64,000 nt of DNA from an uncultured Candidatus Saccharibacteria bacterium (GTDB lineage: Bacteria > Patescibacteriota > Minisyncoccia > Phycocordibacterales > GWA1-40-21), in the NCBI GenBank assembly GCA_964605355.1, contig CAZSCE010000001.1, forward strand, positions 103 through 64,102. The letters are read 5' to 3'. Positions within the stretch are counted from its first letter, which is position 1. Every line of letters begins with the position of its first letter. The translations under genes and the position numbers were made by a program. Positions 1 through 64,000 of the stretch are shown here, in pieces. The notes under the pieces were generated by a model, which searched no databases, was not told where the DNA came from, and was given only the letters and a program-made list of their open reading frames with translations.

Positions 1-79
1 CTGGTTCTTTGTTTGATTGCTTACCAAATCTATAACACAATCCGGGGAAACACTTGGGCGCGTTAAGAAAGGAGAAAGA

Positions 80-235
80 ATGAAGAAATTTCCAAAACTA
101 GTTGAGGGTATTAAAACCCTCGGTGACATACTGATTGCCCCCATAATACTTGTGGGTGCATGTCTCACCTTTATCCCCGCCTTCATCTCGTTTGAGAGAA
201 CAGAGCTGAAAATGGGAATAACTGAAGAGCAGTAG
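80..235 (+). CDS. small hydrophobic membrane protein (hypothetical); start moved to the Met preceded by AAAGGAGAAAGA
   Basis: ORF 17..235 has an internal ATG at 80 with a strong RBS 6 nt upstream. The hydrophobic stretch ILIAPIILVGACLTFIPAFI suggests one transmembrane helix. Confidence 0.35.
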   Translation: MKKFPKLVEGIKTLGDILIAPIILVGACLTFIPAFISFERTELKMGITEEQ

Positions 236-247
236 AGTCACAACCCC

Positions 248-274
248 GGGCCCCGAACCACACGTTCGGGGCCC
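248..274. terminator. G+C-rich hairpin GGGCCCCGAAC-cacac-GTTCGGGGCCC between convergent genes
   Basis: Perfect 11-bp stem seen in the sequence. It lies between the 3' ends of the small plus-strand ORF and minus-strand uvrA. Confidence 0.6.
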
Positions 275-281
275 TAAATAT

Positions 282-2885
282 TTATCTCTTCCGTAGATGC
301 TTCTTTAAATAATGCCCGGTGTATGATTTGGCATTATTGGCAATATCCTCCGGCGTACCTTTAGCCACCACCTCTCCGCCTTTATCCCCTCCTTCTGGAC
401 CAATATCAATCACATAGTCCGCAGATTTTATTATATCCATATTATGCTCAATAATCATGACCGAGTTTCCATGATCCACTAATCTATTAATTATTTCTAT
501 TAACTTTTTTACATCTTCATAATGCAAACCAATGGTGGGCTCATCTAAAAGATAAACAGTTTTTTGTAAATGCGGTTTATAAAGCTCGGAAGCAATTTTT
601 ACACGCTGAGCTTCTCCACCGGAAAGTGTAGTGGCGCTCTGACCTAATTTTAAATAACCAAGGCCCACATCTTGTAGTGTTTTTAATCTGTCATAAATAG
701 CTGGCAAATCTTCAAAGAAAGGAATGGCTTCCTCCACCGTCATTTCTAAAATCTCATGGATATTTTTCTTCTTATATTTTATTTCCAAAGTCTCCTTGGT
801 AAATCTTTTACCATTACATACATCACAGGGCACATATACAGTAGGCAAGAAATGCATTTCCACTTCTATCACCCCATTACCTTCACAAGCTTCACACCGC
901 CCTCCAGCCACATTAAATGAGAAGCGGTTAGCCTTCCAGCCACGCGCTTTGGCCTCAATACTCATAGCAAACATATCCCTAATATGTGACCAGGCGCCGG
1001 TATAGGTGGCGGGGTTTGACCGTGGTGTGCGCCCAATTGGTGACTGATCTATCAGAATAACCCGGCTAACATATTCTGTACCCGTAAAACTTTTACAATT
1101 ATAAACTTCATTTGTGCGGTGACGCTTGGTAAATCTGGCATTTAAATTTTTATCAATAATTTCATAGACAAAGGAAGATTTTCCCGATCCAGATACTCCG
1201 GTAACACAGACCAACTTGCCAAGTGGCACATCAATATTTAGATTTTTTATATTAAATACATTTCCCCCGCGGATTTTTAAGGAGCCTTTATCCGTCTGCC
1301 TTCTTTTTTCTGGGACCGGAATTACTTTATCTCCGCGTAAATAATCCAAGGTAACAGATTCTGAGGGATTAGTTTTATCTGTTAATAATTTATCCAGATA
1401 ACCAGATACCACAATTTCTCCGCCATGCACACCAGCGCCGGGGCCAATATCCACAATATAATCAGAAGAATAGATAGTGTCTTCATCATGCTCTACCACA
1501 ATTATGGTATTACCCAAATCACGCAGTTCCGTCAGGGTTTTAATCAAACGGTCATTATCACGGGAATGTAAACCAATAGTTGGCTCATCCAGAACATACA
1601 GCGCGCCTACCAAGCCAGAGCCCAGCTGTGACGCCAGCCTAATTCTCTGCGCCTCACCTCCAGATAGGGTGTGTGCCCGCCTGTTTAACGAAAGATATTC
1701 AATACCCACATCCATCATAAACTTTAACCGATCATCAATCTCTTTGATAACTACTGTACATATTTCTTTTTCTACCTCAGTTAATTTTATATTATCAAAA
1801 AAAGTTTTAGCATCCGTAATAGATAGTGCGGTGAGAGCCACAATACTCTTACCATTGAGGAGTACATGAAGAGCCTCTTCTCGTAAACGAGCACCATTAC
1901 AAATATCACAATCCTCTTCACCAAAAAATTGCTTTGTCCCTAAACCATTACATTCCGGACAGGCACCATAAGGTGAATTAAAGGAAAATAACCTGGGCTC
2001 AATTTCCGGATAAGAATAACCATCATAAGGGCACATAAATTTTACTGACATCATTTTTTCCTCTCCATCTGTTTCAATTTTTAACAAGCCCTTACTCTCA
2101 TCAATAGCTTTTTCAATAGCTTCACTCAGGCGCTCGCGGGCCGGACCCTTTTTATCCTTATGCTTAAATTCACTAACATAAAACTCATCCACCAGAACAT
2201 CAATATTATGTTTCTTCGTTTTAGATAAAATAATCTGATCACGAAGCTTTTTCATCACGCCATCTATTTTGACCCACTCAAAACCCTTACCCAATAAATC
2301 ATAAAGTAATTGATAATATTCCCCTTTTCTACCCACTACTACCGGAGAAAATATTTTTACTTTTACATCATCATAAGGTACACCCAAAACTACTTTTTCT
2401 TTTTTGGAAACATCTGTAGTAGTCACTGATTTTATAATTGTTTCTAAAATTTCCTCATTGGAAAGTTTCTTAATTTCCCTATTACAAACCAAACAGTGTG
2501 GACGGCCAATACGGGCATAAATTATACGCAAATAATCATAAATCTCCGTAATGGTAGCCACCGTGGAGCGGGGGTTATTTGAGCGGGACTTCTGATCAAT
2601 AGAAATAGCGGGAGAAAGCCCAATTATTTCATCCACATCCGGTTTCTGCATCTGACGTAAAAATTGACGGGCGTAGGAGGAAAGTGACTCTATATAGCGC
2701 CTCTGACCTTCCGCAAAAATAGTATCAAACGCCAAAGAGCTCTTACCGGAGCCGGATAGGCCAGTAAAAGCAATCATTTTATTTCTGGGCATCTCCACGG
2801 ACACATTTTTCAAATTGTGCGTGCGGGCGCCTCTTATAATGATTTTCTCATCCCCCGTATGAAATTTTTCTTTTTGATTCTTCAT
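282..2885 (-). CDS. uvrA: excinuclease ABC subunit A
   Basis: N-terminal ...IIIRGARTHNLKNVSVEMPRNKMIAFTGLSGSGKSSLAFDTIFAEGQRRYIESLSSYARQFL is the canonical UvrA start. Two ABC ATPase modules (GLSGSGKSS, GVSGSGKSS), zinc-finger CxxC pairs and LSGGEAQR signature motifs are present. Confidence 0.95.
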   Translation of the reverse strand: MKNQKEKFHTGDEKIIIRGARTHNLKNVSVEMPRNKMIAFTGLSGSGKSSLAFDTIFAEGQRRYIESLSSYARQFLRQMQKPDVDEIIGLSPAISIDQKSRSNNPRSTVATITEIYDYLRIIYARIGRPHCLVCNREIKKLSNEEILETIIKSVTTTDVSKKEKVVLGVPYDDVKVKIFSPVVVGRKGEYYQLLYDLLGKGFEWVKIDGVMKKLRDQIILSKTKKHNIDVLVDEFYVSEFKHKDKKGPARERLSEAIEKAIDESKGLLKIETDGEEKMMSVKFMCPYDGYSYPEIEPRLFSFNSPYGACPECNGLGTKQFFGEEDCDICNGARLREEALHVLLNGKSIVALTALSITDAKTFFDNIKLTEVEKEICTVVIKEIDDRLKFMMDVGIEYLSLNRRAHTLSGGEAQRIRLASQLGSGLVGALYVLDEPTIGLHSRDNDRLIKTLTELRDLGNTIIVVEHDEDTIYSSDYIVDIGPGAGVHGGEIVVSGYLDKLLTDKTNPSESVTLDYLRGDKVIPVPEKRRQTDKGSLKIRGGNVFNIKNLNIDVPLGKLVCVTGVSGSGKSSFVYEIIDKNLNARFTKRHRTNEVYNCKSFTGTEYVSRVILIDQSPIGRTPRSNPATYTGAWSHIRDMFAMSIEAKARGWKANRFSFNVAGGRCEACEGNGVIEVEMHFLPTVYVPCDVCNGKRFTKETLEIKYKKKNIHEILEMTVEEAIPFFEDLPAIYDRLKTLQDVGLGYLKLGQSATTLSGGEAQRVKIASELYKPHLQKTVYLLDEPTIGLHYEDVKKLIEIINRLVDHGNSVMIIEHNMDIIKSADYVIDIGPEGGDKGGEVVAKGTPEDIANNAKSYTGHYLKKHLRKR

Positions 2886-2973
2886 TACGCTAAATGTCCC
2901 TGGGCTTAACGCCAGGGTTTATACATGAATGTATGTTTATATGATAACACAGCTTTCAAAAAACGCAAATATA

Positions 2974-3240
2974 TTATTTAGAATAGAATTTTAGTCTTTT
3001 TTTAATATAGATTGAGGAAATAAGAAGAATGAGAAAAAATACAGTAAATTTATAATCCCACCAGTGAAAATTAGCAGATAGGCGGCCGTATAATATATCC
3101 ATTATTAAGCCAAATAAAATCAGCTCATTAAAATTTTTGAAATAATAAAGAATAGCTATAGAGAATAAAGCGGTAAACCACCAAGGGCAGGTCAAGGCTG
3201 ATATAAAAAGTAAAACATCAAATATAATTCTTTTTAGCAT
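2974..3240 (-). CDS. small polytopic membrane protein, possibly MreD-like (sits behind mreB-mreC)
   Basis: 88 aa and very hydrophobic. It lies immediately downstream of mreC on the same strand, where mreD normally sits. There is no motif-level confirmation. Confidence 0.3.
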   Translation of the reverse strand: MLKRIIFDVLLFISALTCPWWFTALFSIAILYYFKNFNELILFGLIMDILYGRLSANFHWWDYKFTVFFLILLISSIYIKKRLKFYSK

Positions 3241-3241
3241 T

Positions 3242-4051
3242 TTATTTATCTAAAATTATTTCCACAAAACTTAACTCAGAAATATTAACCGGGCTTTTAA
3301 AAAGAACAGTTTGGGTTGAATCTTTATCTTTAAAATTAATTTTCTCCACAATTCCAAAAACATTGGCGGTAATAGATGGAATCACAATCACATCCCCTTC
3401 CTTTACCTCTACCTCCTTGGGAATAGAAATATTAAAATTACCGCCCCCAATTCCCACGGCCTCAACACTAACAGAGCTATTACCTAATACCACGGATAAC
3501 TTTTGCCCGGGGGTAGAATAAAGGGTAATTTTTGACATATTTGGGTATACCTCAGTCACCTCACCAATATACACATTGGCGTTAGCCACTACCCTATCAC
3601 CCACTTTTATACCCTGATCTGAGCCAATATCCACCGTGAGCATATCATAAGGGGTTTGAGGTGGTTTGACCAAAACGGCGGCTAAAACAGTTTTTTTATT
3701 AATATCTTTACGACCGAGTAAATCTTTTAAATTTTCATTTTCTGCTTGTAGTGTTTCATTTATTGCTATCAAATTTCCGGCCATAAACAGCTTTTGCTCC
3801 ATCACCAGTTTTTCATTTATTAAAGTTTGCTTAAATTTAAAATATTGAAAAAAGTTGGAATTAGTAATTGAATTCTTGATTTGCCAAATTGGAGTAGCTA
3901 TATAAAAGAGTCCTTTGCGCACTGGGCTGGAGGCGATAATCAAAATTAATATTATTAAAATAATAATAACATTTATCACCCTTTTTCTAGCATTCCTCTT
4001 TCGATCTTCAAAATTACTGCTTTTTAGGAGGTAATTCATCTTCGTTTTCAA
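3242..4051 (-). CDS. mreC: rod shape-determining protein MreC
   Basis: N-terminal TM segment, a coiled-coil region (QAENENLKDLL) and a C-terminal beta-rich domain with GDRVVA...GIVEKI-type motifs. It overlaps the 3' end of mreB by 38 nt. Confidence 0.75.
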   Translation of the reverse strand: MKTKMNYLLKSSNFEDRKRNARKRVINVIIILIILILIIASSPVRKGLFYIATPIWQIKNSITNSNFFQYFKFKQTLINEKLVMEQKLFMAGNLIAINETLQAENENLKDLLGRKDINKKTVLAAVLVKPPQTPYDMLTVDIGSDQGIKVGDRVVANANVYIGEVTEVYPNMSKITLYSTPGQKLSVVLGNSSVSVEAVGIGGGNFNISIPKEVEVKEGDVIVIPSITANVFGIVEKINFKDKDSTQTVLFKSPVNISELSFVEIILDK

Positions 4052-5084
4052 TTAAAACTTCAATATAATCATTTAAATTTTCCAAAATAATACCGGTACC
4101 TCTGGCAATTGCTGTTAATGGATCACTGGCAATATATACCGGGATTTTTAATTCTTCATTCAAAAGTACATCTAAACCACGAATCAAGGCTCCACCACCC
4201 ACTAAATATATACCTCTCTGCATAATATCAGAAACAATTTCCGGCGGGGTGGTCTCCAAAACTTCTTTTACTGTTTCTACTAGGGTGGCAATACTTTGAG
4301 CCATAGCTTCACGCACATCACCATCAGTAATAATTACCTCTCTTGGTAAACCAGTGACCAAATCACGGCCTTTGACGGAAACTTCCATACTTTGCTCCAG
4401 CATGACAGAACCAACATTTATTTTAATCTCTTCAGCGGTTTTTTCACCAATTAATATTTTAAATTCGCTTCTAATGTAAGTAATAATATCTGTGTTTAAT
4501 CTATCACCAGCAATACGCAGATTTTTTGACTTTACAATTCCACCAAGGGAAATGACGGCGATATCAGAGGTGCCACCGCCAATATCAATCACCATACTGC
4601 CCACCGGACTTTTTATAGGTAAGCGAATACCAATAGCGCCGGCCATTGGTTCCTCCACAATATATACCTCACGGGCACCAGCATTCCTGGTGGCATCACG
4701 CACCGCCCTTATCTCCACGTTTGTTACGCCCGAGGGAACGCCCACCACTACACGCGGGCCTAATGGTTTTGGTGACAGTTCCTCAGCTTTTTTAACCAAA
4801 TAAGCAATCATTTCCTCCGTCACTTCAAAATCAGAAATCACACCATCCACGAGCGGGCGAACAGCTACAATGTGCGGCGGAGTTCTACCCAGCATGGCTT
4901 TGGCTTGTGACCCAACGGCCACCACGCGCCCAGTCTTCTGATTCAAGGCCACCACAGATGGCTCATTTACCACAATACCTTTTCCAGCTAAATATACTAT
5001 AGTATTAGCTGTTCCCAGATCAATTCCGATATCGTTGGAAAAGCGTCTGTATATTTTTGCTTTTAATTTTTCAAAAAATTCCAT
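4014..5084 (-). CDS. mreB: actin-like rod-shape protein MreB
   Basis: IGIDLGTANTIVY...NEPSVVA...VIDIGGGTSDIAVISLGGIV...LVGGGALIRGLD are the actin-fold phosphate 1, phosphate 2 and adenosine motifs typical of MreB. Confidence 0.9.
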   Translation of the reverse strand: MEFFEKLKAKIYRRFSNDIGIDLGTANTIVYLAGKGIVVNEPSVVALNQKTGRVVAVGSQAKAMLGRTPPHIVAVRPLVDGVISDFEVTEEMIAYLVKKAEELSPKPLGPRVVVGVPSGVTNVEIRAVRDATRNAGAREVYIVEEPMAGAIGIRLPIKSPVGSMVIDIGGGTSDIAVISLGGIVKSKNLRIAGDRLNTDIITYIRSEFKILIGEKTAEEIKINVGSVMLEQSMEVSVKGRDLVTGLPREVIITDGDVREAMAQSIATLVETVKEVLETTPPEIVSDIMQRGIYLVGGGALIRGLDVLLNEELKIPVYIASDPLTAIARGTGIILENLNDYIEVLIENEDELPPKKQ

Positions 5085-6343
5085 AAATCCGTTTCATTAA
5101 GCATACTGACCTTACCGGTAGCTCTATCTTTCACTTCAAACTCGCCTTTCTCAATTGTTTTCTCGCTGATAATTATTCTAAGAGGGATACCCAGTAAATC
5201 AGCGTCCGCAAACTTTTCTCCGGCCCTAGCCTCCCTATCATCACACAATACCTCTATTCCCTTTTTTTGCAACTTTTTATAAATATCCTCTGTTGCTTCC
5301 TTGGCTTTATCACTATTACCAATATTTAATAAGTGAACAGCAAAAGGCGCAATAGACTTTGGCCAGACAATCCCCACTTCATCAGAAAGTAACTCAACAA
5401 CTGTACCCATTACTCGGCCAGGGCCAATACCATAGCAACCCATCACTACAGATTTCTTTTCACCTTTTTCATTAGGGTAAGTTAAATCTAAAGCATCAGA
5501 AAATTTTGTTCCCAGACTAAATATATTTCCAACCTCTATAGACTTTGCTTCACGCAATTTTTCATTTGCACATTCCGGGCACTTATTTTGTTCCTTGATT
5601 AACTCCTTATTTACGGCCACCAAACATTTATCACAAATATAGATTGTATCCTCACCAGCATCAGATAAGGTCTGAAACTCATGTGAATATTTACTAAAAC
5701 TACCGCCGGAAGCAAAAGTAATATAAGTGCGGTCACCTAGGCCAACACGCTCAAAAACTTTTTTATAAGCTACCTTAGACTTTTCATAAAATTTATCATG
5801 CTCCGCAATATCTTTAGAAAAAGAATATAAATCTTTCATCAGGAATTCTCGGCCACGCATAATACCACTTTTGGCCCTGGTCTCATTTCTAAACTTGGTT
5901 TGGATTTGATATGGATAAACGGGGAGATCTTTATAAGAACGGATATGATTTTTCATCAAAACCGTCAAAGGCTCCTCATGTGTGGCACCCAAACCTAACT
6001 CTGTATCATTTTTTAATTTAGTTTTAAACCAAACATCCATCACTTCATCACTCCAACGGTTAGACTTCTCCCAAGGAGTTTTATCCTGAAGCGCAGTTAG
6101 CTGAAGTTCCTGACCGCCAATAGCATCCATCTCCTCCCTGATGATTTTACAGATATTATTAAGCACTCGGAGACCTAATGGTAAATAGTCATAAACCCCG
6201 GCCATTTCCTTGTTAATAAAACCGCCTTTTATGAGTAATTGAGCGTTTTTGCTCACCTCATCCTTAGGCGCCTCCTTACGAGTCTTTGTTAAAAGTTTTG
6301 ATTGATACATACGCGTATAATAGCGTATTTTAGGAAAATCCAC
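5063..6343 (-). CDS. proS: prolyl-tRNA synthetase, short bacterial form without editing domain
   Basis: The N-terminal region QSKLLTKTRKEAPKDEVSKNAQLLIKGGFI and class II aaRS motifs match ProRS. A C-terminal CPEC...C zinc motif is present. It overlaps the mreB start by 22 nt. Confidence 0.85.
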   Translation of the reverse strand: MDFPKIRYYTRMYQSKLLTKTRKEAPKDEVSKNAQLLIKGGFINKEMAGVYDYLPLGLRVLNNICKIIREEMDAIGGQELQLTALQDKTPWEKSNRWSDEVMDVWFKTKLKNDTELGLGATHEEPLTVLMKNHIRSYKDLPVYPYQIQTKFRNETRAKSGIMRGREFLMKDLYSFSKDIAEHDKFYEKSKVAYKKVFERVGLGDRTYITFASGGSFSKYSHEFQTLSDAGEDTIYICDKCLVAVNKELIKEQNKCPECANEKLREAKSIEVGNIFSLGTKFSDALDLTYPNEKGEKKSVVMGCYGIGPGRVMGTVVELLSDEVGIVWPKSIAPFAVHLLNIGNSDKAKEATEDIYKKLQKKGIEVLCDDREARAGEKFADADLLGIPLRIIISEKTIEKGEFEVKDRATGKVSMLNETDLWNFLKN

Positions 6344-6346
6344 AAA

Positions 6347-7441
6347 TTAGAAAAACTTCAAAATATCACGATAGGTGATGATAACCATTAGTGAAATAAG
6401 TATAAAGAAACCAATAGCATTTGCCATATTAGCAACTTTGGGTTTGATTGGCTTTCTGATAATAGCTTCAATAATAATAAAGAACACTCGGCCACCATCT
6501 AGGGCGGGAAAAGGAATCAAATTTATCACCGCTAGGTTAAGAGAGATAAAAGCCACGAAACCAAGGAAGTAAGCAAAACCAAATGTGGCCGCATCACCCA
6601 CCATGCCCACAATTCCCACCGGACCGGAGACCTGAGAATAATCAGCGTGGCCCCGAATAGCCTGAGAAATAAAAGTTCCTAGACCTACAGCCACCTGCTT
6701 GAAGGTTACTACTGTTAATTTTCCACCTTCCCATAAGGCCAAGGCTGGATTTAATTTAACTACACCTACATTTTCCATATAAATACCAATCACTTTTCTA
6801 TTTTCCGTTAAGTTTAATTCTGGAATTGCTACTGTATTTTTTGTCTCGCCATTTCTCTCAAAAATAATATCAACTTTGTTATCCGCGCTAGCATTAACTA
6901 ACTCCCTAACTTTAGTAGTATTTAAATCCTGACCGGTAACCAAATCAACTGATATAAGTTTATCTCCCTGCTTTAAGCCGGCCTTATCCGCCCCTGAGCC
7001 TGGTAAAATGCCGGTAATTACTACCTGGCTATTTTTTATATATTTAGAATAATCTGACGCTCCCTCACCCACCGGCACCAAAGAGCCAAACATAAAAGAA
7101 ATAGAAATTAAAATCCAAGCAAAAATAATATTCATGGCCACGCCAGCAATCAAAACACAAACCTGTTTCCATTTCTTGGCATTAGTAAAACTACGGGCAC
7201 TATCAGCACCAGTCATACTTTCCTCATCGGGGTTCTCACCATGAATTTTTACATAACCACCAAAAGGAATTAAATTTAAAATATATTTTGTTTCCCCGCG
7301 CACCCAACTCAATATTTTAGGTGGAAAGCCAATAGCAAATTCATCTACCCGGATACCGCTCTTTTTGGCCACCACAAAATGCCCCAGTTCATGGACAAAA
7401 ATCAACACTGCTAAAACTACTAAAAATAATATTATGGTCAT
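6347..7441 (-). CDS. rseP: site-2 protease, RseP/M50 family zinc metalloprotease with PDZ domain
   Basis: HELGH zinc motif within the first TM helix, a PDZ-like segment (GILPGSGADKAGLKQGDKLISVD) and a C-terminal LDGG motif. Confidence 0.8.
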   Translation of the reverse strand: MTIILFLVVLAVLIFVHELGHFVVAKKSGIRVDEFAIGFPPKILSWVRGETKYILNLIPFGGYVKIHGENPDEESMTGADSARSFTNAKKWKQVCVLIAGVAMNIIFAWILISISFMFGSLVPVGEGASDYSKYIKNSQVVITGILPGSGADKAGLKQGDKLISVDLVTGQDLNTTKVRELVNASADNKVDIIFERNGETKNTVAIPELNLTENRKVIGIYMENVGVVKLNPALALWEGGKLTVVTFKQVAVGLGTFISQAIRGHADYSQVSGPVGIVGMVGDAATFGFAYFLGFVAFISLNLAVINLIPFPALDGGRVFFIIIEAIIRKPIKPKVANMANAIGFFILISLMVIITYRDILKFF

Positions 7442-7992
7442 TAGGCGGTTATTTCTTTTTGCTTTTTAACAAAGATTTCTTCTAGTGCTTTGTTGCCGGC
7501 ATCTACTAATTTTTGCATTTCTGTTTTGAAACGGAATTTATCATCTTCACCCATACCTCCCTCCTTTTCCTTAGTATCAATATCTTTCACCACCTCATCA
7601 CGCACACTGCGCAAGGTGATTTTAGCTTGCTCATGCTTTTCTTTGGCAATCTTGGTTAATAATTCTCGGCGCTCGCTGGTCAGATCAGGGAAAAATACGC
7701 GCACGCCTTTTTCATCTGTTTTTAGAGAAACACCTAGGTTAGCCACGGTGATGGCTTTTTCCACTGCCTTTACTTGTGAAGCATCCCACGGGGTGACCAG
7801 TAAAGATTTAGCATCAGCAATACTCACAGAACCCACCTGATTTAAAGGCATGCGCTGACCATAGCTTTCTACCTGAACAGCATCTAATAACTGTGGTGAA
7901 GCCATACCGGTCCTGATCCCGGTGTATTCCTTCTTCATCCATTCCTCAGTTTCCTTTATTTTACTATTTAGTTTTTTGAAATCGTATTGCAT
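7441..7992 (-). CDS. frr: ribosome recycling factor
   Basis: 183 aa with Frr-like sequence throughout (e.g. ...IRTGMASPQLLDAVQVESYGQRMPLNQVGSVSIADAKSLLVTPWD...). The size is typical of Frr. Confidence 0.9.
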   Translation of the reverse strand: MQYDFKKLNSKIKETEEWMKKEYTGIRTGMASPQLLDAVQVESYGQRMPLNQVGSVSIADAKSLLVTPWDASQVKAVEKAITVANLGVSLKTDEKGVRVFFPDLTSERRELLTKIAKEKHEQAKITLRSVRDEVVKDIDTKEKEGGMGEDDKFRFKTEMQKLVDAGNKALEEIFVKKQKEITA

Positions 7993-8017
7993 AGTTTTGT
8001 TTGATTAAGGAAGCAAG

Positions 8018-8092
8018 AATTGTTTGAATTTTTTATAGCGTCGGAGCCCACCCGTACTCGGGAAGGGTGAAGCTTAAAAAATTTAAATAATT
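8018..8092. repeat. REP/MITE-like structured intergenic element, copy 1 of 3 (core 8037..8073)
   Basis: The 37-nt core AGCGTCGGAGCCCACCCGTACTCGGGAAGGGTGAAGC is shared with copies at 47447..47483 and 60748..60785. It is flanked by the A+T-rich inverted arms AATTGTTTGAATTTTTT and AAAAAATTTAAATAATT. It lies about 50 nt upstream of the frr start. Confidence 0.7.
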
Positions 8093-8118
8093 TTGATTCC
8101 TGATTACTAATAAATTAA

Positions 8119-8841
8119 TTATAGCACAAGTGCCAGATGTTCCAAAATGACTTTGATGGAGGGTGACTCATCATTGGCATAACTGATGGCTTTCTCAATA
8201 TCTTCAATAGCCAGGAGGCTGCCACTGCGCGCATTATGTGCGTTCTTTACCTTTAGCGTTGATTTAATAACCTTCTCAATATTTTTCAAAAAATTAATAG
8301 CATCACTTTTATTCAGCTTTTCATCTTTTATATCTTTTACAATTTTAGCCACCTGAGTTAAACGCTTCCCCACCTTAGCATTTAGGAATTCTTCAGCTTG
8401 GGCCAGTGGCGTGGCAAACTTACCCTCACCCTTACTAATTATTAATCTGGACTTCAAAGTAGGAAGTAAATCAGAAAATGAGGGGAGAATTAAAAAGAAA
8501 ATAGTATCCGCTCGTGGTTCCTCAAAAATTTTTAATAAAGAATTCTGCGCATCTTTGGTCATAAAATTAGCAGAGATAACAAAAACCTTTCTCTCATACT
8601 TTATGGGCATATTTAAATGCGCTTCATTTATAGCCCGACTATCAATAATTTTAAAAACGTTAAAATCCCCCTGCCAAAAATCCGGATTGTTGGTAACAGG
8701 AAATTTCAAATCCTTCTTTAGGAAATCAAAAAGCTCTTCCTTAACTTTATCCTTGGCCCCTAAAACGCCGTAGGCATGGTGAAGTTGCCCTCGCTTCTTG
8801 TAGTTCTCCCTGATCTGCTTCATAGGTGTAGTATAGCACAC
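8119..8841 (-). CDS. holB: DNA polymerase III delta-prime-like clamp-loader subunit (minimal form)
   Basis: LHHAYGVLG (degenerate P-loop region), NSLLKIFEEP (the NALLKTLEEP box) and LPTLKSRL (SRC-like motif). 240 aa with a truncated C-terminus. Confidence 0.55.
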   Translation of the reverse strand: MCYTTPMKQIRENYKKRGQLHHAYGVLGAKDKVKEELFDFLKKDLKFPVTNNPDFWQGDFNVFKIIDSRAINEAHLNMPIKYERKVFVISANFMTKDAQNSLLKIFEEPRADTIFFLILPSFSDLLPTLKSRLIISKGEGKFATPLAQAEEFLNAKVGKRLTQVAKIVKDIKDEKLNKSDAINFLKNIEKVIKSTLKVKNAHNARSGSLLAIEDIEKAISYANDESPSIKVILEHLALVL

Positions 8842-8912
8842 CTAGAAAACAACCGCCCCATCCATCAGAATGGACACCCCTCCTTAACTAAGGTGGGGAA
8901 AATTGGGAAAAA

Positions 8913-9926
8913 CTAACGTTTTGCTATGATTGATTTCTTATAGACGTCTAAATGTTCCAAAGCAATACCAGTGCCTTTGGCCACACAGTACATAGGATCT
9001 TTAGCAACGGCGGCTTTTACACCAGTTCGGCGGAAAACAAGTTCAGCTAAATTTCTTAATTGAGAAGAACCGCCTGTCATAATTATTCCTTGATCAATAA
9101 TATCAGCGGCCAATTCTGGTGGCGTTTCCTGCAACACATCTTTTATTGCTTTAATCATATCTCGTAATTCCTTGGAGATAGCTTTTACAATTTCATTAGT
9201 TTTTATTTCTGCAGTTCTTGGCAATCCGGACAAAAAGTCTCGGCCTTTTATGGTCATAGTTAATTCCTCTTCCATAGGCACAGCTGAACCAACAACAATT
9301 TTTATTTCCTCCGCGGTTTTATCTCCAATAGCCAAGTTAAAAGTTTTCTTTATATAATCAGCAATAGCATAATCAATTTTATTCCCCGCACACTTTACAG
9401 AAGTTGAAGCCACAATTCCCCCCAAGGAAATCACCGCCACATCCGTGGTCCCTCCACCAATATCCACCACCATATGACCCATGGGCTCCTGAATTGGAAT
9501 ACCGGCACCAATAGCGGCTAAAATAGGTTCTTTCACCACATATGCATTTTTAGCGCCGGCTTTCATGGCGGCTTCTATCACCGCGCGTCTCTCTGTGGAG
9601 GTAACACCGGCCGGTACGGACACCATCACTTCTGGTTTAAATAAATTCCATTTACCAAGTGCCTTATCAATAAAATAACGCAACATGGCCTCAGTCACAC
9701 GGTAATCAGCAATCACACCGTCCTTCATAGGCCGATAAGCAATAATACTGTCCGGAGTTTTACCAAGCATTTTCTTGGCCTCTACCCCCACCGCCAAAAT
9801 TTTATTATCCTGTTCAGATACGGCCACCACAGAAGGTTCAAACAAAACCACCCCTTTACCAGGTAAAAAAACCAGAGTATTAGCCGTTCCTAGGTCAATT
9901 CCAATTTTTTTGGTGAAAAATGACAT
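8913..9926 (-). CDS. second MreB/Mbl-like actin homologue
   Basis: IGIDLGTANTLVF...VVDIGGGTTDVAVISLGGIV...MTGGSSQLRNL are the same actin-fold motifs as in the mreB at 4014..5084. It is a paralog and is not linked to mreCD. Confidence 0.8.
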   Translation of the reverse strand: MSFFTKKIGIDLGTANTLVFLPGKGVVLFEPSVVAVSEQDNKILAVGVEAKKMLGKTPDSIIAYRPMKDGVIADYRVTEAMLRYFIDKALGKWNLFKPEVMVSVPAGVTSTERRAVIEAAMKAGAKNAYVVKEPILAAIGAGIPIQEPMGHMVVDIGGGTTDVAVISLGGIVASTSVKCAGNKIDYAIADYIKKTFNLAIGDKTAEEIKIVVGSAVPMEEELTMTIKGRDFLSGLPRTAEIKTNEIVKAISKELRDMIKAIKDVLQETPPELAADIIDQGIIMTGGSSQLRNLAELVFRRTGVKAAVAKDPMYCVAKGTGIALEHLDVYKKSIIAKR

Positions 9927-9985
9927 ATATTAGCTTTAATATAGCACTTCTTATTTTTTTTACAATCTTATGCTATACTCGCCAT

Positions 9986-11281
9986 ATGAATTTTCAAATT
10001 GAAGGCGGGCACAAATTATCAGGCACAGTAGTAACCAAAACCTCAAAAAATGGGGCCATGGGCGTTATTTGTGCTTCCCTATTAAATAAAGGAAAAACAA
10101 TTATTAAAAACGTGCCTAAAATTGAGGAAGTTTTCAGAATGATAGAAGTTTTAGAAAGTATTGGTGTCTCCGCAAAGTGGAATGACGCTGATTTAGAAAT
10201 ATTACCAGGCAAAATTAATTTAAAAAATATTAATAAAGAAAGTGCGGAGAAAACCCGAAGTATTATTATGCTGATTGGCCCACTGATTCACCTTTTGAAA
10301 AAGTTTTCCTTACCACAACCAGGTGGCTGTAATTTAGGTTCACGAACCTTGAAGCCACATTTATTTGCGTTACAAAAATTTGGTGTACAAATTGAAACTA
10401 AGAAATGTAGTTACAATGTCAGCCGTGGAGCATTACAACCAAATGAAATTATTTTATATGAAAGCGGTGACACCGTGACGGAAAATACCATTATAGCCGC
10501 CGCCTTAATTCCTGGAAAAACCGTTATAAAATATGCTTCTGCCAATTATATGGGGCAGGAAGTTTGTTTCTATTTACAGAAATGTGGAGTAAAGATTGAG
10601 GGTATTGGCACCACCACTATTACTGTTCATGGAGTAAAAGAAATTAATTCTCCAGTCACCTATTATCTATCAGAAGACCCAATTGAGTCTATGTTTTTTA
10701 TTTCTACCGCTATTGTCACTAAATCAAAATTAAAAATAAAACGCTGCCCAATTGATTTTTTGGAACTGGAGCTTTTAAAATTAGAAAAGATGGGTTTGAA
10801 ATATTCCAAATCAAAAGTTTATAAATCATTAAATAAGGAAACAAATTTAGTAGACTTAATTATCTTTTCTTCAAAATTAATAGCCTTGGAGGAGAAAATT
10901 CACCCTAGCGTCTATCCGGGAATAAATATGGATAATTTACCTTTCTTTGCCATTATTGCCACTCAGGCGGAGGGCACTACCTTGATTCATGATTGGCCTT
11001 ATGAAAAAAGAATGATCCATGTCAAAGATATTGATAAGCTGGGTGCTGATACAAACTTGGTTGATTGTCACCGCTTATATATAACTGGTATTACAAAATT
11101 AAAACCAGCGGAAATTATCTGCCCTCCAGCTCTACGCCCCGCCGCTATCCTGCTTATTGGTATGCTAGCTGCCAAAGGCCGCTCCATGCTCAGAAACGTG
11201 TATAGTATTAACCGCGGTTATGAAGATATTGCCCTCCGCCTCAACGCCCTCGGCGCCAAAATAAATATCTTGAAAGATTAG
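9986..11281 (+). CDS. murA: UDP-N-acetylglucosamine 1-carboxyvinyltransferase
   Basis: MNFQIEGGHKLSGTVV...NGAMGVICASLL...CNLGSRTLKPHL...LRPAAILLIGMLAAKG are MurA/EPSP-fold signatures. The start is set at the ATG 9986 (MNFQIEGG), not the track start 9920. A TGnTATACT box sits 10 nt upstream, so the mRNA is leaderless. Confidence 0.9.
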   Translation: MNFQIEGGHKLSGTVVTKTSKNGAMGVICASLLNKGKTIIKNVPKIEEVFRMIEVLESIGVSAKWNDADLEILPGKINLKNINKESAEKTRSIIMLIGPLIHLLKKFSLPQPGGCNLGSRTLKPHLFALQKFGVQIETKKCSYNVSRGALQPNEIILYESGDTVTENTIIAAALIPGKTVIKYASANYMGQEVCFYLQKCGVKIEGIGTTTITVHGVKEINSPVTYYLSEDPIESMFFISTAIVTKSKLKIKRCPIDFLELELLKLEKMGLKYSKSKVYKSLNKETNLVDLIIFSSKLIALEEKIHPSVYPGINMDNLPFFAIIATQAEGTTLIHDWPYEKRMIHVKDIDKLGADTNLVDCHRLYITGITKLKPAEIICPPALRPAAILLIGMLAAKGRSMLRNVYSINRGYEDIALRLNALGAKINILKD

Positions 11282-11286
11282 GGTTT

Positions 11287-13218
11287 TTGTGCCAGTATAT
11301 AGGCCTGATGAAATTACTGAGCGTTATACCCATATCGCGAGGAATTAACAAGGAAAGCTTGTCATATTTTACCGGCTCAGACATTTCCGTGGGATCTGTG
11401 GTAAAAGTCCCCTTAAGGAAGAAAATCATCCCCGCTATCGTTATTTCTGCTGAAGATGTGGCTGATGTAAAAGCCGAGATTAAAAATGCCAGTTTTGAAA
11501 CTCGCAAAGTAGAAAAAATAAAGTCCTCCACCTTATTATCAAAAGAATTTATGGCCGCTGTTTCTGAGACCGCAGTATTTTTTGCCAGCACTTCCGGCAG
11601 TGTATTACATTCTGTTGTGCCCAAAACCATTATTGAGGAAGCGGATAAAATTAAATGTAGTATCCGTGAATTAAAAGGCCAGCGCATCCACGAGAAATTA
11701 GTAATTCAATGTGATGACGAGGAAAGATATGCTACCTATAAAAGTTTGATCCGCGAGGAATTTGCCAAAGGCTACTCCGTTTTTTTCTGCTTACCCACTA
11801 TTCAGGATATTAAAAAAGCACTTGAAAAATTATCCAAAGGGATAGAGCAATATACTTTTGTTCTTCACAGCCTATTATCCCAAAAAGAACAACTGGAGCT
11901 TTGGAACAAGGCGGCCAATGAGGAACACCCATCCCTAATTATTTGTACCGGCTCATTTTTAGGTATCCCCAGAAATGATATTGGCACCATAATTGTGGAC
12001 AAAGAAAATACCCGTTCCTATAAAAGCCAAAGCCGGCCTTTTGTGGATATGAGAAACTTTGCAGAAACCCTGGCGGAAAAAATTAAGGCTAAAATAGTTT
12101 TTGGAGATTTACTTTTGCGGACAGAAACAATTTATCGACACACGGAAGCGGAGATATTTGAAGTGGCGCCTTTGAAATTCCGTTCCCTCACTACGGCAAA
12201 TTTAAAGTTAATAAATATGCGGGAAACTTTACCAGGGAATATTGAAACCGGTAAGGAAGGTAAAGAACCAAAATTTAAATTATTTAGTGATGATTTATTA
12301 AACTTGATTAAAGATAATCAGCTAAATGATGAAAACTTGTTTATTTTTGTGGCCAGACGAGGGCTTTTCCCCTCTACCGTTTGTGCGGATTGTGGCAGCC
12401 TCATCCGCTGTAATTCCTGTGGCGCGCCCACCGTTTTACACAAGGCACCAAGTGAGAACTTTTTCCTTTGCCACCGTTGTGGTGAACACCGCAGTGCCAT
12501 GGAAAAGTGTAATAATTGCCAGAGCTGGAGACTATCCACTTTTGGTATTGGGATAGAGGCGGTAGAGGAAGAATTAAAAGAAAGGTTTCCCAATATCAAA
12601 ATATTTAAGGTTGATTCTGATAGCGCCAGCACTCATAAAAAGGCCCTGGACACTATGGCTAAATTTTATGCTTCCCCCGGTAGTATATTACTGGGCACGG
12701 AAATGGCCTTATTATATTTAAAAGACTCGGTAGCTAATACTGCTGTGGTTTCTATTGATTCATTTTTCTCCATCCCAGACTTTAGGGTAAATGAAAAAGT
12801 AATGAATATATTATTAAAGATTCGCGCCGCTTCATCTAGAAACTTTTTAGTGCAAACCCGTGATATAGAACAAAAAATATTAAAGTATGCGCTGGCGGGA
12901 AACTTGGCAGACTTTTACCGTGATGAGATCAAAGAAAGAACCAGCCTGGCTTACCCACCTTTTTCTATACCAATAAAAATAACCCTGCAGGGTGACAAAA
13001 AAACCGTTTTGGCCGGCATGGAGAATTTACAAAAAGAGATGGCCCCATTTGAGGTGGATATTTTCCCCGCCTTTATCCCCATCCAGAAGGGCAAATTCAG
13101 TATGCACGGATTAATAAAAGTTAAACAGGGTGAATGGGTGGATCAGGAATTATTAAATAAGCTGAATTCCCTTTCCCCAAGCTTTACTGTGAATGTTGAC
13201 CCCGAGAGTCTTTTGTAA
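11287..13218 (+). CDS. priA: primosomal protein N' (PriA)-like, with degenerate helicase ATP-binding motifs
   Basis: The PriA N-terminal 3'-DNA-binding region, the Cys-rich zinc region (CADCGSLIRCNSCGAPTVLH...CHRCGEH...CNNCQSW) and the C-terminal domain are all present. The Walker A position reads QCDDEERYATYKS instead of GxxGSGKTEVY, and the DEEH box reads DKEN. Confidence 0.8.
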   Translation: MCQYIGLMKLLSVIPISRGINKESLSYFTGSDISVGSVVKVPLRKKIIPAIVISAEDVADVKAEIKNASFETRKVEKIKSSTLLSKEFMAAVSETAVFFASTSGSVLHSVVPKTIIEEADKIKCSIRELKGQRIHEKLVIQCDDEERYATYKSLIREEFAKGYSVFFCLPTIQDIKKALEKLSKGIEQYTFVLHSLLSQKEQLELWNKAANEEHPSLIICTGSFLGIPRNDIGTIIVDKENTRSYKSQSRPFVDMRNFAETLAEKIKAKIVFGDLLLRTETIYRHTEAEIFEVAPLKFRSLTTANLKLINMRETLPGNIETGKEGKEPKFKLFSDDLLNLIKDNQLNDENLFIFVARRGLFPSTVCADCGSLIRCNSCGAPTVLHKAPSENFFLCHRCGEHRSAMEKCNNCQSWRLSTFGIGIEAVEEELKERFPNIKIFKVDSDSASTHKKALDTMAKFYASPGSILLGTEMALLYLKDSVANTAVVSIDSFFSIPDFRVNEKVMNILLKIRAASSRNFLVQTRDIEQKILKYALAGNLADFYRDEIKERTSLAYPPFSIPIKITLQGDKKTVLAGMENLQKEMAPFEVDIFPAFIPIQKGKFSMHGLIKVKQGEWVDQELLNKLNSLSPSFTVNVDPESLL

Positions 13219-13230
13219 TATATTATAAAT

Positions 13231-13803
13231 ATGAAGAAAAGTAATTTAGGAAAAACAGCAGTAGAAATTGTCCAAAAAGGCGTGCCGGTATTGAGAGATA
13301 CGGCCCGGAATGTTTTGGCGGAAGAAATATCGGGCCCCAAAATTCAAAAGATTATTGCTGATATGATTGCCGCCCTAGACTCTCAGGATGACGGTGTGGC
13401 TATTGCGGCCCCGCAAATTGGTGTCCCGCTCCGAATATTTGTGGTTTCCAGAAAGGCTGAATTACTAATGAAAGGCGTAGAAAATATTGCCGAGAAGGAT
13501 TTAAAGAATTTAAAATATCCAGTATATATTAATCCAGAAATCAAGAAATTATCCAGGACCAGGGTGCGCGTGGATGAAGGCTGTCTCTCTGTTCGTTATT
13601 TATATGGCAAGGTGGAAAGAGCAGAAAAGGCCACTGTCACGGCTTATGATGAAAATGGCAAGAAATTTACCAAGGGGGCTAGTGGTTTACTAGCCCAGAT
13701 ATTTCAGCACGAAATTGATCACCTAAATGGTATATTATTTATTGATAAAGCAGATGATATTGTAGAGGTTTTACCAGAAAGGAAATCACCAGATGATAAA
13801 TAA
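13231..13803 (+). CDS. def: peptide deformylase
   Basis: GVAIAAPQIGVPLRIFVV (motif 1), EGCLSV (motif 2) and QHEIDHLNG (motif 3, the metal-binding HExxH). Confidence 0.9.
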   Translation: MKKSNLGKTAVEIVQKGVPVLRDTARNVLAEEISGPKIQKIIADMIAALDSQDDGVAIAAPQIGVPLRIFVVSRKAELLMKGVENIAEKDLKNLKYPVYINPEIKKLSRTRVRVDEGCLSVRYLYGKVERAEKATVTAYDENGKKFTKGASGLLAQIFQHEIDHLNGILFIDKADDIVEVLPERKSPDDK

Positions 13804-14659
13804 AACTAATATTGCCTTTTTTGGAAATTCAAAATTCTCGGTTTTTTGTTTGGAAGAAATGAAAAATCAGGGTTTGACACCAGCGGTGGTTATTACCACA
13901 CCAGATAAACCCACGGGGCGAAAAATGCTTTTAACTAAAAGCGAAACCAAAGTGTGGGCAGAAAATAATAATGTGCCTTTCATAGAACAAGATAAATTAA
14001 AAGATGAAACTTTCCTAGAAAAACTAAAACAATATGATTTATTTCTTGTGGCCTCATACGGCAAAATCGTGCCAAAAGTTATTCTGGATATGCCTAAATA
14101 TGGTGTTTTAAACATCCACCCATCCCTATTGCCAAAATACCGCGGCCCTTCCCCACTTCAGGAACAAATTCTAAATGATGAAAAAAATGTGGGTGTGACC
14201 GTGATGCTTATGGATGAGCAAGTGGATCATGGACCAATTATTGCTCAGGAAAAACTGCCTGCCCCGAGCCTGTTGAAGGGGCCGGCTAATTTGATTGAAC
14301 TAAAAGAAATCACTGCAAAAACCGGAGTAAAATTGCTGGTAGAAAATTTAGATGCTTGGATTAATAAAAAAATAGAAGCAGAAGAGCAAGATCATGATCA
14401 AGCTACTTTTACTAAAAAGGTGGAGAAGAATGATGGTTTATTAGACCTAGAATTTGGGAAGCCTTATGAGAATTATTTAAAAACCAAGGCTTATTACCCC
14501 TGGCCCGGCACTTTCTTCTTTATTTCTAAGGGTGACAAAAAAATCCGTGTGGTTATCAAGGAATCAGAATATATTGACGGGGCCTTTCATATCCTAAAAG
14601 TTATCCCCGAAGGTAAGAAAGAAATGAGTTATGGTGATTTTCTTCGTGGTCTAAATTAA
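13793..14659 (+). CDS. fmt: methionyl-tRNA formyltransferase
   Basis: The formyltransferase N-domain (IAFFGNS...VLNIHPSLLPKYRGPSPLQ) and the C-terminal Fmt domain are present. The gene is adjacent to def, the usual def-fmt order, and overlaps it by 11 nt. Confidence 0.9.
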   Translation: MINKTNIAFFGNSKFSVFCLEEMKNQGLTPAVVITTPDKPTGRKMLLTKSETKVWAENNNVPFIEQDKLKDETFLEKLKQYDLFLVASYGKIVPKVILDMPKYGVLNIHPSLLPKYRGPSPLQEQILNDEKNVGVTVMLMDEQVDHGPIIAQEKLPAPSLLKGPANLIELKEITAKTGVKLLVENLDAWINKKIEAEEQDHDQATFTKKVEKNDGLLDLEFGKPYENYLKTKAYYPWPGTFFFISKGDKKIRVVIKESEYIDGAFHILKVIPEGKKEMSYGDFLRGLN

Positions 14660-14660
14660 A

Positions 14661-14729
14661 AAAACCTCAGGAATTTCCTCGTAGTGATTAGTCCGCGTTA
14701 AACGGAGAGGATTTTCCTGAGGTTTTTTT
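14661..14729. terminator. long bidirectional hairpin AAAACCTCAGGAA..TCCTC / GAGGA..TTCCTGAGGTTTTTTT
   Basis: An imperfect stem of about 20 bp lies between convergent fmt and the PPIase gene, with T/A runs on both sides. Confidence 0.6.
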
Positions 14730-14731
14730 GA

Positions 14732-15388
14732 TTATTTTACAATCACCTTTGTCACAATAACTGGTGTGAGTGGTAAATCATTTTGACCAGTTTGGGAATT
14801 TTCAATTTTTTCCACCACATCCATACCTGCCGTCACCTTACCAAACACAGTGTGTTTACCAATGAGCCATGGTGTCTCTAGTGCAGTGATAATAAAGAAT
14901 TGGCTACCGTTAGTATTTGGACCAGAATTTGCCATAGCTATCATACCCTTTACCATTGGTAAACTATTTGGCTCATCGGCAAACTTATAACCAGGACCAC
15001 CAGTACCATAAACAGAGGCATCATCACCCTTGGTATATGGATCCCCGCCTTGGATCATAAAACTCTTGATCACCCGGTGAAATTTGGTATTATCATAAAT
15101 ACCGTCTTGAGCTAGCTTTACAAAGTTAGCCACTGTCTTTGGTGCCTTGGCCGGATAAAGCTCTAAATCAATATTTCCTAAACTGGTTTCTATAGTTACT
15201 AATTGTTTTACTTCGGCCATAACTTTTATTGTTTTAACTTCTTTATTTTCTATTAAAGCGGTTGACGTTCCGGTTTGAGAAGCAGGTTTACTTACGCCGG
15301 AGGCATAACCAATTACTAAAACGATAATCACAATAACTATCACATAAAAAATTGCCCCTGGATTAATTATTTTTTTCCAATCTTCCAT
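14732..15388 (-). CDS. cyclophilin-type peptidyl-prolyl cis-trans isomerase, membrane-anchored
   Basis: N-terminal TM helix, then HRVIKSFMIQGGDP...GTGGPGYKFADE...FFIT...HTVFGKV, the cyclophilin signature. Confidence 0.85.
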   Translation of the reverse strand: MEDWKKIINPGAIFYVIVIVIIVLVIGYASGVSKPASQTGTSTALIENKEVKTIKVMAEVKQLVTIETSLGNIDLELYPAKAPKTVANFVKLAQDGIYDNTKFHRVIKSFMIQGGDPYTKGDDASVYGTGGPGYKFADEPNSLPMVKGMIAMANSGPNTNGSQFFIITALETPWLIGKHTVFGKVTAGMDVVEKIENSQTGQNDLPLTPVIVTKVIVK

Positions 15389-15394
15389 AAATAT

Positions 15395-15745
15395 TTACTC
15401 TTGGTCACTAGACATAAAGCCTTTTAATAAATTCTTGATTTGCGCTCCACCCCGCTTTAGCAAACTCACTTTTTTATCTTTGTTTGACTGCAGGGCGTGC
15501 ACCATATCGTCCTTGGCAATATCAATAGAAGCAAATAATTCACCTTGCTCTGATACTGCGCGTAAGTTTTTACCTGAAATGTGGAGGTTTATTTCTGTCC
15601 TAAATACATCACCATTTTTATGATGATTTGAAACTTTACCAAGCTCTACGTCACATAAGGCACTACTATCTGTGGGGTCTATAAATTTTTCCAAATGTGC
15701 CAGTTTCTTATAAAGATAATCCTTTATATCAGGCGTAATCTGCAT
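15395..15745 (-). CDS. hpf: ribosome hibernation promoting factor / RaiA family
   Basis: MQITPDIKDYLYKKLAHLEKF... resembles the HPF N-terminus. The start is set at the internal Met (15745), which matches the canonical MQ(I/L)xITG-type HPF start. Confidence 0.75.
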   Translation of the reverse strand: MQITPDIKDYLYKKLAHLEKFIDPTDSSALCDVELGKVSNHHKNGDVFRTEINLHISGKNLRAVSEQGELFASIDIAKDDMVHALQSNKDKKVSLLKRGGAQIKNLLKGFMSSDQE

Positions 15746-15779
15746 ATTTGTCCCTTTTTCATTTATAACCATATATTTA

Positions 15780-16481
15780 TTATTTAGCTAATAAACCATC
15801 AATGGTGGATTTTACGGAAGCATATGGCTGCGCACCATTAATAGAATAATTACCATTCTTGGTAATTATAACACTCCAAGGTGTACCCTGACCGCCAGTT
15901 AACTGCGCGTTTTGAACATCAGCCTCTATTTTTGCATCATATTTACCACTACTTAAGCAAACATTAAATTTAGCAACATCTAGACCCACATATTCAGCAA
16001 TCTTTGGTAATTCAGCAGCGTCCAATCCATTATTAGCCGGGGTAATACCATATAATCTATCAGTATATTCCCAGAATTTATCATTTCCACCAAGCTCATT
16101 TGCACACTCCTGAGCTGCAGCTTCTAACCTAGACTTTGGGTGAAGCTGATCAAGTGGTGAGTGCCTATAAACCCAAGCCACCTTACCTGCCTTACCATAC
16201 TCTTCAATTATCTGCTTCATGGTGGTATGAAAACGGCTACAGAAAGGGCACTCAGTATCAGAATATTCCACAACAATAACCGGGGCATTTGGATTACCTC
16301 TAATATGATCATCAGCAGATACTGGTCTGACTTGAGCAAGTCCTGGTGCCGTGACAACTGGTGCCACGGGCGCACTAGGGCTATCTACTTTTTTACCACC
16401 GCCAAAAAACATAGCGCCAGCAATAATAACTCCTGCTAAAACAATAGCTATTGGTGTTGAATAATTTGATTTATTTTCCAT
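15780..16481 (-). CDS. DsbA-family thiol:disulfide oxidoreductase, membrane-anchored
   Basis: N-terminal TM helix and a Pro/Ala-rich linker. The CPFC active site sits in the motif SDTECPFCSRFH, and the C-terminal part has a thioredoxin-fold composition. Confidence 0.7.
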   Translation of the reverse strand: MENKSNYSTPIAIVLAGVIIAGAMFFGGGKKVDSPSAPVAPVVTAPGLAQVRPVSADDHIRGNPNAPVIVVEYSDTECPFCSRFHTTMKQIIEEYGKAGKVAWVYRHSPLDQLHPKSRLEAAAQECANELGGNDKFWEYTDRLYGITPANNGLDAAELPKIAEYVGLDVAKFNVCLSSGKYDAKIEADVQNAQLTGGQGTPWSVIITKNGNYSINGAQPYASVKSTIDGLLAK

Positions 16482-16571
16482 AAATTATAACTAATTAATT
16501 AATAATAAACTAAGTATATCACATTTATAATTTACCTGCCAAAATTTTTATCAGATAAAAACTTAGGCGGG

Positions 16572-17510
16572 TTAATCAAAAAATACGCCTAAATAATTGT
16601 TGATTTTTCTTTGGTCAAGATCGTAAAAATAATCTCCACTTCTGTGAAGCCTCTCAGCTAAATCAACCCCCACAAAACGCCAATGCCATGGTTCGTAAAC
16701 ATAGTAGGAATTACCTTTAGGATAAGATAATATAAAACCATATTTATAAGCATTTTTATTTAACCAGGTATAAGCCTCAGTTTTATCAAAGGTGTCAAAA
16801 GTGTCCTTTAGAACTGCTGTGGTAAAATCTATAGTAGTACCTAATTGATGTTCTGAATAACCCTGATCAGCAGAAAATTGATTTGCTGTCCCCGCTCCAT
16901 AAATAATATTATAAGTAGATTTCAAGGCTGATTGATCACCAAATGATCTATAAGCTGAGATAACTTTTATATCAATACCATCATCAGTAGCTGCTTTTAG
17001 CATTTTTTCTAAAAAAGGCTCCACCTTCCCATAGAACTGATATTTTTTACCATCTTTGTAAACATATTCACTTGGAATATTATCTAAGGTGGCTGGAGTA
17101 TAATTTTCATTTAAGAAGAAAACCTTGGAATATTTCTGTAGTAATTGCGGATCAACCTTACTTAATTTATCCAGAGCCACCGCGGTATCATTTACTTGCT
17201 CCACCTGATCAAGCAAATCACTAGTCTGACTGATCTGATCCTGCACAGTACTATTTAACAAATTGTTTTGGGCCACAATACCGGTAATTTGTTCCTGCAA
17301 ACCCTGAATAGCCCCGGTAAAGGCAACAGTGGTACTAGCTACTTTTTGATTCTGGATCTCAACTGCTTTTTTCAAGGAATAGTTACGGTACTCACCAAAA
17401 CCTATAATTAAAGCCACTAAAACCACCACCCCCATAGTAATAAACACATGATAAGCGGTAAAAACTCGGTGCATCATATCCCTAAATTTTTTTAATTTTT
17501 CCATAGGCAC
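16572..17510 (-). CDS. VanY-type D-alanyl-D-alanine carboxypeptidase (peptidase M15B), membrane-anchored
   Basis: ISAYRSFGDQ, YSEHQLGTTIDF and EPWHWRF are the three zinc/catalytic motifs of VanY/M15. There is an N-terminal TM helix and a coiled-coil-like Gln-rich linker. Confidence 0.7.
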   Translation of the reverse strand: MPMEKLKKFRDMMHRVFTAYHVFITMGVVVLVALIIGFGEYRNYSLKKAVEIQNQKVASTTVAFTGAIQGLQEQITGIVAQNNLLNSTVQDQISQTSDLLDQVEQVNDTAVALDKLSKVDPQLLQKYSKVFFLNENYTPATLDNIPSEYVYKDGKKYQFYGKVEPFLEKMLKAATDDGIDIKVISAYRSFGDQSALKSTYNIIYGAGTANQFSADQGYSEHQLGTTIDFTTAVLKDTFDTFDKTEAYTWLNKNAYKYGFILSYPKGNSYYVYEPWHWRFVGVDLAERLHRSGDYFYDLDQRKINNYLGVFFD

Positions 17511-17600
17511 ATTATAGCACTTTTTCTCTCCACAAGGAATTCACACTTTATACCCGTATTGGATTTGTGGCTTTTAAAAAACATATGCTAAAATGCCAGC

Positions 17601-19001
17601 ATGTCACAACAAACTGTAAAAAAAAGTGTCACCAGGATTCCCCCAAATAATATTGATTCTGAGCGCGCCCTTTTGGGCTCCATCATGCTCCGGCCAGAAG
17701 CTATTCATGAAATCATGGACATAATTAAGGCTGATGCTTTTTATGCGGAAAAACACCGGATTATTTTTCAGGCGATGGGTGAGATTTTTCAGCGCAATGA
17801 ACCAATTGACCTTCTCACCATTTCTGCCCGTTTGACCGAAAAAAACCAGTTGGATCACACTGGTGGCACCGGCTATCTCACAGAATTAGTGAACTTAGTT
17901 CCCTCATCAGCTAACGCTGAGCATTATGCGGAAATTGTGCAGAAAAAATATGTGATGCGCCAACTGATTGAAGCCTCGGAACATATTTCACTTTTGGGTT
18001 ATGAAGAGGCTGAGGACCTCAGTACCCTGCTTGATTTAGCTGAGAAAAAAATATATGAAGTGACCCAAGGAAAAACTTCTAATAAATTTGTGGAGATTAA
18101 AGATATATTAGCGGAAGCCTGGGAGCGTGCTGATAAATTACATAAGAGTAAAGATGAGCTCCGTGGAATTCCTACCGGCTTTCGTGATTTGGACGCTAAA
18201 CTGTCAGGTCTTCAAAAATCAGATTTAATTATTCTTGCCGCCCGCCCTTCTATGGGAAAAACTTCCCTGGCCCTAGATATTGCCCGCCAGGCCGCTATCA
18301 AACATAATGTTCCTGTTGCTATCTTCTCCTTGGAAATGTCAAACCAGCAATTAGTGGACCGTATGATTGCCGCTGAATCACGAGTGGATTCCTGGAAATT
18401 ACGTACTGGTAAATTAACTTTGGAGAGTGATTTTGACCGTATTCGTGATTCCCTGGGTGTCTTGGCCAAGGCCCCTATCTTTGTGGATGATCAGCCTGCC
18501 AACAATATTTTGAAAATGCGCGGTGTGGTGCGCCGATTAAAAAATGAAAAAGGAATTGGCCTAGTGGTGGTGGACTACCTACAACTCATGGCACCAGTAC
18601 AAAATAAAAATAATGATAATTTGGTTCAGCAAATAACAGAGATTTCCCGCTCGCTAAAGCATTTGGCTCGTGAATTTGATGTGCCGGTATTAGCCCTTTC
18701 CCAGCTTTCTCGTGCGGTGGAACAACGTGGAGGCCGTCCCCGCCTTTCAGACTTACGTGATTCTGGTTCTATTGAGCAGGATGCGGATGTAGTTATGTTT
18801 ATTCACAGTGAAGACAGATATAAAGATGAATCCGAGCATACCAATATTACTGAAATCCTGATTGAAAAGCACAGAAACGGCCCCACCGGTGTGGTACAGC
18901 TGTTCTTTGATAAAAATAAAACCAGCTTTATGGACATTGATAGAAATTCTGATTTCAAGGATTTTGACGGGGCGGCAAAGTCAGATGGTGGCGTGTTTTA
19001 A
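17601..19001 (+). CDS. dnaB: replicative DNA helicase DnaB
   Basis: N-terminal ...IPPNNIDSERALLGSIMLRPEAIHEI..., a RecA-like domain with ARPSMGKTSLALDIA (Walker A) and VVVDYLQLM (Walker B). No intein insertion. Confidence 0.95.
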   Translation: MSQQTVKKSVTRIPPNNIDSERALLGSIMLRPEAIHEIMDIIKADAFYAEKHRIIFQAMGEIFQRNEPIDLLTISARLTEKNQLDHTGGTGYLTELVNLVPSSANAEHYAEIVQKKYVMRQLIEASEHISLLGYEEAEDLSTLLDLAEKKIYEVTQGKTSNKFVEIKDILAEAWERADKLHKSKDELRGIPTGFRDLDAKLSGLQKSDLIILAARPSMGKTSLALDIARQAAIKHNVPVAIFSLEMSNQQLVDRMIAAESRVDSWKLRTGKLTLESDFDRIRDSLGVLAKAPIFVDDQPANNILKMRGVVRRLKNEKGIGLVVVDYLQLMAPVQNKNNDNLVQQITEISRSLKHLAREFDVPVLALSQLSRAVEQRGGRPRLSDLRDSGSIEQDADVVMFIHSEDRYKDESEHTNITEILIEKHRNGPTGVVQLFFDKNKTSFMDIDRNSDFKDFDGAAKSDGGVF

Positions 19002-19023
19002 AATACTATACTAATATATTCAG

Positions 19024-19641
19024 ATGGACACCATAGACAAGCTAACCGAAATATTTAGAAGCTTCCCGGGGATTGGCCCACGCCAAGCCAAACGCTTTGT
19101 GTATTTTTTACTGACCAGAAATAAAAGTTATATAAAAGACTTTGTGAGCCTGGTGGAAGAATTACAGAAAGAGATCCAGATCTGCTCCGAATGTTTTCAA
19201 TATTTTACTAAAAATAAATCGGCCACCCCACTTTGTGAAATCTGTAATAGTAAGAACCGTGATGAAAATGTACTGATGATAGTGGCTCGGGATATTGATT
19301 TGGAAAATATTGAAAAAAGCCATTCCTTTAATGGCAAATATTTTGTGCTGGGTGGCACGGTACCAATTCTAGAAAAGAATCCAGAAAATAGAATTCATTT
19401 AAAAGAACTGCTCTCCGCTATAGAAAACAAAGTAAAAAAGGGTTTGAAGGAAATAATTTTAGGTTTTAGTATTAATCCAGAAAGTGAATATACGGCTGAC
19501 TTTGTTATCCTGTCCCTTTCCCCACTTATTTCAAAATATAATTTAAAAATCTCCCACCTCGGCCGCGGCCTCTCCACCGGTACGGAACTTGAATACTCTG
19601 ACGCTGACACCATCAAAAGCGCGCTAGAAAATAGAAAATAA
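19024..19641 (+). CDS. recR: recombination protein RecR
   Basis: The HhH motif (FPGIGPRQAKRFVYFLL), a C4 zinc finger (CSECFQYF...CEICN) and a Toprim domain are present. Confidence 0.9.
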   Translation: MDTIDKLTEIFRSFPGIGPRQAKRFVYFLLTRNKSYIKDFVSLVEELQKEIQICSECFQYFTKNKSATPLCEICNSKNRDENVLMIVARDIDLENIEKSHSFNGKYFVLGGTVPILEKNPENRIHLKELLSAIENKVKKGLKEIILGFSINPESEYTADFVILSLSPLISKYNLKISHLGRGLSTGTELEYSDADTIKSALENRK

Positions 19642-19643
19642 AT

Positions 19644-21293
19644 CTATTTCTTATGTTTTGTGGAAGCCCGGATAAAAGCGGTGAAAAGTGGGTGGGGGGC
19701 CAGAGGGCGGGCGAGGAATTCGGGGTGGAACTGGGTACCAAGGAAGAAAGGGTGCTGGGATTTTGGGAGTTCGGCAATTTCCATCAGGATTCCATCCGGT
19801 GATTTACCAGAAAATACCAAACCAGCATCTGTGAGCTTCTTTATATAATCTGGATTTACTTCATAACGGTGACGGTGACGCTCCTCTACCGCATCTTTCC
19901 TGTATGCTTCATAGGCCACTGTTCCCCTGCTCAAAACCGCTTCATAAGCCCCCAGGCGCATACTTCCCCCATAATTCCCCTCAGCGATCTTTTTCTTCTG
20001 GTCCGGCATAATATCAATCACCAAGGCGCTTGATTTTGGATTTATCTCTGCCGTATTGGCATCCCGCAATTTCAAAACATTTCTGGCGTATTCAATAACC
20101 AAAAGTTGCATACCATAACAAAGTCCAAAATAAGGAATTTTATGTTCGCGCGCGTATTTAATTACGGAAATAATTCCCTCTATCCCGGTAGAGCCAAATC
20201 CACCTGGCACTAATATACCGTCATATTTACTGAGATCTTTTAGTTTTTTTGGATCCTTTTCAAAAGTTTGTGAACCAATATAATGAAGTTTCATCTTATG
20301 ATTCAGTTTGTAGGCAGAATATTTCAAAGCTTCCAAGACAGAAATATACACATCGGAAAGAATAAAATCTCCAGAGCTAAAGTATTTCCCCACCACCGCA
20401 ATATTCACTTCTTTTTTAACTGATTTTGATTTTTTCACAAAAGCTTGCCATGGTCCAAAATCTAACGGCTTTTTCTTCAAATCTAGTTTTAAAACTTCTG
20501 CCAGAACAGCGCTCAAATTATCCCGCTCAAAATTAATTGGCACATCATAAATACTTTCTACATCCGGTGCTGAGATAACCCCCTCCGGCTTGATATTACA
20601 AAACATGGCTATCTTATCTTTTCTCTTTTGATCCAAGGGGACTGAGGCGCGGGCAATAATCACATCTGTCTGAATACCGGCGCTGTTTAAAGTACGGGAG
20701 GCATACTGAGTAGGCTTGGTTTTCATCTCGCCAATTTTTGAGGGAATAGGTAAATAACTAACCATCACAAAAGCCACATCATCATGTGACTTACTTTTCA
20801 TCATACGGGCGGCCTCTAGGAAAAGCATATTTTGATACTCACCTATTGTCCCGCCAATCTCAATAATGGTTATGTCCGCATTGGCCTTATCAGAAGCGTG
20901 CTCTATCCTCTTTATTATTTCAAAAGGAATGTCCGGCACCACCTCCACATTTTTTCCTTTGTATTCCAAATTTCTCTCTTTCCTGATTACTTCCTGATAC
21001 ACCCGGCCGGTGGTCATATAATTTGTCCTGGTCAATGAAACATTGAGAAACCTTTCATAGTTTCCCATGTCCTGATCACATTCATCACCATCTTCCAGCA
21101 CAAATACTTCACCATGCTCCGTGGGGTTCATGGTGCCCGCATCCACATTAATATATGGATCAATTTTAATCATAGTCACCACAAATCCTCTAGCCTTAAA
21201 AATAGCCCCTATTGATGATGCGGCAATTCCTTTACCCACGCCGGACATCACCCCACCTGTTACGAAAATGTATTTATGTATTTTATTATTCAC
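19644..21293 (-). CDS. pyrG: CTP synthase
   Basis: YIFVTGGVMSGVGKGIAASSIGAIFKARGFVVTMIKIDPYINVDAGTMNPTEHGEVFVLEDG is the hallmark PyrG N-terminus. The C-terminal GATase domain has GLCYGMQ and HPEF. Confidence 0.95.
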   Translation of the reverse strand: MNNKIHKYIFVTGGVMSGVGKGIAASSIGAIFKARGFVVTMIKIDPYINVDAGTMNPTEHGEVFVLEDGDECDQDMGNYERFLNVSLTRTNYMTTGRVYQEVIRKERNLEYKGKNVEVVPDIPFEIIKRIEHASDKANADITIIEIGGTIGEYQNMLFLEAARMMKSKSHDDVAFVMVSYLPIPSKIGEMKTKPTQYASRTLNSAGIQTDVIIARASVPLDQKRKDKIAMFCNIKPEGVISAPDVESIYDVPINFERDNLSAVLAEVLKLDLKKKPLDFGPWQAFVKKSKSVKKEVNIAVVGKYFSSGDFILSDVYISVLEALKYSAYKLNHKMKLHYIGSQTFEKDPKKLKDLSKYDGILVPGGFGSTGIEGIISVIKYAREHKIPYFGLCYGMQLLVIEYARNVLKLRDANTAEINPKSSALVIDIMPDQKKKIAEGNYGGSMRLGAYEAVLSRGTVAYEAYRKDAVEERHRHRYEVNPDYIKKLTDAGLVFSGKSPDGILMEIAELPKSQHPFFLGTQFHPEFLARPLAPHPLFTAFIRASTKHKK

Positions 21294-21325
21294 TTTTTAT
21301 AAATTAACTAATAAATTTTACAGAA

Positions 21326-21352
21326 GAAAACCGCCTTTTCGGGGGCGGTTCT
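21326..21352 (-). terminator. intrinsic terminator of rplU (AACCGCC-loop-GGCGGTT then U-run on the minus strand)
   Basis: The hairpin overlaps the rplU stop codon and is followed by a T-run in the direction of minus-strand transcription. Confidence 0.5.
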
Positions 21353-21668
21353 ACTTGATGGCGTCAATTTTGATTTTAAAGAATGGCTGGCGGTGGCCGT
21401 TTTTCTTGAAATAGCGGCTCTTTTGTTTAAAGTGAATAACGGTGATTTTCTGAGCGCGGCCTATTTCCTCTAGGGTAGCCTTTACCTCGGCGCCTTTAAT
21501 GGTAGGGGTGCCAATGGTGGTGTCTTTGCCATTATCTACCAAGAGAACCTGGTCAAAAGTAAGCTTGTCACCTACGGCAAATTTACCGGTGATTTTCTCA
21601 ATTTTAAGAGTATCTCCCACGGAGACTTTATATTGCTTTCCACCTGTTTTTATCACGGCAAATTCCAT
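21351..21668 (-). CDS. rplU: 50S ribosomal protein L21
   Basis: MEFAVIKTGGKQYKVSVGDTLKIEKI...VLLV...KGAEVKATLEEIGRAQKITVIHFKQKSRYFKKNGHRQPFFKIKIDAI is an L21 signature. No L27 gene follows. Confidence 0.9.
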   Translation of the reverse strand: MEFAVIKTGGKQYKVSVGDTLKIEKITGKFAVGDKLTFDQVLLVDNGKDTTIGTPTIKGAEVKATLEEIGRAQKITVIHFKQKSRYFKKNGHRQPFFKIKIDAIK

Positions 21669-21725
21669 AAGGTGTATATTACACGATTTTTAAATAAATG
21701 CAAGAACAAGGCAATAATTGTTTGA

Positions 21726-21779
21726 TTTTAAAATGTCTGGTTGAGCCGTTCTATGGGCGACCCGAGGACTTTTAAAATT
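21726..21779. repeat. left copy of a roughly 54-bp inverted repeat pair flanking rmuC (partner 22940..22994)
   Basis: TTTTAAAATGTCTGGTTGAGCC...GGCGACCCGAGGACTTTTAAAATT is the reverse complement of 22940..22994 at about 45/54 positions. The divergence is confined to the central 9-10 nt. Confidence 0.8.
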
Positions 21780-21802
21780 AAATAATTATTGCCCTGTTCG
21801 TA

Positions 21803-22864
21803 TTATTCTTCCGTCTCTGGGCGGGAAACCTCCAGTAATTCAATGTCTGATTCTACGCCAGTGATGCGCACCACATCTTTATCAATCTTTTTAAATTCTT
21901 TATTGGACGCATTAAAATGATTCACGGTGGTGGCCAGGGCATTACCCAGCTTGCCTTGATACTCCTCAAAGGTCTTTAAATGCTTTTGCAGACCCTCTAC
22001 ATTCTTCCTTATTTCCATAGCACTTTCCTCTATCTGCATAGCCTTTAGGCCCTGCAAAACAGTCTGCAAATAAGCTAAAAATGAAGTGGGTGACACAATT
22101 ATCACCTTGTATTTATTGGCCGCGCGCTGAATTAAATTATCCGTTTCCTCCGTAATAGCCCCAATTTTATTTACCAGTAAATCATAATAAATAGCCTCGT
22201 GCGGGATGAACATAAAGGCAAAATCCATGGTTCCCTCTTTAGGCCGAATATATTTTGAGGTTTCTTGGATGCGTAATTTCAAATCATTTACAAAAGCTTT
22301 TTCCAGCTTTTCTTTTTCCTGTGGATTCTGCTCCACACTTAATTTATTATAATTCTCCAAAGAAAATTTGGAGTCCACGGGGATTATTTTTTCTTTCACA
22401 AAAACGGCGGCGTCCACTATCTCACCATTAGCAAAAGCATATTGCATTTTATATTGCGTGGGTGCTAAAACATTTTGTAAAAGAGTTTCTAGATAATATT
22501 CACCCAGTATTCCGCGGTGCTTTGGGTTCTTTAAAATATCCTGGAGGGACTGGAGCTGATCCGCAAAACTAACTACTTGTTTATTTGTCTCATCTAGTTT
22601 AGTCAGGCCTTGGGTCACATCCTTTATTAACTTAGCTGATTCACTAAACTGATTCCTAACTGATTCATTCATATGCTTGGCATTCTCACTAATTTTACTA
22701 TCCATAGTGCGGGAGAGCTCATTTATCTGCTGTAAAATAAGGTTTAGGCCGGTATCGTCCTTCTTTTCCTCAGCGGGGGTCTTCTTACTATTTATATTTA
22801 GCCAAATAAGAATAGCTAATGCCAGAAAAACTAATATTAAAACAATAATTATAATTATTTCCAT
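21803..22864 (-). CDS. rmuC: DNA recombination protein RmuC
   Basis: N-terminal TM helix, a long coiled coil, then KHRGILGEYYLETLLQNVL (the RmuC RGxxGExxLE motif) and DFAFMFIPHEAIY. The start is set at the internal Met (MEIIIII..., 22864), which lies just behind a perfect TATAAT. The track start at 22978 lies inside the upstream inverted repeat. Confidence 0.8.
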   Translation of the reverse strand: MEIIIIIVLILVFLALAILIWLNINSKKTPAEEKKDDTGLNLILQQINELSRTMDSKISENAKHMNESVRNQFSESAKLIKDVTQGLTKLDETNKQVVSFADQLQSLQDILKNPKHRGILGEYYLETLLQNVLAPTQYKMQYAFANGEIVDAAVFVKEKIIPVDSKFSLENYNKLSVEQNPQEKEKLEKAFVNDLKLRIQETSKYIRPKEGTMDFAFMFIPHEAIYYDLLVNKIGAITEETDNLIQRAANKYKVIIVSPTSFLAYLQTVLQGLKAMQIEESAMEIRKNVEGLQKHLKTFEEYQGKLGNALATTVNHFNASNKEFKKIDKDVVRITGVESDIELLEVSRPETEE

Positions 22865-22939
22865 ATGTAGAGTATTATACCAATTAAAGGCAAAATGTGA
22901 TAGTATTTTAAGTATATAAGCACGGAAGTAAAGATGTTT

Positions 22940-22994
22940 AATTTTAAAAGTCCTCGGGTCGCCAACAGTAAGGCTCAACCAGACATTTTAAAAT
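22940..22994. repeat. right copy of the inverted repeat pair flanking rmuC
   Basis: See 21726..21779. It lies about 75 nt upstream of the inferred rmuC start and promoter. Confidence 0.8.
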
Positions 22995-23027
22995 CAAACC
23001 TCTCTACTTCCTTAATAATATATTACG

Positions 23028-23483
23028 ATGTCATTACAACAAACTATGCGTGATGGGATAAAGGCAGCCATGATTGCCAAAGATGCAGTCCGGCTAACCG
23101 TGCTCCGTGGCTTGATTTCTGCTTTTACTAATGAATCAGTGGCCAAGGGTAAAACCCCTCAGGATGAATTAGCAGATGAAGATGCTGTAGCAGTTATAAA
23201 GCGCGCGGTCAAACAAAGAAAAGATTCCATTGATCAATTTACCAAAGGCAACAGACTGGATTTGGTGGAGACTGAAAATGCGGAATTAAAAATTTTAGAA
23301 ACTTTCTTGCCGCAAACTATGAGTAAAGAGGACATCAAAAAAATTGCCGAAGCAAAAAAAGCAGAACTGGGCGTTACTGATAAAGCTGGTATGGGTAAAT
23401 TTATGGGCGCGGTGATGAAGGAACTAAAAGGCAAAGCAGATGGTAATGATGTAAAAGAAGTTATAGAAAGCTTGTTTAATTAA
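23028..23483 (+). CDS. yqeY: GatB/YqeY domain protein
   Basis: 151 aa, all-helical, with MRDGIKAAMIAKDAVRLTVLRGLISAF...AELKILETFLPQ...EDIKKIAEAKKAELGVTDKAGMGKFMGAVMKELKGKADG typical of YqeY. Confidence 0.8.
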   Translation: MSLQQTMRDGIKAAMIAKDAVRLTVLRGLISAFTNESVAKGKTPQDELADEDAVAVIKRAVKQRKDSIDQFTKGNRLDLVETENAELKILETFLPQTMSKEDIKKIAEAKKAELGVTDKAGMGKFMGAVMKELKGKADGNDVKEVIESLFN

Positions 23484-23492
23484 AATAATATT

Positions 23493-23759
23493 ATGAAGGA
23501 AGAACAACTGGATTTTTTAGGTAAATTACTACCCACTGACGTGATAGGTCTGACCGATAATCAGATTCATGCACTGGCAAATAATCACGAGTCTACCGTG
23601 GAAGGAAGAATGCTTTCACCTGAGAAGGCTGCCGTCAACGCAATGGGCAGTATGACTTATACTGAAGCTGATTTGGAAAAAGTATTAAACGCTATTAAAA
23701 ATATCCGGAGAGAAGCTGAACGTGAAGATGATAAGGATCTGGAATATTGGAAAAAATAA
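23493..23759 (+). CDS. hypothetical protein (88 aa, acidic)
   Basis: ORF only. No recognisable motif. Confidence 0.35.
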   Translation: MKEEQLDFLGKLLPTDVIGLTDNQIHALANNHESTVEGRMLSPEKAAVNAMGSMTYTEADLEKVLNAIKNIRREAEREDDKDLEYWKK

Positions 23760-23889
23760 AAGATAAGGAGGTTATCGAAGGTCTATTTAGCTAGAATACT
23801 CTAACTTGACAAAACACAATCTTATATTATATACTATAGTCTGGTCTTTAACGTAAACGTAGTATAAACTTCAAAAAATAGGGGGAGAC

Positions 23890-24126
23890 GTGAGTGGATA
23901 TGAACAGCTGGCTCATGAAGCAATGGAGCTTGTAAGAACAGGCGGGTTTTCTCACGAGGTGGCAGCAAAAATGATCTGTCGGTTGAAAGAGATTGTACCA
24001 AGGAATGGTCCCAAGAAGGTATTGAAAGAAATGGAGATACTGTTAAGGGGCCCGGCTCATCCAAGGACAAATCTACGGCAGGAGTCTATTAACCATCAAC
24101 TCCAAAGGGTTGATATATACGGCTAG
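23890..24126 (+). CDS. hypothetical small protein on a G+C-elevated cassette with its own promoter, GTG start and terminator
   Basis: TTGACA (23806..23811), an 18-nt spacer, TATACT (23830..23835), an AGGGGGAGA RBS 4 nt before the GTG at 23890, then an intrinsic terminator. Base composition is visibly richer in G+C than the flanks. Confidence 0.4.
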   Translation: MSGYEQLAHEAMELVRTGGFSHEVAAKMICRLKEIVPRNGPKKVLKEMEILLRGPAHPRTNLRQESINHQLQRVDIYG

Positions 24127-24132
24127 GATCCC

Positions 24133-24175
24133 AAAGGGTGCTCTCGCAACACGACCGAGCACCCTTTTCTAATTT
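24133..24175 (+). terminator. intrinsic terminator AAGGGTGCTC-loop-GAGCACCCTT then TTTCTAATTTT
   Basis: 10-bp stem followed by a T-run, directly after the 23890..24126 ORF. Confidence 0.7.
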
Positions 24176-24210
24176 TGAAAATTTCATAATTAATGCTATA
24201 TTTTCACCAC

Positions 24211-24283
24211 GGCCCTATCGTCTATCGGTTAGGACGGAGCCTTCTCAAGGCTCAAAGCGCGGTTCGATTCCGCGTAGGGTCAC
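24211..24283 (+). tRNA. tRNA-Glu (anticodon CTC)
   Basis: Manual cloverleaf: acceptor GGCCCTA/TAGGGTC, U8, D-arm GTCT-ATCGGTTA-GGAC, anticodon arm GAGCC-TTCTCAA-GGCTC (anticodon CTC at 34-36, U33, A37), a 4-nt variable loop, T-arm CGCGG-TTCGATT-CCGCG and discriminator A. CCA is not encoded. Confidence 0.75.
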
Positions 24284-24384
24284 AGATTTGTTAAGCCTTA
24301 TTTCATAAGCATTTTTTAGTGACGCTATTGGGGACAATGGAACACTTTTTTCTGTGGTATTTTTATGATAGAATGTACCCAATG

Positions 24385-24582
24385 AAAAAATTACTTAAAA
24401 ACATATTACGGTGGTCATTATATATTATTATAATATTATTGATTTGTAGTATCTTTTACATAAACCGAGGTAAAACTTTTTGTGAAATTAAGCTGACTAT
24501 TCTGGCTGGTCTCCAAAGGAGTGGATATACATCAAATCTATTGTCCCAACCAGAATACATTAAAGAAATGTGCCGAAAGTAG
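24385..24582 (+). CDS. small hydrophobic protein (hypothetical). The start may be 24319 or 24385.
   Basis: ORF with one predicted TM helix (SLYIIIILLICSIFYI). There is no supporting motif and the region has low coding confidence. Confidence 0.25.
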   Translation, partial: KKLLKNILRWSLYIIIILLICSIFYINRGKTFCEIKLTILAGLQRSGYTSNLLSQPEYIKEMCRK

Positions 24583-24674
24583 TATTTATACCACTTCAAA
24601 CACTCTATTCCACCCCTTCACTATTGTTTCAATAGTGTTCCATTCCAGGCTCTGTAGGCTCACAAAAGCTAAAA

Positions 24675-24700
24675 AAGACTGAACTACTTCAGTCTTTTTC
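24675..24700 (+). terminator. hairpin AAGACTGAA-ctac-TTCAGTCTT followed by a T-run
   Basis: Perfect 9-bp stem plus TTTTCGCTTTT, in an ORF-poor stretch downstream of tRNA-Glu. Confidence 0.55.
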
Positions 24701-24890
24701 GCTTTTGTGAAGACGGAAGCATGTTTTTTCAGCAGAAAAAACGGCTGAGTCCGGGGCTGGAGAAATCATTTTCGACGGAAAATGATTTACTGTGGCTCAC
24801 GCTATTCTGAATGCAAAGCATACCTAATTTTTCTCCTTGCTTTTTTTGTTAAAAAGAGTAATTTAATAAGCAGAACAGTTCTAATAAACA

Positions 24891-25136
24891 ATGGAGGGCT
24901 TTATGTGGTATTTTATTATTAGTCTCTTTATCATATTGTATATTCTCACTATTGGTGGACTTGGTTTTTTTGCACCAATTATTATGTGGGATTTGGGTCT
25001 GAGACTTAGGAAGCTTTCAAATTGGTTCTTCGAACCATCAATTACTTCTTTTGGTTCAAACCAATATTACCCAAGATGGAAATCCGTCTTGAAGGATTGG
25101 GGCTGTTTCTTCACATTTGGTCTATACAAACCATAA
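24891..25136 (+). CDS. small membrane protein (hypothetical)
   Basis: An AATGGAGGG RBS lies 5 nt upstream. Two predicted TM helices. A bidirectional terminator follows. Confidence 0.35.
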   Translation: MEGFMWYFIISLFIILYILTIGGLGFFAPIIMWDLGLRLRKLSNWFFEPSITSFGSNQYYPRWKSVLKDWGCFFTFGLYKP

Positions 25137-25153
25137 CCGCTCTCACGAGCAAG

Positions 25154-25190
25154 GAAAAACCGCCTTGCATCTGTGAGGCGGTTTTTCTTT
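25154..25190. terminator. bidirectional intrinsic terminator AAAAACCGCCT-loop-AGGCGGTTTTT
   Basis: Stem with A-run and T-run on either side, between the convergent 24891..25136 ORF and the hemerythrin gene. Confidence 0.65.
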
Positions 25191-25209
25191 TACCTATTTT
25201 TTAAAAATT

Positions 25210-25626
25210 TTATAACCCCTTCTCTATAAAGAAAGGGGCGTACATTTTATCGGCGGCTAAAATGTGAGTGGCAAGCCATTTGGTAGCAAAATCTGTGACG
25301 TCTTGAGCTAGTTTGTTAATATCTACACTCTCATCTTTTATTCTATCCATATATTCACCCGCCTGAATTCTAAACATGGTATGATATTTCATATGATGAG
25401 CCATATCCGAGTAAGCAAACTGATTAAAATATTTCTCCTCAGTGGCTAAATGATAAAAAGCATAATCTTTTAATTCATTAATGATGATAACTAATTTCTC
25501 TTTCTCTCCCTGCTTTGTATCAAGCATGTCATAAATCTGATTAGCAATCTCAAAAAAATGCTGATGCTGCTCATCTATAATCCCTATTCCCAATTTATAT
25601 TCATCCGTCCAAATAAATTTTGACAT
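25210..25626 (-). CDS. bacteriohemerythrin (hemerythrin HHE cation-binding domain protein)
   Basis: WTDEYKLGIGIIDEQHQHFFEIANQIYD..., with H...HxxxE and H....D spacing of iron ligands. 138 aa, typical size. Confidence 0.8.
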   Translation of the reverse strand: MSKFIWTDEYKLGIGIIDEQHQHFFEIANQIYDMLDTKQGEKEKLVIIINELKDYAFYHLATEEKYFNQFAYSDMAHHMKYHTMFRIQAGEYMDRIKDESVDINKLAQDVTDFATKWLATHILAADKMYAPFFIEKGL

Positions 25627-25695
25627 TTTATTTTAAATTAATCTGATATGCCTTATATAATACCATAGCTAATATCCGCAAACAAATCAAAGAGT

Positions 25696-26991
25696 TTAGC
25701 GAGCCAGCCACTCACTTTCCTGCCTGACTAGCAATTCTATAGCTGTTTCAGGCTCAGCCATCATTTCTTTCACCGCCTTCTCCATCCTGGTGGATTGGGA
25801 TCCTTTAGCAAGAATAATATCGCCTGTTTTTATAATATCTTTCAAATATTTACCTGCCTCAATAGAATTATCAAATTGTAAAACGCTATCTTCATCCAAA
25901 CCAGCATCAATAGCGCTTTCCGCCAGTGTCCTGGATCGTAAACCCACAGTTACTAATAGATCACAGGAGGTAGCGGCTATAATACCAGCTTCCTTATGAG
26001 AGGGAATGGTATGTTTACCCAGCTCCATCATATCGCCCAAAACAGCAATTTTTCTGTTTTTTGTTTTAATGTTTTTTAAAGTATCTAAGGCAGAGGCCAA
26101 GGCTACCGGTGAGGAATTATAAGTATCATCAATGATAGTAGATTTGTTTATTCCTTTTATCAGACTCATCCGGCCTTTTGGGGTACTATAACGAGAAAGG
26201 TTTTCTGTGGCCTCCACTAAATTTAAATTAAGAGTAATACCCACCGCTAAAGCCGCAAGTGAAGAGTAAATGTTATTTTGACCGAGGGTCCCAATTATTT
26301 TCACCGGTAAACAATTACCAGCATATTCCACCTTAAAATAAATACCGAATGGATCAAAGGTATCCTCTTTACTATAAATAGAGTAATTTGTAGCCCTAAC
26401 CTCTGCATCCCCCATCATACCGTAGGTTAAAATATTATTTTGAGTCTTGTTTTTAAAAGCAAATACATCAGCATCATCACTATTCAAGATAAGAGTTCCG
26501 TCATGTTTAAGAGCATCCACCAAATTCCCCTTTTCCGCTATCACTTCCTCTTTTGATTTGAAATATTCAATATGAACCGGCACGTTGGCAAACTTGGTCA
26601 CCACCACAATATCGGGTTTTAGCCACTCTGATATTTTCTTTATATCTCCCGGTCTGTCCGCACCCACCTCCAAAACCAACCATTCTGGATAAGCCTTTTT
26701 AAAAAGAATATATGATAATCCCTGCCAAAAATTTAATAGCCACTTTAGGGGGTTATTCCAGGCATTACTCACGCCCAAAATAGTTAGAGGTACACCAATA
26801 TCACTATTAAAACTTTTTTCACTTTTGCGAGTATGGAATGATTTTGATATTACCGCATAAATAGCGTCCTTGGTAGAAGTTTTACCCACACTACCAGTGA
26901 CTGCTATAATTTTAGGCCGATATTTTTTAAGAATAGCCCGTGCCTCAATCTCTAATATTTTAGCTATAATTTTTTTTAGTATACTTTTCAT
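25696..26991 (-). CDS. murF: UDP-N-acetylmuramoyl-tripeptide--D-alanyl-D-alanine ligase
   Basis: Mur ligase P-loop IIAVTGSVGKTSTKDAI. The C-terminal TIIDDTYNSSP matches the MurF-specific DDSYNANP box. It sits in dcw-cluster context after ftsI. Confidence 0.75.
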   Translation of the reverse strand: MKSILKKIIAKILEIEARAILKKYRPKIIAVTGSVGKTSTKDAIYAVISKSFHTRKSEKSFNSDIGVPLTILGVSNAWNNPLKWLLNFWQGLSYILFKKAYPEWLVLEVGADRPGDIKKISEWLKPDIVVVTKFANVPVHIEYFKSKEEVIAEKGNLVDALKHDGTLILNSDDADVFAFKNKTQNNILTYGMMGDAEVRATNYSIYSKEDTFDPFGIYFKVEYAGNCLPVKIIGTLGQNNIYSSLAALAVGITLNLNLVEATENLSRYSTPKGRMSLIKGINKSTIIDDTYNSSPVALASALDTLKNIKTKNRKIAVLGDMMELGKHTIPSHKEAGIIAATSCDLLVTVGLRSRTLAESAIDAGLDEDSVLQFDNSIEAGKYLKDIIKTGDIILAKGSQSTRMEKAVKEMMAEPETAIELLVRQESEWLAR

Positions 26992-26992
26992 T

Positions 26993-28723
26993 TTATTCTT
27001 GGGTTAAAGCCTGTCTATCCGGCGCTATATTATAATAATTGATTAAAAACTTTGTTATATCCATAAACGGCATTGTTAGGGTTTGGGAGGCAAAAGGAAC
27101 GCCTTGTGGCTCCACAGTATAAAGGAAAACTAGAAATCTGGGGTTATATGAGGGGAAATATCCAAAGAACGAGTGCAGCCATCTATCATCATAGTACCCT
27201 CCGCCCGGTTTGGCAATCTGGGCAGTACCAGTTTTAGCTGCTACAGAATAGTTTTCCATTTTTACCTTACCGTTCATCAAGGCCTTATCTACCACTACTG
27301 TAAGCATCCGTGATATTTCCTCTGAGGTTTCCTTTTTAATTACTTGCTTGGCTTCATTAATATAAGAAATATTATTAAATAATCCAGTGGAATAATTAAT
27401 TTTTTTAACAACATGAGGAATAATTAATTTACCACCATTAGCTAATATAGATAAGGCGCGCACGGTTTCTATTGGCGTTATAGAAATGCCCTGACCAAAG
27501 GAAGCAGTGGCATATTCAATATCTCTAGGGCTGTTTAAGTTTTCTAGTCTACCGTGATTTTCCCCTGGCAAATCAATTCCCGTTTCTTCAGCCAAACCAT
27601 AGTTACGCATATAATCCGCAAAATTATTTTTACCCATTTTTCTCACCACAAATGACACACCAAGGTTTAAGGATTGATTTAAGACTTCTTGCATGTTCAC
27701 CACACCATGCGGTTTCTTGTCATGATTATAAATAGTAGCAGTATCCAGAGTAAGTGAACCCGTATCATTATAGGTAGTTTCTGCCGTAACTGCTCCTGAA
27801 TCAATTCCAGCCGCCATAGTAAGAGGTTTAATAATAGAGCCCATTTCATACAAGCCTTCTACCAGGGGATCATTAAAAACGCTCAAGTCTTTTTCTTCGC
27901 CAAATTTATTTAAATTATAGGTGGGGTTAACAGCCATGGCATATATTTCACCGGTCATAGGATCAATAATAATTCCACCGCTAAGTTTTGACTTATACTG
28001 AGTAGATATTTCAGCCAGTTTCTTTTCTAAATAGCCCTGAGTGGCGGGCTCTATACTGGTGACTATATCCCCCTCTCTTTTTGAATTATCTGCAATAGTC
28101 TGCTTTATATTTGAAAATATCTCGGCAAAAAAGTTTACATATGACTTGTTACCATCCCTGGACAAAACGTCATTGTAATATTTCTCCAGTCCATATCTCC
28201 CCACCAAGTCATCTCCATCATAACCTACAAAACCTAATATATTGGCAGCGGTATTATCACCAGGATAATAACGCCAGCGCTCTTTTTCAATATTAACCCC
28301 AGCAATATTTAGGGCCTCAATTTTTTTCATTATTTCCTCTGGCACCTGATCGGCAATTTTTTGATAAACGCTTTCTTTCTGACTTACCTTTTGATAAAAA
28401 ATATCAATTTCTATTGGCAATACCGTGGAGAGTAAATTATAAGCATCCTCCGGATTAATAATTTTCTGCGGATTAATAGTAATCAAGTATCCGGTAGTTA
28501 ATGAAGCAGCACCAAGCAGTGTGCCGTCTTTATTTTGCATAAAAATACTTCCCCTATTAAAAATATTATGAGCTGGTGACACATACTGCCTATCCGCTTT
28601 ATCTACATATTCCTGACTATGAATTATTTGAACGTAGTAAAGCCTGACACATAAAACCAAAGCAAAGAACAAGAAACAGAAAAATATAAATCTTATTCTG
28701 TTCTTTTCTCCGTTAGCATTCAT
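26993..28723 (-). CDS. ftsI: penicillin-binding protein, FtsI-type transpeptidase
   Basis: N-terminal TM anchor, a dimerisation domain and a transpeptidase domain with SIIKP (SxxK) and KTGTA motifs. It lies downstream of ftsL. Confidence 0.85.
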   Translation of the reverse strand: MNANGEKNRIRFIFFCFLFFALVLCVRLYYVQIIHSQEYVDKADRQYVSPAHNIFNRGSIFMQNKDGTLLGAASLTTGYLITINPQKIINPEDAYNLLSTVLPIEIDIFYQKVSQKESVYQKIADQVPEEIMKKIEALNIAGVNIEKERWRYYPGDNTAANILGFVGYDGDDLVGRYGLEKYYNDVLSRDGNKSYVNFFAEIFSNIKQTIADNSKREGDIVTSIEPATQGYLEKKLAEISTQYKSKLSGGIIIDPMTGEIYAMAVNPTYNLNKFGEEKDLSVFNDPLVEGLYEMGSIIKPLTMAAGIDSGAVTAETTYNDTGSLTLDTATIYNHDKKPHGVVNMQEVLNQSLNLGVSFVVRKMGKNNFADYMRNYGLAEETGIDLPGENHGRLENLNSPRDIEYATASFGQGISITPIETVRALSILANGGKLIIPHVVKKINYSTGLFNNISYINEAKQVIKKETSEEISRMLTVVVDKALMNGKVKMENYSVAAKTGTAQIAKPGGGYYDDRWLHSFFGYFPSYNPRFLVFLYTVEPQGVPFASQTLTMPFMDITKFLINYYNIAPDRQALTQE

Positions 28724-28730
28724 ATATTAC

Positions 28731-29063
28731 TTAATTGTTTCCTGTAACTAGAGACAGACCGGTTGTTTTGGTATCCTTGGTCACAAACTTCTGATTAGAA
28801 ACGGCTATAAAGCCTAAATTTACTGCTAATTCTTGTGTAATACCATTCTTGGCCTTAATATAGTCAGACTCTAAATTAGCTACTTTGGAACTAAGGCTGG
28901 ATAGCTCACTCTCCATATTCTGCCTAGCTACAATATTTACTAAAGCGCCACGAAATAATAAACCGTATGAAATAACGCATAATGTAAGTATGACAAGCAG
29001 AGACCAAAAATATTTCTTATTTGGTTCACAATTATTTATTCTATTTTGTTTTCTGTTTGACAT
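28731..29063 (-). CDS. ftsL: FtsL-like cell division protein
   Basis: 110 aa, one TM helix and a short coiled coil (LESDYIKAKNGITQELAV). It sits in the mraZ-rsmH-ftsL-ftsI position. Confidence 0.5.
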   Translation of the reverse strand: MSNRKQNRINNCEPNKKYFWSLLVILTLCVISYGLLFRGALVNIVARQNMESELSSLSSKVANLESDYIKAKNGITQELAVNLGFIAVSNQKFVTKDTKTTGLSLVTGNN

Positions 29064-29065
29064 AT

Positions 29066-29962
29066 TTATATTTTTTGAATGATTCTTAATTTGGCGCTTC
29101 TGGATCTAGGGTTTCTTTTTATTTCCTCTGAACCGGCCGTGATTGGTTTTTTATTTATTAAAATGGCTTTTTTTTCCTTGCTCCAGTCTCTAAAATAATT
29201 TTTCACTATCCTGTCTTCACCGCTATGAAATGAAATGACTGACATCCGCCCAGCAGTACTTAATTTTTCGAAACCTTTGATGAGTCCGTCTCGTAGGGCA
29301 CCCAGTTCATCATTTACTGCCATCCGGATTGCCTGAAAAGTTTTGGTGGCAAAATGAATCTTTCCTCTTTTATAAACAGCTGGAACCGCCTGACTTATAA
29401 TTCCCACTAAATCTCCGGTGGTTTTGATTTCTTTTGCGGCTCTCTCCTCTACTATCTTTTTAGCAATCCTCTTGGCATAACGCTCGTCACCATAACCGTA
29501 AATGATGTCAGCCAGTGTTTCCTCACTCCAATCATTCAAAACGGTTTGCGCAGTTACTACTGGTTTCTCACTTGGTAAAGTGAAAGTCATATAAAGTGGT
29601 TCCTCATTCCGGAAAGAAAATCCGCGGCCGCTTTCATCTAACTGATTAGAACTTAATCCTAGGTCTAAAATTATTCCCTGCACTTTTTCTACTTTCTGAT
29701 CAGCTAAAACCTGATCTATATTTCTATAATCAGAAAGGGTGAGAGTGTAATTAGCCTTGAGATCTTTTAGCCTGGCCTCGGCTCTGGCAAGTGCTTCACT
29801 GTCACGGTCCACGGCAATTATTTTTACGGCCTGACCAAATGTCTGTGCTACATAAGCACTGTGCCCACCACCACCCAGGGTGCCATCAAAAACGGTATCT
29901 CCACTTTTGAGATTAAGTCCGTCTACTGTTTCTTTTAAAAGAACTGTTTCGTGCTGCATCAA
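29066..29962 (-). CDS. rsmH: 16S rRNA (cytosine1402-N4)-methyltransferase RsmH/MraW
   Basis: HETVLLKETVDGLNLKSGDTVFDGTLGGGGHSAYV is the RsmH N-terminal SAM-binding region. It follows mraZ. Confidence 0.9.
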   Translation of the reverse strand: MMQHETVLLKETVDGLNLKSGDTVFDGTLGGGGHSAYVAQTFGQAVKIIAVDRDSEALARAEARLKDLKANYTLTLSDYRNIDQVLADQKVEKVQGIILDLGLSSNQLDESGRGFSFRNEEPLYMTFTLPSEKPVVTAQTVLNDWSEETLADIIYGYGDERYAKRIAKKIVEERAAKEIKTTGDLVGIISQAVPAVYKRGKIHFATKTFQAIRMAVNDELGALRDGLIKGFEKLSTAGRMSVISFHSGEDRIVKNYFRDWSKEKKAILINKKPITAGSEEIKRNPRSRSAKLRIIQKI

Positions 29963-29968
29963 ATTTAT

Positions 29969-30403
29969 TTATATGGCGCCCGCGCTACCCAGCTTTTCTG
30001 CTAAACTATCAGCTTCTTTTTCCACCACATTCTTGTAAGCTTTCCAGGCTTCTTCATTCCAGATTTCTACGCGATCCTGCACTCCAATCAGGGCTACTTT
30101 ACCTTTTAAATTTGCACGCTCGGTCAGGAAATCCGGGACCAGCATTCTACCCAGGGCATCCACCTCTACCTCTGTGGCGCTACCAAACATGTAGCGGTTA
30201 AAACTACGATTATCAGCCTTGAGCATATTGGCCTCAGATAATTTGTCAGAAATTTTTCCCCACTGCTTCATAGTGAAAATAAAAAGACAATTGTCCAGTC
30301 CAGAAGTAATCACAATTTTCTTTCCCATTTCTTTACGAAACTTCACCGGCAAGGAGAGCCTTTTTTTATCATCTATCGTGTGAATGTATTCGCCAATTAA
30401 CAT
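29969..30403 (-). CDS. mraZ: transcriptional regulator MraZ
   Basis: MLIGEYIHTIDDKKRLSLPVKFRKEM.. plus a second DxxxR-like repeat, giving the two-fold MraZ domain. 144 aa. Confidence 0.9.
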   Translation of the reverse strand: MLIGEYIHTIDDKKRLSLPVKFRKEMGKKIVITSGLDNCLFIFTMKQWGKISDKLSEANMLKADNRSFNRYMFGSATEVEVDALGRMLVPDFLTERANLKGKVALIGVQDRVEIWNEEAWKAYKNVVEKEADSLAEKLGSAGAI

Positions 30404-30477
30404 TTTATTTTTTAAGAATTAATTTATTTAATTTTTCAAATTTAGCTTTGTGTTTTCAGTGTTTTTTCTCTCATACC

Positions 30478-30554
30478 ACTTCATCCCACTTACTTACTAT
30501 TTTATAACACTTCATCCCACTCCACAAGCCAAATATCCACTTAGTTGTGGATAA
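30478..30554 (-). promoter_or_regulatory. mraZ upstream control region: two copies of CACTTCATCCCACT plus the inverted repeat TATCCAC-N6-GTGGATA
   Basis: Read on the mraZ strand the repeats are AGTGGGATGAAGTGG, i.e. GTGGG-N5-GTGG with 10-bp periodicity. This matches the direct-repeat architecture of MraZ operators. TGTGGATAA (30546..30554) equals the DnaA-box consensus. Confidence 0.55.
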
Positions 30555-30575
30555 CTTTTCCTTTCCCAATATAAC

Positions 30576-30599
30576 AAAAAAGCCTTCTGTAAAAAGGCT
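30576..30599 (-). terminator. intrinsic terminator AGCCTT-loop-AAGGCT plus U-run (minus strand) behind the protease cassette
   Basis: 6-bp stem followed on the minus strand by TTTTTGTT. It separates the cassette from the mraZ promoter region. Confidence 0.55.
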
Positions 30600-30616
30600 C
30601 CTTTACTAGGGAATTA

Positions 30617-31015
30617 CTATCGATTCTTTAATTCAATTTCTTCCTTAAGTAGATCAAATTTAATGATAAAATTATCAAAGAACCCGTTCTGTCCAACAAG
30701 CCCAAAAGGCATAACCCTTCCTGACACATCAGGCATAAAACCGGCTTCTATTTTACATGGCCAGCCACCCACCTCAATTTCAATACTATGAAGATAGTAT
30801 GGTGATGATTTGCCCCCTACTCCCGTAACAGCCATCATCTTCCCTTTCATAATGTCTAATCCTAACGCCTCACCAATTTCTGCATCAAAAATACAAAGAT
30901 CTGCACCAGAATCTACTAATACTTCATAAACGATAGAGACGTCACCCTTTTTTAATTTTATTGGTATTACTGGGCGGAGAACGTTATTACCATAACGTTT
31001 ATAATCAAATTTCAC
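30617..31015 (-). CDS. retropepsin-like (clan AA) aspartic protease
   Basis: VLVDSGADLCIF is the hydrophobic-hydrophobic-D-S/T-G-A motif. The distal NFIIKFDLL is the retropepsin dimer-interface-type motif. 132 aa. Confidence 0.6.
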   Translation of the reverse strand: MKFDYKRYGNNVLRPVIPIKLKKGDVSIVYEVLVDSGADLCIFDAEIGEALGLDIMKGKMMAVTGVGGKSSPYYLHSIEIEVGGWPCKIEAGFMPDVSGRVMPFGLVGQNGFFDNFIIKFDLLKEEIELKNR

Positions 31016-31206
31016 AAAGAGCCAACGAAGGCCGTTAAATTTTCAGGCATTCTGGTTAAAATAGGTTTTTCATCACTTTTTTTAGTTGCCTTTAATAAGG
31101 CTTCTTTTACGGTTTTTCCCACACCAAGAACCGTCACCTCATCTGATGCTAATGCTACCCACATACCCTTGTATTTCTTATATATTTTTGACCAATCTTT
31201 TCTCAT
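31012..31206 (-). CDS. small partner protein of the aspartic protease (DUF5678-like KGxWVAL motif), leaderless
   Basis: MRKDWSKIYKKYKGMWVALASDEVTVLGVGKTVKEALLKA... It overlaps the protease gene start by 4 nt. The start is moved to the Met at 31206 because the track start (31242) lies inside the -35 box. Confidence 0.45.
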   Translation of the reverse strand: MRKDWSKIYKKYKGMWVALASDEVTVLGVGKTVKEALLKATKKSDEKPILTRMPENLTAFVGSL

Positions 31207-31212
31207 ATTTTT

Positions 31213-31242
31213 AGTATACCACTTCTCACAACGACACGTCAA
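31213..31242 (-). promoter_or_regulatory. sigma70-type promoter TTGACG-N18-TATACT ending 6 nt before the ATG (leaderless transcript)
   Basis: On the minus strand the sequence reads TTGACGtgtcgttgtgagaagtggTATACTaaaaatATG. No Shine-Dalgarno sequence is possible in the 6-nt gap. Confidence 0.55.
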
Positions 31243-31282
31243 TCGACATGGTGTATTGAGTAAATTAATTGATACTTACCAT

Positions 31283-31897
31283 TTAAACTATTTTTTTTGA
31301 AAACAAACCCCAAACTAAACTTCCATCATTAACTTCCCCAATTTTTTCAAAACCTTTCTTCTGAAAAAAATCTAAAGATTTATTATTCACTATTGGAAAC
31401 TGTAGGATATCACCTATCGCAAAATCATATCCAAGATCTCTGGCTTCAATTAAAAATTTAATTACCAATCTGACACCATAACCTTCTTTACCTGGTAAAA
31501 CCGCCACCTGTCTAATATAAACAATCTTTTCCTTTAAAAAATCACTTGGGACTTTTTCATTTAAAACTACACCTTCTTTCCATGATGACTTTTCCGCAAT
31601 CCAGGTATTCAAATGATAGCCAAGTAAATAACCAATGACTTTTTCACCATCTTTCACTACTAAAAATGTATGGTGTTCCGGATCATCAATTACTCTCTTC
31701 AATTCGTCTCTGGAGGTCTTATATATTAAAAAACCTCTCTCGGAAAGTGAAGGATCCTTGGTTAATTGATCTTTTTCAACAAATACCGTATTTTGTACAT
31801 CAATAACACCTTCAATATCTGATAATTTTGCAACCTCTGGTCTTATGAGTGCGGGGGGTTCTTGAATATTTACTGGATTGAGAGGATTTTCTTCCAT
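31283..31897 (-). CDS. GNAT-family N-acetyltransferase
   Basis: IRQVAVLPGKEGYGVRLVIKFLIEARDLGYD is the GNAT motif A (Q/RxxGxG/A). 204 aa. It lies immediately upstream of panD. Confidence 0.6.
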   Translation of the reverse strand: MEENPLNPVNIQEPPALIRPEVAKLSDIEGVIDVQNTVFVEKDQLTKDPSLSERGFLIYKTSRDELKRVIDDPEHHTFLVVKDGEKVIGYLLGYHLNTWIAEKSSWKEGVVLNEKVPSDFLKEKIVYIRQVAVLPGKEGYGVRLVIKFLIEARDLGYDFAIGDILQFPIVNNKSLDFFQKKGFEKIGEVNDGSLVWGLFSKKIV

Positions 31898-31902
31898 CTT
31901 AT

Positions 31903-32244
31903 TTATAAAAATTTTACGAATTTATTTTGTTTATCAACCAAAATCTGTTTTGGAGTAATTGGATTATCACTTAAAGCAAAAGCCATAATTATTATTTCCT
32001 CTCCTTTTTTGATTAAATGAGCCGCTGCACCATTCATGCAAATAACACCGCTACCAGAAGCGCCTTCTATAACGTAGGTTTCCAATCTTGCCCCACTAGT
32101 ATTACTGACAACCATGACTTTTTCAAAATGACTGAGTCCTACCAAGTCTATAAGGTCTTTATCAATAGTTATACTTCCAATATAAGCCAGATCTGCCTCT
32201 GTTACAGTTGCTTTGTGTATTTTTGCATTAAGAAAAATTCTCAT
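31903..32244 (-). CDS. panD: aspartate 1-decarboxylase (pyruvoyl-dependent)
   Basis: MRIFLNAKIHKATVTEADLAYIGSITID... has the GS self-cleavage site. GSGVICMNGAAAH is present. 113 aa. Confidence 0.85.
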   Translation of the reverse strand: MRIFLNAKIHKATVTEADLAYIGSITIDKDLIDLVGLSHFEKVMVVSNTSGARLETYVIEGASGSGVICMNGAAAHLIKKGEEIIIMAFALSDNPITPKQILVDKQNKFVKFL

Positions 32245-32248
32245 AATT

Positions 32249-33709
32249 TTATTTCTTAGGCTTTAAAAGTGGGAAAATTTGGCAGTCACGGACGGGTTTA
32301 TCCATAAGGAAGCTGAAAAGGCGCTCGGAAATACCAAAGCCAAAGGTGGGGGGCATACCGTGCTCTAGGGCCTCCACAAAAGAAGTGTCGTTCATCTGGG
32401 CCTCAAGATCCCCGGCCTCTCGTAATTTAGCTTGATCAGCAAAACGGCCAGCCTGATCCACTGGGTCATTTAATTCTGAGAAACCTTTACCCATTTCTGA
32501 ACCGGCTAATATTATTTGGAATCTCTCCACTAATTCTGGATTCTTTTCCACCCTCTTGGCCAAAGGCTCCATCATCACCGGCACATTTATCAAAAAACCG
32601 GGACCGGCAATCTGTTTACGGCAATATTTCCAAAGGTTATCCACCGCCCTGGTCAAGTTAAAACCGTTCTTGCTATCATACTCCACCTTTAATTCTCGTA
32701 ATTTATTTTCAACCGTTTTTAAATCAGCCTGGCCAATATCCACCCCGGTTTTATCTTTTATAATTTCCGTAAAATCATATATTTCCCACTTCTGGCCTAA
32801 ATCAATATCAAAACCTTTTATTTTAAATTTTAAAGTGTTAAAAGTTTTCTCCGCAATATATTTATACATTTCCTCGGTAAATTTCATCCCCTCTTCATAA
32901 TTTGAATAAGCCTCATAACACTCCATCTGGGTATAATCTTGCAAATGTTCGGCATCCATCCCTTCATTTCTAAAAATCCTACCAATCTCAAATACTTTGG
33001 GAAATCCGGCTACCATCAAGCGCTTTAGCCATAATTCTGGAGAGATACGTAAATAAACATCCATATCCAGGGCATTGTGATGAGTAATAAAAGGTTTGGC
33101 CTCCGCTCCACCGGTGGTGTTTTCTAAAATAGGAGTTTCTACTTCCATAAAACCTTTGTCTAACAAAAACTGACGAGTGGCGGACCAGAATTTGGACCTT
33201 TTTTCTATCATGTCTTTCACCTCGGGATTAAAAATAATATCTAAATATCTTTTGCGTAGCCTCTCTTCTTCATCCTGTAAACCATCCCATTTATCCGGCA
33301 AAGGACGCAAACTTTTGGCTAGCATTTTCCAGCCTACTACCTGTAATGTCTGCTGACCTTTCTTGGTTACAAATAATTTTCCGGTAATTTCCACAAAGTC
33401 ACCAATATCCACTGTGTTTACAAATAAATCAAAAATATCAGCCTCCATCTCATCCTTCTTCAGGAGACCCTGAAAGGTGGCCGTACCATCATTTATATTA
33501 AAGAAAATAATGGCGCCCTGTCCGCGGATAGCCATCACCCGGCCGGCCAAAATAACACTTTTCTTTTCAGTCAGTTTTTCAAAACTTTCTATTACCTCAC
33601 TCAGAAAATATTCTTTGTCAGTTTTAGCTGGAAAAGGATTCAGACCTTTCTCCTGAAGCATTTTCAGCTTATCAATCCGGATTTTTCTTATTTCATCAAT
33701 TGAAGACAT
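32249..33709 (-). CDS. lysS: lysyl-tRNA synthetase (class II)
   Basis: An N-terminal OB anticodon-binding domain and a class II core with FRNEG (motif 2) and a GxGxxR motif 3 region. 486 aa. Confidence 0.9.
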   Translation of the reverse strand: MSSIDEIRKIRIDKLKMLQEKGLNPFPAKTDKEYFLSEVIESFEKLTEKKSVILAGRVMAIRGQGAIIFFNINDGTATFQGLLKKDEMEADIFDLFVNTVDIGDFVEITGKLFVTKKGQQTLQVVGWKMLAKSLRPLPDKWDGLQDEEERLRKRYLDIIFNPEVKDMIEKRSKFWSATRQFLLDKGFMEVETPILENTTGGAEAKPFITHHNALDMDVYLRISPELWLKRLMVAGFPKVFEIGRIFRNEGMDAEHLQDYTQMECYEAYSNYEEGMKFTEEMYKYIAEKTFNTLKFKIKGFDIDLGQKWEIYDFTEIIKDKTGVDIGQADLKTVENKLRELKVEYDSKNGFNLTRAVDNLWKYCRKQIAGPGFLINVPVMMEPLAKRVEKNPELVERFQIILAGSEMGKGFSELNDPVDQAGRFADQAKLREAGDLEAQMNDTSFVEALEHGMPPTFGFGISERLFSFLMDKPVRDCQIFPLLKPKK

Positions 33710-33733
33710 TAGACAAAAATTATATCACATTTA

Positions 33734-34207
33734 TTATTCAATAGTAACCACTTTGTAAGTCATCACACCTACGGGAGAAGTAAAAGTAAATGTCTCCCCT
33801 ACTTTTTTACCTAAAATAGCGGCGCCTAATGGGCTTCTGTTTGAAAGTTTACCCTGAGCCATATCTGTTTCCTCAGAACCAACAATTTTAAATTTCTTAT
33901 GATTTTTATCACCGTGCTTTTCCACAATTACAATAGAACCAATACGCACATGCTCACCGTGAGCAGGCTCGGCTGACATAATAGTGGCGTTCTTTAACAT
34001 GGACTCCAATTTGGCAATTCTGTCCTCAATATTAGCCTGTAATTCCCTGGCCTCATGATATTCGGCATTTTCAGACAAATCACCCAAACCACGAGCATAA
34101 TCAAGGCTTTCTGCTACCTCCTTTCTCTTCACAGTCTTCAGATCCTTCAGCTCATTGTTTAGCTGTTCAAACTTCTCTTTAGTTAAATATTCTCTTTCTT
34201 CTTTCAT
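33734..34207 (-). CDS. greA: transcription elongation factor GreA
   Basis: LTKEKFEQLNNELKDLKTVKRKEVAESLDYARGLGDLSENAEYHEA is the GreA N-terminal coiled coil with the acidic tip. The C-terminal FKBP-like domain is present. Confidence 0.9.
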   Translation of the reverse strand: MKEEREYLTKEKFEQLNNELKDLKTVKRKEVAESLDYARGLGDLSENAEYHEARELQANIEDRIAKLESMLKNATIMSAEPAHGEHVRIGSIVIVEKHGDKNHKKFKIVGSEETDMAQGKLSNRSPLGAAILGKKVGETFTFTSPVGVMTYKVVTIE

Positions 34208-34272
34208 TTTAATTTAATGATTAATAAGCTGATATTAACTGGTATCCTAGCATATTTTGCCCAAAAAACAAA

Positions 34273-35988
34273 TTATTTGAGATATTCCGGTTTATTGAGG
34301 GCAATATAATCCATCACTTGACGCATGACAGAGGTGGCACCCATGGTATTAGCCACCGGTCCTTTCTCCATAATAATTACAAAAGCATATTTAGGATTTT
34401 CATACGGAAAAAATCCGGACACCCAGGAATTTATAAACTGTTTATAAACTCCCAATTCAGCGGTACCCGTTTTAGCGGCCACGGAATATTTTGGGGAGTT
34501 TAGTCCCTTGACCACGCCGTAATCTTTTATCACGCCGTCCAGCATACCATCACGCACAATTTTTAAATAATCTTGATTTAAATTTAAATCCTGCACAGAG
34601 TCAGCGGATAATGGCTGATCTAGCAAAACCGTGGGTTCAATTAATTTACCACCATTAGCCAAGGCGGAAACAGCACGCAGGAGTTGAATGGGTGCCACTT
34701 GAAAACCATACTGACCAATAGAGGTGTGATAAGTGTTTCCCACGCGCCAATCCGGATCATCAGGAAAAGTGACCGCTTTCCAATCCGGAGTAGGTATTAC
34801 TCCCGCCGGTCCGGAAAAAAATGGTGAAGTCATAGGTTTTGAAAAACCAAACAGCTTCATATATTTATCAATATTTAAGATACCCAAACCTTTTTGATCT
34901 TCAAAACCACCGCCCACCTCATAAAAATAAACGTCAGAAGAAACCGCGAGGGCTTTTTTCATATCCACATAACCATGCGCCTTCCAGTCTTTAAAAATTG
35001 TTGGCTTGTCCGGATTATAAGGGTTTGGTAATGTCAGCGCCCCACTACTGAAAATATTAGTATAGGGATCAATTATATTTTCATTTTGCGCCGCGTAGGC
35101 CATATATGGCTTTATGGTGGATCCTGGTGTATATAAACCATCAATTATTCTATCCAAAAAAGGATTATTTTTATTACTCAGATAACTATTAATCATGGTT
35201 TTGTTTTGACCGTCAGTGAGAATTTGTGGGCTATATTCCGGATAACTGGTCAACGCTAATATCTGGCCATTAGTAATGTCCATAATCACCCCGGCGCCAC
35301 CGGAAAAGCCGGCATTAGTAGCCAGACTTTTTATCTCTTGGTACATTTTATTCTGAATTCCAGCCACCACAGAAAGCTTTAAGTCTTCACCGTCTACTGG
35401 TGTATGAATAATATTTTCAGATTGCGTTTCCCCCATAGCGTCCACTTCCACAATCCTCCTACCATTCTCACCGGACAAAATATCATTGTAATACTTTTCC
35501 ACTCCGTCTATACCACTAAAAACATCAGAATAATAAAAACCATATTTATCTTTTGATGGATATTTTAAATAACCAAGTAAATGAGCAAAACCATCCAAGG
35601 GAATATATTTACGAAGATCAAAGGCATTATCAATTGTATTTTCACTATTCCAAACCAGCTTTGTTCCCTCCCGGTCATATATCACGCCACGCTTGGCAAA
35701 AATAAGGGAGTTTCTCAGGCGGTTTTTTTCACTTTTAGCAAAATAACCATCACCATTACTAATTTGTAAATTACCAATTCTAAACATAAAAACAACAATG
35801 ATCACCGCCACCACACCAGCTAAAATAAAAATACTACGGCGAGAGATAGATTTCTCCAGCCGGCCTTCAAACTGATTAGTATCAAAGTTTGGTAAATTTT
35901 CCGAGTCAATAAAAATCTCATCCGGATCAATGGCTTTTTCTCGTCTGTCATATTTAATTCCCTGGCGCCTACGGCCAAATCTCATCAT
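34273..35988 (-). CDS. mrdA: penicillin-binding protein 2-type transpeptidase
   Basis: TM anchor and a transpeptidase domain with STIKP (SxxK) and KTGTAE. It is a second PBP, distinct from ftsI. Confidence 0.8.
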   Translation of the reverse strand: MMRFGRRRQGIKYDRREKAIDPDEIFIDSENLPNFDTNQFEGRLEKSISRRSIFILAGVVAVIIVVFMFRIGNLQISNGDGYFAKSEKNRLRNSLIFAKRGVIYDREGTKLVWNSENTIDNAFDLRKYIPLDGFAHLLGYLKYPSKDKYGFYYSDVFSGIDGVEKYYNDILSGENGRRIVEVDAMGETQSENIIHTPVDGEDLKLSVVAGIQNKMYQEIKSLATNAGFSGGAGVIMDITNGQILALTSYPEYSPQILTDGQNKTMINSYLSNKNNPFLDRIIDGLYTPGSTIKPYMAYAAQNENIIDPYTNIFSSGALTLPNPYNPDKPTIFKDWKAHGYVDMKKALAVSSDVYFYEVGGGFEDQKGLGILNIDKYMKLFGFSKPMTSPFFSGPAGVIPTPDWKAVTFPDDPDWRVGNTYHTSIGQYGFQVAPIQLLRAVSALANGGKLIEPTVLLDQPLSADSVQDLNLNQDYLKIVRDGMLDGVIKDYGVVKGLNSPKYSVAAKTGTAELGVYKQFINSWVSGFFPYENPKYAFVIIMEKGPVANTMGATSVMRQVMDYIALNKPEYLK

Positions 35989-36007
35989 AGGAAGATTCTA
36001 ACATTCA

Positions 36008-38017
36008 CTAGGATTTTTTACTAATCAATTTATTTAGTTCTATGAGTTCATCACGGAGGATGGCGGCGGTTTCAAAATCTAGTATTTTTACAGCAGCATT
36101 CAGCTGAATTTCTTTTTGCTTAATAAGTTTTTTAGGATTTTTTAGTACTCCCGGCTGATCAATTCGTAATAATTCCTTGACCGCTTTATCATGTGGGGAC
36201 TTCAGATTCTCCATAATATCATTTATCTTTTTAATAATAGTTTTTGGAGTAATACCGTGTCTGGTATTATAAGCCACCTGGATAGCGCGCCTTCTGTTTG
36301 TCTCATCCATAGCCCGCTTTATAGAACCGGTAATATTATCGGCGTACAAAACCACTTTGCCTTTTACATTTCTGGCGGCCCGGCCAATAATTTGAATCAG
36401 GGAGGTATCACTACGCAAGAAACCTTCTTTATCTGCATCTAAAATACCAATAAATTCTACTTCGGGTAAATCCAAACCTTCACGCAAAAGGTTTACTCCC
36501 ACAATACAATCAAACTTCCCTTTTCGAAAGTCTGTCAAAATACCAATCCGGTCAATTGTTTTTATATCACTGTGTAAATATTCTGCTTTCACACCTTTCG
36601 CTTTCAAATATTCACTGAGATCCTCAGCCATTTTTTTGGTCAAAGTAGTGGCTATCACGCGCCCGCCACCTTTAATCACGGTCTCTGTCTCCGCAATAAA
36701 ATCATAAACCTGGCCTTTATACTTGCCCTTTTCAATTATGCCACGGATTTCCACCTCCGGATCAATAAGACCGGTGGGCCTAATGACTTGCTGTACCACC
36801 TGTTTACTTTTTTCTAATTCATAAGTGCTTGGGGTGGCAGAAGTATAAATTACTTGACCAACTCTCTCCACAAATTCTGGGAATTTTAACGGGCGGTTAT
36901 CACTGGCTGATGGTAAACGAAAACCATGATCAATTAAATTTTTCTTACGGGAAGCATCCCCCGCATACATACCATTTAGTTGTGGCACGGTCACATGTGA
37001 CTCATCAATAATAGTTAAAAAATCTTCAGGAAAATAGGCCAGCAAAGAATCCGGCGGTTCACCCGGCATTTTACCAGAAAAGTGCCTAGAATAATTCTCA
37101 ATACCGTTACAATAACCTACCTCTTTAATTAAAGATAAATCATAACTGGTTCGGCGTTTTAGGCGCTCCGCTTCCAAAATTTTCCCCTCTCTAGTTAATT
37201 TCTTTAACTGACCATCAAGCTCGGCTTTGATACTTGAAATGGCGCGCTTTTTCTCATTTTCGTTGGTAATAAAGTGTTTGGCGGGAAATAAAAAGAAAGT
37301 TTTCTCCTCACTCACTATCCGCCTGGTGATGCCATCAATTTTATAAATAGTTTTAATTTCATCCTCTTGAAAGTCAATTCGGTAAATTAATTTTTCATTC
37401 ACCGGCATAATTTCCAGGGCGTTACCCACGGCGCGGAATTCTCCTGGTTTTAAATCCGTATTATTTCTTTCAAAATGAATATTGATAAATTTACGGATCA
37501 TCTCGGCGCGGGAAATTTGCATCCCCACAGAGATTTTTAAATTTACTTTTTCATATTCGGCCGGAGAACCCAAACCATAAATACAAGAAACTGAAGCCAC
37601 AATAATCACATCTTTCCTAGACAAAAGGGCCTGGGTGCTGGCGTGGCGCAGACGGTCAATCTCTTCGTTGATCATGGCTTCCTTTTCAATATAAGTATCC
37701 GTCACAGGAATATACGCCTCAGGCTGATAATAGTCATAATAAGAAACAAAATAATGAACAGCGTTATGCGGAAAAAATTCCTTATATTCTTGAGCTAATT
37801 GTGCCGCCAGGGTTTTATTATGAGCAATCACCAGGGTAGGCCGTTGAACTTGCTGTATCACATTGGCCACCGTAAAAGTTTTCCCGGATCCGGTTACGCC
37901 TAAAAGAGTCTGATCTTTCAAACCTTTTTTCACCCCTTTTACCAGCTTCTCAATAGCCTCTGGCTGGTCTCCCGCGGGCTTATATTCAGCCTTAATTTTA
38001 AATAAATTCTGTTGCAT
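36008..38017 (-). CDS. uvrB: excinuclease ABC subunit B
   Basis: FKIKAEYKPAGDQPEAIEKLVKGVKKGLKDQTLLGVTGSGKTFTVANVI is the UvrB N-terminus. Helicase motifs and the C-terminal UvrB/UvrC interaction domain are present. The start is set at the internal Met (MQQNLFK). Confidence 0.95.
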   Translation of the reverse strand: MQQNLFKIKAEYKPAGDQPEAIEKLVKGVKKGLKDQTLLGVTGSGKTFTVANVIQQVQRPTLVIAHNKTLAAQLAQEYKEFFPHNAVHYFVSYYDYYQPEAYIPVTDTYIEKEAMINEEIDRLRHASTQALLSRKDVIIVASVSCIYGLGSPAEYEKVNLKISVGMQISRAEMIRKFINIHFERNNTDLKPGEFRAVGNALEIMPVNEKLIYRIDFQEDEIKTIYKIDGITRRIVSEEKTFFLFPAKHFITNENEKKRAISSIKAELDGQLKKLTREGKILEAERLKRRTSYDLSLIKEVGYCNGIENYSRHFSGKMPGEPPDSLLAYFPEDFLTIIDESHVTVPQLNGMYAGDASRKKNLIDHGFRLPSASDNRPLKFPEFVERVGQVIYTSATPSTYELEKSKQVVQQVIRPTGLIDPEVEIRGIIEKGKYKGQVYDFIAETETVIKGGGRVIATTLTKKMAEDLSEYLKAKGVKAEYLHSDIKTIDRIGILTDFRKGKFDCIVGVNLLREGLDLPEVEFIGILDADKEGFLRSDTSLIQIIGRAARNVKGKVVLYADNITGSIKRAMDETNRRRAIQVAYNTRHGITPKTIIKKINDIMENLKSPHDKAVKELLRIDQPGVLKNPKKLIKQKEIQLNAAVKILDFETAAILRDELIELNKLISKKS

Positions 38018-38101
38018 TTGATTTGTGATTATGATACATTTTGAGAGGAAAAGCAAGAAAGGTTCGTGGCTAAATAAACAACAACATGTGGGGGTTTTAC
38101 A

Positions 38102-38368
38102 ATGCTGCCAATGAATAGACTGGGAGAAATTGCACTGAGAGAACTAAAGATCCAGGCTGCCGATAGTCTCATGGAAGAGCCTCTAACGCCCGAAGTAGCA
38201 GAAAGGGCGGTCCAGGAAATTATAGACGGGAGCCACACCTGGATAACTCGAGGAGTGATGAACTGGGAAGAAGCTCTTGATTTTGCTCTTTATCTCATGC
38301 CAGATGAGGATAGCCGGCTTATGCTATGTCAAGCTATCACAAAAATAACGGGTATAGCCGTCAAATAA
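38102..38368 (+). CDS. hypothetical small acidic protein on a G+C-elevated segment
   Basis: ORF only. Composition is visibly G+C-richer than neighbouring genes. A strong terminator follows. Confidence 0.35.
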   Translation: MLPMNRLGEIALRELKIQAADSLMEEPLTPEVAERAVQEIIDGSHTWITRGVMNWEEALDFALYLMPDEDSRLMLCQAITKITGIAVK

Positions 38369-38387
38369 GGAGAGATCGAAACATTGA

Positions 38388-38419
38388 GCGACCGTGAATG
38401 CCACACGGTCGCTTTTTTT
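38388..38419 (+). terminator. intrinsic terminator GCGACCGTG-loop-CACGGTCGC-TTTTTTT
   Basis: Perfect 9-bp stem and a 7-T run. Confidence 0.75.
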
Positions 38420-38522
38420 ATTCAAAATAAATACAACCCCCTTAATCCCCCTTGTCAGGGGGAGATCAGAAACTCCAGCTTTTCCCCTCCCCTGACAAGG
38501 GGAGGGTTAGGGAGGGGTTTTC

Positions 38523-39740
38523 TCATCTCTTATATTTTTCTAAAAATTCTTCCTTATATTCTTCAAATTTATTATCTAAAATAGATTGGCGGATCTGAGC
38601 AACCAGGCCCACCAAAAAATGAATGTTGTGGATGGAGGCGAGCGTACCCGCGAGCATTTCTTTACCATGAAATAAATGGCAAATGTAGGAGCGAGAATAA
38701 TGCTGACAAGTATAACAGGTACAGTCACTTTCTACCGGGCTGACGTCATCTCTAAATTTAGTATTTTCAATATGGATTTTTCCAGACTTGGTATACAGCG
38801 TGCCATTTCTCCCCAGGCGTGTAGGCAAAACACAATCAAATAAATCCACCCCGCTTTCCACCCCCATAAATAAATCCTCTGGCTCCCCTATACCTAACAA
38901 ATGCCGGGGCTTTTCTTCAGGTAATATTTCATTTACCCACCTTACCGCGGTCTGCATATCTTCTTTGGCAAAAGAACCGCCAATACCATAACCGTCAAAA
39001 GTTTTTCCCTCCACCTCTAATTCCGAAATAATTTTGGCTGATTTTTTTCTCAGTCCTTCATCCCGCCCACCTTGTACAATACCAAATAAAGAAACTTTAT
39101 CTTCTGTATTTAGTTTTAAATGCTCTTCAAGCGAGCGTTTGGCCCACGCGTGCGTGCGGTCCAGGGCCTCACCTTGATATTTCAAATCTTCAGTGGGAGC
39201 GGTGCATTCATCAAAAGCAAAAATAATATCCGCGCCTAAATTGTGCTGAATCTGAATTGATTTCTCCGGCGTAATATAATGAACAGAGCCATCCAAATGT
39301 GAAGTAAAAGAAACTCCGTCTTGACCTATTTTTACTAATTTTGGCGCCAAGGAATCATCAAACCGTTCCGGGATTAACAAATTTGGGTCTGTCACCTGGA
39401 GCACTTTGGAAATTCCCTTACCATAAGCGGCCCCCAGGGAAAATACCTGGAATCCCCCAGAGTCCGTCATTGTAGGCCCGGTCCAATTCATCATTTTACC
39501 CAGTCCCCCATTTTTCTTTACTATTTCATCCCCGGGTTGTAAATATAAATGATAAGTATTAGCCAAAACTACCTGCGCCCCGGCTTCTTTCACTTGATCA
39601 GTATTCACAGACTTTACCGTGGCCTTGGTTCCCACCACCACAAAAGCCGGGGTTTCTACCACCCCATGCGCGGTGGTAATTTTCCCCACGCGCCCCATTT
39701 TCCCCTCTAGCTTTTTTTCTATCTTAAAGTCTAATGACAT
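38523..39740 (-). CDS. tgt: queuine tRNA-ribosyltransferase
   Basis: VVETPAFVVVGTKATVKSV...LANTYHLYLQPG...TDSGGFQV and the zinc site CTCYTCQHYSRSYICHL. Confidence 0.9.
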   Translation of the reverse strand: MSLDFKIEKKLEGKMGRVGKITTAHGVVETPAFVVVGTKATVKSVNTDQVKEAGAQVVLANTYHLYLQPGDEIVKKNGGLGKMMNWTGPTMTDSGGFQVFSLGAAYGKGISKVLQVTDPNLLIPERFDDSLAPKLVKIGQDGVSFTSHLDGSVHYITPEKSIQIQHNLGADIIFAFDECTAPTEDLKYQGEALDRTHAWAKRSLEEHLKLNTEDKVSLFGIVQGGRDEGLRKKSAKIISELEVEGKTFDGYGIGGSFAKEDMQTAVRWVNEILPEEKPRHLLGIGEPEDLFMGVESGVDLFDCVLPTRLGRNGTLYTKSGKIHIENTKFRDDVSPVESDCTCYTCQHYSRSYICHLFHGKEMLAGTLASIHNIHFLVGLVAQIRQSILDNKFEEYKEEFLEKYKR

Positions 39741-39782
39741 TAGATTTACTATATTACATTATTTTATGATATAATCCACTCC

Positions 39783-40499
39783 ATGAATATATTAAATTTG
39801 TTTAAAAAAATAAAAACAGAGATGAAAGTTCCCCGTGGTGAAAAATTTACCATTAAATCTCTAGACGCTATTGCCCAAAACCGCACGGAAACTACCGGCT
39901 GGGAATTTCAAAGCGGTTATGAGATGGTGAAGAAATACCCCAAATCTGTCAGTATTCTTGGCTCCGCTATTTTAACTCCGGATAATGAGTGGTATAAAAG
40001 GGCAGAAATATTGGCTGGGCGCATTGCCCATGAGCTTAAATATGCCGTGGTGACCGGTGGCGGCCCTGGTATTATGGAGGCAGCAAATAAAGGCGCTTAT
40101 GAGGCTGGTGGAGATTCTATTGGTTACGCTATCAAATTACCCAATGAACAATATGTAAACAAATATTTAACAGATTCTGTAACTTTTGAATATTTTTTCA
40201 CCAGAAAAACCATGATTTTCTGTTCCGCTGAAGCTTATATTTATTATCCGGGGGGTTTTGGGACAATGGATGAATTGTTTGAAATATTAACCCTGATTAA
40301 AACAGGGAAAATGCCTCAAGCACCAGTTATATTGGTGGGTAGAGATTTCTGGCAGCCACTTTTAAATTTCATTGAAAATGAACTATATGAAGATTACCGC
40401 GTTATTCCAAAAGATTTCATGGAGATATATAAAATTGTGGACTCTGATGACGAAATACTAAAAATCATCAAAAACGCTCCTTTAAGAACTGACTATTAA
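39783..40499 (+). CDS. LOG-family protein (cytokinin riboside 5'-monophosphate phosphoribohydrolase-like, TIGR00730)
   Basis: VVTGGGPGIMEAANKGA...PGGFGTMDELFEILTLIKTGK are the LOG signature PGGxGTxxE and GGGxG. Confidence 0.85.
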   Translation: MNILNLFKKIKTEMKVPRGEKFTIKSLDAIAQNRTETTGWEFQSGYEMVKKYPKSVSILGSAILTPDNEWYKRAEILAGRIAHELKYAVVTGGGPGIMEAANKGAYEAGGDSIGYAIKLPNEQYVNKYLTDSVTFEYFFTRKTMIFCSAEAYIYYPGGFGTMDELFEILTLIKTGKMPQAPVILVGRDFWQPLLNFIENELYEDYRVIPKDFMEIYKIVDSDDEILKIIKNAPLRTDY

Positions 40500-40517
40500 T
40501 ACTACTGTTAGGAAATT

Positions 40518-40961
40518 CTAAATTGAAGAACCTGAATAAGGTAAGGGCAAAAGCTCTTTTAGGCTGGTTTTTATAATATTATCCTTAGCGCTATTTGAAC
40601 AAATTATTTCTATATTTCCCCCATTCATCGTTAAATACTCCTCCATGAACTGTCGGCAAACCCCACAAGGCATCACCGGGTTCTCCACTACGCCATCACT
40701 ATCAGTACCAATCAGGGCCAGGCTGGTTACTTCCCTTAAACCCTGAGTATTAGCATTAGCAAAAGCAATCCTTTCTGCGCATAGATTCACAGTAGAGGAA
40801 GCGTTAGCCATACTGGAGCCCAAAATTATTTCCCCACTTTTAATCCTAACTGCCGCGCCAACTTTATTTTGATTATTATAGGGGTTATAGGCATTTACCA
40901 AGGCCTTTTCTGCCTCTAATAATAGCTCCTGTTCTTCTTTATTTAAATCTGTAAATTTCAT
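40518..40961 (-). CDS. cdd: cytidine deaminase
   Basis: The zinc ligand motifs CAERIAFANA and PCGVCRQFMEE (CAE and PCxxCRQ). 147 aa. Confidence 0.85.
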   Translation of the reverse strand: MKFTDLNKEEQELLLEAEKALVNAYNPYNNQNKVGAAVRIKSGEIILGSSMANASSTVNLCAERIAFANANTQGLREVTSLALIGTDSDGVVENPVMPCGVCRQFMEEYLTMNGGNIEIICSNSAKDNIIKTSLKELLPLPYSGSSI

Positions 40962-41491
40962 ATTGTTATTTGATTATATATTAAAAAATACTTTACTCCA
41001 TACAGTATAGCAATTAATACAGCTAAAGTGCAAAACTGCAGGAATACCCCGGCTAATTGATTTAGTTTAAAGATAACTTTTGAGTGTATTAAACCTGCAT
41101 GAAAATCAAAAAAATGACCGAGCGGTTTATGTTTCAAAGTAAAATAAAGAAAAGTCAGACCGTCCGGAATCAGTGCCGCAAAAGCGCCCAGAAAAAAAAT
41201 CAAAGGATGAACCGGATTAAAGAAAAACATAAAAGCTAGAATAAAACCCAAAAAAGCATCAAAAGAAACCAAGATAATATCCCTGATTAAGCTAAATTTT
41301 TTCTGAATTATATCTATTACTTTATCTTTTGTATTACTACTAAAATCTACAGAGATTAATTCATAATCTTTATGAGGAATGGAGTCCAAAGCAAAATGGC
41401 TGGCAAAACCCAGGGCAAAGCCAGCCACGGGATGGTTTGGCATCAGGGAGGCCACCGCGGCACCAAAAACGGCATGAACGGATAAAATCAT
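40958..41491 (-). CDS. polytopic membrane protein, possibly DUF457/YdjM-like metal-dependent membrane hydrolase
   Basis: His-rich TM helices (HAVFGAAVAS...HFALDSIPH). Weak resemblance only. Confidence 0.3.
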   Translation of the reverse strand: MILSVHAVFGAAVASLMPNHPVAGFALGFASHFALDSIPHKDYELISVDFSSNTKDKVIDIIQKKFSLIRDIILVSFDAFLGFILAFMFFFNPVHPLIFFLGAFAALIPDGLTFLYFTLKHKPLGHFFDFHAGLIHSKVIFKLNQLAGVFLQFCTLAVLIAILYGVKYFLIYNQITI

Positions 41492-41497
41492 ATTTTG

Positions 41498-42496
41498 TTA
41501 ATTAGCTATACAGACATTATATCCGGCCACCTGCGCATTATAAATATCAATCAAGCTTTTAAGAGCCGCTACCGCGTCATTTACCCTTCTGGCTAATAAA
41601 TTATATTCGGCCACTTTCTGTCTATATATTGCCACATCAAAACCAGAGGTACTAGTTATAATAGCCAAATTATCTGACAATATTTTGGCATCGGCCTGCA
41701 TTTGTTTTATGGCGGTTGATGAGGAATCAATTAAATTTTTTGTTCCTGTATTAGGTCCAGCGCAATTTGCTAATGGGCGCCCAAAAACCTGTACAGCGAT
41801 AGTGGTTTCCTCTCCTTTATATATTCCCTGCCTCACTGCCACTCCTAACTCAGTATATTTTCCATTTAGGATATTAGCCCGGTGACCAGCGCTATTCATC
41901 CAGGCTGTCACAATAGCCTGATCATTATCATAATTACCCAACGCTAAATTTTCACCAATTAAAAGATAACTATATCCATCTATTTTTGCTAATTCAGAAA
42001 CAGATTTACCGTCCGGTGACTCGTGCTCAAAATACTGATTGGTAAACAAATCATCAACTCGGCCCAAAGCAACAATATCTAATATATGATTAGCAGATAG
42101 TGGTGGTAATGATTTAGCCGCCCTCTCCTGGTTAGTATAAAATAATATTTCAGAATAATTATTATCCCAAACAGGTTCTGTCACAGAAAAATCTGAAGCA
42201 GAAGTATTTGTGAATATTATAGGGCGAGGTAAATCAGGTACTGGAGCTTGATTAACAGAAACAGAGACAGTAGGTGGAGTTACAACATTTGCGGGCTTAT
42301 TAACTAATAACTGTAAATTAAGTAAAAAGGAAATAAAATCGGAAACGCTAACGGTAATAGCGTTACCGGCCTGCTGAATCATATTTATAGGGCTAAAACC
42401 AATGGCCGTAGCTGGAGTAGCCATAAATAAATAACCGGCCATAATAATCACCATCAAACAAACCAGGCTAATTTTCATATACTTACCGCCTATCAT
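41498..42496 (-). CDS. secreted or membrane-anchored CAP/SCP-domain protein (PR-1-like)
   Basis: An N-terminal signal/TM segment and a C-terminal CAP domain (NQERAAKSLPPLS...GENLALG...WMNSAGHRANILNGKYTELGVAV). Confidence 0.7.
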   Translation of the reverse strand: MIGGKYMKISLVCLMVIIMAGYLFMATPATAIGFSPINMIQQAGNAITVSVSDFISFLLNLQLLVNKPANVVTPPTVSVSVNQAPVPDLPRPIIFTNTSASDFSVTEPVWDNNYSEILFYTNQERAAKSLPPLSANHILDIVALGRVDDLFTNQYFEHESPDGKSVSELAKIDGYSYLLIGENLALGNYDNDQAIVTAWMNSAGHRANILNGKYTELGVAVRQGIYKGEETTIAVQVFGRPLANCAGPNTGTKNLIDSSSTAIKQMQADAKILSDNLAIITSTSGFDVAIYRQKVAEYNLLARRVNDAVAALKSLIDIYNAQVAGYNVCIAN

Positions 42497-42539
42497 GTTT
42501 ATAATTCTACCATATTTTTAATATTTATTGTATAATTGA

Positions 42540-42932
42540 ATGATGAAAATCATCTTCACCGTTTTGGGGTATTTAAAGTGGCATTATGGCAAGGCCATAT
42601 ATTCACTTGGTAAAATTTGGAAAAACTTTTTAAATTTTCTATTTGACCTTTTCTCCATTAATTTATTATTTAAAAACTTCTTTGACCCCTGGAAAAGAAT
42701 GGATGATACATACCCAAAAAGCTTTAATATCAAGGAATACTTTTATGCCTTCTTAACAAACTCTATCGTAAGAATTGTAGGCATGCTAACAAGAACATTT
42801 TTTATTATTATTGGCTTACTGTCTTTAACTATCCTTACCCTACTATATCCGGTAATAATAATCATCTGGCTTTTGCTGCCTTTTATAATTCTAGCACTTA
42901 TGGGTATAGGCCTGCTATTAATATTAAAATAA
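42540..42932 (+). CDS. membrane protein (hypothetical) immediately upstream of the Clp-like gene
   Basis: 130 aa with 2-3 TM helices. Its stop is adjacent to the next start (42934). Confidence 0.4.
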   Translation: MMKIIFTVLGYLKWHYGKAIYSLGKIWKNFLNFLFDLFSINLLFKNFFDPWKRMDDTYPKSFNIKEYFYAFLTNSIVRIVGMLTRTFFIIIGLLSLTILTLLYPVIIIIWLLLPFIILALMGIGLLLILK

Positions 42933-42933
42933 G

Positions 42934-45426
42934 ATGACCAGAACAGAAATATTATTAAAGAAAAGTCACATTTACCCCGCACTTCTACTTGAGGGATTTT
43001 TCTCAGGTGAAAAAAGAAGGTTGATAATTAAGATAACAAAATATTTATTAATATCTATCCCTATCATAATTATTCTAAGCCTTATTTTTGGTAGTTTTAT
43101 GGGGCCCAGTATTAACACGCTAATTAATACAATCATATTAAAATTATTAGGCCTAATTATTCTTTCCTTTGCCCTATATCTATTGATGCAAGCCTTTGAA
43201 GCTTATTTTGCTTCTACTTATTATTTTGAATATGTAGCCAAAAATAAATACACGGCTGGTGATATATACACCTTCTCGGCTGGAAGAATATTAAGGAGGG
43301 TGGAGAATGATAATTTATTAACTGGTCTTTTAAAATCTCAGGGTGTTGGTAAAAGGATAATTCGTCGGTTAGGAATAAGTGAAAATGAGGCAGATACTCT
43401 ACTCATGAAACAGGCAGATATTAAAAACCCGCCAATTTTTAAAACAGATAATATACCTCTGATCAAGGTCTCTACTATAGTTGATTTTATTTATGAAAAT
43501 CATTCAGATTTTAAGGAGTTATTATCAAATCGTGGTATTAAACAAGCTGATCTGGACGCCGTGGTAAGCTGGGTGATTTATGATTTGGAAGATATAGAAT
43601 ACAACAGACAGTGGTGGGTGCCAGAAAAATTATCAATGATACCAGGGGTAGCAGAAGATTGGTCATTTGGCAGAACGTATTTATTAAGCCGATACAGCCG
43701 AAATATATTAAATGATGTTGAGGTAAATTCTGGAGCAATTTCCTTTTCAGGCAGGACCAGAGAATTAGAACAACTTCAATCTGTCTTGGCCAGATCCTCT
43801 GGTGCCAATGCCCTACTCGTGGGCCTACCGGGGCAAGAGAAAATGGAAGTAATTTGGAACCTAAGCCGAAATATTAAGAACAAGACCGCTAGCCCAGAAT
43901 TAATTGGTAAAAAACCATTACTATTCTTAACAACCAATTTTACGGCAGAGATGAATAATAAGGATGACTTTGAAGATAAGCTGGTTACTATATTTGCTGA
44001 AGCTCTTCAAGCGGGAAACATTATTTTAGTGGTAGATAACTTTCCAAGACTTATTTTACAAGCAAAGCAATACGGCCTAAATTTAATTGAGATAATTGAA
44101 CCATATTTAAATAGTATTAATGACCCTATCATAGCTTTGGCTGACACAGAATATTTTCACACCCTGATAGAATCAGATCAGGCCACAATGTCACACTTTG
44201 AAACCGTACTTACCAAACCCCTTCTCTTAGATGAAATAGTAAAAATTATTTCTCATCAAGTTTTAGTTGTTGAAAGAATATACGGCATAACATTTACCTA
44301 TCTGGCGATACTTGAAATTGCCAAGAGTGCAGAATATTATTTCCCAGATGGAGTATCATCTGATAAAGCCACAGATTTATTAAAAGAAATTTCTCCTTGG
44401 GCAATAGAACATAGGTTAGAAATTCTTGGTAAGGAAGAAGTATTAGATTATGTTGGACAAAAAACTAATATTCCCCTAGCCAGGATTTCATCTGACGAAA
44501 AAGACAAGTTACTTAATCTTGAGGATTTACTGATGAAGCGAGTGGTGGCACAAAGAGAAGCCATCTTTTCTGTGGCTAGTGCCATGAGACGTAGCCGAGC
44601 GGGCATCAGAAATGAAAAGAGGCCGTTGGGATCATTCTTATTCCTGGGCCCAACCGGTGTGGGAAAAACAGAAACCGCTAAAGCCATGGCTGACGTATTT
44701 TTTGGTGATGAGAAATTATTAATGCGCCTGGACATGTCTGAATATCAAAATACAGAATCCCTGGCTCGCCTGATAGGCTCTAGAGAAAATAACACCCAAG
44801 GAATACTTTCAAATATGTTACGCGAACGCCCTTATGGCGTACTATTACTGGATGAATTTGAGAAAACTAACAAAGACGTGCTGAACCTATTTTTGCAAAT
44901 AATTGATGAGGGGTATTTCTCTGATGTCTTTGGCAAAAAGGTTATGGCCAGGAATATTATGTTTATTGCCACCAGTAACGCCGGCGCCGAGAAAATATTT
45001 GATATTGTCTCAACCGGTAAAGACCTAAAGAAGTTTGAAACTGAAATAGTGGCTGATATAGTAAAACAAGGTATTCTTAAGCCAGAACTTATTAACCGTT
45101 TTGATGCCACTGTTTTATTTCACCCCCTCACCAAGGAAAATTTATTTGAGATTGCTAAAATTATGCTAAATAAAGTTGCTAAACGCTTAGCAGAAAAAGG
45201 TATGATCCTAACTGTAGACAAAGAATTAATTGATTTTGTGGTCACCGGTGGCTACAACCCCACCTTTGGTGCCCGCCCCATGAACCGCCTTATTCAGGAT
45301 ACAGTGGAGCAACATTTAGCTGACTTAATTATTCGTGAAGAATTAACTGCCGGCCAAACGGTCAGTTTCAAGATACTCTCAAATGAAGATAATAAAAATA
45401 GCTTGAAACCAATAGTGGAAGGCTAA
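42934..45426 (+). CDS. membrane-anchored Clp/Hsp100-family AAA+ protein with degenerate D1 and intact D2 ATPase domain
   Basis: Residues about 14-100 form 3-4 TM helices. A Clp_N-like repeat follows (NLLTGLLKSQGVGKRIIRRLGI). D1 has GLPGQEKMEV in place of GxPGVGKT and DN in place of DE. D2 is canonical: GPTGVGKTE, LLLDEFEKT, ATSNAG and FGARPMNR. Confidence 0.7.
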   Translation: MTRTEILLKKSHIYPALLLEGFFSGEKRRLIIKITKYLLISIPIIIILSLIFGSFMGPSINTLINTIILKLLGLIILSFALYLLMQAFEAYFASTYYFEYVAKNKYTAGDIYTFSAGRILRRVENDNLLTGLLKSQGVGKRIIRRLGISENEADTLLMKQADIKNPPIFKTDNIPLIKVSTIVDFIYENHSDFKELLSNRGIKQADLDAVVSWVIYDLEDIEYNRQWWVPEKLSMIPGVAEDWSFGRTYLLSRYSRNILNDVEVNSGAISFSGRTRELEQLQSVLARSSGANALLVGLPGQEKMEVIWNLSRNIKNKTASPELIGKKPLLFLTTNFTAEMNNKDDFEDKLVTIFAEALQAGNIILVVDNFPRLILQAKQYGLNLIEIIEPYLNSINDPIIALADTEYFHTLIESDQATMSHFETVLTKPLLLDEIVKIISHQVLVVERIYGITFTYLAILEIAKSAEYYFPDGVSSDKATDLLKEISPWAIEHRLEILGKEEVLDYVGQKTNIPLARISSDEKDKLLNLEDLLMKRVVAQREAIFSVASAMRRSRAGIRNEKRPLGSFLFLGPTGVGKTETAKAMADVFFGDEKLLMRLDMSEYQNTESLARLIGSRENNTQGILSNMLRERPYGVLLLDEFEKTNKDVLNLFLQIIDEGYFSDVFGKKVMARNIMFIATSNAGAEKIFDIVSTGKDLKKFETEIVADIVKQGILKPELINRFDATVLFHPLTKENLFEIAKIMLNKVAKRLAEKGMILTVDKELIDFVVTGGYNPTFGARPMNRLIQDTVEQHLADLIIREELTAGQTVSFKILSNEDNKNSLKPIVEG

Positions 45427-45971
45427 AATTTCCCTCTGGAAATATACATGCCAATTAGTAAAAAAATCAGAGCCACTAAATAGCCTCCAATAATATCTGT
45501 AAAATAGTGAACACCTAAATATATTCGGCTGTAACCTATTAGTAATATAATTAAAAGGGAGGTAATAGATAAAATAATTTTCAGGGTCAAACCTAGGCGG
45601 AATTTCCAAAAACAGTAAGCCAAAAAGCCAAAGAAAGCCAGAGTAAGGGTGGCATGGGCACTGGGAAAAGAAGGCAGCCTTTCTACGTATAAAGCAATCT
45701 CCGCCCCCGGTCTTGCTCGATGGACTAAATACTTTACGATCACCGTCATAACGCCTGAGCCTAAAATTGTAACAATAAAAGGTAAAATCAGACCTTTCTT
45801 TTTTCTCAACCAGAAAAAATAGATACTAATAATTGACATAACAGCAACAATATACCAAGTACCAATCATGGTAAAAATCATAAAAAAATTATCCCAGAAA
45901 ACGCTTCTTAAACCCACCACCACCTCTGCAATATTATGATCAATTAAAACTAAAAAATTTAGAATATTCAT
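45423..45971 (-). CDS. PAP2-family membrane phosphatase (BcrC/undecaprenyl-diphosphatase-like)
   Basis: KYLVHRARPG (KxxxxxxRP), PSAH (the PSGH box) and SRIYLGVHYFTD (SRxxxxxHxxxD). Confidence 0.75.
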   Translation of the reverse strand: MNILNFLVLIDHNIAEVVVGLRSVFWDNFFMIFTMIGTWYIVAVMSIISIYFFWLRKKKGLILPFIVTILGSGVMTVIVKYLVHRARPGAEIALYVERLPSFPSAHATLTLAFFGFLAYCFWKFRLGLTLKIILSITSLLIILLIGYSRIYLGVHYFTDIIGGYLVALIFLLIGMYISRGKF

Positions 45972-46029
45972 GAATTATGGTAATTATTTCTATTAGCCGT
46001 CCGAATAAATCAGACGGCCGGAGAAATCA

Positions 46030-46242
46030 CTACATCATTGGCTGATTCTTGCCAAGCTTCTTGGCAATAACCAAAAGATAAAGTGCAGACAAGCCTACTA
46101 AACCGTAAACTACCTTTGCCACTACACCTACGCCCAATAGAGCGGCAACCAAGTTATAATCAACAACTGCTAATCCCCAATTCAAGCCACCAACTATGAC
46201 AAGAACAAGAGCTACCCAATCCAATACATTTAGTTTTGACAT
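46030..46242 (-). CDS. DUF378-family small membrane protein
   Basis: VALVLVIVGGLNWGLAVVDYNLVAALLG matches the DUF378 GxxNWGLxG core. 70 aa. Confidence 0.55.
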   Translation of the reverse strand: MSKLNVLDWVALVLVIVGGLNWGLAVVDYNLVAALLGVGVVAKVVYGLVGLSALYLLVIAKKLGKNQPMM

Positions 46243-46318
46243 ATTTTTATTTTTAAAAATTAAAATACGACCTTTATTATCAATCCATTATATCATATAA
46301 AACAAATCGTCAATAGGG

Positions 46319-46552
46319 CTAATTTTTTTCGAGATAATTCATATCAGTAGTAGGGATACTAGAAAAACTGTCCCCAGCAACAGACGAAAATTCTCGTCCT
46401 GTTCTAATTTCAAATTCTTGCAAAGCCACCTCCATTGTGGGCGCTAAAAAAGTTTCCAATATTTTACCATTATTACAAAAAGTGTATTCAGAAGCGGGTA
46501 GACTCTCTTTAGACTCTATTTCTAAATCTGGTTGTTGTGGCATGCCCTCCAT
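46319..46552 (-). CDS. hypothetical protein (77 aa)
   Basis: ORF only. Confidence 0.25.
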   Translation of the reverse strand: MEGMPQQPDLEIESKESLPASEYTFCNNGKILETFLAPTMEVALQEFEIRTGREFSSVAGDSFSSIPTTDMNYLEKN

Positions 46553-46592
46553 ACTTATACTATATCAAATGATTTACCATATTCCAAGGTAA

Positions 46593-47162
46593 TTAGTATT
46601 TACGAATTACCCCTTTGACAATAGCTGCTATTTGAAGTTCGTGTTCTGGGTAAATAGGGGAAAAATCCTTGTTTGCGGGCTCCAGATATATTTTACCTAG
46701 CCTGTTCCGGTAATATTTCATAGTCCAGCCACCATCCACAGAAGCAATAACAATCTCACCATCCCGGGGCTCTCTCTTGGTTTTCTCAGCAATCACCATA
46801 TCACCTTCGTGAATACCAGCATCAATCATGGAGTCACCTTTTACTTTTAATAAATAAGAGGAATCTTTATCCCTAATCAAATAATCATCAATATTTATGG
46901 TATCCAGATCAATTTCCTCTGCGGTGGTGGGAAAGCCGGCCTCTACCAAACCCAGAAGTGGCACCTCGCCAAGCAACTTATTGGGAATCAAATGCCCGCT
47001 ACTATCCTTATCTAGTACACCGTCATCAATCAATTTATGAATTACTTTGGCTACCGCATTTTTAGATTTGAAGCCAAGAAGCTTCATCATTTCCGTATAA
47101 ACCGGCATGCGCTTGTTAGCTTTGTAAAAGGAGATTATTTTGTTTTTATAATTATCCAGCAT
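46593..47162 (-). CDS. lexA: LexA repressor (S24 peptidase)
   Basis: An N-terminal winged HTH, the Ala-Gly cleavage site (VEAGF), VKGDSMIDAGIHEGD (catalytic Ser), and the catalytic Lys in GEIVIASVDGGWTMKYY. Confidence 0.9.
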   Translation of the reverse strand: MLDNYKNKIISFYKANKRMPVYTEMMKLLGFKSKNAVAKVIHKLIDDGVLDKDSSGHLIPNKLLGEVPLLGLVEAGFPTTAEEIDLDTINIDDYLIRDKDSSYLLKVKGDSMIDAGIHEGDMVIAEKTKREPRDGEIVIASVDGGWTMKYYRNRLGKIYLEPANKDFSPIYPEHELQIAAIVKGVIRKY

Positions 47163-47189
47163 TTTATTTATAATAAATCAGTAGCCCTA

Positions 47190-47405
47190 TTATAGCAGAA
47201 ATGTAGCTACTACGTTTACTGTGCGCTGTAACCAGTTAGACTGAAAGCGAGACAGGCGGTGTAGGTCACTTAACCGGTTCAACAAAAAGCGGTGACGGAG
47301 GGCTTCACGCCTATAAGATACACCTTCAACAATTTTCACATCAATGATGTCATTAATCTTGGCTAACTCTGACTTAATCCTCTTTTCTAAAATAAATTTG
47401 CTCAT
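47190..47405 (-). CDS. hypothetical small protein co-transcribed upstream of lexA
   Basis: 71-aa ORF between the SOS promoter/REP element and lexA. No motif. Confidence 0.3.
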   Translation of the reverse strand: MSKFILEKRIKSELAKINDIIDVKIVEGVSYRREALRHRFLLNRLSDLHRLSRFQSNWLQRTVNVVATFLL

Positions 47406-47418
47406 GTTATTATTGCTT

Positions 47419-47510
47419 AAAGAGAAAATAATGTTTACAATTTTCAGCGCGTAGGACCCACCCGTACTCGGGAAGGGTGAAGCGTGAAAATTTAAATATT
47501 GTTTTCTCTT
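47419..47510. repeat. REP/MITE-like structured element, copy 2 of 3 (core 47447..47483), in the lexA-operon 5' UTR
   Basis: AGCGCGTAGGACCCACCCGTACTCGGGAAGGGTGAAGC with arms ACAATTTTC / GAAAATTTAAATATTG and the outer complementary pair AAGAGAAAA / TTTTCTCTT. Confidence 0.7.
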
Positions 47511-47527
47511 ATATTATTATGTAGTTA

Positions 47528-47556
47528 AGTATAGGTGAACGCTCGTTCACCGTCAA
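47528..47556 (-). promoter_or_regulatory. SOS promoter: TTGACG - 17-nt spacer - TATACT with a LexA (Cheo-type) operator filling the spacer
   Basis: The minus strand reads TTGACGgtgaacgagcgttcaccTATACT. The 18-bp perfect palindrome GGTGAACGCTCGTTCACC (47534..47551) contains GAAC-N4-GTTC, the Gram-positive-type LexA box. Confidence 0.7.
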
Positions 47557-47646
47557 CCCTAAAACTGTGGATAACTTATTTCCGATACATTATCCCCCAC
47601 TTGTAAATAGTTGTGCCAAGCCAGCCTTTAATATATAGTTATATTT

Positions 47647-48396
47647 ATGCTACCAATAATTCTTTCATCCCTGGTTATAATGCTGGCTTCCTTGATTGGG
47701 GTGATTTCTGTTTGGAAAAATCTGGGGCAAATTATTGAGAGAAATTTACACTTTTTAGTCAGTTTCTCGGCTGGGGTCTTTCTTTATATTTCCTATGAAT
47801 TATGTCTGGAAACTATTCACGAGGCTCCCACAATTCAGAACGGTTTCTTATGGATTCTGGTTGGTATTTTTGGAGTCTGGTTAATTTTTAAATTACTCCC
47901 CACTTTTCACCACCATCATGACAATGAAACAGAGATTCACGTTCACTCTCAGATTGATGCCCGAAAAATATTGATTAGTGATGGTTTACACAATATTGGT
48001 GATGGTATTTTACTAGTCACATCTTTTACTGTCAGCTTGACCCTGGGTATGGTGGCCACCTTAAGTATTTTTGTTCATGAAATAATCCAAGAAATCTCAG
48101 AATTTTTTGTTCTTCGCGGGGCTGGTTATTCTGTGAGGAAGGCTCTTATTACCAGCTTTGCTATTTCCAGCACCATTTTGATTGGCTCTGTTGGTGGTTT
48201 ATTTTTATTAGACAATTTTAAAGTATTTGAAATCCCCCTCCTGGGCCTAGCCGCTGGTTCATTTTTAATGGTGGTTATCCAAGATCTCATCCCCCATTCT
48301 ATAAAAGTTTCCACCAGCCGCGCCCACATTATAAAACACCTTGCCTGGTTTTTAGCCGGCCTATTAATTATGATAGGGCTGAGTACTATTAGTTAG
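47647..48396 (+). CDS. zupT: ZIP-family metal transporter (ZupT-like)
   Basis: TM protein with a His-rich loop (HHHHDNETEIHVH) and the ZIP signatures LHNIGDGIL and VHEIIQEISEF. Confidence 0.75.
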   Translation: MLPIILSSLVIMLASLIGVISVWKNLGQIIERNLHFLVSFSAGVFLYISYELCLETIHEAPTIQNGFLWILVGIFGVWLIFKLLPTFHHHHDNETEIHVHSQIDARKILISDGLHNIGDGILLVTSFTVSLTLGMVATLSIFVHEIIQEISEFFVLRGAGYSVRKALITSFAISSTILIGSVGGLFLLDNFKVFEIPLLGLAAGSFLMVVIQDLIPHSIKVSTSRAHIIKHLAWFLAGLLIMIGLSTIS

Positions 48397-48436
48397 TTAA
48401 TAAAATTCACAGAATAATATGATTTTGGAGACGTAA

Positions 48437-48642
48437 AATTAAACGTAACCAGAATACAGTGCTAGAGGAGGCTTGGGAGCGCGACGGCGCGAGTTGAGAT
48501 TTGGGGAGGGACCCAAATGAAAGACCTTGAATGTTTTGTATTCAAAATGTGAAAGGTGTACTGTCCCTGTAAGGGACGAGGAATTTTTTAGCAAAAAAAT
48601 ATCCGTGCTCCGGTTAGTACTGTATTCTGGTTACGTTTAATT
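48437..48642. mobile_element. MITE-like element: 24-bp perfect terminal inverted repeats around a roughly 158-bp G+C-richer core
   Basis: AATTAAACGTAACCAGAATACAGT (48437..48460) is the exact reverse complement of 48619..48642. The core contains internal hairpins (GTCCC-tgtaa-GGGAC). The element touches the stop codon of the adjacent gene. Confidence 0.55.
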
Positions 48643-49299
48643 ACAGTAAAGGTACGACTCTGGGATTTCTTTTAGAATTTGGGCGGGCATTTCCGTTAAA
48701 GGTAAATCTTCATTTTGAAGTTTAATAATTATTTCCTTTTTAGATTCCCCAAAAGCAAAAGTGTAAGCCACAGTAATATTCTTTATTGTTTTTAAAGTGA
48801 GAGTAATGCGCCTAAACTTTCCACCATCATAACCACTAGCGGTAGCTTGATCTTTGACCCCCACGGTACCAGGCAAAACCCCGGCTGTATGCCCATCAGT
48901 GCCCAGACCAAACTGCCCTACCACCACCTCGGCCCAAGCTGTCAGATCCCGATATTTCTTGCCAAAATAGATTACTGTTTCCTTTAATTCCAAATCATTT
49001 AAAACCGGCACTGCCTGCACAGCGTCAAAATCAAAACCTGCCTCCCCCAGCTGCTGCCAATTTGAATCAGCGTGGCCCACGGGACCATGGCGCTCATCAG
49101 TGAGAGTCACCGCTAAAATATTTTTCAATTTACCGCCAAAATCTTTTTTTAATTTTTCTAAAACCTCCACTTCAATATTTATATTTGACCCACCAGAAAG
49201 TAACCACAACACATTTTTATTTCCCTTTAAATATTTCCCTATCCCCTCTACCAATATTTTCACCCCCTCCACCTCCCCTTTTATTTTTATAAATTCCAT
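48637..49299 (-). CDS. 6-phosphogluconolactonase-like (NagB/Pgl sugar-phosphate isomerase fold)
   Basis: GLGTDGHTAGVLPG matches the 6-phosphogluconolactonase G(M/L)GxDGHxASlFP box. 220 aa. Confidence 0.65.
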   Translation of the reverse strand: MEFIKIKGEVEGVKILVEGIGKYLKGNKNVLWLLSGGSNINIEVEVLEKLKKDFGGKLKNILAVTLTDERHGPVGHADSNWQQLGEAGFDFDAVQAVPVLNDLELKETVIYFGKKYRDLTAWAEVVVGQFGLGTDGHTAGVLPGTVGVKDQATASGYDGGKFRRITLTLKTIKNITVAYTFAFGESKKEIIIKLQNEDLPLTEMPAQILKEIPESYLYCN

Positions 49300-49315
49300 C
49301 TCACTATCTTAGCAC

Positions 49316-49360
49316 AAAAAAAGAGCGCTATCCCCACACCGGTGTGTGAAAATAGCGCTC
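49316..49360 (-). terminator. intrinsic terminator GAGCGCTAT-loop-ATAGCGCTC plus a 7-U tail (minus strand), the 3' boundary of the high-G+C island
   Basis: 9-bp stem with an internal CACACCGGTGTG palindrome and an A7 run on the plus strand. Confidence 0.7.
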
Positions 49361-49389
49361 CGTGTTGTCATAAAGAACTCCTCGTTAAC

Positions 49390-50571
49390 TCACAGAAGAG
49401 AAAGAATCAGCTCGCCCATTTCTGATGTATGCAAGAGGCTAGAACCTTTGCTGTAAACCAGTGTCAGGTTCGGATCACCACCAACATACATATCCCCCGT
49501 CCGATAGCCCTGCTTCAGAGCCTCACGAACTGCTTCCTCAATGGCTTTTGCGCCCTTCACCGCACCCAAATGCCGGAGCATCATGGCCGCCGTGAGAATG
49601 CGCCCCAGCGGATTAGTTTTGTTCTGCCCAGCCAATGTCGGAGCCGTCCCCGCACCGCTTTCAAACATCGCTGCGCCCGTGTCCGGATTGATGGCCGAAC
49701 TGCACATCATCCCCATACTGCCAAGTGCCGCCGCTGCTCCATCCGAGAGGATGTCCCCGTGCTCATTTCCACAAGCAATGACGCCGTGGAGTTTGGCCGG
49801 AGTGAACAACAGTGCATTCGCCGAGTCTACCAACTGGTGCTGGAGTGGCACGTCCGGGAATTCCGTCCTCCCGATTCTCGTGACAATCTTGCGCCAAAAG
49901 TCATACCGCGCCATCACGTTTGCCTTGTCGATGGAGATGAGAGGCAAGCCCACATCTCTCGCGTAAGTAAACGCCGCCCGGATATACTTCTCAATTGTTT
50001 CCCGGCGATAGTAGGCGATGTCAGAGACGAGCCTCTCGTCACCCGTCACACACTTCTTCAACCTGACGCCGATCCGTTCACAACCATCGCTTGGTATAAG
50101 TGACATCAGATCCTCGTTCCCGAAGTAGCTGTCCTCCAGGAGGAAGCGAATCCAAACCTGGGTGATGCCCTCGGCCGGAATTGTTTCCGGTCTGACGTTG
50201 GCCAAATGCGCCAGCTCCTTGTAGTAGATCATGGGGCGGAAGTTGAGCAACAACCCCATGTCTTTACGCAGTTTCAGCAAACACCTTGACTCCGGCTTCA
50301 TCTCCGGCTTCTCCTTGCCGATGGTGTCGTCCCACTTGGGATCACCCACGCCACCGAAGAAGATTGTGCCGATTTCAACCGCTCTTTTCAGAGACGCTTC
50401 CGGCCGTGTGTCGCCAAACTTTTCGTAGGCGCTCCACCCCATCGGAGTCTTTTCAAAAGCGATCTGGATGTTGTCCTTCTCAGCGGCCTTGATGGCAACA
50501 GCACAAGCCACCGCCATCATCTCCGGACCAGAGCCATCTCCAGTCACCAGAGCAACTGTTTTTTTTATCAT
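49390..50571 (-). CDS. 3-isopropylmalate/isocitrate/homoisocitrate dehydrogenase family enzyme
   Basis: LVTGDGSGPEMM (the GDGIGPEV box) and NEHGDILSDGAAAALGSMGMMCSSAI (the IMDH/IDH signature N-x-x-GD-I-x-SD). High G+C composition. Confidence 0.8.
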   Translation of the reverse strand: MIKKTVALVTGDGSGPEMMAVACAVAIKAAEKDNIQIAFEKTPMGWSAYEKFGDTRPEASLKRAVEIGTIFFGGVGDPKWDDTIGKEKPEMKPESRCLLKLRKDMGLLLNFRPMIYYKELAHLANVRPETIPAEGITQVWIRFLLEDSYFGNEDLMSLIPSDGCERIGVRLKKCVTGDERLVSDIAYYRRETIEKYIRAAFTYARDVGLPLISIDKANVMARYDFWRKIVTRIGRTEFPDVPLQHQLVDSANALLFTPAKLHGVIACGNEHGDILSDGAAAALGSMGMMCSSAINPDTGAAMFESGAGTAPTLAGQNKTNPLGRILTAAMMLRHLGAVKGAKAIEEAVREALKQGYRTGDMYVGGDPNLTLVYSKGSSLLHTSEMGELILSLL

Positions 50572-50645
50572 TTCGCGTTTCCTTTCTTGAGCTGTAACCC
50601 GTGGGCTGATTTTTCATGTCAACCCACGGGTTCATCTTGTTTCGC

Positions 50646-52637
50646 TTACTTCAGCAGTCCTGCTCCCTGCAGTTCCGCCGCCATCTTCACCATTACGCCG
50701 ACGCTTCCGCCGTTACGAATGAGGTCCTTCTGGTATACTGAATGATTGAAAGAAACCCCCTTCAAGCCAACACAGTTGCCAGAGCAACTAGTACTCGGGT
50801 CCATCTCCCAACCTATTGTGCCTTTCTCCCAATCAACACTAATCACTTCAGGCTTCTCGGCGAAGATAGAAGCGATTGTCTCTTTTGGAAGCGTAATGCA
50901 CAACAGTCCGTTGGCAAACATGTTGTTCTCAAAGATGCGAGCAAAGCTCGGTGCAATGACGCACCGAATACCCGCACCCTCGAGTGCCCAAGGCGCATGT
51001 TCACGAGATGAACCGCAACCAAAGTTCTCACCCGCTACCAGTATCTGTGACCCAAAGAGCTTGGGCCAGTCCGCCGACGAAATCGGCGCATCCTCGAGAC
51101 AGTGTTGGCCAAAAGCCTTCTTGTCTGTCTCGGTCAAATACTTGGCCGGAATGATCTGATCAGTATCTACGTTGGCCACCGGCAGGTAAAACACCTTACC
51201 GGAAAAATCCTTCGTCTCCCCCACTCCGAAGAGCTCGAGAAGCTGGCCGTAGTCCGGCCGTTGTGAAGGAACTTCTTTCCAACCCGTGATGCTGGTCAAT
51301 TTCGGAACCGACATCAAACTCACTTCGCGCGCGACCAATCGACAAGTATCTTCAGTTGCCTCTGATACCACTCCGTTGATAGCAGTTTTCGCCGCCGTCG
51401 CCGGTGATGCCAGATGCACCATACCATCCTTGCCCATGCGTCCCGGGAAATTGCGATTCGTCGTCGAAACGCAAACTTCTCCTGGAGCAATCACCCCACA
51501 ACTCATTCCCAGGCAGGCACCGCAAGTGGGACCGCTCACGAAACACCCCGCGTTAGCGAAGATTCCAAACAGCCCTTCCTCAAGTGCCATCTCCCAGATA
51601 TGCTGAGTGGCTGGAACTACAATGCAACGAATATTGTCTGCCACCGGGCGCCCCATCAAACGAAAGATTGTTGCGGCAATCCGCAAATCTTCCAACCGTC
51701 CGTTCGTGCAAGAGCCGATGTAGACCTGGTCAACTTTCTTGCCGGCCAAGTCACTCACCTTCTTCACACAACCTGGTGAATACTCGTCAGTGATGACAGG
51801 AACCATGTCCGAGGCATCAATCTCGATCACCTGATCGTAGACCGCATCCGGATCACTATTCCAGTAGTCGCCCATAAGATAATTCCCAACCTCGAGATTC
51901 TCATGAACTAGGCGCCGGTATCCCGACCCAAGATAATCCATGGTGGTTTGATCCACCATCATCATCCCGGACGTTGCACCTGCTTCCACCGCCATGTTGG
52001 TGATGGTCATCCGCGCTTCCATACTCATCTCATCAATGACTGGGCCACCAAATTCCAACACCGCGTTGGTGGCGCCCTTCACACCAATCTTGCTGATCAG
52101 CGTGAGGATGAGATCTTTGGCGTAAACATTCGCTGGCAATGCGCCGGTGAAGTTCACCCGAATGACTTTCTGAGGTGGACAGATCCAGAGACCGGTTATG
52201 ATGCCGTTCTCCACTTCTGTCGTACCGACACCCGCCGTCAAAGCACAAAAAGCGCCGTGCGTGCAGGTGTGGCTGTCACCCATGATTCCGATCTGGCCCG
52301 GTTTGATCCAGCCCTTCTCAGGAATGACGGCGTGACAAACGCCGTTGCGACCGACGTCCAAAAACTCGATCCCGTGTTCCCGGCTCCAGTTGCGGACAAT
52401 CTGACCTTGAAGGGCCGAAGCCGTATCCTTGGCCGGATTGACGTGATCAATCATGGTCTTGACCTTGTTCGGGTCAAAAACCACATCGCACCCGCGAATC
52501 TTGGCGTCCAGGATAGCGTTTGGTGTCGTAATCTCATGACCCCAAACCCAATCCAGCTGAAGAACCATCCGGCCATCCGGCAAGGTCTTCACACAATGTG
52601 TATCCACGATTTTCTGAAACGCTGTCTTTCCGTTCAT
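50646..52637 (-). CDS. fused aconitase-family dehydratase (LeuC-like large plus LeuD-like small subunit)
   Basis: GVCHAVIPEKG, IGSCTNGRLEDL and the C-terminal GENFGCGSSREHAPWAL. 663 aa, matching the sum of the two subunits. High G+C composition. Confidence 0.8.
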   Translation of the reverse strand: MNGKTAFQKIVDTHCVKTLPDGRMVLQLDWVWGHEITTPNAILDAKIRGCDVVFDPNKVKTMIDHVNPAKDTASALQGQIVRNWSREHGIEFLDVGRNGVCHAVIPEKGWIKPGQIGIMGDSHTCTHGAFCALTAGVGTTEVENGIITGLWICPPQKVIRVNFTGALPANVYAKDLILTLISKIGVKGATNAVLEFGGPVIDEMSMEARMTITNMAVEAGATSGMMMVDQTTMDYLGSGYRRLVHENLEVGNYLMGDYWNSDPDAVYDQVIEIDASDMVPVITDEYSPGCVKKVSDLAGKKVDQVYIGSCTNGRLEDLRIAATIFRLMGRPVADNIRCIVVPATQHIWEMALEEGLFGIFANAGCFVSGPTCGACLGMSCGVIAPGEVCVSTTNRNFPGRMGKDGMVHLASPATAAKTAINGVVSEATEDTCRLVAREVSLMSVPKLTSITGWKEVPSQRPDYGQLLELFGVGETKDFSGKVFYLPVANVDTDQIIPAKYLTETDKKAFGQHCLEDAPISSADWPKLFGSQILVAGENFGCGSSREHAPWALEGAGIRCVIAPSFARIFENNMFANGLLCITLPKETIASIFAEKPEVISVDWEKGTIGWEMDPSTSCSGNCVGLKGVSFNHSVYQKDLIRNGGSVGVMVKMAAELQGAGLLK

Positions 52638-52765
52638 CTTTCTACCCTATCCTTTCTTTTCTATTTTGGCCTATAAGGCCGATGTTAACGTACAAAAAAT
52701 CCGGGTAATCCCCAGATAAACAATCTGAATAAACATTAACACAAAATTTTGTAGTTAGTCAACAT

Positions 52766-52794
52766 AAAAGCCCGACTTGTGGTCGGGCTTTTAT
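52766..52794. terminator. intrinsic terminator AAAGCCCGAC-ttgtg-GTCGGGCTTT, the 5' boundary of the high-G+C island
   Basis: Perfect 10-bp stem with A-run and T-run flanks. Confidence 0.7.
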
Positions 52795-52801
52795 TATTAA
52801 A

Positions 52802-52936
52802 TTATTTCTTTCCTTTCTTTGGACCTTTCTTGGTGGCCTTGGCGGCGAGACGAACGAATTTGGCGGCCAAACGCTTCTTGGTTTTACGAGAACGGGAAGT
52901 TTTATTTTTAATATCTTGAGCTGCTCTTTTTGCCAT
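52802..52936 (-). CDS. 44-aa lysine-rich basic peptide (MAKRAAQDIKNKTSRSRKTKKRLAAKFVRLAAKATKKGPKKGKK), hypothetical
   Basis: Below the 60-aa track cutoff. It lies between the RGG/zinc-ribbon gene and the terminator, behind a 7-bp hairpin (GCAGAAG-attac-CTTCTGC). The RBS is weak. Confidence 0.3.
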   Translation of the reverse strand: MAKRAAQDIKNKTSRSRKTKKRLAAKFVRLAAKATKKGPKKGKK

Positions 52937-52998
52937 TTTTTTCTTTTTAAGCAGAAGATTACCTTCTGCGTGTTAATAATGAAACGATTATAGCTTAT

Positions 52999-53544
52999 TT
53001 ATTTCTTTTTGGAAACCTTCTTGGCAACTTTTTTAACTGGAGCGGCTTTGGCTACAGGGGTAGCTTTTACCACTTCCTTAACTTCTACTACTGGCTTATT
53101 TCCGGCGCTCATCTTTTCAATCACGCTGGTTAGTCTGTCAATCTTAACGTTCAAGACTTCTATTTGTTTCTTGATTTCCTCACCGCTGACTTTCTTTACA
53201 TCATTACCAAAATCAGTTCTTGGCGGAGTTTTGTAATCACCAAAAGATTTCTTTTGGAAACCACCACGATCACCCCCTCTATCACCCCCGCCCATTTCCT
53301 TTTTGCCACCAAAACAAGCACTACAGTAAACTGGCTTACCAGCAGTTGGTAAAAAAGGCACCTCACAAGGCTTTTTACATTCATCACAAATCACTTTGTG
53401 CATGGTCACTGGGCCACGGTCAGAACGGAAACCACCACCTCTGTTACCACCACCAAAAGGACCACCGCGGGCCTTGAAACCTCCACCGTGACCACCATGG
53501 CCACCACCAAATCTACTTCCGCCACCTTGTCTAAATTCTCCCAT
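52999..53544 (-). CDS. Gly/Arg-rich (RGG) protein with a CxxC-x17-CxxC zinc ribbon and a Lys/Ala-rich C-terminal tail
   Basis: CDECKKPCEVPFLPTAGKPVYCSAC has exact C-x2-C-x17-C-x2-C spacing. It is flanked by GGGHGGHGGGF/RGG repeats and ends AKAAPVKKVAKKVSKKK. Confidence 0.6.
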   Translation of the reverse strand: MGEFRQGGGSRFGGGHGGHGGGFKARGGPFGGGNRGGGFRSDRGPVTMHKVICDECKKPCEVPFLPTAGKPVYCSACFGGKKEMGGGDRGGDRGGFQKKSFGDYKTPPRTDFGNDVKKVSGEEIKKQIEVLNVKIDRLTSVIEKMSAGNKPVVEVKEVVKATPVAKAAPVKKVAKKVSKKK

Positions 53545-53611
53545 TTTATTTTGACCCTTGCGGGTGATTAGTTAATAATTAAATGAAGGTGTAGTATACA
53601 CTATTTTCAGT

Positions 53612-53650
53612 AAAAACGCAAGGCGTCATCAGTTTCTGATGACGCCTTTG
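53612..53650 (-). terminator. intrinsic terminator GGCGTCATCAG-tttc-CTGATGACGCC plus U-run (minus strand)
   Basis: Near-perfect 11-bp stem with an A5 run on the plus strand. It follows the 53668..53877 ORF. Confidence 0.7.
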
Positions 53651-53667
53651 CTAAATCCTCCCTAACT

Positions 53668-53877
53668 TTACTTATTGTTTTTGCCCTTTCTTTCTGCCAG
53701 ATATATCTCCAGAGCCCGAATCAGCTCCTGGCTATACCGGTAGATTCCAGGATTATACCCAAAAAAGAAATCTCCCTGCAGTTCACGAAGTATGGACACC
53801 AGCTTGGATATCCTCTTCTTTGACATCCTTACCCGGTTTGAATGTACAGGTATTGGTTTTATCAAAAGCTTACCCAC
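53668..53877 (-). CDS. hypothetical small basic protein (69 aa)
   Basis: ORF only. A strong terminator lies behind it. Confidence 0.3.
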   Translation of the reverse strand: MGKLLIKPIPVHSNRVRMSKKRISKLVSILRELQGDFFFGYNPGIYRYSQELIRALEIYLAERKGKNNK

Positions 53878-53967
53878 AGTTATTCCTCCTTCATTACTGA
53901 GTTAATACAAAAAACCAAATCTGTTGCAAGATTAGCAAAAAAACCATAGAAGTCAAACAAAATCTTT

Positions 53968-54843
53968 TTAATTTAATTTAAAATAATCAAAAAGGGCTTT
54001 AATACCCGCTAAATTTTTCTCCCACTCCACGGTCTCATGCGTAGAGAGCTCTACTGTGATGGTGGGAATATTTATAGAGGCCAGCCAATCACCAGCATCA
54101 CCAGTGATAACATAGCTGTTAAACGTCCTGGCCTTGGCATATCCCGCCGCTGTGGAATATATATCCATAATATTATTTGTTTCAGCTAAAACCCCCGCCT
54201 GACATTCCGAAGCATAAATAGTATTTGACATGCTATGCCAAAAAATTACAGCTTTGGGTTTGTTATTTAAAACAAAATCCCGAATGGACCTAGCCTCTGG
54301 CTCGGAAAAAACTGTTTTCCCCGCGCTCACAATATTTGTTTTCCAAGTACTAGTAGCTTGCCATTTACAATCAAAATTTCTATTCAAGTCTACTTTGTTT
54401 CCATTAAACCGACCGGTACCATTTGGCAAATCCGTCTTTACATCCGCCAAAACAAACCGCCCTTCTTTACCGGTCACCTGATATAAACCATCGGGATTAG
54501 CAGAGGGAATAACGGTCACCGCCATATTTTCCGGAATCATTTCTGGATTAGCTTTTAAATAATCCATAAATTTATAAGCGAGCATCACACTGTTCCACTC
54601 ATAACCACCATGAATACCCCCCACAAAAAGTAACGGCTCTTTACCCTGTCCATAAGTATAGGCTTCTATTTTACGCCCCTGGGTAGAAGTGCCAACAATT
54701 TCATATTTTGGCCCCGTCTCCACTACTGGCGCTGTAATAATTATTGGCGCTGACTTATAGAAGAATGAATAATAAATCACTCCACCCAAACCAAATAGAA
54801 TAACTATAAAAATAATTATTTTCTTCAGAGAATATTCCCGCAT
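53968..54843 (-). CDS. M14-family zinc carboxypeptidase (murein-peptide/gamma-D-Glu-DAP peptidase-like), membrane-anchored, paralog 2
   Basis: GGIHGGYEWNS (zinc His/Glu), DLNRNFDC (the substrate-binding NR of the NRNW box), FWHSMSN (third zinc His) and TVELSTHE (catalytic Glu). Confidence 0.7.
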   Translation of the reverse strand: MREYSLKKIIIFIVILFGLGGVIYYSFFYKSAPIIITAPVVETGPKYEIVGTSTQGRKIEAYTYGQGKEPLLFVGGIHGGYEWNSVMLAYKFMDYLKANPEMIPENMAVTVIPSANPDGLYQVTGKEGRFVLADVKTDLPNGTGRFNGNKVDLNRNFDCKWQATSTWKTNIVSAGKTVFSEPEARSIRDFVLNNKPKAVIFWHSMSNTIYASECQAGVLAETNNIMDIYSTAAGYAKARTFNSYVITGDAGDWLASINIPTITVELSTHETVEWEKNLAGIKALFDYFKLN

Positions 54844-55748
54844 TATTTAGTATAATATTTAATGATAGCAGTAATACCGGCCTGATTTTTGCTCCAGTCA
54901 GTATCAGTATGATTTGTCAAAAGAATGCTAATAGCGGGCACATTTATTTTAGCTAACCAATTTGTCAGATCTCCGGTAGTGGCATAATCATTGAAGGCGG
55001 AATATGAAGGATAAGCAGAAGCTTTGGCATAAGCCGTATTCATAGCCTTGGTCTCAGTGGAAATACCATTATTACAACTAGAAGAATATACCCCGCCAGC
55101 CGAGGCATAATAAGCAATAACCGCTTTTGGCTTACTGGTTTCAATATAATTCTTTACAGCTAAACTTTCTGATTCAGAAAAGGCCGCTGTACCGCCACTT
55201 ACAGTTTTGCTCTGCCACATGCCAGTTGATTTCCAATCACAATCAAAGTTTCTGTTTAAATCCACCTCATTAGCATTAAAACGTCCGGCCACAGATAAAG
55301 CTTGTGAAGAGGAAACATCAGAACTTTTAAAGCGCCCTTCAACATCCACCACTTTATTTAAACCATCCGGATTCAAAACTGGAATAATAGTTACTTTTAC
55401 ATTAGTAGGAATAACACTTGGATTAGCTTTTAAATAATCCATGGCACTATAAGCCATCAAAGTTGTGTTCCAAGCATAACCACCATGAATACCAGCCACT
55501 AATAATATTTCATCAGCTCCGGTACCATAGTGATAGGCAGTGATATCCTTACCATCTACTGACTTTCCAACCACGGTTTCTACTTTATTAACCGGCGTAG
55601 TGGTGGCGGTAGTGGTGGCCTGATTTTTCAAAAGCTCGGCTGCTTTTTGCTCATTAGTTAAGGTAACAGTCTTTGAAGAATTAATATAATAATAAATACC
55701 AAGGATAATAAGTAAGGCTACAATAATCCAAACAATTGTTTTCTTCAT
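54843..55748 (-). CDS. M14-family zinc carboxypeptidase, membrane-anchored, paralog 1
   Basis: AGIHGGYAWNT, DLNRNFDC, AYYASAGG and ILLTNHTD are the same motif set as in 53968..54843. A tandem duplicate. Confidence 0.7.
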   Translation of the reverse strand: MKKTIVWIIVALLIILGIYYYINSSKTVTLTNEQKAAELLKNQATTTATTTPVNKVETVVGKSVDGKDITAYHYGTGADEILLVAGIHGGYAWNTTLMAYSAMDYLKANPSVIPTNVKVTIIPVLNPDGLNKVVDVEGRFKSSDVSSSQALSVAGRFNANEVDLNRNFDCDWKSTGMWQSKTVSGGTAAFSESESLAVKNYIETSKPKAVIAYYASAGGVYSSSCNNGISTETKAMNTAYAKASAYPSYSAFNDYATTGDLTNWLAKINVPAISILLTNHTDTDWSKNQAGITAIIKYYTK

Positions 55749-55858
55749 AAAACTTAAGATCAGATGTTATGTATTTAATCTAATCAAAATTACATTAATA
55801 AAATCTGGTATCTATTATACCATAATCTTAAGCCGTAAGAACAGAGTTTATATTTCAC

Positions 55859-56164
55859 CTATTTCTCTCCTTTTAGGATAATCCGCTTGGAAAAACCGCC
55901 TTTTTCATTCCTTTTTCTTATTTTAATATCCTCCACATTTTGATACTCTGTCAATCCTTTTAGCGCTTCCACCACTTCTACCACATCAGCCAGTTCCTCC
56001 GGATCTCCACCGGACTCGGTAAATTCCCCCACCTCCTCTGCTAGTTTTTTTATCAATTCAGCCCTGTATTCCTCCGGGGTAGCAATCCTCTTTTCATACG
56101 GCACACCCTTGGCATCAAGTATTTCCGGTATCCTATCCCGCACTAATTTATTATATGATTCCAT
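55859..56164 (-). CDS. MazG-like nucleoside triphosphate pyrophosphohydrolase (all-alpha NTP-PPase)
   Basis: YNKLVRDRIPEI...ELIKKLAEEVGEF...EELADVVEVVEAL is the MazG/HisE-type EExxE metal-binding helix pattern. 101 aa. Confidence 0.55.
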   Translation of the reverse strand: MESYNKLVRDRIPEILDAKGVPYEKRIATPEEYRAELIKKLAEEVGEFTESGGDPEELADVVEVVEALKGLTEYQNVEDIKIRKRNEKGGFSKRIILKGEK

Positions 56165-56184
56165 ATTTAGATTATAACAGTATT

Positions 56185-56436
56185 CTAAGGCTTTTTAAAT
56201 AGAGCTAATTTTTCAGCTCTTTTCCACCTTTTAATCTCGGCCTCACGCGTTCGGGCCTTAGCAAGGGTTCTAAATTGTTCCTTATATTTTAAAATTACTG
56301 GCCGGCGGATTTTTGTGTAGTGGGCGCCGGCCTTGGCATGATTATGCTGATGTAATCTTTTTTCCAGATCATTGGTACTGCCAACATATAAAGTCTTGTC
56401 AGCACATTCTAGGATGTAGGTGAAATATTTGGACAT
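56185..56436 (-). CDS. GIY-YIG nuclease-superfamily protein (YhbQ/UPF0213-like)
   Basis: [28 protein letters not shown]...AHYTK: the GIY-YIG motifs, the catalytic Arg/Glu region and the YT motif. Confidence 0.75.
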
Positions 56437-56492
56437 AATTTTCTCGGCCGAAATTTACTAATTTCGGCACGAATTTTACGCTTAAAATTCGG

Positions 56493-56563
56493 CTGGGGGA
56501 TTTGGAATCGAACCAAAATAAACGGATCCAAAATCCGTTGTCCTACCTTTAGACGATCCCCCA
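56493..56563 (-). tRNA. tRNA-Gln (anticodon TTG)
   Basis: Manual cloverleaf on the minus strand: acceptor TGGGGGA/TCCCCCA (U1-A72), U8, D-arm GTCT-AAAGGTA-GGAC, anticodon arm ACGGA-TTTTGGA-TCCGT (U33, anticodon TTG), variable loop TTAT, T-arm TTTGG-TTCGATT-CCAAA and discriminator G. Confidence 0.7.
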
Positions 56564-57244
56564 ATATTTATTTATACCCCTTATCCAACCCGTCACTTGA
56601 CGGTTCAAGGACGAGCTCCTATATACTTTAACTCTTAATTGGCCATTATACAAGTCCCCAATATTTTTTCTTTTGGTATTTATTTTGTTTCTCTTAAAAT
56701 ATACAGTCTTAAAATAACTGATTGGTAAACCAGTCTTCTGTGACCAAAATTTTTGAAAACGTCCAACTTCATCATGAAAAATATCGTGGGTATAAATTTC
56801 ACAACCAATTTCTTCTTTTTTAACACCAACAATCTCAGTTAACCATTTTAAAAATAAAATAATCATTTCTGGATCAGAATTAGAGAAATTTATACCAGAC
56901 CCAGGACGTCCTTCCTTCTCCTTTGACCCCTCCGCCCAATATAAGGCAGTGCCAATAAGCCATAACTCTCTTTTTGATAACTTTCCAATTTCACCCTCGG
57001 CTAAATTAAATATTTTATTTGATCTTTCAATTCTTTGGCGTCTTTTAGCCTGACCACCACGCAGTGAAGCCAGCCTTCTCTTTTCAGTAAAAAATTGTTT
57101 GACTTCCTTGACCATACCAACAGAGCGAAGCCATTCAGAAAGAGTAGATTTTGCCACAGGAACAATCTTCATTATTTCAGAATAAGTTTTCCCTTCTTTT
57201 CTTAGGGCTACCGCTTTATTTCTTAATTCAATTTTCACGAACAT
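56549..57244 (-). CDS. HTH-containing LAGLIDADG-like (single-motif) endonuclease-like protein whose 3' end overlaps tRNA-Gln
   Basis: N-terminal HTH (KAVALRKEGKTYSEIMKIVPVAKSTLSEWL). Then LIGTALYWAEGSKEK (the LAGLIDADG-type L-x-G-x-x-x-x-a-E/D-G-s box) followed by DPEMIILFLKWLTEI. The last 5 codons are encoded by the 5' acceptor half of the tRNA. Confidence 0.4.
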   Translation of the reverse strand: MFVKIELRNKAVALRKEGKTYSEIMKIVPVAKSTLSEWLRSVGMVKEVKQFFTEKRRLASLRGGQAKRRQRIERSNKIFNLAEGEIGKLSKRELWLIGTALYWAEGSKEKEGRPGSGINFSNSDPEMIILFLKWLTEIVGVKKEEIGCEIYTHDIFHDEVGRFQKFWSQKTGLPISYFKTVYFKRNKINTKRKNIGDLYNGQLRVKVYRSSSLNRQVTGWIRGINKYWGIV

Positions 57245-57326
57245 TAATCCTAAGTCCTAGTATACATGATTAGTGTTCTAAAAGCTAGTCTGCTTTCCCC
57301 GCCTTTCTTAGGAGGGGACGTCATTC

Positions 57327-58367
57327 TTATGACAGGGGTGGTTTAATAATCTTCCCCAACACTAACTCCAGAACCATCTCCGGCAGGTAAGCGTGGGAGA
57401 CTAAATCATAGTGGGATAATAGGGTGAGAAGGGTGTCAGAATTAATGGAAGATGGGGTTTGGGCGGAGAGAGATTTCAAGAAATTAAAATCTGTATCCGT
57501 CATTTCTTCCTTTAACTTTTCTTCTGATGATTTTAAAGTGCGGAGCAGTAATACGGCGCGGATTTTATGTAAAACCAGTTTAAAAAATAAAAGCAAATCA
57601 ATATTAGCCTCCGTGGCGGCAGAAACAGCGGAGAGGCCTAATTCTAAATTATTATCGGCAATCGCCCGAATAAAATCATTTACCAACTCCCCTTTTGGCG
57701 CCCCAGTGACCAGCACTACTTCATCTAGAGAAATCTTTTTATCTTTTGATGAACCCATCACTTTTTGTAAAATACTCTGGGCATCACGGAAAGAACCATC
57801 ACCCAGCAAGGCCACCAAATCAGCCGAGGCCGGCTCTAAAATAAAACCTTCTTTTTTAGCAATAGCAGTCACCACATCTTTCAAAACTTTCTGCGTTGGC
57901 TTTTTAAAGGAAAAAGTTTGGCAACGAGAAATAACGGTTTCCGGAATTTTCTCCGCCTCCGTGGTAGCCATAATAAAAATCACATGGGCTGGTGGCTCCT
58001 CCAGGGTTTTTAGCAAAGCGTTCCAGGCGGATTTTGAGAGCATATGGGCTTCATCTAAAATGTATACTTTGTATTTTGATTCAAAGGGAATGGTATTTAC
58101 ACTTTCATTTAAAGCCCGGATCTCATCCACACCATTATTAGAAGCGGCATCTATTTCTGTAATGTCATTGGCACTGGTCCCTATTTCATGAGCAAAGATT
58201 CTGGCTACGGAAGTTTTCCCTGTACCGCGGCTGCCGGAAAAAATATAAGCGTGAGCCAGGCGCTCCAGCTCAATAGAAGATTGTAAAACTTTTACAATAT
58301 GATCCTGACCCAAAACTTCTTTAAAATTTTGTGGACGGTATTTCCGATATAATGCGGTATCTGACAT
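57327..58367 (-). CDS. dnaX: DNA polymerase III gamma/tau subunit (short form)
   Basis: ALYRKYRPQNFKEVLGQDHIV...FSGSRGTGKTSVARIFA, YILDEAHMLS, ISRCQ. The start is set at the internal Met (MSDTALYRKYRP), which lies 6 nt after a TATACT box, so the mRNA is leaderless. Confidence 0.9.
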   Translation of the reverse strand: MSDTALYRKYRPQNFKEVLGQDHIVKVLQSSIELERLAHAYIFSGSRGTGKTSVARIFAHEIGTSANDITEIDAASNNGVDEIRALNESVNTIPFESKYKVYILDEAHMLSKSAWNALLKTLEEPPAHVIFIMATTEAEKIPETVISRCQTFSFKKPTQKVLKDVVTAIAKKEGFILEPASADLVALLGDGSFRDAQSILQKVMGSSKDKKISLDEVVLVTGAPKGELVNDFIRAIADNNLELGLSAVSAATEANIDLLLFFKLVLHKIRAVLLLRTLKSSEEKLKEEMTDTDFNFLKSLSAQTPSSINSDTLLTLLSHYDLVSHAYLPEMVLELVLGKIIKPPLS

Positions 58368-58407
58368 GAATGTAGTATAGCAGAAAAATAAAATAAAAAA
58401 ATACATG

Positions 58408-58446
58408 AAAAAAGGGCCGGCGCAGAAACTGGAAGCGCGCCGGCCC
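58408..58446 (-). terminator. strong intrinsic terminator GGGCCGGCGCGC-loop-GCGCCGGCCC plus a 6-U tail (minus strand), immediately upstream of the dnaX promoter
   Basis: 10-12-bp G+C stem with an A6 run on the plus strand. It ends the roughly 300-nt unassigned transcript region. Confidence 0.75.
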
Positions 58447-58727
58447 TCATACTCACCTACACGGATCCTTGTTGTGACTCACAACATTTTCCTTTCCCTT
58501 TGGGGGTTAAGGACTCTAATCTAGGATTTTGCTCCTCACTAGTGCTCGGGACTAGCTACATAGTGATTTGCGACATCTACGGCGTTTACCCCGCAGACCT
58601 AGATTGGATCACCTCCTTTCTTGTGTTATTGTCCCGCCCGCGAAAATTGTGAACTGTTCTGCTGTACAGTGTATTCCTATTTTTTAAAAATGAAAAGGGT
58701 AAATTAAAATAACCTGTGGATAAAGGT

Positions 58728-58856
58728 AAAAAGAAGCGGGCAGTTCCAGAAGGAACTGCCCGCGATCTAACCAATATGGTTTTCTGATGGACCTTCCATG
58801 GTCAACCCCCTTTCATAGCTGTGTACTGTTACTGCCACTCCTGTGGCGACCTTAGA
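58728..58856 (-). ncRNA. candidate small RNA of about 130 nt: consensus promoter, three hairpins, intrinsic terminator
   Basis: Promoter TTGACA (58885..58890, overlapping the dus stop), a 16-nt spacer, then TATACT (58863..58868). The terminator GCGGGCAGTTCC-agaa-GGAACTGCCCGC plus U-run lies at 58726..58763. Internal hairpins GCCAC-agga-GTGGC and GACC-atggaa-GGTC are present, as is a 10-codon micro-ORF with an AAGGGGG SD. Confidence 0.4.
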
Positions 58857-58886
58857 TATACAAGTATAGCATACCCACTAAAATTG

Positions 58887-59882
58887 TCAATCTTTTGGCA
58901 GATAGGTGGAAATTATGCCCTTTACCTCTTGATATGACTCTGTGGCCATCAGTTTTACGCGTAATTCCTTGGCCCCGTCAAAACCGTTAACATAAGCCTT
59001 ATAATGCTTCTTTAGCACGGAGAAATTCTTCTCCTTACCTAATAATTTTTCAAATAATTTAGTATGTTCTAGCAAAGCTTTTAATTTTTCCTTGGTAGTA
59101 ATCACTTTTTTCTTTTTATTAAAAAACCACGGGTTACCAAAAGCTCCCCGCCCCACCATTATCCCGTCACAGCCGGTTTCCCGCGCCCGCGCTTCACCCT
59201 CAGCAATACTTTTTATATCACCGTTTCCAATCACCAGTATTTTTTTTCCACTCGCCCGCACCAGCTCTACCACTTTTTTTACTTGGCTCCAATCAGCGGG
59301 CGGGTCAGACATTTCTTTCATGGTCCGGGCATGAATAGTGAGTGCAGAAATATCTTCCTTTATTATTTCACTAATCCAGGACTCAAGTTCCGTTTTTTTA
59401 CTAAAGCCAATTCTGGTTTTAACAGAAATTGGCATATTTTTATTTCCCTTCTTGGCCAGTTTTGCCCCGGCAATAGCGGCCCGGATTATCTCCCGTGCTA
59501 GGTCTGGATTTTTTATCAAAGCGGAACCGGCGCCTTGTTTGACCACGCTTTTATCCGGGCAACCCATATTTATATCCAGTCCATCAAAGCCCAGTTCCGC
59601 CACCAAGGTACTGGCCCGCTTTATATTTTCCGGCTTAGCGCCAAATATCTGTGCCACTATTAGCCGTTCCTTATTTGAGAATTTAAAATGATGCAAGAGT
59701 TTCTTTTTTCCCACGGAGCACAGTCCATCTGCCGACACAAATTCCGTCCACAACACATCTGGTTTACCATATTTAGCAAACATCCCGCGGAAAGCCACAT
59801 CCGTCACATCCGCCATGGGTGCCAAGCAAAAAAACGGCCGCCCCTTTATTTTATTCCAAAAATTAGCTTTCATAATTGGCAC
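58887..59882 (-). CDS. tRNA-dihydrouridine synthase
   Basis: FFCLAPMADVTDVAFRGMFAKYGKPDVLWTEFVSADGL is the Dus N-terminus. A TIM-barrel FMN-binding core is present, with catalytic Cys in NMGCP. Confidence 0.9.
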   Translation of the reverse strand: MPIMKANFWNKIKGRPFFCLAPMADVTDVAFRGMFAKYGKPDVLWTEFVSADGLCSVGKKKLLHHFKFSNKERLIVAQIFGAKPENIKRASTLVAELGFDGLDINMGCPDKSVVKQGAGSALIKNPDLAREIIRAAIAGAKLAKKGNKNMPISVKTRIGFSKKTELESWISEIIKEDISALTIHARTMKEMSDPPADWSQVKKVVELVRASGKKILVIGNGDIKSIAEGEARARETGCDGIMVGRGAFGNPWFFNKKKKVITTKEKLKALLEHTKLFEKLLGKEKNFSVLKKHYKAYVNGFDGAKELRVKLMATESYQEVKGIISTYLPKD

Positions 59883-59886
59883 TATA

Positions 59887-60711
59887 CTATATTTGTTTCT
59901 TTCCTACCACTATTTTATTATCAAAGCGTAAATCAATATAATTTATGGTACCGGCGTTTTTAGCCAGATCCAGATCCCCGGTTTGGATGGCGGTAAATAA
60001 ATTACCAAAGGATTGATCTAAACTGTTCTTTAAATTAAAAATTAAAGTTGGCCCATTTTCCAAACCAAATTTAAAATCCCGCTCATCATAGGCCACCGTG
60101 GTGACTTTTATTCCCTTTTTATCCAAAACATCTATCAAGCTGAATATTTGAGTATAAAGTGTGGGTGTCAGGAAATATCCACCAATAGTACTCGTGGTAG
60201 TACCATAATCCCGAATAAACATATTACCGGAAAAAGTAGGTGCTAAATTATAAATGAGGCCGGTATTATCTACAAAATAGCAGTCAGCCTTTACCGCCGG
60301 ATCAGACCCACACCAAGCAGAATGCGCCTTGCGCTCCTCCACCTTTATGGATATCTGTTGCCAATTATCAAAATTAATATCCACACTTTTTATAGTCTTT
60401 AATTTAGTCAGTATATCCTGCTTGATTTTAAGACGCGGAAAGATCAAGGAATTACTCCGAGAAAATAAATACCAATACCGCCCGGCCATGTCCCGGTTAG
60501 CAATTTTTAAAATATCATCTGTGGCCACCGCGGCATTACCGGAAACTATAATAGTCTGAATTTTCACTTTCTCATGACTGGAGAAAATAGCCAAAGTAAA
60601 AATAATCACCGCCAGTAAAATAAAAATAATAGTCAGTCTAATGTAAAACAACCTTCGCCTTTTCAGCCGGACTTGTGACGGGCCTAAATTTAAATTTCTA
60701 GTAACTGACAT
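59887..60711 (-). CDS. ftsQ: FtsQ/DivIB-like cell division protein (POTRA domain)
   Basis: N-terminal TM helix, then IQTIIVSGNAAVATDDILKIAN... (POTRA) and ISIKVEERKAHSAW (the ExRxPxAxW-like box). Confidence 0.5.
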   Translation of the reverse strand: MSVTRNLNLGPSQVRLKRRRLFYIRLTIIFILLAVIIFTLAIFSSHEKVKIQTIIVSGNAAVATDDILKIANRDMAGRYWYLFSRSNSLIFPRLKIKQDILTKLKTIKSVDINFDNWQQISIKVEERKAHSAWCGSDPAVKADCYFVDNTGLIYNLAPTFSGNMFIRDYGTTTSTIGGYFLTPTLYTQIFSLIDVLDKKGIKVTTVAYDERDFKFGLENGPTLIFNLKNSLDQSFGNLFTAIQTGDLDLAKNAGTINYIDLRFDNKIVVGKKQI

Positions 60712-60720
60712 ATTTCTTTA

Positions 60721-60812
60721 GAGCTCTGGTATTGTTCTAATTTTTTGTCGCGTAGGACCCACCCGTACTCGGGAAGGGTGAAGCGCAAATAATTTGAATA
60801 ATACCAGAGCTC
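60721..60812. repeat. REP/MITE-like structured element, copy 3 of 3 (core 60748..60785) between serS and the ftsQ-like gene
   Basis: GTCGCGTAGGACCCACCCGTACTCGGGAAGGGTGAAGC with arms CTAATTTTTT / AAATAATTTGAATAAT and the outer 13-bp complementary pair GAGCTCTGGTATT / AATACCAGAGCTC. Confidence 0.75.
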
Positions 60813-60821
60813 TTAATAATA

Positions 60822-62087
60822 CTACTTCGTTATCACACTTTTCCCCATATATTTTTGTAGCACCTCCGGTATTTTAATAGACCCATCAGCTTGCTGGAAA
60901 TTTTCTACCAAGGAAACCAAGATACGCGGTGTAGGGATGGCGGTACAGTTCAACGAATGAGTATAGTGAGTTTTCCCTTCGGCATCACGATATTTAATAT
61001 TTGAACGGCGGGTTTGGAAATCATGAAAATAGGAAGCCGAGGAAATCTCCCGGTATTTATTTTCTTTTGGCACCCAGAGCTCGATGTCATATTTCTTTAC
61101 TTGTCCCAGGCCCAAATCCCCACCACAGTTCACCACCGTATGATAAGGGATGCCCAGTGACTCAATAAATTCTTGAGTGTTATGATTTACCTCCTCATGA
61201 TATTTTACGGACTCCTCGTGGCTGGCCTCACAAATGATCACTTGTTCTAATTTATAAAACTCATGAACACGGATAAGTCCCTTCACATCTTTAGTATGAC
61301 TACCCACTTCACGCCTATAACAAGGAGAAAAGCCTAAATACCTCTTTGGTAATTCCTTCTGATCCAAAATTTCACCGGAGTGATAAGCCATGAGCGGTAC
61401 TTCTGCAGTACCAGCTAAATAATCACCGTCCTGAGTTTTATACAAATCATCTTCACCTTGGGGTAAATATCCGGTACCAAGCAGGGCTTCTCTTCTATCT
61501 ATAATTGGTGGCAACACTGGGATAAAATTTCTATTGGAGAAAAATTCCATCGCATAATTCCAAATAGCCAGTGAAAGTCTGGCTCCGTCACCCATCAAGA
61601 AATAACCACGAAAGCCGTGTACTTTTATTCCACGTTCAAAATCCACCATTTTCAAACTAGTCATAAGCGCCACGTGATCCTTGGCTTCAAAATCAAATTT
61701 TGGTTTTTCACCCCAAACAAAAATTTCCTTGTTATCAGCATCAGTGTCACCCTCGGGCACAGTCATATCCGGAATATTTGGCACCTGGAGCATCAGGCCC
61801 TGCCACTGCTTCATAATTTCTTTTAATTCTTCCTCACCTTTCATCAAAGCATCCTTTACCACTTTCATCTCATCTATCAGTTGCTTCTTTTCTACCGGAT
61901 TTTGGATTTTAATTATTTCATCACTAAATTTATTTTGCTCCGCTTTCTTATTTTCAGTAAAAGTTAGTAATTCCTTTCTCTTGTCATCTATAGTAAGAAG
62001 GGCAGATACATCAAATGTAAGATGTTTCTTTTTGGCCCCCGCTTCAATCAAATCTTTATTTTCTCTAATGAATTTTATGTCTAACAT
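60822..62087 (-). CDS. serS: seryl-tRNA synthetase
   Basis: N-terminal coiled-coil tRNA-binding arm and a class II core (FRRE, GxGxxR-type motifs). 421 aa. Confidence 0.95.
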   Translation of the reverse strand: MLDIKFIRENKDLIEAGAKKKHLTFDVSALLTIDDKRKELLTFTENKKAEQNKFSDEIIKIQNPVEKKQLIDEMKVVKDALMKGEEELKEIMKQWQGLMLQVPNIPDMTVPEGDTDADNKEIFVWGEKPKFDFEAKDHVALMTSLKMVDFERGIKVHGFRGYFLMGDGARLSLAIWNYAMEFFSNRNFIPVLPPIIDRREALLGTGYLPQGEDDLYKTQDGDYLAGTAEVPLMAYHSGEILDQKELPKRYLGFSPCYRREVGSHTKDVKGLIRVHEFYKLEQVIICEASHEESVKYHEEVNHNTQEFIESLGIPYHTVVNCGGDLGLGQVKKYDIELWVPKENKYREISSASYFHDFQTRRSNIKYRDAEGKTHYTHSLNCTAIPTPRILVSLVENFQQADGSIKIPEVLQKYMGKSVITK

Positions 62088-62147
62088 ATGATTACTATTT
62101 AATAATTATTATACTTACATAATATAGGAAAAATAGGAAATAGACAA

Positions 62148-63065
62148 ATGCCATGTTACTATTGGCCCAGAATGAAAATATTACACGTAATGGATCAAGA
62201 CTTCCCTATTCGTGAACTAAAGAAAAAGGAATTTCCGCCTCAGTTATTACAAATTCCCCAAACCCCAGAGAAACTCTATATTAGAGGTGAACTCCCCGGG
62301 CCAGATACCAAATTACTTTGCGTGGTAGGTAGTAGACGTTATACAAACTATGGTAAGGAAGCTTGTGAAAAACTAATTGCCGGCCTCCGCGGTTATGATG
62401 TGGCTATTGTCTCCGGCCTAGCTATTGGTATTGATGGTATTGCGCATGAGGCCGCCATGAATACGGGATTAAGAACCATTACTGTGCCTGGCTCCGGCCT
62501 GGGCGTCAGCGCCATTCACCTAATTGCTCATGTGGGGCTAGCCAAAAGAATATTGGACTCTGGTGGCTGTATGTTATCTGAATACGAGGCTGATTTTAGA
62601 TCAACCCTTTGGAGTTTTCCGCAGAGAAATAGACTTATGGCGGGCTTATCTTGTGCGGTCATGGTTATTGAGGCGGAAATAAAATCCGGGACATTGATAA
62701 CTTCCAGAATGGCCACGGATTATAATAAAGATGTGCTCACCGTACCGGGAAATATTTTTTCTAAAACCTCTGAAGGCCCGCATATGCTAATCCGCCTTGG
62801 TGCCACCCCCATAACCAAACCAGAAGAACTGATAGAGGCGCTGGGTTTTAAAAATAAAAATGAAAAGCCTAGAAATTTGGAATTAGAGTATAATGAATGC
62901 AGTCCGGAAGAGAAAAAAGTAATTGCCTTTTTGCGCGCGCCCACAGAGAAAGATGAGCTCCTCCGCTCCCTCAATATGCCTGTAGGCCAAGCCAACGCCG
63001 TCCTCTCCGTCATGGAGCTGAAAGGCCTCATCAAAGAAACCCTCGGTGAAATCCATTTGACATAA
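62148..63065 (+). CDS. dprA: DNA processing protein DprA (Smf)
   Basis: PPQLLQIPQTPEKLYIRGELPG...LCVVGSRRYTNYG...VSGLAIGIDGIAHEAA is the Rossmann-like DprA domain. The true start may be the downstream Met at 62172. Confidence 0.85.
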   Translation: MPCYYWPRMKILHVMDQDFPIRELKKKEFPPQLLQIPQTPEKLYIRGELPGPDTKLLCVVGSRRYTNYGKEACEKLIAGLRGYDVAIVSGLAIGIDGIAHEAAMNTGLRTITVPGSGLGVSAIHLIAHVGLAKRILDSGGCMLSEYEADFRSTLWSFPQRNRLMAGLSCAVMVIEAEIKSGTLITSRMATDYNKDVLTVPGNIFSKTSEGPHMLIRLGATPITKPEELIEALGFKNKNEKPRNLELEYNECSPEEKKVIAFLRAPTEKDELLRSLNMPVGQANAVLSVMELKGLIKETLGEIHLT

Positions 63066-63116
63066 ATTTGACAAAATTTGGTGAAAATTATATTTTGTGC
63101 CATACTAGCAAAAGTT

Positions 63117-64000
63117 ATGAAATTATTAATTGTGGAGTCACCATCAAAAGCCAAAACCATTTCCAAATATTTGGATGGCAAATATGAAGTCCGCGCCAGC
63201 GTGGGGCATATTCGTGATTTACCAAAAAGTAATAAAAAGGCTATTGATATTCCCGGCGGCTTTATTCCCCATTATGAAATTTCCCCGGGTAAAGAAAAAG
63301 TGGTAGCCGAAATAAAATCCCTGGCTAAAAAAGCGGATGAAATATTATTAGCGACTGACCCAGACCGTGAAGGTGAAGCTATTGCCTGGCATATCAAAGA
63401 AGCCGTGGGCCTTAAGAATCCAAAAAGAATAGTTTTTTATGAAATTACCAAGGACGCGGTGCAGGAGGCCATGAAGCACCCGCGCGATATTGATGATAAC
63501 TTAAAGCAGGCCCAGGAAGCCCGCCGAGTTCTGGACCGCCTGGTGGGTTATGATTTATCCGGCCTTATTTGGAAAAAGGTGCGTTATGGGCTTTCTGCTG
63601 GCCGAGTCCAGTCCCCCGCCCTCCGTATTATTATGGAGCGAGAAAGAGAGATCCGCGCTTTTATCCCGGAAAGCTTTTGGGTAATTACCGCTGACACCCA
63701 AACCAAAGCAAAAGATAATTTACAATTAGTTTGTTCTGAGGAGCCACGAGATGAAAAAATAGTAAATAAAATATTAGAAGTTGGTAAGAAAAGTAAATGG
63801 ATAGTAAAGGATGTGACCGAGACCGAGGCCAAGCGTGTGGCCAAAGCGCCGTTCACCACTTCTACTCTACAGCAGGCCGCCAGCTCTAGGCTTGGTTTTG
63901 CCCCGTCTAGAACTATGGGTATTGCCCAGAAACTTTATGAAAGTGGTTATATTTCCTATATGCGTACGGACAGTGTAAACTTGAGTAAGGTGGCACTTGA
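63117..64000 (+). CDS. topA: DNA topoisomerase I (5' part; continues beyond the window end)
   Basis: MKLLIVESPSKAKTISKYLDGKYEVRASVGHIRDLPKS is the Toprim domain. It is absent from the ORF track only because no stop occurs before position 64000. Confidence 0.9.
   Translation, partial: MKLLIVESPSKAKTISKYLDGKYEVRASVGHIRDLPKSNKKAIDIPGGFIPHYEISPGKEKVVAEIKSLAKKADEILLATDPDREGEAIAWHIKEAVGLKNPKRIVFYEITKDAVQEAMKHPRDIDDNLKQAQEARRVLDRLVGYDLSGLIWKKVRYGLSAGRVQSPALRIIMEREREIRAFIPESFWVITADTQTKAKDNLQLVCSEEPRDEKIVNKILEVGKKSKWIVKDVTETEAKRVAKAPFTTSTLQQAASSRLGFAPSRTMGIAQKLYESGYISYMRTDSVNLSKVAL

Follow-up and report, generated by a model that had tools for sequence, protein, structure and literature searches.

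How replication is coupled to division in bacteria is an open question, and the DNA that precedes the division genes described here raises it at the level of a single promoter: which signals does this promoter hold, and which proteins would read them? In the window, i.e. the whole stretch of 64,000 nucleotides that was analysed, mraZ is gene 1 of a cluster in which it is followed by rsmH (TIGR00006), an ftsL-sized open reading frame, a class B PBP gene and a Mur ligase gene (murE-like), all on the minus strand. The encoded MraZ scores 131.7 bits against the MraZ model TIGR00242, above the cutoff of 98.35. Its homologues bear PF02381, and those that carry names come from Candidatus Paceibacterota / Minisyncoccia, i.e. 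from CPR/Patescibacteria. The protein contains two DxxxR motifs, DDKKR at residues 11-15 and DALGR at residues 82-86, and has kept K13, R15 and R86, by which MraZ contacts DNA in a cryo-EM structure (PMC12957436). A gap of 213 nt, which holds the control region, separates mraZ from an aspartyl-protease-like gene (30617..31015, minus strand; match to Pfam Asp_protease_2), and the hairpin that follows this gene marks the upstream limit of the region.

29969..30403, minus strand: mraZ coding sequence, 144 aa (open reading frame list, NCBIfam TIGR00242, motifs)
30576..30604, minus strand: terminator-like hairpin with T-run, belonging to the upstream aspartyl-protease-like gene (inverted repeat in the sequence)

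The rod-shape and division gene set of the window is fairly complete for a CPR genome: two MreB paralogues and MreC (3242..5084 and 8913..9926) are present, and there are two class B PBP genes (26993..28723 and 34273..35988).

We consider it likely that the segment 30476..30554, read on the minus strand, is the control region of the dcw operon, in which a predicted promoter of the sigma-70 type is interleaved with five putative MraZ boxes and a putative DnaA box lies upstream. On the mraZ strand, the control region reads GTTATCCACAactaaGTGGATAtttggcTTGTGGaGTGGGatgaaGTGTtaTAAAATagtaagtaaGTGGGatgaaGTGGtat, and its elements are the following, from upstream to downstream.

30546..30554, minus strand: DnaA-type box TTATCCACA (as an 11-mer, GTTATCCACAA, 30544..30554); it precedes the -35 by 18 nt and is exact in 34 of the 42 loci
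30534..30553, no strand assigned: inverted repeat TATCCAC-N6-GTGGATA; not conserved as a unit
30537..30540, minus strand: MraZ-type box 0, GTGG of GTGGATA, 20 nt upstream of box 1; GTGG at -51 in 11 loci
30522..30527, minus strand: predicted -35 hexamer TTGTGG, 17 nt from the -10; TTG columns conserved at -38..-36
30517..30520, minus strand: MraZ box 1, GTGG, within the -35/-10 spacer; GTG[GT] at -31 in 25 of 42 loci
30508..30521, minus strand: direct-repeat copy A, AGTGGGATGAAGTG, carrying boxes 1 and 2 (repeat search, simulations)
30507..30510, minus strand: MraZ box 2, GTGT, 2 nt upstream of the -10; GTG[GT] at -21/-20 in 40 of 42 loci
30499..30504, minus strand: predicted -10 hexamer TAAAAT; conserved column, aligned with TATAAT of relatives
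30486..30489, minus strand: MraZ box 3, GTGG of GTGGGA, 9 nt downstream of the -10; alignment anchor
30477..30490, minus strand: direct-repeat copy B, AGTGGGATGAAGTG, carrying boxes 3 and 4 (repeat search, simulations)
30476..30479, minus strand: MraZ box 4, GTGG, at +10 relative to box 3; GTG[GT] in 41 of 42 loci

The most apparent feature of this region is a repeated 14-mer. On the plus strand, CACTTCATCCCACT occurs at 30477..30490 and at 30508..30521; an earlier note on this DNA had rightly reported the repeat and had placed it one base too high, at 30478..30491 and 30509..30522. The mraZ strand reads AGTGGGATGAAGTG(G/T), and the two copies can be extended to 18 nt (30473..30490 and 30504..30521), which are 94% identical and 31 nt apart. 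Exact direct repeats of 14 nt lying at most 60 nt apart are found twice in the window, as against none in 30 first-order Markov simulations. The only other such pair, GGAATAATTAATTT at 27389..27430 with its copies 28 nt apart, lies within a PBP gene.

The GTG(G/T) cores of the five boxes start at 30540, 30520, 30510, 30489 and 30479, i.e. at offsets of 0, 20, 30, 51 and 61, and thus fall on a single helical face, the last four being separated by 10, 21 and 10 nt from start to start. The published MraZ box is GTG(G/T), repeated with 6-nt spacers and a 10-bp period (PMC12957436), and boxes with exactly this spacing are found in the window. Repeats of this kind are documented in several bacteria. 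In B. subtilis, three GTGG[A/T]G repeats (MBRs) with 4-nt spacers are needed for repression (bioRxiv 10.1101/2022.02.09.479790), and in E. coli and B. cenocepacia the -10 is followed by the MraZ repeats, which in B. cenocepacia also cover the start site. Reading E. coli Pmra from the genome gave TTGACA...TAAACT...GTGGGaaattGTGGGgcaaaGTGGG, with an operator of three GTGGG just downstream of the -10. The window array resembles the operators of E. coli, B. subtilis, B. cenocepacia and M. genitalium in its direct GTG(G/T) boxes, in its 10-bp period and in overlapping what is predicted to be the start of the mraZ operon, and the repressor DxxxR motifs together with K13, R15 and R86 are common to the window MraZ and those characterised systems. 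It differs from them in its layout. Published operators have three contiguous boxes, or four in M. genitalium and B. cenocepacia, whereas in the window no more than two boxes follow one another directly, the lattice being interrupted at the -35 and at the -10. The boxes of the window share one lattice in a 1+2+2 arrangement, in which the slots left free are taken by the -35 and -10 hexamers, while published arrays are contiguous; work on M. genitalium indicates that MraZ binding tolerates longer spacers (PMC12957436).

To see which of these positions are kept, relatives were compared, as the earlier note had suggested. Scanning one genome per species yielded 80 mraZ loci, and the alignment set comprised 42 upstream regions of the Paceibacteria type, namely 41 loci (given L numbers below) and the window, with MraZ identities of 48-91%. 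The alignment was ungapped and anchored on the promoter-proximal box pair, with box 3 at position 0. This pair was located in 42 of the 43 loci examined, L018 not being anchorable. GTG[GT] peaked at -51 (11 loci), -31 (25 loci, or 27 with -30), -21/-20 (40 loci), 0 (42 loci) and +10 (41 loci), with nearly none between these positions; the value of 42/42 for box 3 arises by construction since this box served as the anchor. Box 1 (-31) was found chiefly in the closer relatives. The consensus shared by the 42 loci is TtG..t.gTgggat.aaGTG.T.TA.AATat.aa..AAGTGGGAaaAAGTGGgAaa, and its box-3 part, AAGTGGGAaaAAGTGGgAaa, has an information content above 1 bit. [quoted passage not shown] Chloroflexi loci also showed a 1+2 split of the boxes about the -10, and gammaproteobacterial loci had four contiguous boxes; since the Chloroflexi loci are split too, splitting is a variant found widely and is not new to this genome.

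Because the box positions are conserved, the MraZ model and contact residues are present and the published box definition is matched, we read the array as a predicted MraZ operator, split 1+2+2, as is to be expected at an mraZ gene. We also looked for further MraZ targets. GTGG-N6-GTGG has 9 matches in the window compared with 0.88 expected from shuffles; GTGG itself occurs 632 times and spacings other than N6 yield similar counts. The remaining matches are all coding, and additional targets in the window were therefore rejected.

The predicted mraZ promoter is of the sigma-70 type, with a predicted transcription start at ~30492. In the ungapped, box-3-anchored alignment, the relatives have conserved both a TTG, at -38..-36, and a hexamer resembling TATAAT, at -15..-10, at a distance of 17 nt, so that the predicted -35 TTG and -10 stand out as conserved amid the boxes. 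A generic consensus promoter scan of the window did not include this promoter in its output. Boxes 1 and 2 occupy the -35/-10 spacer, box 3 sits at or just past the predicted start, and boxes 3 and 4 together span from this start to ~+17. The predicted 5' leader (30404..30492, minus strand) is ~86 nt long and very A/T-rich, no obvious Shine-Dalgarno being seen in it ahead of the mraZ ATG (aaaaaataaaATG), and leader lengths vary from ~25 to 270 nt across relatives.

Upstream of this promoter, positions 30546..30554 match the DnaA-box 9-mer consensus (TTATCCACA / TTATNCACA; TGTGGATAA on the other strand). The earlier note had already pointed out this match at the correct position, as well as the other two exact copies of the 9-mer at 47566..47574 and 58715..58723. 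These three copies (starting at 30546, 47566 and 58715) compare with 0.82 expected, and 5 of 100 shuffles reached three. As to their location, the non-coding DNA, 13% of the window, holds 3/3 exact 9-mers versus 1/26 one-mismatch copies. Among the mraZ loci, the exact 9-mer was present in 34 of the 42, and four more (L012, L013, L043, L045) had a one-mismatch version at the same place. It was missing from the promoter in L003, L008, L009 and L016, which suggests that the box is dispensable in some lineages; L018, outside the anchored set, carries CTATCCACA. This conservation is found in intergenic DNA that around the box is unalignable among relatives. Between the box and the -35, 22 loci have 8-10 nt and 12 others, among them the window, have 18-19 nt, which defines two registers 9-10 nt apart, and the box is inverted in place in L023, L034 and L042. 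Altogether, 40 exact copies of the 9-mer were counted in 283 kb (window and loci), of which ~34 are the mraZ site and ~6 lie elsewhere.

The relatives' consensus extends to an 11-mer, GTTATCCACAG, which has the same sequence as two boxes at E. coli oriC, presumably the high-affinity boxes R1 and R4; copies of the 9-mer inside genes do not have the G flanks. The E. coli boxes sit in an origin cluster, whereas those of the window are single and at promoters. No sign of an origin was observed in the window, which lacks dnaA and shows no switch in skew other than what gene strand explains. A motif scan found no dnaA in the window or in 160 loci. A walk from a dnaX locus with parB at its end, extended via a RelA homologue by 10 kb in two genomes, met parB and miaA-like genes and no dnaA. 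A literature search for DnaA box or TTATCCACA together with CPR/Patescibacteria found nothing relevant.

The second exact copy of the 9-mer belongs to another promoter, that of lexA, for which the relevant features are listed below.

47566..47574, minus strand: second DnaA-type box, GTTATCCACAG, 9 nt upstream of the lexA -35; conserved at relatives' lexA promoters
47528..47556, minus strand: lexA promoter, TTGACG, 17-nt spacer, TATACT (sequence, conservation)
47535..47550, minus strand: palindrome GTGAACGAGCGTTCAC, GAAC-N4-GTTC, in the spacer; sole GAAC-N4-GTTC of the window
46593..47162, minus strand: lexA, 189 aa (NCBIfam TIGR00498; Pfam Peptidase_S24)

On the minus strand, 47574..47528 reads GTTATCCACAG, 9 nt, TTGACG, GTGAACGAGCGTTCACC and TATACT, and we take the GAAC-N4-GTTC palindrome to be a LexA/Cheo-type SOS box. 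The lexA product scores 118.6 bits against the LexA model TIGR00498 (cutoff 110.95). An open reading frame of 71 aa with no family match (47190..47405, minus strand) sits between the lexA promoter and lexA, and from this location one would expect it to share the lexA transcript. In a metagenome scan, 80 related lexA loci were obtained, with 46 distinct promoters of the same signature, and at these 46 promoters the DnaA-type box was found at the same place, exact in 33 and with one mismatch in 7. The one-mismatch variants include TTATTCACA and TTATACACA, changed at position 5 in a way permitted by TTATNCACA. The gap between box and -35 is 1 nt at 3 promoters, 8-11 nt at 29 and 19 nt at one, with a uniform orientation. 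GTGG arrays are absent from the lexA promoters. Two promoters that are both predicted to be autoregulated, those of mraZ and lexA, thus have in common an upstream box at spacings about one helical turn apart.

Additional intergenic copies were observed in relatives: GTTATCCACAG before a radical-SAM gene, 9 nt away from a TTGTGT-17-TACAAT promoter (L162, 75..85), GTTATCCACAG with both G flanks upstream of dprA (L167, 5485..5495), and a second copy of the box together with an upstream promoter half (L027, 723). These boxes are candidate additional members of the same regulon.

Whether DnaA is the protein that reads the TTATCCACA box deserves consideration, since the box might be functional and be read instead by MraZ, as an inverted GTGGATAA-type box, or by another CPR transcription factor whose specificity is similar. 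This we regard as unlikely, though less so than the other alternatives. In both registers, the CCAC core of the box lies on the 10-bp lattice of MraZ, and GTGGATAA-type sequences occur in phase within the MraZ arrays of other CPR lineages (L036, L046-L054). In such CPR-type lineages, TGTGGATAA(C/G) is located within or just past the MraZ array, around or downstream of the promoter (L036, 2473; L046, 2412; L047, 2415; L049, 2451; L050, 75; L053 and L054, 2458), and in L049-L054 it stands exactly in phase as the third box, DnaA-type and MraZ box being one sequence there. However, the nine positions are invariant at 34 mraZ and at 33 lexA sites, where most of the G flanks are kept as well, while true MraZ boxes vary freely past GTGG (GTGGGA, GTGGAA, GTGGTA, GTGTTA). 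Moreover, the box opposes the direct MraZ repeats in its orientation, it is carried by lexA promoters that have no GTGG arrays, its variants are tolerated at position 5 as for DnaA, and the 11-mer GTTATCCACAG is the same as that of the two E. coli oriC boxes. We thus keep DnaA as the preferred reader of the upstream box.

The box is also one half of the inverted repeat TATCCAC-N6-GTGGATA, for which the earlier note had assumed a promoter-proximal position. The inverted repeat does exist; it lies upstream of the -35, since the promoter hexamers are within the repeat array, and it does not behave as a conserved unit. If it served a dimeric regulator as palindromic operator, or acted as a hairpin or terminator, this would account for its perfect 7-bp stem with a 6-nt loop, for a predicted RNA hairpin energy of -8.8 kcal/mol and for its being flagged as terminator-like on both strands. 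Such a functional unit appears very improbable when the arms are followed in relatives. The left arm is the core of the DnaA-type box and the right arm is the GTGG of box 0, and they are conserved independently: the right arm is intact (7/7) in L004 and L006 only, 34 loci keep the left arm without the right one, most box-bearing loci have no right arm, and L003 and L009, both devoid of the DnaA-type box, have kept the GTGG at -51. No compensatory changes were seen, the T-run that follows the inverted repeat is poor, and the upstream gene already has its own terminator-like hairpin at 30576..30604. In addition, perfect 7-nt inverted repeats are frequent in the window (87, compared with ~40 in simulations), and because they are so common TATCCAC-N6-GTGGATA is not significant alone. 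On account of this background and of the poor conservation, the hairpin, terminator and palindromic operator readings were rejected; the palindrome results from two neighbouring motifs, each of which contains GTGG/CCAC. That the repeats and the box arose by chance, or by a local duplication of recent date, and have no role in regulation is hardly credible: the 94% identity of the 18-mers, taken alone, is compatible with a recent duplication and three exact 9-mers per 64 kb are only mildly above expectation, but the positions are kept across relatives in otherwise unalignable intergenic DNA, the 30 simulations yielded no 14-nt repeat and the exact boxes are all intergenic.

The third exact copy of the 9-mer had a different outcome.

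58715..58723, minus strand: third exact TTATCCACA copy, with the dus terminator on one side and a non-coding stretch upstream of dnaX on the other; function not supported

No box was present in the dus-dnaX gap of five relatives out of five (L162, L164, L167, L168 and L169), and the copy at 58715 was thus rejected as a conserved site. The gap itself (58410..58892, minus strand) has a strong promoter-like TTGACA-17-TATACT followed by a ~110-nt stretch terminated by a hairpin, and then a structured stretch of ~280 nt that starts near AAGGAGGTGATCC, presumably a complement of the 16S rRNA 3' end, and has a terminator at its end. The relatives have 240-960 nt of non-coding DNA at this place. For the stretch upstream of dnaX, Rfam returned only a sub-threshold match to the Caulobacter sRNA CC2171 (24.5 bits versus 75), and for the whole window at gathering score two tRNAs and nothing else. 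Both stretches are probably unannotated small RNAs. The GC content of the window rises to 0.49 at ~48000..54000, as against ~0.38 elsewhere; this segment, which carries an aconitase gene (50646..52637) and an isocitrate/isopropylmalate dehydrogenase gene (49390..50571), may have been horizontally acquired.

How would the mraZ control region work? An MraZ oligomer assembled on the in-phase boxes would exclude RNA polymerase from the promoter and lead to negative autoregulation, each subunit reading one box via K13, R15 and R86. Autorepression by occlusion through an MraZ oligomer has been described for M. genitalium and B. subtilis (PMC12957436; bioRxiv 10.1101/2022.02.09.479790). DnaA bound to the upstream box, on a fixed helical face beside the promoter, would make the operon responsive to the state of the replication initiator. 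As the promoter holds MraZ sites together with a conserved DnaA-type box, the division genes probably respond to the replication initiator as well as to their own repressor, and both inputs put forward by the earlier note, autoregulation and a possible replication-linked one, survive as sequence-based readings after the comparison with relatives. The presence of the same box at a lexA promoter that carries a LexA-type box means that the same factor would feed division and SOS control.

The direction of the DnaA effect may be read from the geometry of the promoters. We favour stimulation or anti-repression, since the gap classes of ~1, 9-10 and 18-19 nt resemble those of upstream activators and the orientation is strongly preferred. 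Repression is possible by analogy with B. subtilis yllB/ftsL: according to Goranov et al. 2005, as reported in PMC2533591 and PMC8203912, DnaA of B. subtilis binds the yllB(mraZ)/ftsL promoter and regulates it negatively. There, as predicted here from the box, the replication initiator acts at the promoter of the same operon; the B. subtilis link comes from ChIP and expression data and is repressive, whereas here one exactly conserved box is found at a fixed helical phase. In Caulobacter, ftsZ is activated by DnaA. Co-regulation by DnaA and LexA also has a precedent in E. coli uvrB and recN (Wurihan et al. 2018, as reported in PMC8203912). The lexA promoter of the window is similar to these in having a DnaA-type box beside a LexA-type box at one promoter, and it differs from them in that the target is lexA itself and the LexA-type box is GAAC-N4-GTTC within the -35/-10 spacer.

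Our broader proposal, which we put forward tentatively and at slightly less than even confidence, is that the DnaA of Paceibacteria serves as a cell-cycle transcription factor, a single high-affinity box, kept on one helical face at 1, 9-10 or 18-19 nt from the -35, feeding replication status to two operons with separate autoregulation, dcw (MraZ) and lexA (LexA). The kind of regulation is known, and what appears modestly new, as judged from sequence comparison, is that in a CPR class a DnaA-type box is conserved at both of these promoters, dcw and lexA. With the predicted operator described here, the MraZ operator architecture is extended to CPR, in a form whose boxes can straddle the promoter hexamers. 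A fragment of ~90 bp would contain the whole circuit, i.e. the DnaA-type box, the five MraZ boxes and the promoter; for M. genitalium, a system of this kind has been assayed in vitro or with E. coli reporters. In those CPR lineages in which DnaA and MraZ would share a box, they could compete directly for it. The DnaA-type box at the dcw and lexA promoters appears to be under strong purifying selection across a class of uncultured bacteria with reduced genomes, and it thus offers a compact and testable example of replication-division coupling. If the proposal is true, replication in these bacteria would be hard-wired to both division and repair through a conserved link.

Follow-up and report, generated by a model that had tools for sequence, protein, structure and literature searches.

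The 91-nt hairpin element that fills the leader of the orf71-lexA operon (47420..47510 of the window, by which we mean the whole 64,000-nt stretch of DNA analysed) is regarded here, at a probability of roughly 0.55, as a copy of a dispersed non-coding palindromic repeat family of Paceibacteria-type CPR genomes, REP/REPIN-like in kind and a passenger in the lexA leader. The strand whose fold is selected is the plus strand, which is antisense to orf71 and lexA. Such a REP/REPIN-like element may act at the level of the host.

A family of palindromic elements with GC-rich tips

The lexA-leader element, copy 2 of what we call type A, consists of inverted arms (47420-47443 and 47487-47510) around a GC-rich core. 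This core, the plus-strand apical module at 47447..47483, is nearly invariant over 19 copies from several CPR genomes and is composed of an unpaired GTAGG tag, the stem half ACCC-A-CCCG, a TACT loop, the stem half CGGG-AA-GGGT and a GAA tail, the stem being a bulged one of 8 bp and the module being closed by CGC/GCG. Covariance model R1 matches copy 2 at 47421-47514 with 91.5 bits, and the folding energy is -42.6 kcal/mol on the plus strand versus -32.0 kcal/mol on the minus strand, with z = -8.3 and -5.5, respectively, relative to chance.

The 27-mer CCCACCCGTACTCGGGAAGGGTGAAGC occurs exactly at 8047, 47457 and 60758, each time on the plus strand, where 0 matches are expected from 100 shuffles. 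The identity with an element at 8018..8092 that the earlier note had proposed is borne out by the 27-mer common to 8047 and 47457, and the dispersed REP/MITE-like repeat postulated there gains support from the further copies of this core; the third copy, at 60758, had been missed. Copy 1 (8009..8105, plus strand, R1 83.6 bits) carries the tag variant GTCGGAG and lies between a holB-like gene and frr, antisense to both, and copy 3 (60720..60816, plus strand, R1 105.6 bits), which folds with -51.8 kcal/mol (z -9.4), fills the spacer between serS and ftsQ, again antisense to both genes. Two further elements belong to a sister type, B, one at about 21700..21805 on the plus strand, between rplU and rmuC and antisense to them, the other at about 22915..23020 on the minus strand, in the divergent rmuC/yqeY spacer; in the window the type B core GTCTGG...CCGAGGAC is flanked by the arms TTGATTTTAAAAT on its 5' and TTTTAAAATTAAA on its 3' side, and its apical insert is variable. 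In sum, the 64-kb window holds at least five elements of about 100 nt each, approximately one per 13 kb. The element at 22915-23020 extends over the start predicted for the RmuC ORF (21803-22978, minus strand), a start that is for this reason probably mis-called.

Collection scans with the core retrieved about 19 unique type A copies from at least five CPR MAGs and metagenomes, among the MAGs Paceibacteria JBIIYK01, CAZAJY01 and CAYVWL01 (both labelled Saccharibacteria) and JBAXIZ01. The 27-nt core is exact in 15 of the 19 copies, the tag reads GTCG instead of GTAG in six of them, and the tip is nearly invariant between genomes that share about 82% identity in LexA. Types beyond A, found with covariance model R1 and pattern scans, have their arms in common with type A: A2 and A3 show altered tips, and types B, C and D carry GTCTGG...GGAC cores on similar arms, the GTC that corresponds to the tag being predicted as paired in these three. 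Across the family, the elements measure 83-120 nt and are built as a long AT-rich stem, with semi-conserved inner arms TTCAAATTTTTCG ... CGAAnAATTTGAA, that is capped by the GC-rich module. The outer stem, comprising the outermost 8-16 bp, is wholly different between copies, yet still paired, and the arms are more similar within than between genomes.

Read along the element strand, 22 of 26 elements have a 5' neighbouring gene that is directed away from them, and the copies are found in tandem antisense (13), tandem sense (3-4) and divergent (7) contexts, the antisense bias in tandem contexts being modest (approximately p = 0.05). The elements nearly fill the spacers in which they reside, often at distances of 3-17 nt to a start and -17 to 30 nt to a stop codon, and T-rich tails follow 5 of 30 copies on the element strand and 6 of 30 on the other. 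One type C element abuts a match to the Rfam L10_leader (L018 873-1080) and one type A element abuts a tRNA gene (L006 2740-2911); the elements seem to be tolerated directly beside other structured RNAs.

Searched in gathering mode with Rfam 15, the window and 19 loci yielded solely tRNAs and one L10 leader above threshold and no match to an element, and in E-value mode both element regions gave sub-threshold matches only, to generic miRNA-hairpin models, one sRNA and one lncRNA. A viral origin was rejected, as no type A core was found in the viral contigs of IMG/VR and searches of phage and plasmid collections gave no sequence similar to the elements; two matches to type B arms in viral data are chance AT-rich stretches without the hairpin, and Streptomyces matches to a 21-mer (L008, L012) are chance matches in GC-rich DNA, devoid of arms. 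By eye, the defining features of the SRP domain IV, the sarcin-ricin loop, the K-turn, SD/anti-SD mimicry, attC and CRISPR repeats do not fit, nor do those of box C/D as in TIGR-Tas stem-loop arrays (PMC12045711). The KOPS motif GGGNAGGG is contained in the tip, yet its strand does not agree with the skew. In the dus gene, a stretch of 13 nt identical to the type A tip (AGGGTGAAGCGCG on the minus strand, 59188-59200) is probably due to chance.

The lexA operon and its operator

The product of lexA (46593..47162, minus strand) contains a Peptidase_S24 domain (PF00717, 1.3e-24), scores above the equivalog cut-off of TIGR00498 (118.6 versus 110.95 bits, NCBIfam) and possesses the Ala-Gly cleavage site, the GDSM serine motif and the lysine; homologues with 70-99% identity number in the hundreds, many of them named LexA. 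The first gene of the operon, orf71 (47190..47405, minus strand), encodes a conserved helical protein of 71 aa. We compared the orthologous lexA locus in nine other lineages (L020, L025, L027, L029, L030 and L032-L035), and in all ten loci, the window included, a 71-aa ORF is situated immediately 5' of lexA, with an identity of 73-89% across eight of them. Homologues of orf71 fall into 81 clusters, almost always with a length of 71 aa; a source is named for a few of them, and the label is then Paceibacterota or Patescibacteria. From a comparative point of view orf71 is a real gene. No match to it was found in Pfam, NCBIfam, PDB sequences or by fold search, and its structural model (pLDDT 84) predicts a helical hairpin followed by a C-terminal helix, the latter with low confidence. 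A role of orf71 as an SOS effector, for example as an inhibitor of division, is pure speculation.

Transcription of the operon is predicted to start from a sigma-70-type promoter, TTGACG-17-TATACT (47528..47556, minus strand; TTGACG at 47556-47551 and TATACT at 47533-47528), which scores 10/12. Its spacer is a perfect 8+8 palindrome, GGTGAACG-AG-CGTTCACC (47534-47551), and is filled by the LexA box GGTGAACGAGCGTTCACC with its GAAC-N4-GTTC core (47534..47551, no strand assigned). The promoter with this box is almost invariant in all ten orthologous loci. A single GAAC-N4-GTTC in the 64-kb window, where 0.48 are expected, is not significant by itself; in 280 kb of non-redundant related DNA the motif occurs ten times, every time in a lexA promoter, which argues that the lexA operator is real and, by position, autoregulatory, with binding of LexA being inferred. 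A palindrome that overlaps the promoter of an SOS gene and is kept in relatives would be in line with an operator of the Gram-positive type. The Gram-positive-type (Cheo) LexA box is CGAAC-N4-GTTCG. As in Gram-positive-type lexA autoregulation, the GAAC-N4-GTTC palindrome overlaps the lexA promoter here, in contrast to which a conserved 71-aa gene precedes lexA and, in one subclade, a hairpin repeat fills the leader. The SOS network of the Patescibacteria has reportedly been the subject of a comparative study by Sanchez-Osuna, Barbe and Erill in 2017, to which PMC8565304 refers. Within the window, the sole exact LexA box is the one at lexA; uvrA (282-2885), uvrB (36008-38056), dprA (62148-63065) and recR (19024-19641) have no exact GAAC-N4-GTTC box.

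Nine nt upstream of the -35 hexamer, TTATCCACA matches the DnaA-box consensus (47566..47574, minus strand). A box of this type is found 0-9 nt upstream of -35 in the orthologous loci, with one base differing in L025, and is thus not a chance match. Perfect consensus boxes TTATCCACA number three on the minus strand of the window (30546-30554, 58715-58723 and 47566-47574) versus 0.82 expected, one of the three being located about 140 nt upstream of mraZ and one after a terminator-like hairpin upstream of a dnaX-like gene. The order on the minus strand that had been read from the window alone, DnaA-box-like site, promoter TTGACG-[LexA box]-TATACT, element, 71-aa ORF and lexA, is exactly as described, the coordinates given for every feature of the 47419-47510 region are accurate, and both promoter and DnaA-box-like site, found where the earlier note had placed them, are kept in the orthologous loci, the promoter in all ten.

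Two further observations concern the surroundings of the operon. A motif upstream of the lexA promoter, TATTTACAAGTGGGG (47592-47606, minus strand), is kept in most orthologous loci, L032 and L034 showing clear divergence, and may be part of the divergently oriented gene for a ZIP transporter. The region 48001-52000, which holds genes of the isocitrate/isopropylmalate dehydrogenase and the aconitase families, has a GC content of 0.49, compared with 0.36-0.41 elsewhere in the window, for which foreign origin or strong compositional constraint could be responsible.

Insertion, constraint and strand preference of the hairpin

The comparison of the lexA leader, taken from TATACT to the orf71 ATG, among relatives for presence or absence of the element, which the earlier note had put forward, gives a mixed picture. 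The type A element is found in the window, L020 and L040, its tip variant A2, with a different core, in L029, and the sister type B in L025/26 and L030/31; the leaders of L027/28, L033, L034 and L035 are short (35-55 nt) and free of hairpins, and that of L032 holds a small unrelated hairpin. A similar situation is encountered between serS and ftsQ, which overlap in L037 without an element; in the window they are separated by a 110-nt spacer that an antisense type A element fills, and in L036 by a 117-nt spacer filled by a type B element in sense orientation. Presence/absence polymorphism at orthologous sites, as is typical of mobile repeats, is thereby seen both in the lexA leader and at serS-ftsQ. 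Pre-existing palindromic targets or terminator loops were rejected, given that the empty sites in L033, L027 and L037 hold no palindrome, so that the whole hairpin is the inserted unit. This comparison of loci has shown the hairpin to be a derived insertion into an originally short orf71-lexA leader.

Once acquired, the hairpin has been conserved. Between the window and its sister strain L020, the third codon positions of lexA and orf71 differ at 42 of 262 sites (16%) and other intergenic positions at 12 of 138, whereas none of the 91 positions of the hairpin differs, either from L020 or from L040, which is of the same lineage as L020 (P ~1e-7). In the same manner, the type B elements of L025 and L030 are identical over their central 75 nt, with third positions only 49% identical. 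By these comparisons, the hairpin has been shown to be under purifying selection and to evolve far slower than synonymous sites.

Pairing, too, is maintained. In the 19-copy alignment 94% of the cells are paired and 19 of 36 pairs change on both sides, with none of 500 shuffles reaching any of the measures and slid registers being 33-50% paired. The tip helix shows one compensatory change, CCCG/CGGG to CCTG/CAGG, in L029, and in the outer stem the substitutions between the orthologous type B copies of L025 and L030 are compensatory.

The two strands are not equivalent. The plus strand, which contains the core, folds better in 18 of 19 copies, and the inner 31 pairs comprise 23 G.U versus 4 A.C on this strand (p = 3e-4). 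In all filled lexA leaders the better-folding strand is antisense to lexA, with -38.3 kcal/mol antisense versus -21.7 kcal/mol sense in the leader of L025. A mutation bias does not explain the excess of G.U, as C exceeds G throughout the plus strand of the window, which predicts the opposite asymmetry, and the sense-oriented copies L036, L033 and L015 keep the wobbles on the element strand. Since the asymmetry follows the element, the selected conformer is the single-stranded element strand; it is by this pattern of wobbles that selection is seen to keep the single-stranded form of the element strand, which at lexA is antisense to the operon.

Kinship with known repeats and competing explanations

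REPs are GC-rich stem-loops whose tag, GTAG or CGTC and at times a degenerate GTMG, is unpaired; they have a stem of 6-13 bp with frequent G-T pairs, a short loop and sometimes a 3-nt tail, and had been catalogued in more than 80 species of eight phyla before CPR genomes became available (Di Nocera, De Gregorio and Rocco, 2013, PMC3733652). The type A tip bears such a tag, GTAGG or GTCGG, unpaired beside a GC-rich stem-loop, and the elements are likewise extragenic and multicopy, with a short loop, a 3-nt unpaired tail, G-T pairs in the stems and several families coexisting in one genome. In contrast to REPs, which measure 20-40 nt, reach hundreds of copies and are situated downstream of genes, the elements are 83-120 nt long, place one tagged stem-loop atop a 30-40-bp AT-rich hairpin, occur about once per 13 kb (five in 64 kb) and are mostly located upstream of start codons, antisense, and, unlike the hosts of the census, the host here is a CPR bacterium. 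REPINs are composed of two inverted REPs with a variable spacer and are mobilised by RAYTs (Bertels and Rainey, 2011, PMC3116915). With them the elements share the non-autonomous hairpin without coding capacity, the long persistence and the within-genome families, but where the stems of REPINs are conserved and the loop is variable, it is here the tip and the inner arms that are conserved and the outer stem that varies, and each element has a single non-palindromic tip on AT-rich arms unrelated to it.

Transposition of the IS200/IS605 family, to which RAYTs are related, is strand-specific and is not known to create a target-site duplication. Chemistry of this type fits the strand asymmetry of the elements and the missing duplication, the longest direct match between the flanks averaging 4.07 over 30 elements compared with 3.87 in shuffles. 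Among the 59 ORFs of the window, which are housekeeping genes or without family match, no Y1_Tnp or other transposase, reverse transcriptase, HUH enzyme or RAYT/IS200-like gene was found, and 334 kb of DNA screened crudely for HUH+Tyr motifs gave none either. An IS3-family transposase pair (rve and HTH_Tnp_1) in L032 (17348-18420) and a serine recombinase in L037 (15155-16477) are not near a hairpin element. The conserved terminal inverted repeats and the target-site duplication of DDE-derived MITEs are both lacking, and the elements are therefore not classical MITEs.

ERIC/IRU, Correia/NEMIS and RUP/BOX are palindromes, imperfect and about 100-150 nt long, within intergenic DNA that is transcribed, which form RNA hairpins in mRNAs with orientation-dependent effects and whose mobilising enzyme is unknown or acts in trans. 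They resemble the elements, according to these descriptions, as intergenic palindromes of about 100 nt; they are conserved over their whole length, and Correia has terminal inverted repeats with TA duplications. We know of no ERIC/IRU, Correia/NEMIS or RUP/BOX family with a swappable GC-rich tip on shared AT-rich arms.

Several points weigh against a REP/REPIN-like nature: purifying selection at the level of the locus is not expected for purely selfish DNA, six of 19 type A copies have GTCG as their tag and, in types B, C and D, the corresponding GTC is paired in the predicted fold, the architecture is neither that of a 20-40-nt unit nor of an inverted doublet, the screens just described returned no RAYT or transposase and, should the active form be RNA, the antisense copies would need antisense transcription, for which no promoter was found. 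The hairpins might also be host-maintained, strand-specific structured elements of CPR bacteria, RNA or ssDNA, of a class undescribed so far and not selfish DNA, an explanation we entertain only tentatively. Shared AT-rich arms would then carry interchangeable GC-rich recognition tips beside start codons, mostly on the antisense strand, serving cis-antisense RNAs as a portable scaffold or 3' module, or a dedicated protein as a docking hairpin, and the elements would tune neighbouring genes, the SOS repressor operon included. Another proposal, that they are small structured RNA genes transcribed from the plus (element) strand, we consider rather doubtful. The RNA would be antisense to the leader of the lexA operon; in tandem contexts it would oppose intergenic mRNA, or its hairpin would be the 3' part of antisense RNAs that extend across the neighbouring start codon. 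The tip, invariant across genomes with LexA only about 82% identical, would in that case bind a protein or RNA partner, and the strong covariation, the excess of G.U over A.C on the element strand, an asymmetry that tracks the element and not gene direction, and the purifying selection at the locus all agree with it; against it, no conserved promoter lies upstream, U-tails are inconsistent (5 of 30 on the element strand), the spacers are very tight (often 3-17 nt to start and -17 to 30 nt to stop codons), Rfam holds no match, and presence/absence and swaps of type at one junction resemble insertions rather than conserved genes.

That the elements are selfish, functionless MITE-like insertions, whose conservation reflects youth or homogenisation, would account for a multicopy, non-coding, palindromic nature, for the presence/absence polymorphism at orthologous sites and for arms that are more alike inside a genome than between genomes, but is unlikely in the face of 0/91 differences against 16% at third positions in sister strains and of 75 identical type B nucleotides (L025, L030) despite saturated synonymous sites. 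Moreover, copy-specific outer stems are not homogenisable from other copies, target-site duplication and conserved termini are missing and no related autonomous IS was seen. Position between promoter and first start codon, a stable sense fold (-32 kcal/mol, z -5.5) and the constraint on the hairpin at the lexA locus could suggest a lexA-specific cis-regulatory leader RNA in the sense transcript, such as an attenuator, a thermometer or a riboswitch-like element; we deem this very improbable, as five of ten orthologous leaders lack the element and others hold other types, the same element is found at holB-frr and serS-ftsQ, two unrelated junctions, folding is weaker on the sense strand, where the A.C mismatches lie, and the stem, without U-tract or terminator, ends 14 nt before the AUG. 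Equally little credence is given to an intrinsic, possibly bidirectional, terminator or an insulator. Outer stems in L002, L009, L011 and L018 do look terminator-like (AAAAAGCC...GGCTTTT), but a T-rich tail is present in merely 5 of 30 and 6 of 30 copies by strand and not at all in the lexA-leader copy, and a terminator between promoter and lexA would silence a conserved, intact operon.

What the REP/REPIN-like reading entails for the lexA operon can be outlined from the layout of the leader. Terminator-like sites number zero in 47150-47700, and the hairpin, which has no U-tail, is not a terminator; its stem ends 14 nt ahead of the orf71 AUG, which is left uncovered. Inside and just upstream of the element only weak promoter matches are found, at the rate expected by chance. 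As no better promoter was found downstream of the hairpin in the orf71-lexA leader, the reverse complement of the element should, by position, be transcribed in an SOS-controlled 5' UTR. The earlier note had described the hairpin as part of an SOS-regulated 5' UTR, which stands insofar as the hairpin lies between the LexA-box promoter and orf71-lexA and is expected in the transcript; that it is a feature of SOS control is not supported, the element being absent or replaced in most orthologous leaders. LexA would repress the orf71-lexA promoter, and in a transcript that starts near 47521 after SOS induction, the reverse complement of the element would occupy about +12 to +102, with the AUG of orf71 following at about +117. 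The element would form a stem-loop of -32 kcal/mol in this transcript and, without a U tail and with the AUG free, RNA polymerase should read through, any effect being one on mRNA stability, processing or translation and not a switch. The element itself would work as a single-stranded plus-strand hairpin, the invariant tip of which is read by a trans-acting factor, most likely as an ssDNA hairpin of the REP/REPIN type that a RAYT-like or another protein recognises, alternatively as an RNA of the antisense strand, and the lexA operon would be a tolerated, possibly co-opted, insertion site.

In such a scheme, the LexA-box promoter, the 71-aa gene and lexA constitute the conserved SOS core, and the leader hairpin is a lineage-specific add-on. 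Genomes of CPR/Patescibacteria are about 1 Mb in size and very compact, and repeated non-coding DNA is hence unexpected in them. If the elements are REPIN-like, the known range of REP-type repeats and their mobilising enzyme would come to include the CPR, and the architecture would be a new one; should they be functional RNAs instead, they would represent a new RNA class in organisms for which almost no regulatory RNAs are known.

Follow-up and report, generated by a model that had tools for sequence, protein, structure and literature searches.

A 206-nt segment between the converging 3' ends of two genes in this Patescibacteria (CPR) genome begins and ends with inverted copies of one 24-bp sequence, and raises the question of whether it is a small mobile element or a structured RNA. 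The earlier note on this DNA called it MITE-like and took it for a recent mobile-element insertion or a DNA-level recombination substrate, and kept a structured RNA with a long closing helix as its secondary idea. Analysis of the window (the whole stretch of DNA that was analysed, 64 kb in length) and of the same junction in metagenomic relatives uncovered a lineage-specific, single-copy insertion in a normally tight convergent junction of a Paceibacteria-like CPR host. The secondary idea turns out to be the better fit, given G·U pairs that fall on one strand, compensatory changes in a hairpin (H5) and the constancy of a related element (the L011 type).

The inverted repeats are exactly as first described: AATTAAACGTAACCAGAATACAGT at 48437-48460 has its perfect reverse complement at 48619-48642, with 158 bp enclosed. 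The match lengthens to 28 nt at 96%, with one G·T (48437-48464 and 48615-48642), and in the RNA of the + strand it becomes a 29-bp helix, P1, that joins 48437-48465 to 48614-48642 with two G·U pairs. Shuffled versions of the window gave 0 matches to the terminal repeat at up to 3 mismatches, which excludes a chance origin, and the fold z-scores against shuffles are -10.3 for the + strand and -11.4 for the - strand. The core between the arms (48465-48614) has a G+C content of 47%, where the window has 39.5% and the arms have 32%; a core richer in G+C had been claimed, and is so, but moderately. When an upstream remnant at 48397-48436 is counted in, the element reaches ~250 nt. The features of the junction are as follows.

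47647..48396, + strand: gene for a ZIP-family metal transporter, 249 aa (Pfam Zip assigned on orthologues' gene calls)
48397..48436, + strand: spacer between ZIP and the element, 40 nt; remnant homologous to the L011-type 5' arm plus GGAG, without a pairing partner in the window
48437..48465, + strand: 5' arm of the closing helix P1, 24 nt perfect, 29 bp with two G·U
48467..48470, + strand: 5' strand of P2, GGAG, within the conserved GGAGGCUU; partner CUCC at 48608-48611
48472..48498, + strand: H1, an outer helix CUUGG/UUGAG (three G·U) around a GCGC-GACG-GCGC hairpin
48499..48518, + strand: H2, hairpin AUUUGGG-GAGGGA-CCCAAAU; window-specific, the L011-type element being without it
48522..48559, + strand: H3, central hairpin with GA/GA internal loops; window-specific, its apical loop at the exact midpoint of the element
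48562..48578, + strand: H4, hairpin UGUCCCU-GUA-AGGGACG followed by AGGAAUUUUUU; the sole terminator-like site flagged within the element
48580..48604, + strand: H5, A/U hairpin GGAAUUUUUU-AGCA-AAAAAAUAUCC with a bulged A; common to the window, L011 and L216, with compensatory changes
48608..48611, + strand: 3' strand of P2, CUCC, inside a conserved GYRCUCY motif
48614..48642, + strand: 3' arm of P1, whose last 6 nt are the Asn and stop codons of the - strand 6PGL gene
48637..49299, - strand: gene of the 6-phosphogluconolactonase family (6PGL; Glucosamine_iso), 220 aa, convergent with ZIP

Both internal hairpins noted earlier are present, GTCCC-tgtaa-GGGAC being H4 and the GCGC/GCGC pairing being a local hairpin inside H1 at 48479-48490. 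A G-U-tolerant extension of the closing stem, GGAGCGCG with CGTGCTCC, had also been proposed; this pairing is possible, but the minimum-energy fold uses the local GCGC hairpin and joins GGAG (48467-48470) to CUCC (48608-48611), a pairing common to the L011 element as GGAG/CUCY. The base of P1 is A-rich on its 5' side and U-rich on its 3' side (AAUUAAA...UUUAAUU). Two open reading frames were considered as coding content and rejected, as neither is conserved in the L011-type element: one of 51 aa with a TTG start on the - strand, and one of 11 aa with a Shine-Dalgarno-like GGAGGG (48517-48552).

TTAA occurs at 48439-48442 and 48637-48640, and TAAT or AATT can also be read at both ends; since these motifs are palindromic or part of the repeat, a target duplication is indistinguishable from the repeat itself. 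An 8-nt direct repeat, AGTACTNT, at 48385-48392 and 48616-48623 would set the boundaries of the element elsewhere, and GGAG(A/G)C is directly repeated with one copy on each side of the 5' arm.

The element occupies the gap between the ends of the ZIP and 6PGL genes. The right repeat had been described as covering the last four codons of its neighbour; on the - strand it overlaps the final Asn (48640-48642) and the stop codon (48637-48639) and nothing else of that gene. The ZIP protein is 72% identical to those of L009, L013 and L018 and ends in ...GLSTIS*, two codons shorter than the ...TISGH* of relatives. The 6PGL protein ends in ...PESYLYCN*; YLYCN* is also found in L216, and most relatives end in YLYSDQI* or YLYY*. 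Its homologues come from uncultured Patescibacteria, with source names that include Paceibacterota, Taylorbacteria and Saccharimonadales. The local gene order, leuCD - leuB - 6PGL converging on ZIP - 71-aa gene - LexA, is common to several metagenomic relatives, and PAP2 comes after LexA in relatives with the same 6PGL, ZIP, 71-aa gene and LexA order. A scan found no promoter-like site adjoining the element, and no transposase-like Pfam domain was found among the annotated neighbouring genes. Ordinary short terminators are also present in the window, for example at 49322-49361.

The same ZIP/6PGL junction is tight in about nine syntenic relatives, whose genes overlap or lie no more than ~35 nt apart:

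P0002, a contig with an 84% identical 6PGL from a sample shared with one copy of the window contig: 11-nt overlap
L009: 17-nt overlap
L010: 4-nt overlap in which TTAA is shared, the empty site reading AATTAA
L013, with the full leuCD-leuB-6PGL-ZIP synteny of the window: gap of ~15 nt
L018: gap of ~35 nt
L213: 20-nt gap
L214 and L215: 11-nt overlap
L217, L218 and L219: 22-nt gap

Empty sites, a feature looked for in a MITE, are therefore present, and overlapping or near-abutting junctions in so many relatives indicate that the element is an insertion and not a universal spacer. L018 is the most distant of these relatives and yet has a tight junction, which indicates that the tight state is ancestral. 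The earlier note had set out the contrary case, a single-copy element with orthologous sequence in all relatives; the copy is indeed single so far, but orthologues occur in few relatives, and a spacer conserved in all of them is ruled out by the empty sites.

Related elements were recovered at the same junction. A 123-nt element lies between ZIP and 6PGL in L011, L012, L220, L221 and L222, where L012 and L222 are further copies of L011, and L220 and L221 are related to it; L216 carries a partial element of the L011 type that is ended by the contig end, and the Logan contigs L012 and L216 both end inside the element. The arms of the L011 element are 25-29 bp long, unlike those of the window in sequence (AAAAATACCCAAGTAATAT...), and the element is bracketed by TAAT(T). 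What the elements share is the core, consisting of GGAGGCUU, the GGAG/CUCY helix, a GC hairpin and an A/U hairpin with an AGYA loop. The counterpart of H1 in L011 reads CUU..GGC-GGGUA-GCC..GAG, and the L011 type resembles a stripped-down form of the element (P1, P2, H1 and H5) to which the window copy adds H2-H4. In L011 as in the window, AGGAGGCTT and AGGAGGCUU come immediately 3' of the 5' arm; neither is found elsewhere among the 92 loci examined.

This similarity is significant on the ZIP-sense strand alone. A 28-nt block over H5 gives a local alignment score of 26 between the window and L011, against 14.4±2.3 for shuffles (0/500), and the window against L216 gives 27, compared with 15.2±2.5 (2/3000). 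The 5' arms of the window and L011 align with a score of 16, which is not significant (13.5±2.2, reached by 509/3000 shuffles). The termini, which would be the most conserved part of a MITE, are thus not so here: the window and L011/L216 have the core in common and not the arms, and the arms of the full-length elements are unlike each other yet fully paired. A covariance model of the shared core (R1) found no extra members in the window, where it was run with filters off, and no new ones in 358 kb of relatives' loci (91 loci) or in 20.7 kb around L011 (L222); weak matches at 58677-58779 of the window (17.8 bits) and at 17937-18005 of L222 (16.9 bits) were rejected as not convincing.

The spacer outside the 24-nt repeats belongs to the same history. 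In the ZIP sense, 48397-48436 aligns with the L011 element at a score of 36, against 17.1±2.6 for shuffles (0/3000), and the alignment runs exactly from the stop codon of ZIP across the arm as far as GGAG. This homology means that the 24-nt repeats do not bound the homologous unit, and implies that the window copy gained a new stem beside an abandoned old arm; an unpaired L011-like remnant outside the present stem points to a rearrangement at the DNA level. It also conflicts with a simple nested-MITE model with TTAA duplication, which was rejected. The 3' arm of P1 may have a local source. It scores 19-22 against the ZIP 3' ends of L009, L013 and L018, where shuffles give ~11-12±2.3 (8-13/2000), and has no such similarity to the 3' end of the other ZIP subtype. 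This resemblance to window-type ZIP genes at their 3' end is no more than suggestive; should it hold, the stem consists of local host sequence.

The lineages that carry the element occupy three different clades of the 6PGL tree, and each of them has a sister without it, a patchiness that implies either repeated gain (by mobility or transfer) or many precise losses. Precise, repeated loss that restored overlapping ORFs is unlikely, so some repeated gain or transfer is implied. In all three element-bearing lineages the 6PGL protein ends in (C/S)N(Y)*, an ending not shared by their sisters, and this suggests that the stop codon arrived with the element.

Pairing was compared among the window, L011 and L216. 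Four of the ten pairs of H5 have changed on both sides while 100% of the cells remain paired, and sliding the 3' partners by 1-3 columns as a control lowers pairing to 45-60%. The hairpin was predicted independently by RNAalifold, and its AGYA loop and bulged A are conserved. Two further compensatory changes occur in the inner arm pairs. The observed covariation values were reached by 8/500 shuffles, statistics that are weak because the family is tiny (two full-length sequence types and one partial).

Wobble pairs add a strand to this picture. The window element has 8 G·U pairs on the ZIP-sense strand and 0 on the other (-94.5 vs -74.8 kcal/mol), and the L011 element has 4 and 0 (-51.0 vs -38.5 kcal/mol), leaving energy gaps of 20 and 12.5 kcal/mol, respectively. 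That all 12 G·U pairs of both full-length elements lie on the ZIP-sense strand argues for a single-stranded, probably RNA, function; G·T wobble is tolerated in single-stranded DNA hairpins too, so the bias is no proof of RNA. Sequence constancy leads in the same direction. Over 1359 aligned positions L011 and L220 show 78 differences (5.7%), but none in the 177 nt from 3619 to 3795 of L011 that hold the whole element, where ~10 differences would be expected (P ~3e-5), and the L011-type element is apparently under purifying selection. Together the G·U bias, the H5 covariation and the L011 constraint point to a selected, single-strand-specific structure, most simply an RNA made in the ZIP direction.

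Searches for further copies and for known identities were largely empty. Pattern search, BLAST (word size 7) and the covariance model each give one copy in the 64-kb window, and one L011-type copy was found in 20.7 kb of the L011 genome. The only other copy of the window element retrieved is L001, an identical locus from another metagenome in the same orientation. A 20-mer of the repeat had 0 matches in the metagenome contig collection, and a search of 185,579 species genomes with an 18-mer gave seven scattered single matches, all to unrelated taxa, which we attribute to chance because none has the second arm; the additional copies anticipated for a MITE were therefore not recovered in these collections. 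Even with up to 3 mismatches allowed, the terminal repeat was found at no other site in the window, so that no autonomous partner is marked there. In viral contigs a loose core motif gave at least 120 matches, none with flanking arms, and a tighter H5-P2 consensus gave 0; BLAST against phages and plasmids found no match.

Nothing in Rfam 15 overlaps the core at 48465-48614, even at E<=10 with permissive filters, in agreement with the earlier failure to match SRP, 6S, tmRNA or RNase P signatures. At the gathering threshold the whole window holds two tRNAs only, a tRNA/tmRNA scan likewise returned two unrelated tRNAs only, and Rfam searches of nine relatives' loci at E<=0.1 found nothing. On these searches 6S, SRP, tmRNA, RNase P, HEARO and known ribozymes were rejected. 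An integron attC site, the R' core of which reads GTTRRRY, was rejected because the arm has GTTACGT where that core is expected and because ZIP lies in conserved synteny and is not a cassette. A retron or group II intron was rejected as no reverse transcriptase is adjacent. Literature searches on MITEs and structured RNAs of CPR bacteria turned up nothing relevant.

Several explanations compete for these observations. Perfect 24-nt terminal repeats most readily suggest a MITE or other small mobile element at a TTAA/TAAT site of the shared gene ends, and we consider this unlikely, if still a serious contender. It would account for the empty sites in most relatives, for the patchiness over three clades each with an element-free sister, and for the TTAA or TAAT flanks, with AATTAA at the empty site of L010 and TAAT(T) around the L011 element; contigs that end inside the element (L012 and L216) are what assemblies produce at repeats, and a multi-copy family of small hairpins does exist in this genome. 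The copy numbers speak against it, with one in 64 kb, one of L011 type in 20.7 kb, 0 repeat matches in metagenome contigs, chance single matches only in species genomes, and no further terminal repeat in the window to mark an autonomous partner. The members have a core in common and not their arms, the reverse of transposase-defined families, and the L011 element is matched in part by sequence outside the repeats (48397-48436) and for the rest by sequence inside them. Moreover, the 3' arm resembles the end of the host ZIP gene, the putative duplication is palindromic and inseparable from the repeat, and G·U pairs on one strand are unexpected for double-stranded transposase binding sites. A variant within the mobile reading is that the conserved core is the mobile part, landing in a hairpin or generating one from local sequence. 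The earlier claim of a recent mobile-element insertion accordingly keeps its insertion, relative to most syntenic relatives, and loses the copies and conserved arms of a MITE; a mobile origin of the element may still be entertained. The element is real, non-random and single-copy, lies outside Rfam families and falls short of a MITE in copies and in arm conservation.

A palindrome without function, arising from template switching during replication or from local inverted duplication and perfect only because it is recent, has in our estimate a slim chance of being correct. The 3' arm is like the ancestral ZIP 3' end, and the 5' arm would then be an inverted copy of local DNA; the older unpaired arm remnant alongside and the direct repetition of GGAG(A/G)C on either side of the new 5' arm also speak for it. 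It leaves unexplained a core and an H5 conserved with compensation across 6PGL proteins only 65-68% identical, an L011-type element unchanged against 5.7% divergence of its flanks, and twelve G·U pairs with no A·C equivalents on one strand in two elements. We find it very improbable that the 24-28-nt inverted repeats serve as recombination sites around an invertible segment of ~150 bp. Inverton finders seek just this geometry, perfect inverted repeats at an intergenic site with ~150 bp between them, and the unrelated GTCTGGTT...CGAGGAC element is oppositely oriented in L217 and L222; but the window and L001, two independent assemblies, have the same orientation, the window, L011 and L216 cores share their orientation relative to ZIP, convergent 3' ends offer a promoter flip no obvious target, and no invertase gene is adjacent. 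Hardly any credence can likewise be given to a very divergent housekeeping RNA such as 6S RNA, which is likewise closed by a long stem and is hard to detect in CPR bacteria. The long closing helix, symmetric layout and central hairpin agree with 6S, and the window as a whole yielded no 6S RNA, whereas Rfam has no overlap with 48465-48614 at E<=10, the L011-type relative is entirely without the central hairpins, and most close relatives are without the element at the same locus.

The reading that we favour, tentatively and short of calling it probable, is a small undescribed family of strand-specific structured RNA elements of 3' UTRs and intergenic regions, acting as insulator, terminator-stabiliser or processed small RNA. 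Transcription, termination or stabilisation, and RNase III processing of the element are steps that we infer only. Read-through from ZIP would make the element the 3' UTR of that gene, and its RNA would fold into the 29-bp P1 closing a five-hairpin core. P1 could then act as an insulator between the convergent units, both as a bidirectional terminator and as a 3'-end stabiliser. As near-perfect double-stranded RNA of ~29 bp, it is also a likely RNase III substrate, and cleavage would free the ~150-nt core as a discrete small RNA. The terminator scan flagged only the internal H4, P1 itself having the flanks AAUUAAA / UUUAAUU(UU) and a 150-nt 'loop'. Termination at H4 and its U run would leave the 3' arm untranscribed and the structure truncated.

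Other long-stem hairpins with G+C-richer cores are present in the window, at least four of them (14654-14733, 21704-21799, 22930-23005 and 60714-60819), and the one at 14654-14733 exactly fills another convergent junction. Two of the four belong to a second small family, GTCTGGTT...CGAGGAC, which is multi-copy. Its 63-nt centre is near-identical in relatives with 6PGL proteins 64-68% identical to that of the window, while its outer arms differ in sequence and keep their complementarity; at one locus, the element lies in opposite orientations in L217 and L222. The focal element, this family and the other hairpins indicate that a conserved core in a variable complementary stem recurs in the lineage. 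A new class of 'stem-embedded' elements in CPR genomes, each a short conserved core, propagated or maintained within a long stem that is perfectly complementary yet local and variable in sequence, is a broader and rather improbable generalisation from the focal family and the GTCTGGTT...CGAGGAC family. Such a class could consist of mobile elements that build or re-build their closing stem from target DNA, an option raised by the resemblance of the window's 3' arm to the ZIP end and by the older arm abandoned beside it, or of small RNAs that RNase III would release from stalks of rapidly changing sequence.

Genes are densely packed in the small genomes of CPR bacteria (Patescibacteria), whose non-coding RNAs and small repeats are almost undescribed. 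If the element is an RNA, it would represent a new motif family and a candidate means by which reduced genomes uncouple convergent transcription; a mobile one would be a first hairpin-type element in the CPR group with unusual rules, variable arms and a conserved core. Either way, the locus counsels caution against calling every perfect terminal inverted repeat a MITE.

The element is comparable to several known systems, each in part. Neisseria Correia elements are ~100-200 bp long, have terminal inverted repeats of ~26 nt and lie in intergenic regions near gene ends; their transcripts form a long hairpin that RNase III can cut, and their presence varies between relatives. The focal element is like them in size, repeat length, place near gene ends, long hairpin and patchy presence. 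Correia elements, like other MITEs, are present in multiple copies, their terminal repeats are conserved and their target duplication is clear; here the focal element differs, having one copy, variable arms, a conserved core and a duplication inseparable from its palindrome. With known Rfam families it shares a structured core and a G+C content above background, and differs in that its core has no match among them.

E. coli REP elements act as combined terminators and mRNA stabilisers in 3' UTRs, and where REPs separate convergent genes, both genes tend to be expressed more highly (bioRxiv 10.64898/2026.03.23.713779). The focal element resembles REPs, BIMEs and REPINs as an extragenic palindrome of 3' UTRs and convergent junctions whose locations vary between strains. 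REPs are ~35 nt long and highly repeated, whereas the focal element, at six times that length, has several hairpins in its core and is so far known in one copy. No RAYT, the transposase on which REPINs depend, is associated with it.

Bidirectional intrinsic terminators offer a further likeness, with an A-rich tract, a stem and a U-rich tract at a convergent junction, and the hairpin at 14654-14733 is a simpler example in the window. Terminator stems are reported to evolve by compensatory change (PMC5381666). In canonical terminators a stem of 5-15 bp carries a loop of 3-8 nt, while the 'loop' of the focal element is a 150-nt structured core with conserved motifs. RNase III stalks, such as those of rRNA precursors and phage T7 intergenic sites, place a near-perfect helix around a conserved structured RNA, and their sequence changes fast while pairing is kept. 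Unlike these stalks, P1 is not universally present, but by its layout it resembles them.

A second family of small hairpins recurs in the window and in its metagenomic relatives. Two copies lie in the window and five locations in the relatives' loci carry others.

Copies of the second hairpin family
21704-21799, + sense, window copy
22930-23005, - sense, window copy
L217, 594-628, relative's copy
L218, 234-268, relative's copy
L219/L014, 7-41, relatives' copy
L214, 3093-3127, relative's copy
L222, 5699-5753, relative's copy

The 63-nt centre of the family reads GTTTGATTTTAAAATGTCTGGTTGAGCC, one of two loop variants (GTTCTATG or TTACTGTT) and GGCGACCCGAGGACTTTTAAAATTAAA, and it is near-identical across genomes whose 6-phosphogluconolactonase-family (6PGL) proteins share 64-68% identity. 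Each loop variant is found in more than one genome, and the outer arms differ in sequence while keeping their complementarity. The majority of copies occupy intergenic regions on the promoter side of genes; in the window, two mutually inverted copies bracket rmuC, and the L217 and L222 copies sit at the same locus in different orientation. Searches of Rfam and of viral sequences returned no match to the family.

The junction between the convergent 6PGL gene and the ZIP-family metal transporter gene, where the 206-nt focal element lies, apparently serves as an insertion hot spot for non-coding sequence. At this junction the relative's locus L015 carries a 440-nt insert (674-1112) unrelated to the focal element, with a Shine-Dalgarno sequence and 7-codon mini-ORF (AAGGAGGttcaaATGATTCGTATGATTTCCCGCTAA), a G+C-rich terminator hairpin at 1080-1105 and no match in Rfam. 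Two independent Logan assemblies, L012 (ending at 3750) and L216 (ending at 2224), stop within the L011-type element, the 123-nt homologue of the focal element at the same junction; these breaks could stem from a repeat, or from trouble that a hairpin caused in assembly or coverage. The core of the focal element contains an 11-codon ORF (MKDLECFVFKM*; 48517-48552, + strand) whose AUG is preceded, at a distance of 6 nt, by GGAGGG; the ORF is probably fortuitous because the L011-type element has no counterpart.

On the opposite side of 6PGL from the focal element, leuB and a fused leuCD (49390-52637; 54% G+C versus 38% in window positions 1-49000) look like a patchily distributed island. The pair is present in all element-bearing lineages and in two element-free ones, is missing from relatives including L010, L214 and L217, and in L222 is placed between a 44-aa gene and 6PGL.

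The 480-nt intergenic region at 58407-58886 includes GGATCACCTCCTTTC (58607-58621), which we take to be the 3′ terminus of 16S rRNA (anti-Shine-Dalgarno sequence). No rRNA genes were detected in the window. The region also holds a G+C-rich hairpin (58736-58765), and its Rfam matches are all weak and sub-threshold.

Other long hairpins in the window
14654-14733, 80-nt hairpin, AAAAAAACCUCAGGAA...UUCCUGAGGUUUUUUU, arms of 27 nt
60714-60819, 106-nt hairpin, 34-nt arms, 85% complementary, G+C-rich apex

The 106-nt hairpin sits between two co-directional - strand genes and is unrelated in sequence to the focal element. Also unrelated to it in sequence is an intergenic 166-nt hairpin in the more distant relative L022 (1206-1371), rod-like throughout with 27-nt perfect arms, whose predicted fold favours the - strand (-92 versus -80 kcal/mol). 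The 80-nt hairpin precisely occupies the space that separates two convergent ORFs (13793..14659, +; 14732..15388, -). It resembles a bidirectional terminator with a long stem, and is analogous to the focal element but simpler.
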